The translations under genes were made by a program, and so were the position numbers. DNA of 50,511 nt from NCBI RefSeq assembly GCF_006345805.1, contig NW_021834203.1, forward strand, positions 1-50,511, read 5' to 3'. Positions within the stretch are counted from its first letter, which is position 1, and the number at the start of each line of letters is the position of its first letter. Under the pieces are notes generated by a model. It was given only the letters and a program-made list of their open reading frames with translations, did not search any database and had not been told where the DNA came from. Of the stretch, positions 1 through 50,511 are shown piece by piece. Source of the stretch: Octopus sinensis (Eukaryota).

Positions 1-299
1 AAATAGGTGGCGACTGGATAAGTTTGAGTCTCCGTATTATTCTGCTGCAGAAATAATTAATATTTTATCAAATAATCGCGTCGAGGAGGTAGTTTAAATA
101 CACTCAACCCTCTCAAATTGGCCAATAAAATTGAAGAAACCAAAAATGACCAATTAGAGAATAAAATCGATAATTTTTAAAAGAAACTACTTTAATGTGT
201 CTTCAGTTAGCATATTTTTTTAAATTAAAGAAAATTAAAAAATTTTGCATCAACCAATTTTGGATCAAGTTTTTTCTTAATGATTGCATCATTATAACA

Positions 300-1175
300 G
301 TCACCGCCGGCTTCGAACAAATCGAACTATTCCTTTAACTCAGTCAATTGTTTTGACTTCACTGTTTCATCCTTCTATACTTTCTCCTTTTCTTCATTTC
401 CACTGTTTGCAAACGGTCTAGGCACGTGATGCCCACCTCCACGATAACAATCTCCTCGGTGACCTTACCGTGGACCAAAATATCGGGTTTGTTGTGCTGG
501 ACAACAATCGAGGTGGATATGGGGGTATCCACCTTATTTCTCCCCCTCGAGTTCTCACACAGATTGAACTCGATGAGTTCGCAACTTTCTGGACCGCCTT
601 AAGCCATACTTATGCAGAACAGAAGATGGAGAAACCTCACAAACTTGTTATGTCTTCATTTGTAATCATGGTAAAGCATACTTTCGCACTTCGTGGCTAA
701 ATGGTCAACGGTCATCGCCTTATTTTTACACGACTTTGACTGGGTCACCACACATAGAAGTGTTAGTCCCGACTTGTTGTAGATGAGCTCCAGACCCACG
801 GCCTTCATAAAACCTTCCAAGGCTTTGCCCATAGAGTGGAGGATCTCTGAAGACCGAGCGAACAGTTTAATGTCGTCTATCAACATGAGATTGTTGATGC
901 TAAAACATCGATGTTCGATCGATATTTGTTCGAATTGGGCAGTGAGGACTCTACTCAGCGGTTCTAGGCAGAGGACAAACAGCAGCAGAGGCATACTGTC
1001 GCTCTGTAATATGCCCCTCTCTAGCTTAACCTCGCCTATATCGCATTTGTTGTAGTGTAGATGCACGTTCCACCTGTCCATCACAGTTGCAACAAATTTG
1101 ATAAACCAAGAAGGCAACTTGAGCCTTCGCAGACACTCAGCGAGGTAGGCATGGTCAACCGAGTCATATGATAAT
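300..1175 (-). mobile_element. Internally deleted R4/Dong-like non-LTR retrotransposon remnant (RT + zinc knuckle + restriction-like endonuclease)
   Basis: RT motifs YDSVDH, RGILQSDSMPLLLF and LMLIDDIKLFA are joined directly to TVDHLATKCESMLYHDYK*RHN (knuckle), then EIRVDT..QHNKPDILV..IVEVGITCLD..KKRRKY (PD-(D/E)xK); stops and frameshifts present. Confidence 0.85.
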
Positions 1176-1599
1176 AAATATGTCCAACTACTCATTGAAT
1201 CATTTAAACGAATTAAAGTTGAGTTCATCAGAGATATTTAATCAATGTTTTTCAAACAATGTTCTCGAAACTGGAATTAATCCATTCCTTAAATCTTGAA
1301 ATCTGAGAGAACAAATTCCAATAAATTAGATAAGTTTAAATACTGTTGAATTGATTGATCTGATGGATACTAATCGGAACTTTATTAAAACAGGTGAGAC
1401 TTTGAAATTAATTCATCTAAAATTTACTTGTGGTGTACTTTTTAACAATCTTTCGCTAAGATGAGACATTTTTGGTCAAATTTTAAATAATTTTAGATTT
1501 TGTAGTTTTAGTTAGGACGACATATTCAAAAGAAATTAACTAACATAGTAATGAAGATAATTTAAGGAAAGTGTTTTAAAATAATGAAGATTAGGAGCA

Positions 1600-2550
1600 A
1601 TACATGTTAGAAGAGTGGTGATAACCCCACTAAACTTATCCCATTGACAGATATTGTGTAAGCTAAAATATTATTTATGAAAATATACTATGGGAAGATG
1701 CTCCTGTTAATTCGGCTTCTTTAATCGCATCGTAAGCTATTCCAACGGCCTCACTTTGCGTGGTGTATATTCCAGATAACTGGCAATAATTATAAAAAAT
1801 ACTGTGTGGTTATCCAATTAAATGCAATGTCTCCTCCAGGCCCGATTGTCAAAAAATAATTTGTATTTTCTACTATGATAAAAGATCTTTTTCAAACGTA
1901 TAAATTCCTCCTTGTACACAAATACAAAAATTATGATCCAAAAATATTACAAATATTTAAATATGCCGATAATTGGTCTGGAAGTATGAATGCCGGCAGG
2001 AATCCTTCGATGAAGGTTATCAAAATCACTGGGTTCACATTATAAGACAGTCTAAAAACAAATAAATTTGAAAAATACGTATAAAAACGACGAATCTGCG
2101 CTGTCATTGCACGAAATACGGCCATATTTCCAGAAAAACCAATAATTGCATTATTAGTTATATGGGAGATTTTGATCAAATTGTCATCATCTGATTTGTC
2201 AATACAACAATTCATTACAATGTTCGTCGGGAGTATTTGGAAGATAGGTAACTCTGGTATCTGAACCAAGAACAACCCCTCCCACATAAGGTATGACTAC
2301 GACTGTTGTGAAACTTGTTGGATTCTAAAACAGAATTATAAAATTTCAAGCCACCATTCGAAACATTGTTATTAACTTAGCACGCTAAAATATTCATAAA
2401 TATCACATTAATCACGGTTTAGTGTTATGACTACTTCAAAGACGCCACAGTCTGAAATTTCAGTTTTGAGATACAAAATCAAAGAAAAATTGGAGATAAT
2501 TCTCCTTCAAAAAACAAGGGATTTTCTTCTTTCCTCGAATATATTTTATC
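1600..2550 (-). CDS. Probable multi-exon gene of unknown function (core open exon 1931-2287; boundaries unresolved)
   Basis: 118-aa open frame with a hydrophobic C-terminal half, flanked by short GT..AG AT-rich segments and further open stretches (FLTIGPGGDIAFNWIT; LSGIYTTQSEAVGIAYDAIKEAELTG); I saw no differences between the two copies in the core exon; no family recognised. Confidence 0.4.
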
Positions 2551-3251
2551 AAATGGATTGTAATATAAACAATACAGATTATTTTTATTAATTACATTGC
2601 TAGGTTATACTGATGAAGAATTAATTAAAATTTATAAAAAGTTGCTGTTTCCGCCATCCAAATTCACTTCTTCAAGTCCGGAAATTCAACATATGTTTTC
2701 ACCTGGCTACAAAGAGTATTTAAAGGCAAATAACCTCCTCAACAAGAAAGTCACATTCGGTGATGGACACCCCAGAAGATGCTGTTTTTGTGGTCGACAT
2801 GTCCAAAAAGCTTCGGCGAGTACTTTTATGCTTGGAAGGAATCACTATGGGCATATTCGTTGCATACCATTTTAAATTCTTTCCAGAATCCGAACAAGCA
2901 AAAGTCGAAAACTTTTATTAATTGTTTAAGTTTATGTATTATCACAAACAGTAGGGGCGAGAGAGTACCTACATTTGTCTCAGGGCCAACAGTGAGGTCT
3001 GTTTTTGTCAGTCACACTTTTATCATGTCATCATCGTTAAAAAGGCAGGACCTTCATAGGTAGGTCTCGACGGACGGAGGCTCTCGATGTCGATATAATG
3101 ACTGGTCATCACTCGGAAATATGCCGCAGTTATAACAAGTCAAACAAAGAAAAATCTCTAATTAATAAAGTTAATCTTAGTTCAAGGTTAATGTTGGCCA
3201 TGGGTGTAACATATTACTCATTATTAGTATTAATTAAAATATATTAGATTG

Positions 3252-6200
3252 TTAATTGTCATGTTTCAACTATTTTGAACACAAATATTTGACTTACTTT
3301 ATTTCTATCGTCATCAACCATCATCTCCACGTCGATTGCCTTCAAATATGCAGAATAACTCCACTCCAGTTTATTTCCGTGAAATACTGCAGTCTTTGAC
3401 TTGGGTGCCTTTTGTTTAATTGGTTCGGGCTTAGTAATAACACTTAATTCAAACATTTGATTCAACTTTTGGTTTTTTATGAGACGTGTTTTTCCTAAAC
3501 TCGACGAATTCAGTCCAACATGCCAACAACCAACGAAATGAAGAAAACTATAAACTTAGACTGTCATAAACAAACATGGGCTTCCCGAAACAAGTACGGA
3601 TTCAAATCATTCGAAGAATCCAAAATCTTGTCAATGGTTGACTTGTTGGCCACAATTTGGATGGGAGGCGGAATTTGTGAGTTTAGAAAGCAATTTATGA
3701 TCGAACTGACTTTATGCCGTTTGAGCGAATCCTCACATTTTGATAAAAATAATTGCTAAAATGAAAAAACCACACAAACTTTATATTTTTGTATTTCTTC
3801 CCAAAAAAGCAAATTCGTTTCACAATTCGGTCCTTTGCTTTGAAGAAAGGATCGGAATTTTTTGTGAGTCTCAGAATCCTTCATCGCCGATCGAAAGTCG
3901 AGAATCTCCATCGCGCTTGGCTCACGTTTATTTTTAAACTCCTTTGAACGGTAAAACGGTCCTCGACCTCGGATTTGTTTTTTTCGTTGACCTGTGGTGG
4001 AACCAACCCATCAATTTCTTCTTTTTTCATTTTCTCTTCTGCCTTCTCCACAATAACTGGGGAAGGAGTGTCTCCAGTTTTGCTGAGAAGAAAGGCGGGA
4101 ATCCATTTTGAGTTCAGACGATTGGCTACGTGGGTCTGCATTATATTTACAATCTTTGGTGGAGGAATATCATTCAGGAGTTTCCCCCACCCACCACAAA
4201 GAGCCATTGCCTATAAATATATATTTTTGGAATACTTTGTTCTGCTCTCGCTCACTGGCGGGAGAATTCTCACCAAAAAAGTATCGATTATTCAAATACC
4301 GCCCTTTGATCTCGATTAATTTGACATCACAGGCTAACTGTAGAGAAATACAGAGAAACGAGGACCTTTTCAGTGTGGGGAATCCTTTTAAAGATCTCCA
4401 CGTCCTGCCAGCACTCAAAGTCCACCAAGGCGCCATTTTCCTTTAAAAATTCTTTAAAGTTTTCGATTTCCACCCTTCAATGAGCCAGAGAAGGTACCCT
4501 TGTGAGAAGAGTGTGGAGATTGTGACCTTTGGAGTCCTTTGGGGAGACTTTAGAGCCTCCTCGTCAAAAATAGGCTCCACATAGTCTTCCATGGGTTCAA
4601 AAGGAAAGAGTGGATCCTTCAAATAAAAAAGATTTAAAACTTTTTTTGCACATCCGCGGGCTACAAATAAATTGACAGCTTTAGATTTGGTCTCCAAGCT
4701 GAGAGTCACTGTTTTTGTCGGGACCTACAAAAGTAATTTTAATGTTCTTAAAAAACAACAAAAACGTTAAAAAATAACTTTTTTGAGACTTTCGACGTCT
4801 TTTTCGGTGAAAGAATTGAAAGGTTTGATTAATCTGTGGACTAAAATGTCCTCGATTTGCTTGAAGAGATCCTTCGAAGGACACTCCAATCTCAAAAAAA
4901 TATCTTGAACTAATTTTTGATCCAATTCCAAACAATTTTGAGCCTCCGAATGCACATAAGTCGAATATATATACTAAATAAACCACATAATTAATACATG
5001 AGCATATTTGTATGTCAATGAAACATCAAATGGACTTTGATCAAACAAAGATTTGTAATCCTGGATCAGATTCCAAGTTTTATAACAGTTTTTTAAGTAT
5101 ATATTTCCTGTATTGAGAATGTGGTCGTATATGACATAGCCTGATGTCCTTTCTGTGGTTAGACAGTGGCAAAGAAGGGCATGACTGTCCTCTGTGTTAG
5201 GTCTTGTCTTTGTAGATGGGGATATAATATAAATACTTGGAGTTGTTTTGATTCTTGGCTGAAATATACTTGGAAAGGTTTGATAAGTTCATTTTCTATT
5301 TCGATAATATTTTTATGAACATTTTCGATATAATTTTCTTTAATTTTATTGAGTTTATTTCTGAAAAATTAATTGTAATAAAATTATTTTAAAAATAACC
5401 TTTGTTGTGTTGTTTGTATAAAACTCGGAATTCTAAAACAAATATAAATAATAATAAACCCCTCAATGAGATATTCATTTTGAAGGAAGGCAGGCATCCT
5501 AGAAGTACTCTCACATTAAAATCACCAATAAATCAAAAGAGGCTCAATAACTTTATTCTGTAGTCTTAGAGTGGTCTCTTTGCTCCAATCGACAGGATTT
5601 GCAACCTCTTCGTAGTGAAGCGGATTTAGAGATTTGCAGGATGTAGGTCGAGTAAATAGATCTCTGATTGACTTTGGAAACCTGCAGTATTAGAGTATTA
5701 GCCGACTGTATTTGTTCTTGGATAAGTTTAATTTTGTCTATTTCTAACCAAAATTCCATCAATTTATCAACATTGTAAAATTCTAGAAACTTCTCGAACA
5801 TTCTAAGCGTTTCGAATGACGAAATTGTGTTTATTGGTCTGTTTAAGATTTATAACAAAAACTTGTCTTTTTTATGTATTTTGTCTTTTTTATAGAAAAT
5901 GTCGTCAATGTCTTCAAATGGGTCTTCATATTTTGTTTTTTTAACCACTTTTGTTTGCAGAGGAGACCTGGAAAGTGATCTCTTCTTTTCAGATTCTTGT
6001 TCTATTTCATTTTTTTCGATTTTTTCTTCTTTAAAATAATTTTCCGAATCATTTTCAACAACTTTTGAAATCTCTTCAAAAGATGACATATTTCCCGCCA
6101 TTTTATCATCAGTGAGAGGATCAAAACTAATAAAATCAATATTATATAGTTCTGTTGAGTCTTGATTTATTAAACTGTTATTTCTGGACAGTTCTCTGTT

Positions 6201-6827
6201 CTACAGCCAAATAAAAATTGGGGACCACCGAGGCGAGTGTTTCTCTTCTAGAAGTATTTAAATCTTCAGTCAAGGAAGTTGAGAGATCAAAAGTGACTTG
6301 ACTAAGATCAGTATTTTTGTCAATCTATGATTACGTAATATAAAATACTTGAGAAAGTAATTTCCCGATTCTATACTTCATGTAGTATTCACTTTGTAGA
6401 AAATAAGGCAGTCGATTGGCCTTTACCCACGTGAGTCCTTGGGACCCCACGAGGATCTAATTTGGAATGAGTAAGATGTACTTCTAAGTTATATTTGACA
6501 TTGATTTCTTCATGTGGGGTCACTCGGGAGAGAACTTGTGAGCGAATTTTGTTGATTAGTTCATCTTTTTGATGACTGTGGACTTGAAATGTGAAATTAT
6601 TTGAGTTGAATTTGAGAGTTTTTGAAAAGATCTTAAAATGGGGTGAAAATTCTCACTTCGGAAGACAAAAAACGATTAAAACAGTCGAGAAATAATTCGT
6701 CTGTCGATAAAAGTTTTTCCTTAAAAATAAAAAAGACTTTTTAATACAAAATTAAATTCGTTACATTCTGGTGGGTCTAAATTATTTATTTCATAATAAA
6801 ATGACTTATTTTCAAAAGAATTGACAT
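3252..6827 (-). CDS. RGS22: Regulator of G-protein signalling 22 homologue (multi-RGS-domain protein), many micro-introns
   Basis: Spliced translation gives PPECNEFNFEKLLSTDELFLDCFNRFLS, WVKANRLPYFLQSEYYMKYRIGKLLSQ, YLNNRYFFGENSPASEREQNKAMALCGGWGK..QTHVANRLNSKWIPAFL, LFWEEIQKYK..IINCFLNSQIPP..PYLFREA..WTEFVEFRKN and WSYSAYLKAI, matching human RGS22 as I recall it, in order; the GT-AG introns I modelled are mostly 24-29 nt and restore frame; central exons not all traced. Confidence 0.9.
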
Positions 6828-6857
6828 GGTTTCTTAGCAATAATTATTTTAAAAACT

Positions 6858-7574
6858 TTATTTTATAAAATATAAATAATCATTGAGAGAAATACGATTA
6901 AAAGTACAATCAAACTGCTCACCAAATGCCCAAATAAAATCCTCAAAAACATCATTCACAGACACTCTCCGCCCACATTCCAGACTGAGAGAAGTAGACT
7001 TAATTCCTTCGAGTCCACACGGAACAATTTGATCGAAGTATGCCATATCTGTGTCACAGTTCACTCCAATTCCATGCATTGTCACAAATCTACTACATTT
7101 AACACCTGTCAAGTGTGTAATAAAACAAAGACCTATTGAGGCCAGTTTTCGGCCCTCTACCCAACAGCCGATATTCTCAGTAGTGTAGGCTGAGAGACCA
7201 AATTTGGCACACAACAAAATGGAGGTCAATTCCAGCCTCTTGATATACCATTTTAAACTCTTTTTCCCCAAATGTAGAATTGGGTAGGCTGTGAGTTGGC
7301 CTGGCCCGTGGAAGGTTATCAGCCCGCCTCTATCGACCTTATAAAAGGAGGCAATTTTTTGTAAATTGGTGGGCTCGTTGATGTACTGAGAAGAGCGTAG
7401 ACCGACAGTGTAGGTAGGCTCGTGTTCTACTAGTAAGAGACAGTCTAGTCCCAGACAGTCCCCCTTTTTAGTTAATTGGTTGATTAAAGCAGAGTGGATT
7501 CTTTGTTGTAACCTCCAAACTGTTAGATAATTGGAGTAACCGAGATTTATAATATTTATTACACGAGAACTCAT
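6858..7574 (-). CDS. LIPT2: Octanoyltransferase LIPT2/LipB, with one in-frame 27-nt intron (7106-7132)
   Basis: LLLVEHEPTYTVG, VDRGGLITFHGPGQLTAYPIL, GCWVEGRKLASIG|VKCSRFVTMHGIGVNC and FDQIVPCGL; removing gtctttgttttattacacacttgacag restores the SIGV..TxHG consensus. Confidence 0.95.
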   Translation of the reverse strand: MSSRVINIINLGYSNYLTVWRLQQRIHSALINQLTKKGDCLGLDCLLLVEHEPTYTVGLRSSQYINEPTNLQKIASFYKVDRGGLITFHGPGQLTAYPILHLGKKSLKWYIKRLELTSILLCAKFGLSAYTTENIGCWVEGRKLASIGLCFITHLTGVKCSRFVTMHGIGVNCDTDMAYFDQIVPCGLEGIKSTSLSLECGRRVSVNDVFEDFIWAFGEQFDCTFNRISLNDYLYFIK

Positions 7575-7664
7575 AGAAAAACATTTTATTTTAAATTCTC
7601 AAAAATATATTAAAAATAAAAACTGAACATGCATTCTCTCACGAATTTACTATGAAATAATAAT

Positions 7665-8230
7665 AAAGGCCCAAACATTCTTTATAGGGATAAAATCTGG
7701 GCTTTGTGCAGGCCATTTTAGCAAATTGATATTATTTACTTGAAAAAAACACTTTGCTATTGCCGAAGTATGTTTCGGATCATTGTCTTGTTGGTAACTA
7801 AAATCTTTCATCACTTAAAATAATTCGCTTGCAAAATATTTTGAAAAATTATTCCATTTTGGCATAGCGTCAATCATTGAAGTTTACGGTTTTTGGTAAG
7901 AAGTGGTCTTTTCGTGGGCGGATAAGCATTCAAACAAATTTTTCGTGGTATTTCTTATTGTCTGAGAAGTTACTGATTTCCCTGCTTTTCTAGCAGATTT
8001 AAAACAGTTGGAATTGACATCCACTTTTCAAGCCTCATTAATTTAAAATATTTCTTGACGATTAAGCATTGATGGTCGACCAGACCCGACTTTTTTGTTT
8101 GTTGAGCACTTATTTAAATAGCTTTGATAATTTGCGATACGAGCAATTTTTTAATGATATCTTGTATTTTTTTCCAGATTTATACATGCCAATTATTCTG
8201 CCTTTTTTTCAGATGCTGAATGACTAGCCA
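7665..8230 (-). mobile_element. Degenerate, internally deleted Tc1-like transposase
   Basis: Broken frames give GRIIGMYKSG, KVGSGRPSML, RPRKRPLLT, ILSDE, YQQDNDPKHTS and LLKWPAQSPDFIPIKNVW. Confidence 0.85.
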
Positions 8231-8441
8231 TGTAGAGAGATTACAAATGATTGAATTTGAACGAATTTATAAAAAAAATAAAACTTTTTCTTTCGTGCAT
8301 TTAAATAAATTAAATCTGTTCAGTTTTTTTTGTTTTTAAATTGTGATTTCATGAAAAACCGCATAAATATATGTTTCTTAAAAAAACTAAAAAATTTAAA
8401 ATACTTTAATCTAATATTAAGAAAAATAAAACAAAAAAAAT

Positions 8442-9900
8442 TTAAACATCTAAACTTTTACACTCAAAAATCTCCTTTGGACGATATTCATACCCACGAT
8501 AAAAGGGGTAAATAAAATAAACAAACAAATTACATTTCCCGCCAAAATACATCATTTTCCCGCCATTTCTTTTCCCCAGCACATTAAAACCAGTAAAAAA
8601 TTGCACAAATTCCAAAACAAAAGCCCAGACAGACAGCCAAAGAAAAGTCAGACACAAATTCCCAACAATGCAATCAACCAATGACTTTTCAAAACCACTC
8701 AACCATGAAATTGCCGGAAACATCAAAGACAATGCCGCTTTGATCCCATGGTTTCCAAATCCACGAGAAAATCGATAAAAAAATGAAGTGGCAGACATGA
8801 AAGTGAAAAGGATGAAGGAAAATAGAAAGAACATGAAGAACTGAGGTTTGTTTCCCAGTCCATTGCACTTCCCAATGACAAAACTGTGATATCCTTGAGA
8901 AATGATACATTTTTTGCACAAAAAACAATGTGTGGAGTCCACAGGGACTTGTTTGCTGCAAACATAACAATATTTAGTTTTGACCCATGTGGGAACATTA
9001 AGATTAGAGTTGTTAAATAGAGATATAGAGAGACCGTTGAGAAGACATTCCACAAAGAGAAATATCAGGACTAGTGAGAGGACAGTCCCATTCCCGATGG
9101 CAGGAAGGACAGTATAAAATTGATGAAATATGCATATGAGTGTACAAAAAATAAATAAAATTCCTATTTTTTTAATTAGACATGATTAAGACCAATATTA
9201 GGGGAGTCATGGGAGAAGCAGAGAAATGACATACAAGAACTTATAAATTAAATATTTATTATTTTATTAGATTTGATATAATATGAATATATTTAAAGAA
9301 AACGAATCATATTAAATTGCATGTTCTATACATAAAATTTATAAACTAAAATTTATTTTATTAAAATTTAAATTTTCTTTATCGTGATTTACAGTTTTCT
9401 TTTTGGATCATTTTTTGTTTATCCAACTGATATTTTTATTTAAAGTTCGATTTCTGTTATATTTAATAAATTCGCGTTGAAATTTTTTGTATCCAGTGTT
9501 TTCCAATAGTTAAAATCTTATTCTTTCTCAGAAGAAATATTCACATAAAAATTATCGCAGTTATCTTATAAATATATTTCATTTGGATTAATGAGTGTAA
9601 AGAAAATAAACAAGATTCCTATTATTTTAATTCAACATGATTGGGACTAATATTAGGAGAGTCATATGAGGAGCAAAAAATGGCATACAAAAACTTATAA
9701 ATTAAATATTCATTATTGGATCCAATTAGGAAGACACATAAAAGCAGGGATTTCAAACAATCGATTTCTGGACAGTAAATCCGCCTATAAGTAAAAATAA
9801 AATAACAAACAAGAATGACTTATATTTCTTGTGTTGGTTCCTATGATTGACAACATTGAGACAAAATATAAAATATAGTTTGACGATAATCTCCCCCATG
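8442..9900 (-). CDS. DHHC-type zinc-finger membrane protein (palmitoyltransferase fold) with the DHHC motif replaced by GYHS; 5' end unresolved
   Basis: YCYVCSKQVPVDSTHCFLCKKCIISQGYHSFVIGKCNGLGNKPQFF fits the Cx2C..HCxxCxxC..(DHHC)..CxGxxN..F pattern, with hydrophobic segments on both sides; the large exon extends to a splice acceptor near 9166. Confidence 0.75.
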
Positions 9901-11246
9901 GGATGAAAGTATGTCGAACTCTTAGAATAACAAAATTTTTAAATGACGAATAAATATATAATTAGAGAACAACTATTAAAAAAAAGAGCTTCCAGTGTGA
10001 CAGGACATTTTGAGATATTCAAATTAACAAGAAATGAATAATTTTTATGGATTACATCAAGCCTCCAGAAATATTCATTGTTGATAATGTAACGTAAAAA
10101 TGACTAAATTTATCTTTTTACATAGAAAATCACAATTCTGAATTTCGAATTTGAGAAGTTTGTAAAATTGGTGTTGTTTGAAGGTCTTTCAAATTCGATT
10201 AATAAAGAATCATTACTATTACTACCGTAATCAATAGAAAAGTCTTATTTTACTATTTAGCAAAATGTTTTTCTTAAGCAGTTTATTCTGTTTGAGATAA
10301 AACCATAGTCAAAATATGCAGCTTGCGATTACGTACTACAACACCGAAATTCAACTGCGAATTTTTTAGCGACGTTAATATACAGTGTGTATTATACACT
10401 ATTGTATCTAGATTTTTCCCATTCCAAAAAATCAGTTAAATCAATCTTATAAATCAGTGTATGTTATATAAAAGTCATTTCCTGTGTGATGACATGAGAT
10501 AAACTGATCAGTAAATAACACAAGGGGTATAGTTAGGTGTAGATAAGTCTCTACATGCTTATATCCAATCAACTGTTCTTAAAAGAACTTTGAAAATTAT
10601 CTTATTTAATAATTGCGGATCTAGTCCTTTCCTGACATTTAGTCAGCAAAAAACACCTTCTCGAAAGTCTACAGAATCAGAGAAGAAGAGCGAGAAAGAA
10701 AGGAGGTGTATGGAGTGGCGCCCTCTGCTTTCTCCAAGACTTTAACTTTGATAAATATACAGTTAGTATCGGAATATTATCTATCCTGTTTATATTATAG
10801 CTACATTATAGTGACGTATGCTCCACAAATGTTAGTTGATATCCCATGAATTTTTTTAATGTTAAAAGTTTCCTGTCCTTTCTTTTCGAGCATTTAGTAT
10901 TCTCCAACAAACCAGCCGTGCAAATGTTAGAAATTGCAGTAAATCTAGATCTAAATACAGGGGGATTTTCTTTCTGTGAGAAACGTAATTATATAATTTA
11001 GCCTAGATGGATCTGCAAAATTCCAGAAGACGAAGAAAATTTCATCTATATATTCATTCAATAAATAAAAATCTTACAAAATTGGGAAATATATTTAAAT
11101 TAGTTAAATCATTATTTTTAATACAAATCTCACTTTAAAAATTGATCGCAAAACAATTCTAGCATCTAATTTTGTTTTATTTAATTTATTATTAAATTAA
11201 AAAATGATTTTTTGTTTTCTAGTTGTTGTATGGCTGTATAATAAAC

Positions 11247-12106
11247 ATGACGGAGTACGTCAAAAACGTATTTTTTATTATTTTAAATAATTTGTAGAAA
11301 ATCTGGACTGTTAATAGATTAATTGAATTATTTGATTGTTCAGCTGATTGGGGTGAAAACATGTTTTTAGTTCATAACGGAAATATGGACAAAATATCTG
11401 AAGAATATTTAAAAAATAAACAAAAACTATCAAAAATCGACCTTTTATTCCACAGCTATTCTGGTTATGATTCAAATAATTAAAAATCAGAAAATAACTT
11501 TATAATTGGACCCACAGGAATAAAAAAATTATTGATCGATTTGAATTTCGATCACAAAAAAATTGAAGTTCTCATTTTAGCTTGGAAAATGGGAGCCAAA
11601 AAACAGTGCCAATTTACTTATTACGAATTTTTATCAGCCTTCCATGATTTAGGGTGTTTCAAACAAATATACGTAGTGTCCAAACATTGAGAGAATTGGC
11701 CACAGAATGTCTGAAATATGCTGAAATTGTCCAAAAAGACAAGAAAGAATTTTCTCGAATTTATTTCTTTGTTTTTGAGTATTCAAAAAATGTTGATTTT
11801 CTTGAATTTGACTTGGCCATTGCTTATTGGCGCCTTTTGTTTGATGAAAATGCGTTTTTATCCACTTGGATTGATTTTATTTCTGTTTTTTTATTTTTTA
11901 CATTTTTGGTAGGATGATGGGAAGAATATTACGAGGGATTGTTGGAATACTTTTTTGGTTTTTTATAGACAATTTCCTGATTTGGAAAGTCTTCGTTTTT
12001 ATGATTTTGGTGGTTGGATTTTACGTTTTTATTTTAAGCTGCTTGGCCACTTAAATTTGACCGGTTTGTCAGATACGCTCAAAATATTCTGGCTTTGGAT
12101 ATTTAA
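11247..12106 (+). CDS. DCUN1D: DCN1-like protein (defective in cullin neddylation; cullin-binding domain), 6 exons
   Basis: Introns 11268-11297, 11464-11490, 11654-11676, 11885-11912 and 12013-12038 give IIGPTGIKKLL..VLILAWKMGAKKQCQFT..EF, YFFVFEYSK..AIAYWRLL..W.DF..ITRDCWN..YDFGAAWPLKFDRFVRY*; specific paralog not determinable. Confidence 0.9.
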
Positions 12107-12249
12107 AATATTATATTTTTTTATGTTTAAAAAACTGTGTTTTAATAAGATAGGCAATATTTTATTTATGTCTAACAAGTGAGAGTAAGATATTACATCC
12201 AAATTCAACACAAGGGTTACTTTTAGCCAAAACTAATAGTTCTCCATAA

Positions 12250-13050
12250 TATTGTCCTATTTCCTAAAACTGAATTTTGTATAAATTTCCAAGTGTACTC
12301 ATTTACGATTGAATTTATCTTAATAAAAAGTTGTTGATTCTTTAATGCAATAGTAATTATTAAACTTACTAGTTTCCTTTATCTGTGCTTTGAGTGTACA
12401 TTAATAATTGATCGACAGGAGAAATTAGTCTTTTTAGTGCAATTAACTAATCAAACAATTCTATAACCAATAGTTAAATCAGTTTGTCAAATAAACAGTG
12501 TTCTGTTTTAATTACCCAGAACTACTAATTGGATACTGCAAGTTTCTATTTTATATTCAGTAGTGCTTGCAATGACTCTCGACAAAATTCAGCATTTATG
12601 TTATGTTATTACTTTTGAATCAAGAGTCGTCTTATCGAGACAGTGATATCAAATTGTTTTACATTAAAGTTCTCAATTCCACAAAAAATTCCCATTCCTT
12701 TATTTATTAAAGACTGGACTGGAAATTATGATAATACCGCGTTCGTAACGTGACATATTAAAATTAAGCTCCTGGCCATTAAATTAACAAAAACACATAA
12801 CTCAAAGAATATTTCTGTATTCGTTTTAAAAAGATCAAAATCTGATTTTAATCAATCTGGTCATTAAAATCAACCGTTTTCTTTACGGTCTTACTTAGAA
12901 AGGTCTCTTTTTTAATTACCCCGAAGTTATTGAATAGGCCTAACAAGTCCTGGTTCTGTTGGGGGGTCAACTCCCTGTAGTCTGTCAGAGAAAAATCCCG
13001 TCTGTCCTCTATACTCATCTGAGATTGGGATTGTTCGACGTTTTGTCTTT
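12250..13050 (-). mobile_element. Possible highly decayed Ty3/gypsy pol remnant
   Basis: Weak motif echoes only (LTPQQNQDLLGLFNNF; RGIIIISSP; DQLLMYTQS); many stops. Confidence 0.25.
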
Positions 13051-13261
13051 TTTTAATAAAATGTAAAAATTAAAATAAATCGGACAAAAAATACTATTAA
13101 AAATAATCAGTAATTTTTCCACCAAATTGGTTTTTTCGAAATTTGTAGTAGAATTTTAAACCTTGTGGGCATGCGATTATATTCTTCTGACGAATAAGAC
13201 AGTGCCTTCAGAATATAGGATCAAGATTTTATTCAAGTCTCCATTCTGAAAAAAGTTCATG

Positions 13262-13330
13262 AAACTATTTGTTCGGTATTAGATACATCTTTACTCGTGT
13301 CGACAGCAAAAGAATAATATAAAAATGCTT
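13262..13330 (-). mobile_element. Short hAT transposase fragment (first catalytic-Asp motif)
   Basis: YYSFAVDTSKDVSNTEQIV resembles the hAT F(S/A)xxxDExxDxSxxEQ motif. Confidence 0.45.
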
Positions 13331-13694
13331 TCGATATTCTAAAAAAATTATTTTTAATAAAGAACTTGATTAGATGTTGGGTAAGAACCTTATAAATACA
13401 TTTTATTCTTCTTGTAATAGTATCATTACTTAATGGTAATCGTTTCGCAATATTTTGTGTATTTTATAGACAACATTCATCACAAAAAATGGAAATAGCA
13501 ATTTTAATAATTACTCCATCAGAACAAGGCTTCATATTTACAGCAAAAAGGTGACTAATGTTATAAAACGTTAATAACTGATGCTTATTTTCCACTGGTT
13601 AGAATAGTGAGGACTAATTTTTAAATGACGTCTTTAATATATTGAGTTTTTTTTCCTTGACTCTCCGATATATAAATTGTATATCTATCCGGAG

Positions 13695-14130
13695 AAGCCA
13701 TTGCGGGAAAATGCTCAACAGCAATTATGCCAGAGAACAACACGAAGTAGTAAAATGTATTCATTTCCACCTCTGCAAGAAGTATGGAATTAGGGAAGTA
13801 AAAAAATTAAAAGGATACTAAGTCCAGTCAATCATACCCACACAAAAGGTTAAAATACGTGTTGATTCTTTAATAATTACAGACAGAAAAATTCAGTTCA
13901 GCGAATAAAATTAATTTTATCAAAATGGGAATCACTTCCCAGAATTGCCTAAAGCAGGACAAAATTGAGAAATATAACTACCACGTTCAAGTAAAAATAA
14001 TTCCACCTGGAACGAGGTCGTTTCCAATTTTTTTAAGAACCAAATTAAAAAGTTATTTATTGAAGATGGGACTCAGATCTACATACAGTCATCGTGTTGA
14101 AGAAACACTGAAGAGTATGATGGTCAAGCA
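13695..14130 (+). mobile_element. R4-like non-LTR 3' fragment (knuckle and C-terminal RLE region)
   Basis: HCGKMLNSNYAREQHEVVKCIHFHLCKKYG..VQSI..KIRVDS; EKYNYHVQVKIIP; YIQS.VLKKTLKSM. Confidence 0.7.
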
Positions 14131-14449
14131 GACAAGAAATCAAAATCAGGAAGAGGAAATAAATCAGTAGCCACATCATTAAAACAAGTCATTCGTTAAA
14201 CAAAGAAAATCATCGGGGATAAATACTTATTGTTCATACTGTCGGGGTTCGTGCATAATAATGGACATTTGTTAGATAGATTAGGAAGGCTGATCAATAA
14301 TGCAAGGTAGGGAGCAGTTTGATAATAAAGAAATATGTGTTGTATCTTTGGTTATATGAGGTGTTAAAACGTTTAGAAATGTCAGTAAAAAGTACTGCTT
14401 TTTTTAATTGGATAAATACTGTTTAATCAAATCTAACACTGATTGTCTT

Positions 14450-15850
14450 TATTTGTTGATATTTTTATGCAATCTCAATATTTAAACCAACTAGAAAAAC
14501 GATTTTACCTATTTATTCTTGATCAATCAATTTCTATCTAAGATTCAATAATTTACGACCAATACGATGTGATTATAAGACTTTTTAAATTAAGGATTGA
14601 CGTGACTTTCTAAATATGCGACATTAAAACTTTTCTGAACCACAAAGTTTCTATTTCGACCTATACATTCCTTATTTTGACCCATCTCGAGGAGTTAGTT
14701 AGTTAATCCTCGGTTTTCCTATCTTGCAGCAAACCTGCAGCAAATAAAAAGCGAACTGCGGAGGCCGGCCGCTCTCGATAGGTACCAAAAATTTTTATAT
14801 ACGATTAGTAGGCAGTCTTTTGCTTGACCAAACGATTGGCCTGATATGACTTTTAAGGGTTTTATTATTATTAAAAGCACTCTCGAGAAGTCATAAAACT
14901 AATTAAGCTTCCCTTGTGCCGCGTGAACAACAATACTGTCCCACAAACTTTTCCAGGTGCCTATATTTAGAAAACAACACGCATTTTAACTTTAATAGTG
15001 TCAATAATAAATAAAACTTCAATGCTCCCGATAATTTCACTAATTTAGGACACACAAACAAATTTTATTTCGGGACTATCTGGGAGAGACGTAATCAAGT
15101 TTGATCAAGCCGTTCCTATTTGTCTCAAAGTGGCCCACATGTATGATTCCACATCTGGCAATGTGTGTAATTCAATTTGATTCCAGCTACAAATAAAATT
15201 ATCCAGATTTTTATCCAAAATAAAAAGGGACACGGATTTCAGATGAGAAAATTACATGGATAAATATACACTTACAAAACTGTCAACATTTAACGGTTTC
15301 TCAAAGAATGTCAAGAAATTTCAAAGTCACATATCAGCAATCGGATATATAACCTGGATGAAACTACAAAATTTCACAAGCTTATTCGATCAAAAAGTAT
15401 ATGTAGGAATTGTTTCGAAAGATACAAAAACTTCAAAGATAGAGTATATATGATGCTTGTTTGTCGCAAAAATTGCACGAAATAAAAATAACCAATTTGA
15501 GAGAGTTTACTATATAAGAAAACATCCAGGATAAAGTTCATTATGCCGAAAACAATCATTTCTGTCATCTACAATGTGCCATTAATAATTGGTAAGGACT
15601 CCACAATACCCTATTCTGACAGCACATTAACGAATCGTCGTCATCAACGTGGCAGAAGTACAAGCGTATCCCAAAAAGGCTGCCATCCTTGTTGCTGAAA
15701 AAATGCGTGGCACACACCTTGGGACCATAAAAGCTACTACCCAAGTTAATGTGAAGGAGTTGATCAAACTTCAGAGGCAATTGCTAATAATAAAGATCAA
15801 CTTAAAAGTTGCTTAACAAAACTCTCTTTAGCATCCTGAACAACCTGCAC
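14450..15850 (-). mobile_element. Degenerate Ty3/gypsy RT-RNase H remnant
   Basis: SSFYGP..NKDGS..RL, MIVFGIMN and RPIVWSSKRL occur in the expected RT to RNase H order; heavily broken. Confidence 0.45.
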
Positions 15851-16244
15851 ATTGCGTGACTGAAATATGGGAATAACTCTCCCAATCAGAAGGATTATTC
15901 TCAAATTTTCAGGATAGAAACGTTTTTAATGGTCAACGGAAACAGTGTAACCACGGTAAAAATGAGACAATGACGGTTATCATTTAGCCACCAAATTCGG
16001 GAGTATAGTGTACCATGATTACATAACGATGCAGTGAGGTCCCTCCATCTTCTGTTCTGCAATAAGTATAGCTTGAAACAATCCAAAAAGGTGAGAATCA
16101 ACTGAGTTCAATCGGTGTGTGAACTCGAAGGTTTGCACTAATCAAAGGTTCTCCCCATAAAGCTATCATGTTAATGGAATTCAGTTTCCTCAATTAGGAA
16201 GTGCCGTTTGGATGTATAAAAAAGGTATAAAAAAGTAAATATAA

Positions 16245-16478
16245 AATTTTCAAATAGAAATTGACTTGAAAGGAATAAAATCAAAATAAAATATGAAAAT
16301 GATGAAATTTAAAACTGTATAATAACAAAATTAAAGTTCATAAGAATTATTCCTTCCAAATCGACTAAAATAAAACAACACACAAAAAATAAAAACGAGA
16401 ACAAACTAAATCGTAACATGTATCAGCATGCTCTAATTTATTAGGCTTACCATTAAAAATATTCTAATTAAACAGTTG
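16245..16478 (+). repeat. Dispersed AT-rich repeat, second copy at ~28415-28650 and partial copy at ~27965-28010
   Basis: Shared aatagaaattgacttgaaaggaataaa...aaattaaagttcataagaattattccttc...ttaggctt(a/g)ccattaaaaatattctaattaaa. Confidence 0.85.
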
Positions 16479-16646
16479 TCTTAATAATAAAATGGTATGG
16501 TGTGTGTCTGTCTGTCTGTCTGTGTGTGCACACCAACTTCAAATTGGCAAAGTACAGATAAATTGTCAAAATCTTTCCCCCTTATAATTAGCCAATAATG
16601 GGGAACAAGCTTAAAATCATGAACTCCTCCAAGAATCTTCCACCCT

Positions 16647-17346
16647 ACGATGTCCTCGACTTACATGATGAGGTCCTTAAAACCTTCCCCCCCAAAAAAA
16701 TGTAAAAAAAATTTTCTGCATTTTGGTTAAAATGAACAACCACGATGTCCTCGACTTACATGATGAGGTCCTTAAAACCTTCCCGCCAAAAAATCAAAAA
16801 ATTATTTTCTGCATTTGATTAAAATGAACAACGTTAATGTCCTCGACATTCATGATGAGGTCCTTAAAACCTTCCCCCCCAAAAAAATTAAAAAAAAATT
16901 TTCTGCATTTTGGTTAAAATGAACAACTACGATGTCCTCGACTTACATGATGAGGTCCTTAAAACCTTCCCCCCCAAAAAAATTAAAAAAAATTTTCTGC
17001 ATTTTGGTTAAAATGAACAACTACGATGTCCTCGACTTACATGATGAGGTCCTTAAAACCTTCCCCCCCCAAAAAAATTAAAAAAAAATTTTCTGCATTT
17101 TGGTTAAAATGAACAACTACGATGTCCTCGACTTACATGATGAAGGTCCTTGAAACCTTCCCGCCAAAAAATCAAAAAATTATTTTCTGCATTTGATTAA
17201 AATGAACAACGTTAATGTCCTCGACTTACATGATGACGTCCTTAAAATCTTCCCCCCCAAAAAATCAAAAAATTATTTTCTGCATTTGATTAAAATGAAC
17301 AACGTTAATGTCCTCGACATTCATGATGAGGTCCATTAAAACCTTC
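16647..17346 (+). repeat. ~93-96-bp satellite array A (~7.5 units, two alternating subtypes)
   Basis: gtcctcgac recurs at 16652, 16747, 16839, 16934, 17028, 17124, 17217 and 17310. Confidence 0.95.
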
Positions 17347-17555
17347 GAGGCAAAAATCTCACGTATTAAGAATATCCTTGATGAAAACAACAGCGAGAAT
17401 ATTAACACTGATGAACTCCTAATTATTCGCGAGAAAGAAATTCAATTCATTCTATGTTTTTCTCTTTAAAATTAAATGCATATATCATTATCGACATGAA
17501 TCAAAATTAAAGCTATTATCATATTTGACTTTGACAGAATGTGCAATTACAGATT

Positions 17556-17760
17556 GCACGACTTTGAATAGAGTGTGCAATTAACTGATTTTGAAAAATC
17601 ACTTTGATAGTTGAAACCACATTAGCACAATCATTAACACAATTTACCACCAATTTACGCACGACCTTGAATAGAGTGTGCAATTAACAGATTTTGAAAA
17701 ACACTTTGATAGTTAAAACCTCATTAGCACAATCATTAACACAATTTACCACCAATTGAC
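17556..17760 (+). repeat. 103-bp tandem duplication
   Basis: gcacgac(t/c)ttgaatagagtgtgcaattaac at 17556 and 17659. Confidence 0.9.
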
Positions 17761-17804
17761 AGCGCCATCAGAAGAATTTGCGTAAAAATATTAACTATTT
17801 AGTT

Positions 17805-18040
17805 AAGTTTTTCGTAAAGCTAGAATTTATTTTCGGTATGCCTCTTTTCCTAAACTTTTTTATTATTCAAAAATAATTTTTTCAATAGATAACCGAAGGA
17901 GGGAAGACGACCTTAAGAAAAGAAGTTTTTCGTAAAGATAGAATTTATTTTCTGTATGCCTCTTTTTTCCTAATATTTTTTATTATTCAAAAATAATTTT
18001 TTAAATAGATAACCAAAGGAGGAAAAACGAAGCTGAAGAA
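17805..18040 (+). repeat. 118-bp tandem duplication
   Basis: aagtttttcgtaaag(c/a)tagaatttattttc at 17805 and 17923. Confidence 0.9.
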
Positions 18041-18095
18041 AAAACGGTCAGCTTAATAAGGTAATTAATTAAATCTTTTTTGTGTGTCGCTTTTT

Positions 18096-18350
18096 TGCCT
18101 GCCGCATCTCTGCCTGCCGCATCTCTGCCTGCCGCATCTCTGCCTGCCGCATCTCTGCCTGCCGCATCTTCGCCTGCCGCATTTCCGCCTACCACATTTC
18201 TGCCTGCCGCATTTCCGCCTACCACATTTCCGCCTGCCGCATCTTCGCCTGCCGCATTTCCGCCTGCCGCATCTTCGCCTGCCGCATTTCCGCCTGCCGC
18301 ATTTCCGCCTGCCGCATTTCCGCCTACCGCATTTCCGCCTGCCGCATCTC
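18096..18350 (+). repeat. GC-rich 15-bp minisatellite (~17 units), followed by an A-rich low-complexity tract to ~18777
   Basis: (c/t)gcct(g/a)ccgcat(c/t)tc units; explains the six overlapping periodic ORFs at 18.0-18.45 kb. Confidence 0.95.
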
Positions 18351-18777
18351 CCCCCATCTCCCCCAAATAAAAAAAGAAAAAAAAGGAAATTACAAAGAAA
18401 CACGAAAAAATCAAATATAAAAGGTTAAAAAATAAAAAAAAGAAAATAAAGCACAAAAAAAAGAAAATAAAACAAAAAAAGAAAAAAAAATTTAAAAAAT
18501 AAAAAAAAATAAAAAAATAAAAAAAATTAAAAAATAAAAAAAAGAAAATAAAAACACAATAAAAATCAAAAAATAAAAAAAAAAACTAAAAAATAAAAAA
18601 AAGAAAATAAAACACAAAAAAAAGAAAATAAAACAAAAAAAACAAAAAAAAAAAAAAAGTTAAAAAATAAAAAAAAAGAAAATAAAACACAAAAAAAGAA
18701 AAAAAAATTCTAAAAAATAAAAAAAATAAAAAAAAGAAAATAAAAACACAATAAAAAACAAAAAATAAGAAAAAAAT

Positions 18778-18962
18778 GCAATGACAATAAACAAGGCCCG
18801 GGACAGTCATTAAAGGTAGTTGGGTTATTTTTAGAGAGTGAGTGCTTTTCACATGGACAGCTGTATGTGGGATGCTCGAGGGTAGGCAGAAGAGAAAATT
18901 TATTTATATATGCCAAGGAAGGACGGACGACAAACATCGTTTATCAACAGGCGATAGAATAG
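18778..18962 (+). pseudogene. Helitron PIF1-family helicase C-terminal remnant
   Basis: AMTINKA/GQSLKVVGLFLESECFSHGQLYVGCSRVG..GRTTNIVYQQAIE*, with one frameshift. Confidence 0.9.
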
Positions 18963-19603
18963 GGTTACATTAAACCAGGTAGTTTTATACATCTACATAA
19001 ACTTATAGTCAATTCCTAGTTAGGGTCAAACTACTAAGTAAAGTCAACAAACTAATAAATTCTCCCAGCGAGACGGAGGGAACAGCTGTTGCCACGCATG
19101 ACAGCCAGCAGGATCCTCTGAATGAGGAAAGTAAATTCCCTAGGGTCCTTGGACCGCGAAGAACAAAGATGTCCCAATTTCTTTAGGGAAGTGAGGGTCC
19201 CGGAGCCAAAGAAGAGACCAACTTATAGTTGTTTGTTGCTCCTTCAGAAGATTCTTGTTTTGACATTTTTATAAATTATGAAGCATTTAGATTTTTTCTC
19301 ATTATTCTAAAATATCAATTATAAATTTTAAAATATTATTTTTATTTATGAAATCGGTTTTAAAGCTCATTCTTCTTTGGCATCGATTTTAATTTTTGTT
19401 ATCGAATATATTTAATCCCAAATACAAGCCTGGGTATTTGTCAATTTATAGATTTTTTGATTGATCGGATCTAGAAATTGAGTGGTCGCTCGCTGCGCTC
19501 GGTCGCGCGCTGCGCTCGCGACATAATAAGACATCCCATGATAAACTATACACCAAAATTTTTTGTGCAATCAAAAGGATTATTCTCAAATTTTCAGGAT
19601 AGA

Positions 19604-20753
19604 TTTTTTTGGTTGAGGTGGCGACGTACCTCTCTTGCACAATGTCTAAAACACACAGTACAACCGGACAGGCTATCAATTCTATCCTTTAACGTTCGTG
19701 GACTCTGCCAGACCTGGAAACAACAAGCACTCTGTAATGACATGGATAAATACCGTGCGGACATCGGCTGTCTACAAGAGACCAAACAAAAATCTGGAAT
19801 GGACCTAACCTATGGAAATTACCGAATGATCTTGCTACCTTCCGACTGCAGACACTATGGACAAGGTTTTGTGATTCACAAGAGGCTCGGTGTCAAACGC
19901 TGGTGGAGAATTACAGATAGGATTTCAGCAATCCAAGTACAAATCGGCGGTAAAGGCAGGCCTAATGCAGTCGCAACGGTCATTAACGTATACGCCCCGC
20001 ATAGTGGCAGAATCGTCAACGCTCCTGAAGAAATCGATGAATTCTATGAGGTACTGACCCGGACATACCTATCCTTGCAATCGTCTACCCTCCTGCTCGT
20101 CGTCGGCGACTGGAACGCCAAGACTGGCATCCGTCGAGGCACTGAAACTTTTATTGGACGGCACGGAAGAGGATATAGAAACCTCCCAGGAGCCCTATTG
20201 GCTAATTTCTGTAAAACACTCGGGCTATTCCTATGTAACACGGCCTTTGATCACTCTGCTCGGCACAAGTCTACCTGGACTGGCAGGAGACGTGGTGAAG
20301 ACGGGAACTATGTGCCGATCTACAACCAAATTGACTATATTGTGTGTCGCCAAAGAGACACATGGCTTCTACAAGACTCTCGTTCTTACGGGGGCTCGGT
20401 CGTTGACAGTGACCACAAGATAGTCATCGGCAGATTCAACCTGAAGAAATTATATGTGCTGGATAAAACAAATCGTCAATTCCCTCATAAATCGGACAGA
20501 TACTTGTCAGTTGTGCAAAAGGAGCTTAAGCTGAGGGCTGAGAACACCAAAGATATGGATAGCAAACTCGCACTGAAAGGCCGGCGTGCTGGCATCCAAA
20601 AACAAATAAAGACCCTAAACCTCCAATATGGCCGGGATATCCTGGCTTCCCGTCTTGGAGAACTGGAAACCCTCAAAGATAATGCACGCACGTTTATGGC
20701 TTTACGGTTTCCTTGTTTATGTTCCTGCGGGAAGTGCTAATAATAATAATAAT
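19604..20753 (+). mobile_element. RTE-like LINE deletion derivative: apurinic-endonuclease domain only, (TAA)6 tail, 15-bp TSD
   Basis: SFNVRGL, CLQET, NVYAP, VGDWNAKTG, HKSTW, QIDYI and DSDH all present; aattttcaggataga at 19589-19603 and 20754-20768; empty site seen at 15891-15953; no RT motifs. Confidence 0.9.
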
Positions 20754-20849
20754 AATTTTCAGGATAGAAACGTTTTTAATGGTCGACGGAAACAGTGTAA
20801 CCAATATTAATTTTTTGATTTCAGGCTCTACAAATTTAAGTAGGGAATT

Positions 20850-21189
20850 ATATCAGGAAAACTTGAAACCTTGGAAAAGAAAAATTATTTGGTAAAACTA
20901 AGAGTGATATTGATGCTATACTAAAGAAATTTGAGGATGTGATTTTCAAAACTTGGAGTTATCTTCCGGATTCTTTTTATGTATAAAAAAAATTTTATAT
21001 GGACTTTTGACAATATTTGTGTCTACTTATATGTGTGAACAAAGATTTTTGCACATGAATTATATCAAATCAAAATTAAGAAATAAAATTACCAGACTGA
21101 ATATACAATCAAACCTCTACTTAAAATTTTCTAATTACGACCTCTACTTAAAATCCTCCAAAGAAATAAGAAATCACATTTATCATTAA
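20850..21189 (+). mobile_element. hAT (SPIN/GTF2IRD2-like) C-terminal dimerisation remnant
   Basis: LLTIFVSTYMCEQRFLHMNYIKSKLRNK. Confidence 0.75.
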
Positions 21190-21299
21190 TGAGACGAATT
21201 TATTTTCTTGAAATAAATTCTAAATTATTATTGAATTTTCTGAAACGGAATTGTGTCAAAATTTTTAAAATACCATCTGGTGGCGCTCAGAGTGGAGGA

Positions 21300-22265
21300 C
21301 AGGTTGAGCGCGTATATCCAGACACTAGTGTTGCAGAAGACCTAAAAGAGCATGCAAGCCGAGACGAAGCACGAGTCATCGATGTATGCTGAGAAAGTTC
21401 AATTGAAAATAAATCCAAAAACCGGACATGATGAGAATAATTCTTGGAAAAGTAATCACGCGAATTGAAAGATTAGCAAATACAAAACTGAATGGAGTGA
21501 ACCTGTTCAAAGCAACAAAGCCGATTGAATATTTTCAAACTTTAAAATAAAATTTTGAAAATAAGAAAACGATCAAATCGTTATTCACAAAGCCAGTACA
21601 TGATGGTTATTTAACATTTATTTATATATAGTTGTGGGTGCGCAGATCGCTTCTTATAAAATTTCTGAAATTATTGCGAAAACTTCCAGTTCTCATATTA
21701 TTGCAAAAAATGTAATAATTCCATCACTGGAAGTAATAATATCGGATGTAAGATGATTCTAAAAGATGCTTTTAAAATTATTAAAACTCTACATCTTAGC
21801 AATGATTCGATTCGTCGAAGAATTGATGAAATGGGTGATATGTAAAAGAAATTCTTATTGCTTCAGCAAAGTAAGTTTTTTTTACAAATTGTCAATGGTT
21901 GGAAGATATAAGGAATTTGTTTCTCTTCTTAAAAAGATTCTCCATGTGTCATTCATCGTATTTTACATCGCCATCAACTGGTATCGAAGATTTTATGTCA
22001 TGATTTACATCAATCTTTAAACATTGTAATCAAAACAATTAACAAAATAAAAACACGAAGCAAATGTGATAGTTTTTTTAGAAAGTTTTGTAAGGATGCT
22101 GGTAAAGATTTTATTCGACTTTTATTACACATGGAAGTAAGATGGCATTCAAAAGGAAATGCTTTAGAAAGATTTGTTAATTTTTACGATGCAAATAGTC
22201 GCATTCTTGCAGACTGAAGAAAACTTGGTTTGGTTGAAGAGATCATTTCACGAAAAAATGATATA
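21300..22265 (+). mobile_element. Degenerate Buster/Charlie (ZBED5-like) hAT transposase, 5' part
   Basis: ATKPIEYFQTLK, ASYKISEIIAK..HIIAKNVIIP, LSNDSIRRRIDEM, HRHQLVSK and LLLHMEVRWHSKGNALERF. Confidence 0.85.
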
Positions 22266-23555
22266 TGTGACCGTCCATAGAATAAACACGCCGTTGAATG
22301 GACACTAGAGCATAAAAAGCATAATAAATAGCAAATTCTATAAATAATTGATTGAAAATGCATTTTTAATTAATTAAAATATTAATAGTTAATATTTTTA
22401 ATTATTTTTTAAGCGTGCAAAATGGGTTTTGTGAAACTGAAAGCTTCGGATCTAAAAATAATAAAAGAAATTCAAGACGGCCAGTCAATTGATGAGCCGG
22501 ATGGGAATGTCGACCGTAAGAAAAGATTTCGACACAAAAACTTGATCAAAAAAATGATATTCAATGAAGATAAAGTGTATATTTTACACAAGGGCCTTCG
22601 GTTACGTTTTTTTGTGAGGACGAAGTGGAACTAAGGGAAAAAACCTTAGAGGTATTCAAAAAAGTTTAAAAAATTTAGGCGGAGCATAACTACAATCATT
22701 TCGGACGAGATAGATTGTTTAGTAAATTGCGAACATCCTATTATTCCATATCTCGTCGAAAGATTGCTGATGCTATAAAAAAATGTGTTCATTGTCAGGT
22801 ATTTTTTATGTTTCAAATTCCTAGTCATTAAAGTTGATGGCCACTAAGCCTCCTATTACGCCAATAATTGTTAAAAGACCAAGAGATCGTTATATAGCTG
22901 ATTTACCAGATTTACGAAGATATAGTGACATCAATGATTCATTTTCTTGGGTATTTATAATTTTAAATACAAGCTCTTTTAGATTCTGGTCATCGTCGAC
23001 TCTTTTTCAAAGTATGCAATTGTGGAATTAGCCAAGACAAAATCGGCTAAAGAAATATCGGATTTATTTTAGAACGTGTTTTACTATGTCGGACCACCAC
23101 GGATTTTACATACTGATAATGGAAAGGAATTTACTAATTCCTATATGACTAAATTGTGTGAAAAGTACAATATTTATCATATCTCCGGAAGACCGCGAGC
23201 TCCCTGGATACAAGGGCAAGTTGAGAGGTTTAAAAACTGAAATTATTAAATAAAATTTAGGTTAAACCAAAGCGTAAAACGTTGGATAATTTCAACAAGC
23301 TCGTCATCTGGTCTATTTGGACGCTATGTAGAAATTATGAAAGATATAATTTTTGATTATAACAACACGATGCATGCCACTACGAAACAAATTCCTTTTT
23401 ACATTTTTATGGGCTGTGAATATCCAAATACAATATCAGATCTGGATCTTGAAGGGATGAAGGCATATGAGATCGATTCCGCGATATCTGATGCACGAGA
23501 ACATGCATACACGAATATAATTATTTCCGGAGAAAAAATGATAAATAAACGAATT
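22266..23555 (+). mobile_element. Ginger-like (retroviral-integrase-type DD35E) DNA transposon with four micro-introns; 3' end lost
   Basis: Begins TGT; spliced protein gives HNYNHFGRD..CVHC, RYIADL, ILVIVDSFSKY and ILHTDNGKEF..PWIQGQVERLNQSVKRW; introns 22652-22678, 22799-22824, 22951-22982 and 23228-23260; T-run frameshift at ~22610 and TAG at 23070. Confidence 0.85.
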
Positions 23556-23850
23556 TTTACAAATTTAATGAAATTACTATTCTTCTTAAAGGAAATTTTG
23601 TCAACATGATTGATTTCAAAAGAATAATGAAAACATTTGCAAAAAAATTATTGCTTTATCGACATAATTTTTCTATAAATCAGTTTAAAAACATTTCACA
23701 ACTATCTGAGATTAGTAAATATTTTAGTCAAAACAATATTATGACATATTGTCAACATTTGACGGAAATAAAAGCGGATATATCGGATTTCAATTTTGTC
23801 ATTCATAACACACAATGTGAAAGAAATAGACTGAAAATTAATTCTTAGCA
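23556..23850 (+). mobile_element. Continuation of the Buster-type hAT transposase after the Ginger-like insertion
   Basis: IFT.FNEITILLKGNFVNMIDFKRIMKTFAKKLLLYRHN follows on from ..IISRKNDI at 22265. Confidence 0.7.
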
Positions 23851-23874
23851 GAGCATAACTCAATGTGTTCCCAC

Positions 23875-24050
23875 TGCATGAAATGGAAGACCGTCGATCA
23901 CTGTGCCACTAGATGTGAGAAGATGGTACATGAGGATTATGTCAGGAGGCATGATGAAGTAGTGAGATGCATCCACTTTCATTTTTGTCGAGAATTTAGA
24001 CTCAAGAATAAGAAAAACTCAAAACACATTCGATAATTGAAAAATAGTAA
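23875..24050 (+). mobile_element. R4-like zinc-knuckle fragment
   Basis: HCMKWKTVDHCATRCEKMVHEDYVRRHDEVVRCIHFHFCREF. Confidence 0.8.
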
Positions 24051-24129
24051 TTCCTTCGGACTGTCTGGCAGAGGAAACCCATGCTTGTTTTCTACACTTG
24101 ATGTCTCACGGAGGCGTCAACAAAATTGA

Positions 24130-24856
24130 ATTTCTCTGTCGCCGGCATTAGTTTATCGTGAAAAGTGAGTTCATAAAAAAGTCATATTCTAGAGACTGGT
24201 TGAAAGCCATCCTTCTGTCCACCGCTGGCCTCCTCTTGGATGATGAATCGACTCGAATCGGGACCTGTCTTCGTCTGGGAATTCCCCTTTGCCACTCTCA
24301 GCGGTGCAAGTGCGGCCACATGATTGACCTCGATAGTCTCCACCCCCTTTCGTCCCGCTTAAGCACCGGGCGTATCCCGAGACACGCTGGCCTGAACCAC
24401 GTCGTTAAACAGGCCCTCAATGCCGCAGGCTTCCCTTCTGTTCTGGAGCCTGCCGGCCTCGACCGTGGCGACGGCAAGCGTCCAGACGGAATGACGGTCT
24501 TTCAATTCTCGGAAGGGAAATGTCTCGTTTGGGATGTTATCTGCGCGGACACCTTTGCCCCCGGGACCGTTGCTCAGTCTGCGTCCTCCCCCGGCTTCGC
24601 TTCCCGTCGGGCTGAGGAGACGAAGCGGAAGAAATTCGCCTCTCTCCCACCAAATTACCACTTTGTCCCGATTGCTGTGGAGACAAGTGGAGTGATAGGG
24701 ACGGCCGGAGTGTCGCTTCTGACCGAAATTGGGAAGTGCATCTACAAGTGCACGAAGGACCACCGCCAAATCGGCTGGCTGTACCAGAGAATATCAATCG
24801 CAATCTTGCGAGGTAACTCGCTTGCAATCCGAGGTGCAGCCACTGCTGACACTTAA
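24130..24856 (+). mobile_element. 5'-truncated CRE-like non-LTR retrotransposon (C-terminal knuckle and RLE)
   Basis: DWLKA..GLLLDD..LRLG..CKCG..GRIPRHAGLN..LEPAGLDRGDGKRPDG..LVWDV..FVPIAVET.G..LYQRISIAILRGN; GC-rich against the AT-rich background. Confidence 0.8.
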
Positions 24857-25418
24857 TTAGCTATTTTGAAGAACTCTTTTTCTAAAAATAAATAATTAAG
24901 ATAAAAAAGTCATATCAGAGTGCGATGTCTGCAAGTTTTCTCTTCCACATAAAGTTAAGTCTATTTTAGTAATGGATAGTCGAACGCTTTAATCAGACAA
25001 TTACGAGATCACTATCGAAGTTGAAGTGTCCTAGTGAAAATAAATGAGTCTCCATTCTTGAATATTCGGTGTATTGCTACAATACAACGATGCATTCATT
25101 TTCGTATGAGATCCCATTCAAGCGTTATCGAGGAATTCTAGGAACAAATCTGTTAACGATCATCGAATCTGTAGAAGGTGGCATATTTTAAATAGGCTGA
25201 AAAATCGTCAGCAAAAACATCTTTTAATTTCGAAATACATCCGATCGGTGGTGATGACTAAAAGAGGATGAATAGAAAAATGGGCGTGCATTGTAGTAAA
25301 TAAAATTATGCCATAGGGGACAAAGTTGTAAATTAATTTTTAATCTTATTAAGGTTCGGATTGCAAAGGGTTACGGAACGAATCCAGCTTTAATGTTGAA
25401 TAAATTCGAATCCAAGTA

Positions 25419-27816
25419 CAGTGCAACCCCTTATTGGGGCGACCCCGGACGTGGGGCACCCTCGGGTTTTGGGGCAATTTGAATTTCTATTAGGAGTTTT
25501 TCTGTTTATTCTTTATAAGATAAACCCTGTTATGGGGCATTTAATATTTTATATATTTGTTAGTTATAATTTTTGAATTTTATTTTGTAATAACTAGGGC
25601 CAACATTTTTTTAACCTTAAAAATTGAAAAATTTAACCTTAAAAAGTTAACTTTATTAACCTATAAACCAAAATTTTTAACCTTAAAATTAAAAAAATTT
25701 AACTTTATTTATTCTCAGGTTAAACCTGTAAAGTATAAATAAGAAACAATAAAATACTTTAAAGACTATTCATGACATAATTTTCCAAATTTTGTGTAGC
25801 AAAGTTTCTGTTTGACCTCATAAAACTCCTAAATTGCGAAAAGCATCGTTCGATAGATGCCGAGGATGGTTGACAGTTTTGAAGTAACGAATAATCTTCC
25901 GGAGAGATATTTTTATTATCCATATTAATAATTTTAGTCATATCGCTCTCTAAAAATCTCTTCTCTAAATATTTTTTGATCCCTGCTTCATCCTTCCCGA
26001 AGTCAAGTGTACTTAACGTCGAATATGCAAATTCTATTGTACATTCGTTACTTTCAAGTTGTAATATTTTCTCTATGAGATTAATTACTATATGAAAAAC
26101 CTAGAATATGTGAATAGTTATGCGAAATTGCACATAAGCTTTTGACTAGTTTTTCACTTTTCAATGCATTTTTGGTGGCAGTCACTAGTATTCCTTCGTC
26201 CTCAATCAAATCAAAAATGTTAATCACTGAGATTAAATTTCTTGAATAAAAAGATGCAGCCTTTAACCAGGTGCCCCATCTCGTCAACACAACTTTCGAG
26301 GAATTCCAATTTCGTAAAACAACAATTTTCGCTTGTGGTTCTTCTGACAGAAGCTTGCACGCTAGCTATCACATCATCAACTTCTGGATAAGATTTTCTG
26401 ACCTCCATTGAACAATTATGCAAAATATGGGTGACGCAATTAACATTAAAAAGATTAGAATATAAATTTTTTAAAATTTTCCCGGCTAAATCATTAATTA
26501 ATTAAAACAATACCGGATGTCATATACCGTGCAGCATCAAAAATGAGAAGCATAAAATTATCCCGTTCAACCATAAGGTTTCGAATGGCATCATCAACGA
26601 TCTGTGCTATGATATTTTTTGTTGGCGCGGATTCGATTGGCTTGAATGAGACCAAATAAGTAATTGTAGGGAGTTTTATTGATCCCATCAAAACGGCGAC
26701 ATAACGTTTGTTTCGAATTTGAGTTTCATCGGTTATTGTAAAAATTTTTTGTTCTCTAGAAAATAAACTTTGATGGAATACTTGAATTTGTCCCTAAAAG
26801 ATCCTATGTATTCATTTGCAATATATTTTGCACAATTCCTTGCTTGTGATTGCGAAGGAAGGGAAATTTTGTTTCTTTCGAAGATATCAACAAATAAAGG
26901 CATTGATAATTTATTTAGCGGAATGTCACATTTAGAAAAGCCTTAGTCACCCTCAAATTCCAGTTTCCAATTTCAGATTCATCTAATTTTTGTTGGCTAA
27001 ATGTAGTCAAACGATCTATATATTATCGAAAAATCTATACCAACGAAAGTCTTATGTTTCTTTGATATCCTGTGGAGGTTAACAAAATGCTTTTTCGAGC
27101 ACTTTACTGTCGTTAAGCATAGTTTAAACAATTCATCGTTGTTATTTAACTGAAATTCCTTTGGGAATTCGTTAACAATTAATTTTGCTTTAGTTAGATA
27201 AGACTTAGAAGTACGCGGCATACAACAAAAACTTGTAATTTACACGCTGTTTAATATTTATTTAATCGTATAATAATAATTTGTTGAAATAATTAAATAA
27301 AATAAAGTTAAAAAAATTTAACCTTACGATTTATTTTTTTAACTTTATAATTTTTTAAAATATAAAGATAGAACGTTTAAAAATAATATAAAAACAGTTT
27401 TTATTTAATTTTTATTTAAAATATTAAAATTTAACTTTATTAACTTTATCACCCCTAGTAATAACTAATAATAACGTGTTTCTGTTGTTTGATGGATGTA
27501 ATTTTGATGGATGTGAAGGTTCTGAGGGCTTCAGAGAACCCGATAATATTGATAAACATTCATTTCTCGACAAGGTCGTTTTGGATCGATTAATTTGACA
27601 ATGGATCGATTAATTTAAAAGTACCAATTTGGAGCGAAAATAACGGATCATTTCCCGACAAGTAAAGACTAAAATTGTTAGATGAAATTAAGAATAAACA
27701 TCTTTTGGTTTTAAATTAACAAAACGTTAGTTTTTTTCGTTAATATTAGAAAACCCCTCTATCTGGGGAAACCCCTGTTTTTGGGGCACCTAGTGCCCCA
27801 AAAAGAGGTTAGACTG
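25419..27816 (-). mobile_element. TIR DNA transposon with a degenerate CGGBP1-type hAT-like transposase
   Basis: TIRs cagtgcaaccccttattggggc / cagtctaacctctttttggggc (18/22), each flanked by TA; frames give ELF.KLCLTTVKCSKKHFVNLHRISKKH, LLIFDAARYM, TRWGTWLKAA and SSASIERCFSQF. Confidence 0.8.
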
Positions 27817-29108
27817 TATTCCGATACTTGTAAAATACGTACAATTTTGTCAATTCATGCGTAGAGGTCGAATTTTCAAATGGTGAGAAAAAATCGGTGT
27901 TGATGTGGCGTTTAAAACAATGGACAGGTTGCCCATCGGGCCCATGTCACATATTAAAAAGAAAATATAAAAATTTCAAACAGAAATCGACTTGAAAGGA
28001 ATAAACCAAACAAACTTTTCGTGGAGGGCAAACACGAAACTTAATATCTATATTTAAAACCAATATAGGTTCAGGATCAAACTGTTAAAAAAGCATCGGA
28101 AACAAATTTTAAAGATTTGTTTTATAATTGTTCACAAGCAAAAAGATATCCGCATTTGATTTCTCATTTTTCATCTTGTTTGATCTGATAAGAGTGTGTA
28201 ATGTACTTTGGGAGTATATTCACCATAAACATATACACCATCGGCTACACAATATTACAAACTAGACTTTTATAATAACTCAGATGTGGGGAATAAATGG
28301 CGGGTACAAACATTATAATAGACTGTTCTTTGATTTGTCCAGAATGTATAATTATTATGATTATCAAGTCATATTGAAAGTCATATTAAAGTATAAAAGG
28401 GCAAATATTAAAAAATTTTAATAGAAATTGACTTGAAAGGAATAAATCGAAATAAAATATAAAAAAGATGAAATTTAAAACTGTATAATCACAAAATTAA
28501 AGTTCATAAGAATTATTCCTTCATAATCAATAGAAATAGACCAATATAGAAAAACATAAAAACGACAACAAACTAAATCAACTACGTGTATCAGCGTGCT
28601 CTAAATTATTACCATTAGGCTTGCCATTAAAAATATTCTAATTAAAAAATTTTTAATAAATATAAATTTTATTTATATCAATAAGACATCTCATGATGAA
28701 CTATACACCAACAAATTAGGGTTACGAACAAATTAGCAAGATTCATTAACTTTTCTAGTCATCCTAGTCTCTATCATCTAACTATTCTGACGTCCCTCAA
28801 CTTGTAGTAGCTTATATCTCGTGTTATTTGCTGTGTTCAGAAGATGATATGATAATTGATATAATTATTTTTAATCATGTTTTATAGCCCCCAACTGATT
28901 TTTGATGAAATCAATGCTCGAGAAGATAGTTTGGAAAACACTGCAAATAGACCAGAGAGGTATCTTTAACAATGGAAGATGGTGGAATATACTGAAGTTG
29001 TTATTCTAGGAATCAGGAGGAAAATGTGCTACAATAAGATCAAATGTCGGCAGCCCAAACATTAACAAGTTATGTGATGATTCGAACAGACCACTGGTTG
29101 ATGTAGAC

Positions 29109-29992
29109 CAGTGATTCTCAACCGTGGTGCATGTGCACCATTTTTGGTACATGGAAAATACTCGAATGGTGCATGGAAAAAAAATTGGTACATGGTATTA
29201 TTTTTTTATTATCAGTAATTAGTACATTACGATGGTTAACCATTATCATTTGATACCTATAAATACTCGTGTCAATCACATGTCTGGTAATAATTCATGT
29301 ACGCCTCGGATTTATCGTAAAGAATATCTGAAATATGGATTTATCCCTTCCAGTGGAAACAAATCTAGGCCTTTTTGCATAATCTGCAAAATTTCTTTGG
29401 CCAATAGTTCAATGAAATTATCAAGATTAATACACCATTTGAGGACTAGACATCCAAATCTAGTCGGATCTTCGCTTGAATATTTTCAAAATATAAAAAA
29501 CAAGATTGATGAACCTACAACTCTTCAAAAGTTAATCACTCATCATGCTCTTGCGCGAAAAAGTATTCCTTTTAACCTATTTCATAGATGGGTTACTTGC
29601 ATCCTACAAAATTGCCCATATTGTTGCTAAAAATAATGATACCCATGATTTGGGAACAAATAATTAAAATTTTATTATGTTTTCCAACAACATATCTTGT
29701 GGAATCAGGATTCAGCGTAATAAACAGAATATTGAGCGATGAACGTAACAAGCTTGATATTTGCTCGCGAGGAGATGTCAGATTATTTTTAACACGCTTG
29801 GACCCTGATATTCAGGAACTAATTAAAATGCATGAAAGCCAAGGCTCTCATTAAATAGTTAAAAAAAGATTTTAAGTCAATAAAATTAATTAAAAAATTA
29901 AATAAGTCTTTGTTTCTTTGGTACACGAAATAACTTGGTTTGGTACACTGACGTTTTTTTTGGTACATCAAAAAAAAGGTTGAGAACCACTG
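29109..29992 (+). mobile_element. 884-bp internally deleted Buster/Charlie hAT element
   Basis: TIRs cagtg(a/g)ttctcaacc (14/15); flanks atgtagac / atctagat (6/8, central TA); BED finger YLKYGF..RPFCIIC..HHLRTRHP joined to C-terminal FPTTYLVESGFS..RGDVRL..QGSH*. Confidence 0.92.
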
Positions 29993-30789
29993 ATCTAGAT
30001 CAACATTGCATATTTCTGTGAACATGTTGATTAGGCCCTACGTGATCAGGGGTGTTTTCAAAACTTCCAAAGGCCCGAAAGACATTTCAAGACGTTGGTC
30101 TTTTTTTCACGTTTCGTAAAGGCATTGGGAAAGAAGCACATGTGAGCATCGAAAATAACTTCTAGGATCTGAGTCTAGCAAAACAGAGTTTTGTTGTTCT
30201 CTAATGTAAGATAAACTGATTTTTTCCCAAGTTATATCCAAATTGAGGTGTTTCTCGTATTTTATTTAAAAAATAAATACATATGAGTAAAAAATACAAG
30301 AAAATCATGTCAATTTTAGAAAAATATTTAAATTCTTGTAAGTGGATGTCAAAAACTGTAGGCTGGATGGCACAATGCAAAATACTCTTAAATAAAAAGC
30401 TTTAAACCTGAAGGCCCATATTTTTTAAAAATTTTTAATTTTAAATGTTTATTTTAGTCTTATTAATAAAAATGTTGCGTTTTAAAGAATTAAATACTTC
30501 TTGCAGTCTTCTCCGAACTGTAAATAAATTAAATTGAATATTTATCTCATCATTATTAGACCGTATCTACAAAAGTTTAATTGTATGAAAAAAACCTGGA
30601 ACTATCGACAAAGTTCTACAAATATGACATTCGGTATTATTGGCTGTATTACACCTTTTTTACTTTTCTTTTATAAATTTTCATTTTGCTGTGAGAATTT
30701 TCCACATTGGTTCCAGAAATTCACAGCTTAAATTTACTCTATCTTGTCAACTGTCGTGGCTCGTACGCCGACCACTTAGCAAATCAGAA

Positions 30790-31010
30790 AAAAAAGTTTG
30801 ATGATTCTTAAAAACCTAACCAGATTCCATCTGGGTCCTGAAACGTACATCAACGTGTACAGAATGAGTGTACAGCCTCAATATGGCTACGATGACTGGT
30901 TCGGTACGGAGGAGAGTGACTACCTTATCTAACAGTTGGGAAAGACAAGACGTTTCGCATTGAAACTGGCTTATGGAATACAACTTGATAAAAGGCTAAA
31001 AGACTCTCAA
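30790..31010 (+). mobile_element. Possible LINE post-RT (thumb) remnant
   Basis: LMILKNLTRF..NVYRMSVQPQYGYDDW..RRFALKLAYG; weak similarity only. Confidence 0.3.
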
Positions 31011-31639
31011 GAATCCTCTCTGTCCCCTATCCGGATAGTTCTGAAGAAAAGTTATGTTAAGTAGTTATAATTGGGGTTATCAAGGAAAGAGACACTTCGG
31101 TACTTTGTTTCTTTATCTCCCCGTTGATAATCTTTCCTTGTTTTTTTGGGTTTTCGTTTTTCTTGAACAATAAAGAACTATTCTATAAGATTATTAACCC
31201 AAACAATTAAACTTATTCAAATTAATTTCCTGGTAATATTTCTTGAGCATTTATGGCTGTAATGTAAAAGAAGTACAAAGCTATATGCGTTCACACAATC
31301 ATTAGGCCTAATTCCTGCCAGACCCTGAACGATGTATTTTTTTGATATTTTCGAGCCAATTTTCATAATATTTTTGTGATCATCAATTTTGAATTTTTTA
31401 TTTGAGAAATGTAAGTTTTAATGGTCTCTAGTGCTCTGAAAGCTTCCGATAGCTCAACTTTTTTTAACATAATCCTCCTCATTACTTGTTTCCTAATTTT
31501 AGTCATTAAATAAAATCAAGTACTGATTGAAATTTTTCATTTTCTCGAAATTACCCTTCTAAAAATTCAGTTAGTTCTTCATTTTCAATATAGCCATATT
31601 CAAGAAATGCATCATTGATTTCACATTTTTTATGTCGTT

Positions 31640-32091
31640 AAGATGAGTAATGGATTAGGATTAATTGATTCTATATCGTCGTGATGTTTTTTTAGCTTAA
31701 GACCATTTCGGATCTTGAACTTTTCTTTCCATCCACGGCTTGCTTTAAATGTTCCATTATTTTCTCAAAATTTAAAAACCTTTGAAATGATTATTGAATC
31801 AGATAAAATTGCTCCCTTTGAGTCAATTAGGTTAATCCATGCTGCCAGTTTCTCATCAATTTCATTAAACTTGAGTTTAGGAATTCTTGTAGCTTTTAAT
31901 GTTTTTATGATAGTCCCGTTTAATAGGTCGGATTTTGACTTAAAATCGTTTATCGCTCTCGGAGAAATCGTCTCCTTCAGTCTGACGGAAAAAATTCTTG
32001 AAATTTGTGGAGCAGATATTGACAGTTTTGCAGAAATATAACGAAAAATAGAAATTTTTTCGTAGATAGAAACTCTAGTACAGCGCCACAT
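31640..32091 (-). mobile_element. pogo/Tigger (CENP-B-type HTH) transposase N-terminal remnant
   Basis: EIDEKLAAWI..GAILSDSIIISK, then (frameshifted) KASRGWKEKFKIRNGL; no DDE or TIR found. Confidence 0.75.
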
Positions 32092-32394
32092 CTCAAGAAA
32101 ACATTGTGTCGTGTAATTTAAATAATAATTAATTTAATTAACAATTAAGTATAAATTTTTTTTCAAATTAATGACGAGCAGATTTGCAGTGATGTTTGTA
32201 GAATTTACTCACAGCACCGTCCCACGTTAGTACCAGTGGTACTATAGTTCCCTTTGCTTTGTGGATTATCCCAGTTCATTTGATCGTACTTATGAAGCTT
32301 CTCCACCTCAACTTTCTTTAAATTTACTTATTTAACCCCCATTCCCCCCTGAAATTAAAAGTAATGCGGCAAGAATAAAACTTTCTTTAAATTT

Positions 32395-32545
32395 TTTGGT
32401 GGGTGATCCCAACAAGCGTGATTTTGTTCCTCATTTTGGCGAGTACAAAGATGCCCGGCTTGTTATTCTTGACCATCAGATCTGTACATATTATTGTGTC
32501 AACACGAATCTCCACAGTTATTCTCAATAACTGACTAAACAGAAT
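32395..32545 (-). mobile_element. R4-like RLE fragment
   Basis: SVIENNC.EIRVDTIICTDLMVKNNKPGIFVL..LVGIT. Confidence 0.65.
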
Positions 32546-32559
32546 AAATGACTATATAA

Positions 32560-33030
32560 TCTTCATCATATTTCCATCTTCTTCTTTCTATCATTTTATC
32601 TCAAGCGATAAGAAGTTTTGAATACGCTTTTCAGTGCTCCCGATAATAATTGTTCCATTTTCGACTCCGTTATTGAATTCGGATTTTGAGCACCTATAAA
32701 CAAGTAGAAAGGTATTTTTCCGGTTTTGGAATGTATTGTTTATTGTAAGCATAAACAATGTCTTTAATTATGGTACAATATCGCCCAAAATATCCACAAG
32801 AGGCACTTGCTGATGATATCCAACATTTTATGCTTTGGTTAGACTTTAAAAAATAAAAACCATCAGCCAACCTCTCTACTTGATTGAATATTTTTAACAG
32901 ACTTGGTCAATTAACGAATTACAGAATTCTTTTGTCTGTTTGGAGAATGATTGGCGGTCCGATGTAATAAAAAACATTTTGGAATAGGTTGGCTATTTTG
33001 CAAGCTGCTTTAGCCTAAATCGTGTAGTGT
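32560..33030 (-). mobile_element. Second, more decayed fragment of the Ginger-like integrase family
   Basis: FQNVFYYIGPPIILQTD..KEFCNS, QVER[intron-like ~28 nt]NQSIKCWISS..GYFGRY..IKDIVYAYN..KIPFYLFIG parallels 23070-23430. Confidence 0.75.
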
Positions 33031-33196
33031 GTTTTCTTTGTTTTCTCTGATTTTTTTGATTTTTTGAAGAATTTCTTTGGTGAGATTCACATTACGCATA
33101 GTTCTACGCATTTTGTATAAATTAAAAAGTAGAATATTTCTTTAAAATATTTAATTAATTGTTAATATTGATGTATAAAATAACTATTTATATATA

Positions 33197-34031
33197 GGGT
33201 TTTCCACACTTTTTTGAGACTTTTCACGCAATTTCGTGTAAAGTAGATTATCGGCTTTTCGTTTCAAGCAATTCTGCCACTTTTTCAAGCAATTTCGTGC
33301 ATAAGAAGATTATCAGTTTATTGTTTCAAGCAAATTCGCTACTTTTTCAAGCGATTCCGTCACTTTTTCAAGTAATTTCGCCATTTTTCAAGCAATTTCG
33401 CCAAATTCTTAATATTTATTTTTTAAAAATATACTCGTTTTACTAATATAGATTTTAGTTTATAGCTCTATGAATGAATTATTATTTATTCAAAAAGGAA
33501 AGCCGAAAAAGAGAGCAAAATTAATAAGACAAAAAATCATTAAGTTTAATCAATTTCAATTTCTAATGGATCAGTGAAACTGTTTTAAACATCGATGAAT
33601 AGTGCTTTTGCTGATGACTAAATTTTGTTCTGAAAAAAATTTATTTCGTAAATCACGTAATGTTATCGTAGGGTGACAATCGACCCATTCTCTAATTTGA
33701 TTTTTTTGATTTTCATTCAGCTTTGATGATCTATTTCCACCTGTTGGTTTTTTAAATATTCTTCCCTCATTATGAAATGTGTTAACTATTGAAACTATTG
33801 TACTCCTTGGAAGTTTAAGTATTTTTGAGATTTCCGTATTGCTTAGTCCTGAATTTGAGTGAGTTATTATCAATCTTCTAGTATCATTGTTAATTTTGTT
33901 TCTACTCATGACAAAAAATGTAGTGTTTAATAGGTTTATAAATGTATTTAATTGACATAAAAAAATAAATTTATTTTTAAAATAAATATAAAAAAATTTG
34001 GCGAAATTGCTTGCAAAAGTGTGGAAAACCC
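33197..34031 (-). mobile_element. IS630/Tc1-mariner deletion derivative retaining an open N-terminal HTH ORF (33571-33909)
   Basis: TIR gggttttccacactttt at both ends flanked by TA(TA); subterminal caagcaatttc repeats; ISKILKLPRSTIV..GGNRSSKL..HPTITLRDL..ISKSTIHRCLK; no DDE region. Confidence 0.85.
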
Positions 34032-35411
34032 TATATTTTTTAAATACTTTTAAGCCAGGTGTCCATTTATCCGCGTGTCTATTTATCCGACTATGACATT
34101 TTCAACCACTGACTGAACAGAATGAATGACTTTTTTTAATTAAATAAGCTATTAAATTTATATTGGTGTCATTTTTTGACAAAATCTCGGTTTTGGAACA
34201 CATTCAAATTAAAAAAAATTTCACATGATTTACATATTTTACCAAAAAATATTCAAAATTTTTAATTGACAAACTTTATTCAAAGATAATTATTCAGGGT
34301 TTCTCAAAAAAGATTTTAGTCCATAATTACAAAATTTAATTGTCAATAAATAATTTTATAAGTTTTAAACTGATATTTTTATATATTTCTATATTAAAAA
34401 ATGACTTAATCAAAAACTATGTTAAGAATTTGTTTTAAATAATGTACTCATTGCAATGTAAATTGAGTTTCTACAGTCCGTGGAGAGTCATGTTTGTAAT
34501 CTTGTCACTTGTCTGTGTTTCTAATGTTTCCATTTAACTACCTAGAAAGTTGAAAAATTGGCAATGCTTTTTACAAAAGAAAGTCTTATTTTTAAACGAT
34601 GAGACTACAATTAAACCTGTAAATTTGATTATATAATTTAATTAGAACATTTGATACAAAGATCACTTTGAACTTTGATGACGTTTATGCTCCAACCGAT
34701 TTTGTAAGAACTTAATAAATTAATTAAAAAAACAAATTTTAAATATGAATCTCCCAGAATTGAACAAGGATTATTAAAATATACGTAATTGGATAATCTA
34801 ATACGTTTTATAGAGTATAATAGTCAAATATCTAAACTTAAACCGAAAATGAACTCATAATTAAACTCGAAATAATTATTTCACCGAGTTTTAGAAAACG
34901 AGAGGCTGAAATATTTACATACCGTAGAACTCAGAAAAGACAGGTAAGATAAATTTTAAATAAAAATTTGATGAAAGGGAAAGTATGATTTGACAAGTTA
35001 AAAAAATGTAAGAATTTCATAACTAGTAACTTTAATAAAAATAATTTAATTATAGTCACAATCACGCTGACTTTAAGCAACAAACAAAGATTGTTTAACT
35101 TCAGAAAATAATGGCATAAATTTTGACTGAAAGTAATGATTAGTCAAAATTATGAACCGACTAAATATGTCGATATTCCATTTCTATTTAATTTTGTATT
35201 TAATTTATTTTTATTTTTAAAAACATTTGGAGTCAAAATGAAAAATTTAAAACCGCAAGAAACGTTTGTATAAACTTTAATTTTCTTTATAGATGTCAAG
35301 AAAACAAATTTTGGCCGAATGTTTAGGCGAGCTTTTATTAATTGTACTCCTTTTATGGAGACAAAGTTTACTGACTTTCTTTACTAAAATTATGCAAATT
35401 TTAAACGTACA

Positions 35412-37690
35412 TCTTAATAATAAAATGGTATGGTGTGTGTCTGTCTGTCTGTCTGTGTGTCTGTCTGTCTGTCTGTGCACACCCACATTCAAATTGTTAC
35501 AAACCAGATCAAATTGTCAAAACCTTCCCTTTTGTAGTTATTCGATAATGAGGCACAATAAAAGGTTGATATCCTCTAAGAACCTTCCTGTCAAAAAATT
35601 TTAATAAGAAAGAATATCCTCGATGATGAGGTCCCCCAAAACCTTCAAGTCAATTTTCTGCGTTTTTGTTAAAATGAACAACAAGAAAGTCCTCGACTCA
35701 CATGATGTGGTCCCCCAAAACCTTCAAGCCAAAAAATTAAAAAAAATTATTTTCTGCGTTTTTGTTAAAATGAACAACAAGAAAGTCCTCGACTCACATG
35801 ATGTGGTCCCCCAAAACCTTCAAGCCAAAAATTAAAAAAAATTATTTTCTGCGTTTTTGTTAAAATGAACAACAAGAAAGTCCTCGACTCACATGATGTG
35901 GTCCCCCAAAACCTTCAAGCCAAAAAATTAAAAAAAATATTTTCTGCGTTTTTGTTAAAATGAACAACAAGAAAGTCCTCGACTCACATGATGTGGTCCC
36001 CCAAAACCTTCAAGCCAAAAAATTAAAAAAAATATTTTCTGCGTTTTTGTTAAAATGAACAACAAGAAAGTCCTCGACTCACATGATGTGGTCCCCCAAA
36101 ACCTTCAAGCCAAAAAATTAAAAAAAATTATTTTCTGCGTTTTTGTTAAAATGAACAACAAGAAAGTCCTCGACTCACATGATGTGGTCCCCCAAAACTT
36201 CAAGCCAAAAAATTAAAAAAAATTATTTTCTGCGTTTTTGTTAAAATGACCAACAAGAAAGTCCTCGACTCACATGATGTGGTCCCCCAAAACCTTCAAG
36301 CCAAAAATTAAAAAAAATTATTTTCTGCGTTTTTGTTAAAATGAACAACAAGAAAGTCCTCGACTCACATGATGTGGTCCCCCAAAACCTTCAAGCCAAA
36401 AAATTAAAAAAATTATTTTCTGCGTTTTTGTTAAAATGAACAACAAGAAAGTCCTCGACTCACATGATGTGGTCCCCCAAAACCTTCAAGCCAAAAAATT
36501 AAAAAAATTATTTTCTGCGTTTTTGTTAAAATGAACAACAAGAAAGTCCTCGACTCACATGATGTGGTCCCCCAAAACCTTCAAGCCAAAAATTAAAAAA
36601 AATTATTTTCTGCGTTTTTGTTAAAATGAACAACAAGAAAGTCCTCGACTCACATGATGTGGTCCCCCAAAACCTTCAAGCTAAAAAATTAAAAAAATTA
36701 TTTTCTGCGTTTTTGTTAAAATGAACAACAAGAAAGTCCTCGACTCACATGATGTGGTCCCCCAAAACCTTCAAGTTCAAGGTAAAATTAAAAAATTATT
36801 TTTTCTGCGTTTTTGTTAAAATGAACAACAAGAAAGTCCTCGACTCACATGATGTGGTCCCCCAAAACCTTCAAGGTAAAAAATTAAAAAAATTATTTTC
36901 TGCGTTTTTGTTAAAATGAACAACAAGAAAGTCCTCGACTCACATGATGTGGTCCCCCAAAACCTTCAAGGTAAAAAATTAAAAAAATTATTTTCTGCGT
37001 TTTTGTTAAAATGAACAACAAGAAAGTCCTCGACTCACATGATGTGGTCCCCCAAAACTTTCAAGCCAAAAAATTAAAAAAATTATTTTCTGCGTTTTTG
37101 TTAAAATAAACACAAGAAAGTCCTCGACTCACATGATGTGGTCCCCCAAAACCTTCAAGCCAAAAAATTAAAAAAATTATTTTTTCTGCGTTTTTGTTAA
37201 AATGAACAACAAGAAAGTCCTCGACTCACATGATGTGGTCCCTCAAAACCTTCAAGCCAAAAAATTAAAAAAAATTATTTTCTGCGTTTTTGTTAAAATG
37301 AACAACAAGAAAGTCCTCGACTCACATGATGTGGTCCCTCAAAACCTTCAAGCCAAAAAATTAAAAAAATTATTTTCTGCGTTTTTGTTAAATGAACAAC
37401 AAGAAAGTCCTCGACTCACATGATGTGGTCCCCCAAAACCTTCAAGCCCAAAATTAAAAAAAATATTTTCTGCGTTTTTGTTAAAATGAACGACAAGAAA
37501 GTCCTCGACTCACATGATGAGGTCCTCCACAACCTTCAAGCCTCGTGAGGCCATTAATTAGCTTAGCTATCTTTTTTCGATGACATAAATTCTTTTTTGT
37601 TAAATTTTTCGTTAAAAAAATAAAATAAAAGCTCTAATTGTTATCGACCATGAATAGACTGTGCAATTATCAGATTTTGAAAACCACTAA
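35412..37690 (+). mobile_element. Second Helitron-like element: same TC-start/(GTCT)n header, satellite array and shared downstream block
   Basis: a|TCTTAATAATAAAATGGTATGGTGTGTGTCTGTC header homologous to 16479; downstream gaataga(c/g)tgtgcaatta..gattttgaaaa shared with ~17566. Confidence 0.7.
35620..37540 (+). repeat. 95-96-bp satellite array B (~20 units, highly homogeneous)
   Basis: Unit atgaacaacaagaaagtcctcgactcacatgatgtggtcccccaaaaccttcaagccaaaaaattaaaaaaattattttctgcgtttttgttaaa; unit starts at 35674, 35770, 35865 and onward. Confidence 0.97.
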
Positions 37691-38262
37691 AAGGAAAAAG
37701 CAAAAATTATTAGAGATTTACATAATTGATTCTTTTTACTGCCGAAACTGACAAATTCGATTATGCTACTGTTTAGATTTCTTAAAAGATAGAGGCAAAT
37801 AAAATTTAAATTAGTCATGTAAATTTCAATTTGCCTATATTTAAATCTCCTTGATTTAACAGGCTTTAATTTTTTTTTCCTTATAATACTACAAAGATGA
37901 AGCTGATTATCATTTTCTTTACCGAAACAGACAAGTTCGATTATGCTAAAGTTTCAATTCCTTTAAACATAGAGGCAATTAAGTATAATGGCTTTGATTG
38001 GATAATACACTTTACATAAATTTCACTAAATAAATTTACGTAGAAAATTTAATATAAATTACTGATTCGCGTTTACAAAATCATAAGAATGTCCTATAAG
38101 AGAGATCTGAGAATGTTAACAAACAAGAGAATATGAACCATATAACAAAAAAAGAGAAACGAGGGAAGATGTGCTTAAATGGTGAGGGAACTTAGACAAC
38201 AGCTGAACAAGGTCAGGACTGCTGTTAGACTCAACTACGGGTAATAGAATTATGCATTCTAG

Positions 38263-38463
38263 GTTATTGTTTGGGATGAATGTACGATGGCTCATAAAGG
38301 CGCATTCAAGCAGTTGACCGAACATATAGAGATATCAAGAATTGTAGCGACCATTTGTTTGGGGGAGCATTAGTTGTATTGGCAGGTGATTTTAGACAGA
38401 CGCTGCCAATTATTCAAAGAGGGACGCCTGCGGATGAATTGAATGCCTGCCTCAAATCGTCAT
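38263..38463 (+). pseudogene. Helitron PIF1-family helicase internal remnant
   Basis: VIVWDECTMAHKGAF/AVDRTYRDI..LFGGALVVLAGDFRQTLPIIQRGTPADELNACLKSS, with one frameshift. Confidence 0.92.
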
Positions 38464-38519
38464 ATCGAATTCAAGATCGGAATTCACAAAGCTTTTGCTA
38501 GATCTCCAATATCTTTTAT

Positions 38520-38760
38520 TCCTCATTTTGAATTACTATACAAACAATATATACTGCCTATAATTGAACACGCATGTGGGTCGTGGATCATGCCATTGTC
38601 AATATCCGCACAAAACAAACTGGAAGTCGTACAAAACTAGTGCTTACGGATTTTACTGAAACGTGATAAAATGACGCCGACTTCGGATTTGAGAAATACA
38701 CTCAACGTCAAAAAATTAGTGGACCATCTACCCGAGGTCCCCTTGAAGAGGAGTATCTTG
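38520..38760 (+). mobile_element. LINE post-RT C-terminal remnant
   Basis: LYKQYILPIIEHACGSW..KLEVVQN*CLRIL..TPTSDLRNTLNV. Confidence 0.65.
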
Positions 38761-39059
38761 ATGAGAAGTGTGCTAGGAAATTTGAAAAAATCTCATCCCC
38801 CTTTTGTACGTTGATTAAGAATTCGAGACAAGAAAGAGATAAAAGGAGACGAACTGACACCGGGATCACTTAATTAGACGATTACTATTCCTCTTTCCTG
38901 TGTTTTCGAGGTTAAATAATAATGTCGTGGGACAAGACATAGCCAAGTAAGTGCTTTCTGTAACAATCTACAATCATTACAAACGACTTTATAATCAGGC
39001 TCGGGTAGAACAGTCCGCGGAAAATAGCAAAGTGTTTGTGGACGACAACCACAAGCAGA

Positions 39060-39420
39060 GGACATTTCAAATCAACTTGGACATCGACAGTCCGCCAGAT
39101 ATTTCACTGTCAAAAATGAGATTATCAGACAAGTCATTAGACATTGTGAAGTTTGCAAATTTTCGCGTTTTTTAAAAGTTTAAGATTATTTTAACTTTAG
39201 ATAGGAAATATAAATCAAAATGTGTTTGCTTCTTGTCCAAATAAACGTGAAAATTCAAGTTATTACAATGCTGCGAACAGGAGAATGAATGTTCATAATA
39301 GTAAGTATACTTTTAGCGTAGGAGATAAAGTATTAATTAGAAAGATTAATAAATAGGTGGCGACTGGATAAGTTTGAGTCTCCGTATTATTCTGCTGCAG
39401 AAATAATTAATATTTTATCA
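39060..39420 (+). mobile_element. Gypsy/Ginger-type integrase remnant: zinc-binding end joined to the C-terminal tail, core missing (tail also at 1-70)
   Basis: QLGHRQSARYF..IRQVIRHCEVC, then YTFSVGDKVLIRK..DKFESPY. Confidence 0.55.
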
Positions 39421-39649
39421 AATAATCGCGTCGAGGGGGTACTTTAAATACACTCAACCCTCTCAAATTGACCAACAAAATTGAAGCAACCAAAAATGGC
39501 CAATTAGAGAATAAAGTCGATAATTTTAAAAAAAACTACTTTAATGTGTCTTCAGTTAGCATATTTTTTTAAATTAAAGAAAATTAAAACATTTTTCATC
39601 AACAAATTTTGGATCAAGTTTTTTTTAATGATTGCATCATTATAACAGT

Positions 39650-40520
39650 CACCGCCGGCTTCGAACAAATCGAACTATTCCTTTAACTCAGTCAATTGTT
39701 TTGACTTCACTGTTTCATCCTTCTATACTTTCTCCTTTCTTCATTTCCACTGTTTGCAAACGGTCTAGGCACGTGATGCCCACCTCCACGATAACTCTCC
39801 TCGGTGACCTTACCGTGGACCAAAATATCGGGTTTGTTGTGCTGGACAACAATCGAGGTGGATATGGGGGTATCCACCTTATTTCTCCCCCTCGAGTTCT
39901 CACACAGATTGAACTCGATGAGTTCGCAACTTTCTGGACCGCCTTAAGCCATACTTATGCAGAACAGAAGATGGAGAAACCTCACAAACTTGTTATGTCT
40001 TCATTTGTAATCATGGTAAAGCATACTTTCGCACTTCGTGGCTAAATGGTCAACGGTCATCGCCTTATTTTTACACGACTTTGACTGGGTCACCACACAT
40101 AGAAGTGTTAGTCCCGACTTGTTGTAGATGAGCTCCAGACCCACGGCCTTCATAAAACCTTCCAAGGCTTTGCCCATAGAGTGGAGGATCTCTGAAGACC
40201 GAGCGAACAGTTTAATGTCGTCTATCAACATGAGATTGTTGATGCTAAAACATCGATGTTCGATCGATATTTGTTCGAATTGGGCAGTGAGGACTCTACT
40301 CAGCGGTTCTAGGCAGAGGACAAACAGCAGCAGAGGCATACTGTCGCTCTGTAATATGCCCCTCTCTAGCTTAACCTCGCCTATATCGCATTTGTTGTAG
40401 TGTAGATGCACGTTCCACCTGTCCATCACAGTTGCAACAAATTTGATAAATCAAGAAGGCAACTTGAGCCTTCGCAGACACTCAGCGAGGTAGGCATGGT
40501 CAACCGAGTCATATGATAAT
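39650..40520 (-). mobile_element. Duplicate of the R4-like RT/knuckle/RLE remnant
   Basis: Same translation as 300-1175. Confidence 0.85.
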
Positions 40521-42601
40521 AAATATGTCCAACTATTCATTTAATCATTTAAACGAATTAAAGTTGATTTTATCAGAGATTTTTAATCAATGTTTTCCAG
40601 ACAATGTTATCAAAACTGGAATTAATCCATTCCTTAAATCTTGAAATCTGAGAGAACAAATTCCAAAAAATTAGATAAGTTTAAATACTGTTGAATTGAT
40701 TGATCTGATGGATACTAATCGGAACTTTATTAAAACAGGTGAGACTTTGAAATTAATTCATCTAAAATTTACTTGTTGTGTACTTTTTAACAATCTTTCG
40801 CTAAGATGAGACATTTTTGGTCAAATTTTAAATAATTTTAGATTTTGTAGTTTTAGTTAGGACGACATATTCAAAAGAAATTAACTAACATAGTAATGAA
40901 GATAATTTAAGGAAAGTGTTTTAAAATAATGAAGATTAGGAGCAATACATGTTAAAAGAGTGGTGATAACCCCACTAAACTTATCCCATTGACAGATATT
41001 GTGTAAGCTAAAATATTATTTATGAAAATATACCATGGGAAGATGCTCCTGTTAATTCGGCTTCTTTAATCGCATCGTAAGCTATTCCAACGGCCTCACT
41101 TTGCGTGGTGTATATTCCAGATAACTGGCAATAATTATAAAAAATACTGTGTGGTTATCCAATTAAATGCAATGTCTCCTCCAGGCCCGATTGTCAAAAA
41201 ATAATTTGTATTTTCTACTATGATAAAAGATCTTTTTCAAACGTATAAATTCCTCCTTGTACACAAATACAAAAATTATGATCCAAAAATATTACAAATA
41301 TTTAAATATGCCGATAATTGGTCTGGAAGTATGAATGCCGGCAGGAATCCTTCGATGAAGGTTATCAAAATCACTGGGTTCACATTATAAGACAGTCTAA
41401 AAACAAATAAATTTGAAAAATACGTATAAAAACGACGAATCTGCGCTGTCATTGCACGAAATACGGCCATATTTCCAGAAAAACCAATAATTGCATTATT
41501 AGTTATATGGGAGATTTTGATCAAATTGTCATCATCTGATTTGTCAATACAACAATTCATTACAATGTTCGTCGGGAGTATTTGGAAGATAGGTAACTCT
41601 GGTATCTGAACCAAGAACAACCCCTCCCACATAAGGTATGACTACGACTGTTGTGAAACTTGTTGGATTCTAAAACAGAATTATAAAATTTCAAGCCACC
41701 ATTCGAAACATTGTTATTAACTTAGCACGCTAAAATATTCATAAATATCACATTAATCACGGTTTAGTGTTATGACTACTTCAAAGACGCCACAGTCTGA
41801 AATTTCAGTTTTGAGATACAAAATCAAAGAAAAATTGGAGATAATTCTCCTTCAAAAAACAAGGGATTTTCTTCTTGCCTCGAATATATTTTATCAAATG
41901 GATTGTAATATAAACAATACAGATTACTTTTATTAATTACATTGCTAGGTTATACTGATGAAGAATTAATTAAAATTTATAAAAAGTTGCTGTCTCCGCA
42001 ATCCAAATTCACTTTTTCAACTCCGGAAATTCAACATATGTTTTCAGCTGGCCACAAAGAGTATTTACAGGCAAATAACCTCTTCAACAAGAAAGTCACA
42101 TTCGGTGATGGACACCCCAGAAGATGCTGTTTTTGTGGTCGACATGTCCAAAAAGCTTCGGCGAGTACTTTTATGCTTGGAAGGAATCACTATGGGCATA
42201 TTCGTTGCATACCATTTTAAATTCTTTCCAGAATCCGAACAAGCAAAAGTCGAAAACTTTTATTAATTGTTTAAGTTTATGTATTATCACAAACAGTAGG
42301 GGCGAGAGAGTACCTACATTTGTCTCAGGGCCAACAGTGAGGTCTGTTTTTGTCGGTCACACTTTTATCATGTCACCCTCGTTAAAAAGGCAGGACCTTC
42401 ATGGGTAGGTCTCGAAAAACGAAGGCTCTCGATGTCGATATAATGACTGGTCATCACTCGGAAATATACCGCAGTTAAAACAAGTCAGTTCAAACAAAGA
42501 AAAATCTCCAATTAATAAAGTTAATCTTAGTTCAATGTTAATGTTGGCCATAGGTGTAACATATTACTCATTATTAGTATTAATCAAAATATATTAGATT
42601 G

Positions 42602-45600
42602 TTAATTGTCATGTTTCAACTATTTTGAACACAAATATTTGACTTACTTTATTTCTATCGTCATCAACCATCATCTCCACGTCGATTGCCTTCAAATATG
42701 CAGAATAACTCCACTCCAGTTTATTTCCTTGAAATACTGCAGTCTTTGACTTGGGTGCCTTTTGTTTAATTGGTTCGGGCTTAGTAATAACACTTAATTC
42801 AAACATTTGATTCAACTTTTGGTTTTTTATGAGACGTGTTTTTCCTAAACTCGACGAATTCAGTCCAACATGCCAACAACCAACGAAATGAAGAAAACTA
42901 TAAACTTAGACTGTCATAAACAAACATGGGCTTCCCGAAACAAGTACGGATTCAAATCATTCGAAGAATCCAAAATCTTGTCAATGGTTGACTTGTTGGC
43001 CACAATTTGGATGGGAGGCGGAATTTGTGAGTTTAGAAAGCAATTTATGATCGAACTGACTTTATGCCGTTTGAGCGAATCCTCACATTTTGATAAAAAT
43101 AATTGCTAAAATGAAAAAACCACACAAACTTTATATTTTTGTATTTCTTCCCAAAAAAGCAAATTCGTTTCACAATTCGGTCCTTTGCTTTGAAGAAAGG
43201 ATCGGAATTTTTTGTGAGTCTCAGAATCCTTCATCGCCGATCGAAAGTCGAGAATCTCCATCGCGCTTGGCTCACGTTTATTTTTAAACTCCTTTGAACG
43301 GTAAAACGGTCCTCGACCTCGGATTTGTTTTTTTCGTTGACCTGTGGTGGAACCAACCCATCAATTTCTTCTTTTTTCATTTTCTCTTCTGCCTTCTCCA
43401 CAATAACTGGGGAAGGAGTGTCTCCAGTTTTGCTGAGAAGAAAGGCGGGAATCCATTTTGAGTTCAGACGATTGGCTACGTGGGTCTGCATTATATTTAC
43501 AATCTTTGGTGGAGGAATATCATTCAGGAGTTTCCCCCACCCACCACAAAGAGCCATTGCCTATAAATATATATTTTTGGAATACTTTGTTCTGCTCTCG
43601 CTCACTGGCGGGAGAATTCTCACCAAAAAAGTATCGATTATTCAAATACCGCCCTTTGATCTCGATTAATTTGACATCACAGGCTAACTGTAGAGAAATA
43701 CAGAGAAACGAGGACCTTTTCAGTGTGGGGAATCCTTTTAAAGATCTCCACGTCCTGCCAGCACTCAAAGTCCACCAAGGCGCCATTTTCCTTTAAAAAT
43801 TCTTTAAAGTTTTCGATTTCCACCCTTCAATGAGCCAGAGAGGGTACCCTTGTGAGAAGAGTGTGGAGATTGTGACCTTTGGAGTCCTTTGGGGAGACTT
43901 TAGAGCCTCCTCGTCAAAAATAGGCTCCACATAGTCTTCCATGGGTTCAAAAGGAAAGAGCGGATCCTTCAAATAAAAAAGATTTAAAACTTTTTTTGCA
44001 CATCCGCGGGCTACAAATAAATTGACAGCTTTAGATTTGGTCTCCAAGCTGAGAGTCACTGTTTTTGTCGGGACCTACAAAAGTAATTTTAATGTTCTTA
44101 AAAAACAACAAAAACGTTAAAAAATAACTTTTTTGAGACTTTCGACGTCTTTTTCGGTGAAAGAATTGAAAGGTTTGATCAATCTGTGGACTAAAATGTC
44201 CTCGATTTGCTTGAAGAGATCCTTCGAAGGACACTCCAATCTCAAAAAAATATCTTGAACTAATTTTTGATCCAATTCCAAACAATTTTGAGCCTCCGAA
44301 TGCACATAAGTCGAATATATATACTAAATAAACCACATAATTAATACATGAGCATATTTGTATGTCAATGAAACATCAAATGGACTTTGATCAAACAAAG
44401 ATTTGTAATCCTGGATCAGATTCCAAGTTTTATAACAGTTTTTTAAGTATATATTTCCTGTATTGAGAATGTGGTCGTATATGACATAGCCTGATGTCCT
44501 TTCTGTGGTTAGACAGTGGCAAAGAAGGGCATGACTGTCCTCTGTGTTAGGTCTTGTCTTTGTAGATGGGGATATAATATAAATACTTGGAGTTGTTTTG
44601 ATTCTTGGCTGAAATATACTTGGAAAGGTTTGATAAGTTCATTTTCTATTTCGATAATATTTTTATGAACATTTTCGATATAATTTTCTTTAATTTTATT
44701 GAGTTTATTTCTGAAAAATTAATTGTAATAAAATTATTTTAAAAATAACCTTTGTTGTGTTGTTTGTATAAAACTCGGAATTCTAAAACAAATATAAATA
44801 ATAATAAACCCCTCAATGAGATATTCATTTTGAAGGAAGGCAGGCATCCTAGAAGTACTCTCACATTAAAATCACCAATAAATCAAAAGAGGCTCAATAA
44901 CTTTATTCTGTAGTCTTAGAGTGGTCTCTTTGCTCCAATCGACAGGATTTGCAACCTCTTCGTAGTGAAGCGGATTTAGAGATTTGCAGGATGTAGGTCG
45001 AGTAAATAGATCTCTGATTGACTTTGGAAACCTGCAGTATTAGAGTATTAGCCGACTGTATTTGTTCTTGGATAAGTTTAATTTTGTCTATTTCTAACCA
45101 AAATTCCATCAATTTATCAACATTGTAAAATTCTAGAAACTTCTCGAACATTCTAAGCGTTTCGAATGACGAAATTGTGTTTATTGGTCTGTTTAAGATT
45201 TATAACAAAAACTTGTCTTTTTTATGTATTTTGTCTTTTTTATAGAAAATGTCGTCAATGTCTTCAAATGGGTCTTCATATTTTGTTTTTTTAACCACTT
45301 TTGTTTGCAGAGGAGACCTGGAAAGTGATCTCTTCTTTTCAGATTCTTGTTCTATTTCATTTTTTTCGATTTTTTCTTCTTTAAAATAATTTTCCGAATC
45401 ATTTTCAACAACTTTTGAAATCTCTTCAAAAGATGACATATTTCCCGCCATTTTATCATCAGTGAGAGGATCAAAACTAATAAAATCAATATTATATAGT
45501 TCTGTTGAGTCTTGATTTATTAAACTGTTATTTCTGGACAGTTCTCTGTTCTACAGCCAAATAAAAATTGGGGACCACCGAGGCGAGTGTTTCTCTTCTA

Positions 45601-46176
45601 GAAGTATTTAAATCTTCAGTCAAGAAGTTGAGAGATCAAAAGTGACTTGACTAAGATCAGTATTTTTGTCAATCTATGATTACGTAATATAAAATACTTG
45701 AGAAAGTAATTTCCCGATTCTATACTTCATGTAGTATTCACTTTGTAGAAAATAAGGCAGTCGATTGGCCTTTACCCACGTGAGTCCTTGGGACCCCACG
45801 AGGATCTAATTTGGAATGAGTGAGATGTACTTCTAAGTTATATTTGACATTGATTTCTTCATGTGGGGTCACTCGGGAGAGAACTTGTGAGCGAATTTTG
45901 TTGATTAGTTCATCTTTTTGATGACTGTGGACTTGAAATGTGAAATTATTTGAGTTGAATTTGAGAGTTTTTGAAAAGATCTTAAAATGGGGTGAAAATT
46001 CTCACTTCGGAAGACAAAAAACGATTAAAACAGTCGAGAAATAATTCGTCTGTCGATAAAAGTTTTTCCTTAAAAATAAAAAAGATTTTTTAATACAAAA
46101 TTAAATTCGTTACATTCTGGTGGGTCTAAATTATTTATTTCATAATAAAATGACTTATTTTCAAAAGAATTGACAT
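42602..46176 (-). pseudogene. RGS22: RGS22 copy 2, with a 1-nt deletion in an early coding exon (real frameshift or consensus error)
   Basis: caaggaagtt (6271-6280) versus caagaagtt (45621-45629) inside exon IDKNTDLSQVTFDLSTSLTEDLN. Confidence 0.65.
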
Positions 46177-46206
46177 GGTTTCTTAGCAATAATTATTTTA
46201 AAAACT

Positions 46207-46923
46207 TTATTTTATAAAATATAAATAATCATTGAGAGAAATACGATTAAAAGTACAATCAAACTGCTCACCAAATGCCCAAATAAAATCCTCAAAAACA
46301 TCATTCACAGACACTCTCCGCCCACATTCCAGACTGAGAGAAGTAGACTTAATTCCTTCGAGTCCACACGGAACAATTTGATCGAAGTATGCCATATCTG
46401 TGTCACAGTTCACTCCAATTCCATGCATTGTCACAAATCTACTACATTTAACACCTGTCAAGTGTGTAATAAAACAAAGACCTATTGAGGCCAATTTTCG
46501 GCCCTCTACCCAACAGCCGATATTCTCAGTAGTGTAGGCTGAGAGACCAAATTTGGCACACAACGAAATGGAGGTCAATTCCAGCCTCCTGATATACCAT
46601 TTTAAACTCTTTTTCCCCAAATGTAGAATTGGGTAGGCTGTGAGTTGGCCTGGCCCGTGGAAGGTTATCAGCCCGCCTCTATCGACCTTATAAAAGGCGG
46701 CAATTTTTTGTAAATTGGGGGGCTCGTTGATGTACTGAGAGGAGCGTAGACCGACAGTGTAGGTAGGCTCGTGTTCTACTAGTAAGAGACAGTCTAGTCC
46801 CAGACAGTCCCCCTTTTTAGTTAATTGGTTGATTAAAGCAGAGTGGATTCTTTGTTGTAACCTCCAAACTGTTAGATAATTGGAGTAACCGAGATTTATA
46901 ATATTTATTACACGAGAACTCAT
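46207..46923 (-). CDS. LIPT2: LIPT2/LipB copy 2 (4 amino-acid differences from copy 1)
   Basis: ORF intact; T>P, S>A, K>R and L>S relative to copy 1. Confidence 0.93.
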   Translation of the reverse strand: MSSRVINIINLGYSNYLTVWRLQQRIHSALINQLTKKGDCLGLDCLLLVEHEPTYTVGLRSSQYINEPPNLQKIAAFYKVDRGGLITFHGPGQLTAYPILHLGKKSLKWYIRRLELTSISLCAKFGLSAYTTENIGCWVEGRKLASIGLCFITHLTGVKCSRFVTMHGIGVNCDTDMAYFDQIVPCGLEGIKSTSLSLECGRRVSVNDVFEDFIWAFGEQFDCTFNRISLNDYLYFIK

Positions 46924-47014
46924 AGAAAAACATTTTATTTTAAATTCTCAAAAATATATTAAAAATAAAAACTGAACATGCATTCTCTCACGAATTTACT
47001 ATGAAATAATAATA

Positions 47015-47545
47015 AAGGCCCAAACATTCTTTATAGGGATAAAATCTGGGCTTTGTGCAGGCCATTTTAGCAAATTGATATTATTTACTTGAAAAAAACA
47101 CTTTGCTATTGCCGAAGTATGTTTCGGATCATTGTCTTGTTGGTAACTAAAATCTTTCATCACTTAAAATAATTCGCTTGCAAAATATTTTGAAAAATTA
47201 TTCCATTTTGGCATAGCGTCAATCATTGAAGTTTACGGTTTTTGGTAAGAAGTGGTCTTTTCGTGGGCGGATAAGCATTCAAACAAATTTTTTCGTGGTA
47301 TTTCTTATTGTCTGAGAAGTTACTGATTTCCCTGCTTTTCTAGCAGATTTAAAACAGTTGGAATTGACATCCACTTTTCAAGCCTCATTAATTTAAAATA
47401 TTTCTTGACGATTAAGCATTGATGGTCGACCAGACCCGACTTTTTTGTTTGTTGAGCACTTATTTAAATAGCTTCTGATAATTTGCGATACGAGCAATTT
47501 TTTAATGATATCTTGTATTTTTTTCCAGATTTATACATGCCAATT
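47015..47545 (-). mobile_element. Tc1-like remnant copy 2 (lacks 61 bp equivalent to 8195-8255)
   Basis: Direct comparison of the two copies. Confidence 0.8.
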
Positions 47546-47732
47546 TTTGAACGAATTTATAAAAAAAATAAAACTTTTTCTTTCGTGCATTTAAATAAAT
47601 TAAATCTGTTCAGTTTTTTTTTGTTTTTAAATTGTGATTTCATGAAAAACCGCATAAATATATGTTTCTTAAAAAAACTAAAAAATTTAAAATACTTTAA
47701 TCTAATATTAAGAAAAATAAAACAAAAAAAAT

Positions 47733-49190
47733 TTAAACATCTAAACTTTTACACTCAAAAATCTCCTTTGGACGATATTCATACCCACGATAAAAGGGGT
47801 AAATAAAATAAACAAACAAATTACATTTCCCGCCAAAATACATCATTTTCCCGCCATTTCTTTTCCCCAGCACATTAAAACCAGTAAAAAATTGCACAAA
47901 TTCCAAAACAAAAGCCCAGACAGACAGCCAAAGAAAAGTCAGACACAAATTCCCAACAATGCAATCAACCAATGACTTTTCAAAACCACTCAACCATGAA
48001 ATTGCCGGAAACATCAAAGACAATGCCGCTTTGATCCCATGGTTTCCAAATCCACGAGAAAATCGATAAAAAAATGAAGTGGCAGACATGAAAGTGAAAA
48101 GGATGAAGGAAAATAGAAAGAACATGAAGAACTGAGGTTTGTTTCCCAGTCCATTGCACTTCCCAATGACAAAACTGTGATATCCTTGAGAAATGATACA
48201 TTTTTTGCACAAAAAACAATGTGTGGAGTCCACAGGGACTTGTTTGCTGCAAACATAACAATATTTAGTTTTGACCCATGTGGGAACATTAAGATTAGAG
48301 TTGTTAAATAGAGATATAGAGAGACCGTTGAGAAGACATTCCACAAAGAGAAATATCAGGACTAGTGAGAGGACAGTCCCATTCCCGATGGCAGGAAGGA
48401 CAGTATAAAATTGATGAAATATGCATATGAGTGTACAAAAAATAAATAAAATTCCTATTTTTTTAATTAGACATGATTAAGACCAATATTAGGGGAGTCA
48501 TGGGAGAAGCAGAGAAATGACATACAAGAACTTATAAATTAAATATTTATTATTTTATTAGATTTGATATAATATGAATATATTTAAAGAAAACGAATCA
48601 TATTAAATTGCATGTTCTATACATAAAATTTATAAACTAAAATTTATTTTATTAAAATTTAAATTTTCTTTATCGTGATTTACAGTTTTCTTTTTGGATC
48701 ATTTTTTGTTTATCCAACTGATATTTTTATTTAAAGTTCGATTTCTGTTATATTTAATAAATTCGCGTTGAAATTTTTTGTATCCAGTGTTTTCCAATAG
48801 TTAAAATCTTATTCTTTCTCAGAAGAAATATTCACATAAAAATTATCGCAGTTATCTTATAAATATATTTCATTTGGATTAATGAGTGTAAAGAAAATAA
48901 ACAAGATTCCTATTATTTTAATTCAACATGATTGGGACTAATATTAGGAGAGTCATATGAGGAGCAAAAAATGGCATACAAAAACTTATAAATTAAATAT
49001 TCATTATTGGATCCAATTAGGAAGACACATAAAAGCAGGGATTTCAAACAATCGATTTCTGGACAGTAAATCCGCCTATAAGTAAAAATAAAATAACAAA
49101 CAAGAATGACTTATATTTCTTGTGTTGGTTCCTATGATTGACAACATTGAGACAAAATATAAAATATAGTTTGACGATAATCTCCCCCAT
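47733..49190 (-). CDS. DHHC-like gene copy 2
   Basis: Identical 203-aa ORF translation. Confidence 0.75.
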
Positions 49191-50511
49191 GGGATGAAAG
49201 TATGTCGAACTCTTAGAATAACAAAATTTTTAAATGACGAATAAATATATAATTAGAGAACAACTATTAAAAAAAAGAGCTTCCAGTGTGACAGGACATT
49301 TTGAGATATTCAAATTAACAAGAAATGAATAATTTTTATGGATTACATCAAGCCTCCAGAAATATTCATTGTTGATAATGTAACGTAAAAATGACTAAAT
49401 TTATCTTTTTACATAGAAAATCACAATTCTGAATTTCGAATTTGAGAAGTTTGTAAAATTGGTGTTGTTTGAAGGTCTTTCAAATTCGATTAATAAAGAA
49501 TCATTACTATTACTACCGTAATCAATAGAAAAGTCTTATTTTACTATTTAGCAAAATGTTTTTCTTAAGCAGTTTATTCTGTTTGAGATAAAACCATAGT
49601 CAAAATATGCAGCTTGCGATTACGTACTACAACACCGAAATTCAACTGCGAATTTTTTAGCGACGTTAATATACAGTGTGTATTATACACTATTGTATCT
49701 AGATTTTTCCCATTCCAAAAAATCAGTTAAATCAATCTTATAAATCAGTGTATGTTATATAAAAGTCATTTCCTGTGTGATGACATGAGATAAACTGATC
49801 AGTAAATAACACAAGGGGTATAGTTAGGTGTAGATAAGTCTCTACATGCTTATATCCAATCAACTGTTCTTAAAAGAACTTTGAAAATTATCTTATTTAA
49901 TAATTGCGGATCTAGTCCTTTCCTGACATTTAGTCAGCAAAAAACACCTTCTCGAAAGTCTACAGAATCAGAGAAGAAGAGCGAGAAAGAAAGGAGGTGT
50001 ATGGAGTGGCGCCCTCTGCTTTCTCCAAGACTTTAACTTTGATAAATATACAGTTAGTATCGGAATATTATCTATCCTGTTTATATTATAGCTACATTAT
50101 AGTGACGTATGCTCCACAAATGTTAGTTGATATCCCATGAATTTTTTTAATGTTAAAAGTTTCCTGTCCTTTCTTTTCGAGCATTTAGTATTCTCCAACA
50201 AACCAGCCGTGCAAATGTTAGAAATTGCAGTAAATCTAGATCTAAATACAGGGGGATCCTCTTTCTGTGAGAAACGTAATTATATAATTTAGCCTAGATG
50301 GATCTGCAAAATTCCAGAAGACGAAGAAAATTTCATCTATATATTCATTCAATAAATAAAAATCTTACAAAATTGGGAAATATATTTAAATTAGTTAAAT
50401 CATTATTTTTAATACAAATCTCACTTTAAAAATTGATCACAAAACAATTCTAGCATCTAATTTTGTTTTATTTAATTTATTATTAAATTAAAAAAATGAT
50501 TTTTTGTTTTC

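Follow-up and report, generated by a model that had tools for sequence, protein, structure and literature searches.

How is a long and conserved gene transcribed when its start codon lies only 30 nt after the stop codon of the gene in front of it? We have analyzed a stretch of DNA of 50,511 nt (the window, from here on) that raises this question, since on its minus strand a LIPT2 gene is followed, head to tail, by an RGS22-like gene at this distance. An initial annotation had read the arrangement as a candidate operon resolved by spliced-leader (SL) trans-splicing. Our analysis leads us to prefer another explanation, to which we give a rough probability of 0.4, namely that RGS22 may have a minimal core promoter of its own inside the tail of LIPT2.

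The window is animal nuclear DNA, with a G+C content of about 33% and very short GT..AG introns. Specifically, the RGS22-like gene contains 19 introns of between 22 and 54 nt, with a median of 25. RGS22 is a gene associated with cilia and sperm, and myxozoans are not known to have cilia. Among the 51 animal genomes of a 2026 survey, introns this short were found only in myxobolid myxozoans and in Dicyema japonicum (PMC13644364). In Dicyema they measure 26.2 +/- 1.9 nt (PMC2222250), and the mean intron of 38 bp given for the D. japonicum genome (PMC6736024), against a mode near 26, indicates a tail of longer introns. That genome has 67.5 Mb and 5,012 genes, with 49% repeats and 36.7% GC (PMC6736024); the GC of Henneguya is 29% (PMC13644364). 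Fragments of LINE, Tc1 and hAT-like elements are abundant in the window, which resembles the repeat content of D. japonicum (PMC6736024). We consider that the source lineage is probably a dicyemid, given the ultra-short introns, the mollusc and bilaterian relatives of LIPT2, the richness in LINE, Tc1 and hAT sequences and the conserved RGS22. A myxobolid myxozoan is less likely.

The upstream gene and its immediate surroundings were delimited as follows:

7650..7814, minus strand: remnant of a Tc1/mariner DDE element (Pfam DDE_3, E 1e-4; sequence).
7133..7574, minus strand: LIPT2 coding exon 1, with the ATG at 7574-7572 (ORF, Pfam, homologues and alignment).
7106..7132, minus strand: in-frame LIPT2 intron of 27 nt, GTCTTT..GACAG (alignment with 12 homologues).
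6858..7105, minus strand: LIPT2 coding exon 2, with the stop TAA at 6860-6858 (sequence and alignment).

The ORF, read on the minus strand from 7574 to the TAA at 6860-6858, matches Pfam LplA-B_cat with an E value of 1.7e-29 and covers the full domain. We recovered 700 homologues, the best of them from molluscs and other bilaterians, at 46-48% identity. The top match, P0001, is an isolated mRNA-like contig and as such is uninformative about the linkage of LIPT2 to RGS22. LIPT2/LipB proteins were recognized by the LplA-B catalytic domain, the signature RGGxxTxHGPGQ, a Lys conserved within K-x-A/S-x-I-G and the Cys in PCG, and all of them were found here; RGGLITFHGPGQ, RKLASIG and VPCGLEG line up with their counterparts in 12 homologues, and the C-terminus stops inside the range of the homologues in the alignment. 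Judged by this predicted protein, LIPT2 is a real, full-length LIPT2/LipB octanoyltransferase gene.

The gene is not a single exon, and its intron had been missed in the initial annotation. Positions 7132-7106 would encode a 9-aa insert, GLCFITHLT, that is unique to this LIPT2 and missing in 12 out of 12 aligned homologues. Excision of these 27 nt restores ASIGVKCSRF, which fits the A(A/S)IGxxxSRF pattern, and reduces the product from the 238 aa of the unspliced ORF to 229 aa. The presence of this intron rules out that LIPT2 is an intronless retrocopy landed in the RGS22 promoter. At the other end of the gene, A+T amounts to 82% over the final 60 nt and to 58% in the remaining CDS. The C-terminal tail of the protein is unconserved among the aligned homologues, so that this part of the gene would be free to hold regulatory signals. 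Upstream, the Tc1/mariner remnant ends 75 nt before the LIPT2 ATG, which limits the room for the promoter of LIPT2 itself.

The downstream gene was resolved into these features:

3259..6827, minus strand: RGS22-like gene of ~20 exons and 19 introns, ~1007 aa, with three RGS domains (exon chaining, Pfam RGS and Lingula match).
6806..6827, minus strand: RGS22 coding exon 1 of 22 nt, with the ATG at 6827-6825, encoding MSILLKI plus 1 nt (Lingula alignment; A at -3).
6777..6805, minus strand: RGS22 intron 1 of 29 nt, GTCATT..TTTAG (splice scores; it joins the ATG to the conserved exon).
6748..6776, minus strand: RGS22 exon 2, N PPECNEFNF, with which the conserved N-terminal motif begins (exon chaining and alignments).

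The model was obtained by codon-scored exon chaining and agrees with splicing by hand, the junctions past the N-terminus being approximate. Its product has three Pfam RGS matches. One of the exons (3950-4210, minus strand) retrieves RGS22 of Lingula anatina in an exhaustive HMMER search, and when the spliced protein was compared by BLASTP with the long Lingula form, P0134, the E values were 7e-76 for the C-terminal 466 aa and 3e-10 for the N-terminus. Word-indexed searches gave no match at E<=1e-3, neither for the 449 aa of the spliced N-terminus nor for the complete model of 1007 aa. The best RGS22-like match, P0121, is an intronless ORF in a metagenome contig with unrelated neighbours, and it is uninformative about linkage too. 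Both the multiple RGS domains and the N-terminal motif PP..L.TD.F..FN.FLS that characterize RGS22 were found.

As for the start of the gene, the frame of exon 2 has no ATG from the upstream stop at 6846-6844 to the PP motif, and so a splice is required upstream of this exon. The sole solution with an intron of normal size is the ATG at 6827, followed by 22 nt and by the 29-nt intron at 6805-6777, whose donor and acceptor scores are inside the range of the other 18 introns and whose neighbours have 28, 25, 25, 24 and 25 nt. In a global alignment, the first 73 residues are collinear with the long Lingula form, with 44% identity and a single 1-aa gap. Met1 pairs with the Lingula Met1 (MSILLKINPPE against MPQITVKIEPPE), and the exon-1 residues I3, K6 and I7 are identical. 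This alignment, Met1 to Met1, bears out the earlier proposal that the ATG, the 22-nt exon and the 29-nt intron lead in frame to the conserved RGS22 exon. By homology, the downstream gene is the RGS22 orthologue and the ATG at 6827-6825 is its authentic start. A first exon of 22 nt and an in-frame intron of 27 nt, like that of LIPT2, are often missed by automatic annotation, and for this reason they matter for gene models.

Between the two genes we have identified three elements:

6828..6857, minus strand: spacer of 30 nt from the LIPT2 stop to the RGS22 ATG (sequence; no difference between the two copies of the locus, see below).
6857..6867, minus strand: TATAAAATAAA, made up of TATAAAA at 6867-6861 and AATAAA at 6862-6857 (sequence; chance rates).
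6833..6856, minus strand: candidate mini-intron GTTTTT..CTAAG of 24 nt, most of the spacer (donor and acceptor scores).

The distance of 30 nt between the LIPT2 stop (6860-6858) and the RGS22 ATG (6827-6825), both on the minus strand, is as had been reported, and so is the overlap of an AATAAA (6862-6857) with the LIPT2 stop. LIPT2 and RGS22 are a compact head-to-tail pair, with transcription units that would have to overlap. The nearest ATG upstream of the RGS22 start is located at 6883-6881, so that under scanning the mature RGS22 5' end would be at most ~55 nt from its ATG, among the final LIPT2 codons or right behind them. Transcription of RGS22 would then begin no later than these codons. 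Two readings of the 11-mer TATAAAATAAA can be given, one as a TATA box placed 40 nt ahead of the RGS22 ATG and the other as the signal for polyadenylation of LIPT2.

In order to estimate what these small signals are worth, we analyzed how often they appear in the whole window. Of all ATGs, 42% have an AG in the 12 nt that precede them, and AATAAA overlaps 11% of all TAA triplets. The AG and the AATAAA of the junction occur at chance frequency and carry no weight for or against an operon. The AG that had been noticed near the ATG is indeed there (6834-6833, followed by aaacc), but as a putative acceptor it is average: with a matrix built from 18 local introns, its score reaches the 52nd percentile among the AGs of the window. 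An average score at this site agrees with the bare AG described as the 3' splice signal of D. japonicum (PMC13644364). A TATAAAA located at -50..-25, on the other hand, appears at only 1.1% of the window ATGs, and would thus arise by chance less often than either the AG (42%) or the AATAAA (11%). The one at the junction is 34-40 nt ahead of the RGS22 ATG, and the former statement that there is no room for an independent promoter was too strong.

The explanation that we prefer would have the core promoter of RGS22 within the C-terminal tail of LIPT2, which is A+T-rich and unconserved. With the TATAAAA at 6867-6861, transcription of RGS22 would start near 6842-6832, and the leader would have ~5-15 nt. 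The LIPT2 mRNA would end in the spacer, by means of the AATAAA at 6862-6857, or else in RGS22 intron 1, where there is a second AATAAA at 6790-6785. No trans-splicing would be involved, and the mRNAs of the two genes would lie end to end or overlap. The rarity of a TATAAAA at this position argues for this promoter, as do the high A+T and the unconserved product of the end of LIPT2. It is also consistent with the missing excess of acceptor-like sites upstream of the five identifiable start codons of the window (those of RGS22, LIPT2 and the proteasome-beta-like, DHHC and DCN1-like genes), and with the literature that we searched, where no dicyemid spliced leader is reported. LIPT2-RGS22 is the sole tight pair among the ~6 genes of the window. 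Three same-strand intervals are visible, and the other two, of ~870 and 900 nt, contain transposon fragments and shrink to a few hundred nt when these are discounted; the gap of 30 nt can thus be seen as the extreme of a compact local layout and not as a regime of another kind.

There are points against an embedded promoter as well. A lone TATA-like heptamer in 80%-AT DNA, noticed post hoc, is a weak signal, and no canonical TATA is found at equal distance in the other four genes. A leader of 5-15 nt would be unusually short for an animal mRNA, the upstream regulatory DNA would have to sit within the coding sequence of LIPT2, and 30 nt from stop to start are typical of the SL-resolved operons of Oikopleura. 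If such a promoter does operate here, it would show the reach of gene-level miniaturisation in a genome that is half repeats, with one 11-mer shared among coding sequence, polyadenylation signal and the core promoter of the following gene.

The operon originally proposed is the first rival to be weighed, and we regard it as doubtful. Both genes would be co-transcribed from the LIPT2 promoter, the LIPT2 mRNA would be cleaved and polyadenylated after the AATAAA at 6862-6857, and the RGS22 mRNA would receive an SL by trans-splicing at an AG in front of its ATG, such as that at 6834-6833. The two genes are on the same strand, and the 30 nt from stop to ATG are near the 23-30 nt and the 60-bp cutoff of the Oikopleura operons, with little or no spacer also in those of Ciona and of the C. 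elegans SL1 type. The AATAAA over the LIPT2 stop and the AG between this stop and the RGS22 ATG are where such a mechanism would have them. Besides, a downstream ORF that is long and conserved requires a monocistronic mRNA for its efficient translation. SL trans-splicing appears sporadically in other spiralian groups, and the dicyemids have apparently never been examined for it.

Several observations speak against it. Nuclear SL trans-splicing and operons are not reported for dicyemids, orthonectids or myxozoans in the literature searched, and the dicyemid genome papers mention neither. No SL RNA-like gene was found in the window: the Rfam families, SL RNAs included, gave no match even at E<=1, although 50 kb are not expected to hold an SL gene. 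Satellites of 93-95 nt were considered as possible SL RNA arrays and rejected, with no Rfam match and an Sm-like AUUUUGG that is unconserved between the two arrays. In the same way, acceptor-like sites in front of all five ATGs, which would have hinted at general trans-splicing, were discarded, with percentiles of 40, 74, 58, 32 and 68 and no enrichment. The AG at 6834-6833 is average and of a kind common before ATGs, as described above, and the AATAAA is reported missing at the junctions of Oikopleura and of most Ciona operons. No second tight pair was seen among the ~6 genes. Finally, a strong GT donor is located 24 nt upstream of the AG, at the modal intron length, which in a polycistronic precursor would favour cis-splicing over trans-splicing.

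Our preference for a promoter inside LIPT2 over the operon is narrow, since it rests on priors (a phylum without known SL) and on the missing acceptor signal. The broader claim, that dicyemids have SL trans-splicing and operons, something new for the phylum of which LIPT2-RGS22 would be the first example, seems to us a shade more doubtful still. If an SL-resolved operon were confirmed, one more animal phylum would join the scattered lineages with trans-splicing. A dicyemid SL would mean that trans-splicing coexists with a spliceosome for introns of ~25 nt, with signals reduced to GT and AG, and the operon would lead one to ask how a trans-acceptor is chosen when the spliceosome recognizes introns mostly from a length of ~25 nt.

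Unlikely, in our estimate, is a leader-less RGS22 transcript, dicistronic or extended at its 5' end, that would start within or upstream of LIPT2. The 24-nt GT..AG of the spacer (6856-6833) would be cis-spliced, leaving 6 nt from the stop to the AUG, and RGS22 would be translated by reinitiation or as a 5'-extended form. Dicistronic mRNAs without SL do exist in animals, for example in Drosophila. The spacer element GTTTTT..CTAAG has the modal intron length, 24 nt, with its donor at the 98.7th percentile and its acceptor at the 52nd. Intron-like candidates as good as this one occur at 0.11 per kb in non-genic DNA. Among simulated AT-rich spacers, 10.6% contained a GT..AG pair of 22-30 nt and 0.13% one as good, by thresholds set post hoc. 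However, a candidate just as good is present in the 70 nt before ~11% of all window ATGs, the spacer element being at the 89th percentile; against this null, which is the more appropriate one, it is ordinary, and we have dropped the idea that the spacer is significantly intron-like. Reinitiation past an ORF of 229 codons is inefficient in eukaryotes, and a 5'-extended leader would include upstream ATGs, the nearest at 6883-6881. An in-frame fusion of LIPT2 and RGS22 by alternative splicing was also considered and rejected: it would require introns 63-200 nt long that are hypothetical, such as 6895->6833, and is unsupported and biologically implausible.

Quite improbable is a long intron in the 5' UTR of RGS22 with LIPT2 nested inside it, in which case a non-coding first exon of RGS22, upstream of LIPT2, would be cis-spliced to the AG at 6834-6833 or at 6778-6777. 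An AG is on hand 5 nt before the RGS22 ATG, and the mean of 38 bp against the mode near 26 in D. japonicum does speak of a tail of longer introns. But an intron of more than 750 nt would be needed in a gene with 19 introns of 22-54 nt, the Tc1 remnant is immediately upstream of LIPT2, and no candidate for the upstream exon could be identified.

The locus is part of a repeat of 11.2 kb. Positions 1-11219 of the window repeat at 39351-50511 with 99.1-99.8% identity, reaching both window edges, and the junction appears again there:

46119..46229, minus strand: identical junction in the second copy, stop at 46207 and ATG at 46176 (exact 111-nt match).

The initial annotation took this as preservation of the arrangement. 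The junction is certainly identical, but given such identity between the duplicates the second copy cannot count as independent support. In the assembly, one base is missing from exon 6 of the RGS22 in copy 2, which leads to a frameshift and a premature stop, and between the LIPT2 copies there are six clustered differences, of which four are non-synonymous. The RGS22 exons differ between copies at 0.17%, versus 1.6% in the flanking DNA, and this low divergence suggests constraint on them. A non-functional arrangement, whether through an artefact of assembly or through decay of a duplicate with one gene no longer expressed, could be imagined from the near-identical repeat touching both edges, the deletion in the second RGS22 and the clustered differences in LIPT2, but it is very improbable with copy 1 intact over ~690 and ~3000 coding nt with all conserved motifs, the junction identical in both copies and the RGS22 exons so little diverged. 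The locus is a well-defined and cheaply testable case, and is not evidence for operons.

Comparison with known systems places the pair among them as follows. The operons of Oikopleura dioica are similar in having same-strand genes a few tens of nt apart, compact genes and short introns. The likeness to Oikopleura that had been claimed for this junction is right for the spacing, 30 nt here versus 23-30 nt there, with ~100 nt in the intercistronic regions of C. elegans and none in Ciona (PMC1488885); operons of Oikopleura have been predicted at 60 bp or less (PMC7986045). The likeness fails for the AATAAA, which is reported to be absent upstream of the junctions in Oikopleura and in most Ciona operons (PMC1488885). 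Unlike the single pair described here, with its AATAAA, Oikopleura has a demonstrated SL of 40 nt and thousands of pairs. Moreover, the 30 nt of our locus are counted from stop to ATG, so they must also hold both UTRs, unlike the intercistronic regions of Oikopleura. In the SL1-type operons of C. elegans, which retain a canonical AATAAA (PMC1488885), and in those of Ciona, the upstream poly(A) signal almost adjoins the downstream acceptor, as would be the case here, and expression of the two genes may be mutually exclusive per transcript. Those operons, unlike the candidate described here, were proven by SL-bearing cDNAs and dicistronic precursors.

The phylogenetically nearest groups with polycistronic units resolved by a single SL are represented by the flatworm Schistosoma mansoni and the chaetognath Spadella (PMC7986045). 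They differ in this from Dicyemida and Orthonectida, which have no reported SL. Dimorphilus, a miniature and compact annelid, has been explicitly shown to be without SL and operons. Rotifers have SL trans-splicing, which resolves polycistronic units.

Microsporidia and nucleomorphs have abutting or overlapping units with tiny or no spacers and with signals inside the CDS of the neighbour, and they require no trans-splicing. Together with the dicistronic mRNAs of Drosophila, they resemble the LIPT2-RGS22 pair in that tiny or absent spacers come without the need for trans-splicing. Unlike microsporidia and nucleomorphs, the dicyemid genome is not globally compact, and its compaction is local to the structure of the genes, with introns of ~26 nt.

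The window contains a direct repeat (1-11219 and 39351-50511, offset 39.35 kb) that is at least 11.2 kb long, its two copies being 99.1-99.8% identical and extending to both window edges. One of the copies carries a 61-nt indel (8195-8255). It could have arisen by a recent duplication, segmental or in tandem, or could represent haplotypes that were left uncollapsed in the assembly.

We compared the two copies over the genes that they share. In LIPT2, the LipB-type octanoyltransferase gene, six differences were found within 250 nt (7145-7392), that is 2.4%, whereas the divergence in the exons of RGS22, the gene with three RGS domains, was only 0.17%. The six LIPT2 differences were clustered and four of them were non-synonymous. 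This pattern suggests either a local relaxation of constraint or gene conversion. Copy 2 of RGS22 lacks one base in exon 6 (45576-45673, corresponding to 6226-6324 in copy 1), where TTCCTT has become TTCTT, producing a frame shift and a premature stop; either this duplicate has become a pseudogene or the missing base is an error of sequencing.

LIPT2 also contains a 27-nt GT..AG intron (7106-7132, minus strand) that keeps the frame and has no stop inside, so that the gene has the appearance of a single ORF. If unspliced, it adds 9 residues that are missing from all homologues. In-frame introns of this kind, free of stops, could escape automatic annotation. Very short introns (mini-introns) appear in other genes of the window as well:

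11247-12180, plus strand: DCN1-like gene (Pfam Cullin_binding), with mini-introns
about 1680-2361, minus strand: proteasome beta-subunit-like gene (weak PDB match, E 0.006), with mini-introns
9136-9263, minus strand: first-exon region of a DHHC palmitoyltransferase gene, ATG at 9232-9230 followed by a 29-nt intron

The ATG of the DCN1-like gene is immediately preceded by a 3-codon upstream ORF. The proteasome-like gene is located downstream of RGS22, with its ATG about 900 nt from the RGS22 stop. A second instance of the DHHC first-exon region, with 85% identity, lies about 455 nt upstream (9591-9717, minus strand) and may represent a first exon that is used alternatively or has decayed.

Transposon-type fragments make up most of the central 27 kb of the window. 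The transposon fragments and tandem repeats detected across the window were as follows:

659-1237, 7650-7814 and 33574-34101, minus strand: transposon fragments
19475-20737 and 29223-29627, plus strand: transposon fragments
35653-37542: 95-nt satellite, 19.8 copies, 96% matches
16647-17346: related 93-nt array, 7.4 copies
18097-18351: 15-nt microsatellite, unit GCCTGCCGCATTTCC, 17 copies
18427-18777: A-rich tract of 350 nt, after the microsatellite

Among the fragments were reverse transcriptase, LINE-type endonuclease, BED zinc finger (hAT-like), Tc1/Sleeping Beauty-type HTH and a DDE_3 remnant. The DDE_3 remnant (7650-7814) lies upstream of LIPT2 and stops 75 nt short of its ATG. The 95-nt satellite and the 93-nt array share about 80% identity; neither had a match in Rfam, and they are unlikely to be RNA genes. 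The microsatellite and the A-rich tract (together 18097-18777) adjoin a LINE-like element, and the tract could be a retroelement tail.

What the first reader, a model, noticed from the sequence alone, without database searches (positions are those of the whole stretch)
22266..23555. Transposase gene with four host-style micro-introns (Ginger-like DD35E integrase)
Four GT-AG segments of 27, 26, 32 and 33 nt each restore the integrase consensus when removed (LE|AEHNYNH, CQ|SLKL, SW|ILVIVD, VER|LNQ). Exactly 35 residues separate the D of TDNG from the catalytic E, and the element starts TGT. Ginger elements are known to carry introns, but these match the tiny size of the host introns. That implies the element co-evolved with, or was shaped by, the host's miniaturised splicing, which argues for long vertical residence or a domesticated ancestor. 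This copy is disabled by one frameshift and one TAG.
Basis: partly seen in the sequence, partly recalled or inferred. Interest (0 to 1): 0.75.

Follow-up and report, generated by a model that had tools for sequence, protein, structure and literature searches.

The report
Dead Ginger2-like transposon with micro-introns
This is a dead copy of a cut-and-paste transposon whose integrase-type gene is split by four tiny (26-33 base) introns like those of its host's own genes. The host is almost certainly a dicyemid kidney parasite whose DNA was deposited as an Octopus sinensis contig.

Summary
Four GT...AG segments (22652-22678, 22799-22824, 22951-22982, 23228-23260; 27, 26, 32 and 33 nt) each restore one reading frame when removed. 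The product is an H2C2 zinc-finger plus DD35E integrase that aligns without gaps to ten homologues across all four junctions.

A host DCN1-like gene in the same window has five introns of 23-30 nt, so "host-style" is right.

The window is GenBank contig VCDQ01012456.1, labelled Octopus sinensis. Its genes have micro-introns, and its LIPT2 gene is at most 48% identical to any animal's. It is most likely DNA of a dicyemid, the renal parasite of that octopus.

The element starts at 22266 with TGTGACCGTCCA. This matches 11 of 12 bases of the inverted repeat of an intact relative. A complete relative has about 60-bp TIRs and a 5-bp duplication. This is a Ginger2/TDD-type DNA transposon, not an LTR element.

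A second, diverged relic (34098-32540, minus strand) shares the terminus and an intron at the site of intron 4. Relatives elsewhere have no introns at these sites.

Copy 1 is more damaged than stated: it has a frameshift in a T7 run, a TAG, a lost C-terminal domain and no 3' repeat.

It is a new member of a known kind, of moderate interest.

The parts
22266..22306 (+). 5' terminus of the element (TGTGACCGTCCATAG...CGCCGTTGAATGGAC). It fits the TGTNR pattern and is homologous to the inverted repeats of intact relatives.
   Evidence: Both TIR arms of L001 have their best window match exactly at 22266-22303 (score 32, against a maximum of 31 and a mean of 23 in 40 shuffles). 11 of 12 bases match the L001 3' TIR and 10 of 11 match the L007 terminus. 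29 of 45 bases match the copy-2 terminus without gaps, against 23-26 in shuffles. The upstream hAT-like reading frame stops here.
22307..22421 (+). A+T-rich leader and presumed promoter between the terminus and the ATG.
   Evidence: There is no open frame. The spacing is similar in copy 2 and in L007 (173 nt).
22422..22651 (+). Exon 1 (N-terminal region). A 1-nt frameshift lies in the T7 run at 22607-22613.
   Evidence: Frame 0 reads MGFVKLK...LRLRFF and then continues in another frame as FFCEDEVELREKTLE. The N-terminus aligns with full-length relatives.
22652..22678 (+). Intron 1: 27 nt, phase 0, GTATTC...TTTAG. It carries in-frame TAA and TAG if retained.
22679..22798 (+). Exon 2: H2C2 zinc finger (H80, H84, C113, C116).
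   Evidence: Pfam Integrase_H2C2 9.7e-8. These are invariant columns in alignment A1.
22799..22824 (+). Intron 2: 26 nt, phase 0, GTATTT...CCTAG.
   Evidence: NCBI's gene model P0026 uses the same acceptor.
22825..22950 (+). Exon 3 (SLKLMATKPP...NDSFSW).
   Evidence: The identical exon is used in the Gnomon model P0026.
22951..22982 (+). Intron 3: 32 nt, phase 0, GTATTT...TTTAG.
   Evidence: Its donor is also used by P0026.
22983..23227 (+). Exon 4: catalytic core with D165 (22998-23000), D204 (23115-23117) and E240 (23223-23225). A premature TAG lies at 23070-23072.
   Evidence: Pfam rve 1.7e-14. Coordinates and spacing. Copy 2 has CAA (Gln) where copy 1 has TAG.
23228..23260 (+). Intron 4: 33 nt, phase 2, GTTTAA...TTTAG. 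It carries in-frame TGA and TAA if retained.
   Evidence: Copy 2 has a 28-nt GT..AG insert at the same site.
23261..23609 (+). Exon 5, ending at TGA 23607-23609. The last ~25 residues no longer match relatives, and the C-terminal ~70-residue domain of relatives is missing.
   Evidence: Alignment A1. A profile HMM finds no C-terminal match in any frame.
23610..23840 (+). Degenerate 3' remainder, followed by an unrelated retroelement fragment. No 3' inverted repeat was found.
32540..34098 (-). Copy 2 of the same family: terminus TGTCATAGTCGG at 34098, ATG near 33111, an internal deletion of residues ~30-175, frameshifts and stops. A 28-nt GT..AG insert sits at the intron-4 site (about 32870-32843). 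A Tc1/mariner-like element is nested at 33190-34037.
24900..25340 (+). Third, more distant integrase relic, internally deleted. VERFNQT is contiguous, so there is no intron at the intron-4 site.
11247..12106 (+). Comparator: the host DCN1-like gene, with five micro-introns at 11268-11297 (30 nt), 11464-11490 (27), 11654-11676 (23), 11885-11912 (28) and 12013-12038 (26).
   Evidence: The spliced protein hits Pfam Cullin_binding at 1e-20. It aligns over residues 50-237 with human DCN1-like 2 (4gao, 3.5e-28) across four of the junctions. Coordinates.

Best explanation
Window 22266 to about 23840 is a 3'-truncated, inactivated copy of a Ginger2/TDD-type cut-and-paste DNA transposon. It lives in the genome of a dicyemid mesozoan, and the contig was deposited as Octopus sinensis. 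The element's single gene encodes a retroviral-integrase-like transposase of roughly 420 aa, with an H2C2 zinc finger and a DD35E core.

In an intact copy (inferred, not shown), the pre-mRNA would need the host spliceosome to remove four 26-33-nt GT-AG introns. Any retained intron gives a premature stop. The protein would then bind the TGTGA... terminal inverted repeats, cut at the CA-3' ends and insert the element with a short (4-5 bp) duplication at an A+T-rich target.

Shown here: the gene structure, the domains and catalytic residues, the 5' terminus, the match to host intron size, the second copy sharing intron 4, and the lack of these introns in relatives outside this genome. Inferred: actual splicing, mobility, and that the introns arose or were miniaturised during long residence in the dicyemid lineage.
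For: Gene and domains. Alignment across all four junctions is gap-free against ten homologues. GT-AG at four out of four junctions has p about 2e-9.

Host-style introns: the DCN1-like gene has introns of 23-30 nt, validated by Pfam and by PDB entry 4gao. The published dicyemid median is 27 nt, and such introns are otherwise known in animals only in myxobolids.

Host identity: the contig is VCDQ01012456.1 of the O. sinensis assembly. Dicyema japonicum was itself collected from O. sinensis and has 36.7% GC and 49% repeats. The contig's LIPT2 is only 40-48% identical to its best animal hits, and no cephalopod appears among the 120 listed.

Transposon, not pol: the terminus lies 156 nt before the ATG. 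It is homologous to the TIRs of L001 (43-nt arms, TGTCACCGTCC) and to the L007 terminus. The related element in L006 is complete, with ~60-bp TIRs and the 5-bp TSD TGGCT. The family consists of stand-alone 400-480 aa proteins on ~2-2.5 kb contigs, and no protein near the top of the ranking is long enough to be an RT-bearing pol polyprotein. The named relatives are KRBA2-like, and KRBA2/SCAND3 derive from Ginger2 (PMC3575427).

Second copy: shared terminus and shared intron-4 site. Relatives L001, L004/L005, L006 and L007 lack the introns.
Against: No RNA evidence of splicing could be obtained. No 3' TIR or TSD exists for either copy in the window, so mobility of this family in this genome is unproven. 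No tree was built with reference Ginger1/Ginger2/TDD sequences. The dicyemid assignment is circumstantial, because no dicyemid genome could be searched. Most relatives come from ORF-based gene calls, which favour intronless copies, so 'relatives lack introns' is partly an ascertainment effect. L006 and L007 were checked at the DNA level, however. Whether contigs L006 and L007 are octopus or parasite DNA is undetermined.
Confidence: 0.8

Rival explanations
1. It is a decayed host gene domesticated from an integrase (like GIN1, KRBA2 or ZBED9). It acquired host introns as an ordinary gene and is not a mobile element.
For: It has four host-type introns, which are more usual in host genes than in transposons. 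No 3' TIR or TSD was found in the window.
Against: The window holds two copies that share termini and an intron site, plus a third, more distant relic, all within 12 kb and all dead. A conserved TGTGACCGTCC terminus lies 156 nt upstream of the ATG and is homologous to the TIRs of complete elements elsewhere. Copy 2 carries a nested Tc1-like insertion. The copies sit among LINE, hAT and Tc1 debris.
Confidence: 0.06
2. The contig is genuine octopus DNA, and the element, with its parasite-type introns, reached the octopus by horizontal transfer from a dicyemid.
For: The contig is deposited as O. sinensis and annotated with an O. sinensis gene model. Related elements with the same TGTCACCG termini lie on large contigs of the same assembly.
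Against: Ordinary cellular genes on the same contig carry 23-30-nt introns (DCN1-like) or are far from any cephalopod sequence (LIPT2 at most 48% identical). The whole 50 kb therefore looks like parasite DNA. Introns under about 30 nt are reported in animals only for dicyemids and myxobolids.
Confidence: 0.05
3. The four segments are not introns but chance insertions accumulated in a pseudogene.
For: The copy is a pseudogene with other lesions: a frameshift, a TAG and a lost C-terminus.
Against: All four segments are bounded by GT..AG (p about 2e-9). All fall in the 23-33-nt range of host introns. All are more A+T-rich than the exons. Each restores frame and homology exactly. One site is shared with an independently decayed copy. 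The other lesions have no GT-AG borders.
Confidence: 0.03
4. It is the integrase end of an LTR retrotransposon or a Maverick/Polinton element.
For: The best PDB matches are retroviral and Ty3 integrases. One relative is named 'Pro-Pol polyprotein, partial'.
Against: There is no RT/RNase H upstream. An ATG, a conserved N-terminus and the element terminus lie directly upstream. Relatives are stand-alone genes between short TIRs. An H2C2 finger is present, which Maverick integrases lack (PMC2836005).
Confidence: 0.03

Closest known systems
Ginger2/TDD DNA transposons (Bao, Kapitonov & Jurka 2010, PMC2836005)
   Same: A single integrase-like transposase with an H2C2 finger and DDE core and without OTU/Ulp1 domains. 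Relatives are 2-3 kb elements with short TIRs. Termini fit TGTNR (TGTGA here). An A+T-rich sequence (GATATA) abuts the 5' end. A complete relative has a 5-bp TSD, as TDD-4/5 do.
   Different: The gene is split by four 26-33-nt introns, and the relatives examined have none at these sites. It is found in a dicyemid, a phylum for which the held literature describes no transposon family. This copy lacks its 3' end.
Ginger1 elements with introns (for example Ginger1-5_HM, four introns) and their domesticated descendants GIN1/GIN2
   Same: An integrase-type transposase gene interrupted by up to four canonical GT-AG introns.
   Different: Ginger1 proteins carry YPYY and GPY/F motifs and a C-terminal OTU or Ulp1 domain, and they make CCGG/CCGT duplications. 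None of these is seen here. Ginger1 introns are not described as miniaturised.
KRBA2 and SCAND3/ZBED9 (mammalian genes with a Ginger2-derived integrase domain; PMC3575427)
   Same: The named database relatives of this protein are 'KRAB-A domain-containing protein 2(-like)', so the integrase clade is the same.
   Different: Those are single-copy host genes fused to KRAB/SCAN/hAT domains. This one is multi-copy, dead, bears termini and has no fusion partner.
Dicyemid spliceosomal micro-introns (Ogino 2010; Lu 2019; Zverkov 2019)
   Same: Length 26-33 nt against a genomic median of 27 nt. GT-AG borders, A+T-rich, and a stop codon if retained.
   Different: They sit in a mobile element rather than a cellular gene.

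Membership tests
Ginger2/TDD DNA transposons | Stand-alone integrase-like transposase (H2C2 zinc finger + DDE core), with no RT/RNase H/protease in the element | tested here: met
   Pfam rve and Integrase_H2C2. The ATG lies 156 nt after the element terminus. Relatives are 400-480 aa single proteins.
Ginger2/TDD DNA transposons | Terminal inverted repeats of about 45-300 bp beginning TGTNR | tested here: inconclusive
   The 5' end is TGTGA... and is homologous to the TIRs of L001 and to the 5' termini of L007 and copy 2. No 3' arm was found for either copy in the window. Complete TIRs are seen only in relatives (L001 43 nt, L006 about 60 nt).
Ginger2/TDD DNA transposons | 4-bp (metazoan) or 5-bp (TDD) target-site duplication, with an A+T-rich RTATAY target | not testable with these tools
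   The 3' end is missing here. The 5' flank is GATATA. The L006 relative has the 5-bp TSD TGGCT. The L007 flank is TATATAT.
Ginger2/TDD DNA transposons | Absence of the YPYY and GPY/F motifs | tested here: inconclusive
   The C-terminal consensus of ten relatives (IGDxV..D.D.N..TR..PL) shows no GPY/F. This copy's own C-terminus is lost.
Ginger2/TDD DNA transposons | Phylogenetic grouping with TDD-4/5, Ginger2 and KRBA2/SCAND3 integrases | not tested
   Support is indirect only. The named nearest relatives are KRBA2-like.
Ginger1 DNA transposons | C-terminal OTU or Ulp1 domain, GPY/F and YPYY motifs, CCGG/CCGT TSD | tested here: not met
   Only rve and H2C2 domains are present. Relatives end after a short C-terminal domain at 400-480 aa.
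LTR retrotransposon (Ty3/Gypsy) integrase | Integrase is the C-terminal part of a pol with RT/RNase H, and the element is bounded by LTRs | tested here: not met
   Upstream is a hAT fragment, then the terminus and a leader. There are no direct repeats flanking it. Relatives lie between inverted, not direct, repeats.
Maverick/Polinton integrase | Integrase lacking the N-terminal H2C2 finger, inside a 15-20 kb element with a protein-primed polymerase | tested here: not met
   The H2C2 finger is present. Relatives' elements are ~2.2 kb.
Spliceosomal GT-AG micro-introns of dicyemid type | GT...AG borders, length about 20-35 nt, and exact restoration of frame and homology on removal | tested here: met
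.
Spliceosomal GT-AG micro-introns of dicyemid type | Removal from the transcript (junction reads or cDNA) | not testable with these tools
   No dicyemid RNA data are reachable. NCBI's model P0026 uses the i2 acceptor and the i3 donor, but this may be ab initio prediction.

The most novel reading that the evidence does not exclude
The family gained all four introns after it entered the dicyemid lineage. The evidence is that every relative examined elsewhere is intronless at these sites, and two diverged copies here share at least intron 4. That would make it a rare traceable case of spliceosomal intron gain inside a mobile gene, in one of only two animal lineages known to have introns this short. 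The micro-introns would then act as a host lock: only a spliceosome that handles introns of 33 nt or less could produce the transposase, so the element would be silent if transferred to the octopus host.
Probability: 0.3. Interest if true: 0.6.

Novelty: new member of a known kind. Interest (0 to 1): 0.4.

Why it matters
First, it shows that a transposon long resident in a genome with extreme intron miniaturisation carries the same 26-33-nt introns as cellular genes. Its relatives in other genomes have none at these sites. The family could therefore be used to ask when and how introns are gained or shrunk in dicyemids, if intact copies and RNA data confirm it.

Second, no transposon family of Dicyemida is described in the searched literature, although half of the Dicyema japonicum genome is repeats.

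Third, and practically, a 50-kb contig of the public Octopus sinensis assembly is very probably parasite DNA. It carries a chimeric gene model ('craniofacial development protein 2-like') stitched from three unrelated transposon fragments. Such contamination can mislead comparative and horizontal-transfer studies of cephalopods.

Tried and rejected
- **3' inverted repeat of copy 1.** A repeat search, a pattern search with 2 mismatches, local alignment and an ungapped scan found nothing. The one candidate, 26920-26930 GGAATGTCACA, is at chance level (10 matches found, 7 expected) and has no extended similarity.
- **Blind scan for ORF-bridging micro-introns.** It was flat across lengths and uninformative. 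It was replaced by homology-guided reconstruction of the DCN1-like gene.
- **Exact-sequence look-up of host ORFs.** They are not in the collection.
- **C-terminal domain.** A profile HMM of ten relatives against all frames downstream of 23550 found none. A by-eye similarity in another frame (KKLLLYRH against RRFPLYDH) is not statistically supported.
- **Continuation of the interrupted hAT frame downstream, to locate the empty site.** Not found.
- **Ciliate host with TAA/TAG = Gln.** This would make the TAG a sense codon. It was rejected because the 238-aa LIPT2 ORF and the 420-aa endonuclease ORF are open in the standard code, i4 contains TGA, and the transposon set (LINE, hAT, Tc1) is typical of animal genomes.
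- **Microsporidian or myxozoan host.** These are considered less likely, on general knowledge rather than a test made here: microsporidian genes rarely carry introns, while the DCN1-like gene here has five, and the contig comes from an octopus sample.
- **Ciliate-type TA-bounded eliminated sequences.** Rejected, because excision at TA does not restore the frame.
- **The 'circular contigs' of Dicyema (PMC6543705) as an explanation of the contig's overlapping ends.** Those are under 2 kb, so they are unrelated.
Full report
**1. The observation**

The sequence at 22266-23620 was read and translated in three frames. Four segments, each bounded by GT and AG, lie at 22652-22678 (27 nt), 22799-22824 (26 nt), 22951-22982 (32 nt) and 23228-23260 (33 nt). 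Removing them joins the pieces into one frame that runs from about 22607 to a TGA at 23607-23609, with a single internal TAG at 23070-23072.

- The spliced 356-aa product hits Pfam rve (1.7e-14) and Integrase_H2C2 (9.7e-8).
- In the PDB it hits the prototype foamy virus integrase (3.7e-15) and the Ty3 integrase region.
- The zinc ligands H80, H84, C113 and C116 and the catalytic D165, D204 and E240 are all present.
- There are 38 residues between the two aspartates and exactly 35 between D204 and E240.

Aligned with ten homologues, the spliced protein shows no gap at any of the four junctions (LE|AEH, CQ|SLKL, SW|ILV, VER|LNQ). The segments are therefore insertions relative to every relative. 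They are 77-88% A+T against 65% for the exons. Read through from the upstream exon, each one gives a premature stop: VFKKV*, VFFMFQIPSH*, a frameshift, and FKN*. From dinucleotide frequencies in the window, a fixed-length segment starts GT and ends AG with p about 0.002. Allowing three placements per junction, four out of four gives about 2e-9.

**2. Whose genome is this?**

One database hit (P0026, 'craniofacial development protein 2-like [Octopus sinensis]') sits on a contig of exactly 50,511 bp. The look-up shows that the window is VCDQ01012456.1 of assembly GCA_006345805.1.

The contig does not behave like octopus DNA.

- A DCN1-like gene at 11247-12106 is split by introns of 30, 27, 23, 28 and 26 nt, all GT-AG.
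- Its spliced product hits Pfam Cullin_binding (1e-20). It aligns over residues 50-237 with human DCN1-like protein 2 (4gao, 3.5e-28) across four of those junctions.
- An intronless LIPT2 ORF (6861-7574, minus strand) is only 40-48% identical to its best hits, which are molluscs, echinoderms and arthropods. No cephalopod appears among the 120 listed.

Introns shorter than about 30 nt are reported in animals only for dicyemids and myxobolid myxozoans (PMC13644364). The dicyemid median is 27 nt (PMC6543705). Dicyema japonicum was itself collected from the renal sacs of Octopus sinensis, and its genome has 36.7% GC and 49% repeats (PMC6736024).

The window is therefore most likely dicyemid DNA carried into the octopus assembly. 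This is an inference, because no dicyemid assembly could be searched. A ciliate host with a variant genetic code was considered and rejected: long ORFs are open in the standard code, intron 4 contains TGA, and the transposon set is typical of animal genomes.

**3. A transposon, and which kind**

Upstream of the ATG (22422) there is no RT or RNase H. There is an A+T-rich leader and, at 22266, the point where a hAT-like reading frame stops.

The closest full-length relative, P0001 (44% identity, 413 aa), lies on a 2.3-kb contig (L001) between 43-nt inverted repeats that begin TGTCACCGTCC. Both arms of that repeat have their best match in the whole window exactly at 22266-22303. The score is 32, against a mean of 23 and a maximum of 31 in 40 shuffles. 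The first 12 bases, TGTGACCGTCCA, match 11 of 12.

The same terminus recurs in three other elements.

- **L007.** It lies 173 nt upstream of the KRBA2-like gene P0010 on another contig of the assembly (TGTCACCGTCT, flanked by TATATAT).
- **L006.** A related element here is complete, with ~60-bp inverted repeats starting TGTCACCGGTTG and a 5-bp target duplication TGGCT.
- **Copy 2 in the window.** Its terminus is described in section 4.

A profile search shows the family to be stand-alone proteins of 400-480 aa on ~2-2.5 kb contigs, from microsporidia, marine metagenomes and sequencing-run assemblies. No protein near the top of the ranking is long enough to be an RT-bearing pol polyprotein.

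The features that define Ginger2/TDD elements are an H2C2 + DDE transposase without OTU/Ulp1, TGTNR termini, short TIRs, 4-5-bp duplications and A+T-rich targets (PMC2836005). KRBA2/SCAND3 derive from that clade (PMC3575427). The element is thus Ginger2/TDD-like. It is not Ginger1, an LTR retrotransposon or a Maverick. What could not be shown is a 3' repeat or a duplication for this copy, or a tree with reference sequences.

**4. Other copies in the window**

tblastn finds two more integrase relics.

Copy 2 runs on the minus strand from 34098 to about 32540.

- Its terminus, TGTCATAGTCGG..., matches copy 1 at 29 of 45 ungapped positions, and each is the other's best hit. Shuffles reach 23-26.
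- It has an ATG near 33111, an N-terminus like copy 1, a deletion of residues ~30-175, frameshifts and stops.
- A Tc1/mariner-like element is nested in its leader, with inverted repeats at 34037-34016 and 33211-33190 and an HTH ORF at 33909-33574.
- It has CAA (Gln) where copy 1 has TAG, so the TAG is a C-to-T nonsense change.
- It carries a 28-nt GT...AG insert exactly between the codons for QVER and NQS. This is the site of intron 4, although the insert sequence is unrelated.

The best-aligned 172 nt of exon 5 are about 70% identical between the two copies. The intron site therefore predates a considerable divergence.

The third relic (24900-25340, plus strand) is more distant. It reads VERFNQT without interruption.

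Relatives outside this contig are uninterrupted at all four sites at the DNA level: L001, the Tara Oceans contigs L004/L005, L006 and L007. This fits acquisition or retention of the introns specifically in this host lineage. One caveat is that ORF-based gene calls favour intronless relatives.

**5. State of copy 1**

- The frameshift lies in a run of seven T (22607-22613). It could be a real indel or a long-read homopolymer error.
- The TAG at 23070-23072 is probably real, since copy 2 has Gln there.
- The last ~25 residues before the TGA no longer match relatives. The conserved C-terminal domain (IGDxV...D.D.N..TR..PL, about 70 residues) is not detectable in any frame.
- An unrelated retroelement fragment follows from about 23840.

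The copy is therefore more damaged than 'one frameshift and one TAG', and its right end is missing.

**6. Mechanism**

Shown: the gene structure, domains, catalytic triad and left terminus.

Inferred from the family: transcription from the A+T-rich leader, and removal of four micro-introns by the host spliceosome. Phases are 0, 0, 0 and 2, and any retention truncates the protein. The transposase would then bind the TGTGA... inverted repeats, cleave at the CA-3' ends and integrate with a 4-5-bp duplication.

The two introns whose length is a multiple of three (27 and 33 nt) both contain in-frame stops. So do the two such introns of the host DCN1-like gene. NCBI's automatic model P0026 uses the acceptor of intron 2 and the donor of intron 3. 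This shows they score as splice sites but is not RNA evidence.

**7. Comparison and novelty**

Introns in integrase-type transposase genes are known: Ginger1 has up to four. Dicyemid micro-introns are known too. New here is a Ginger2-type family with four dicyemid-sized introns. The held literature describes no transposon family for this phylum. This is a new member of a known kind.

The most novel reading not excluded is de novo gain of all four introns in a mobile gene, with the micro-introns acting as a host-specific expression lock. I give that probability about 0.3.

**8. What did not work**

- No 3' repeat was found.
- The blind micro-intron scan was uninformative.
- The exact look-ups of host ORFs failed.
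- No continuation of the interrupted hAT frame was found.
- The published small circular contigs of Dicyema do not explain this contig's overlapping ends.

Noticed in passing
whole window (= GenBank VCDQ01012456.1, assembly GCA_006345805.1): The contig is deposited as Octopus sinensis. It carries cellular genes with 23-30-nt introns and a LIPT2 at most 48% identical to any animal. It is very probably dicyemid (renal parasite) DNA contaminating the octopus assembly.
   Followed up: partly
19742-28966 (+): NCBI gene model P0026 ('craniofacial development protein 2-like') is a chimera. It joins a LINE endonuclease ORF (19742-20719), a hAT fragment (21939-22136), exon 3 of the integrase (22825-22950) and a short piece at 28889-28966.
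   Followed up: yes
1-11219 and 39351-50511: The two ends of the contig are the same sequence at 99.1-99.8% identity, with one 61-bp indel at 8195-8255. The unit is about 39,350 bp. This could be a tandem duplication, a circular molecule or an allelic overlap artefact of assembly.
   Followed up: partly
33190-34037 (-): A Tc1/mariner-like element is nested in the leader of integrase copy 2. It has inverted repeats ATATAGGGTTTTCCACACTTTT, internal direct repeats (gaaattgcttgaaaaagtggc) and an intact 112-aa HTH ORF (33909-33574), but no DDE part.
   Followed up: partly
19478-20740 (+): An intact 420-aa endonuclease/exonuclease/phosphatase ORF of a LINE, more G+C-rich than its surroundings. RT fragments of LINEs lie at 656-1228 and 40001-40429 (-). 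Related C-terminal fragments lie at about 13700-13818 and 23850-24020.
   Followed up: no
8445-9185 (-) and its duplicate 47736-48344: A DHHC-family ORF (Pfam DHHC 6.7e-12) in which the catalytic DHHC motif reads GYHS. It may be a pseudo-enzyme or a decaying gene.
   Followed up: no
16647-17346; 18097-18351; 18426-18777: A satellite of 93/187-nt units (7.4 copies), a 15-nt repeat GCCTGCCGCATTTCC (17 copies) and a long A-rich tract, lying between the host genes and the transposon cluster.
   Followed up: no
11268-11297, 11464-11490, 22652-22678, 23228-23260: Every intron whose length is a multiple of three, in both the host gene and the transposon, contains an in-frame stop codon. This is the pattern expected if retained introns must be detectable by nonsense surveillance.
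   Followed up: partly
L006 5146-7365; L007 2828; L001 63-2334: Related Ginger2-like elements on two large contigs of the same assembly and in an unidentified sequencing run share the TGTCACCG terminus and a CGCCGTTG subterminal motif with the window's copy. Whether L006 and L007 are octopus or parasite DNA was not determined.
   Followed up: partly
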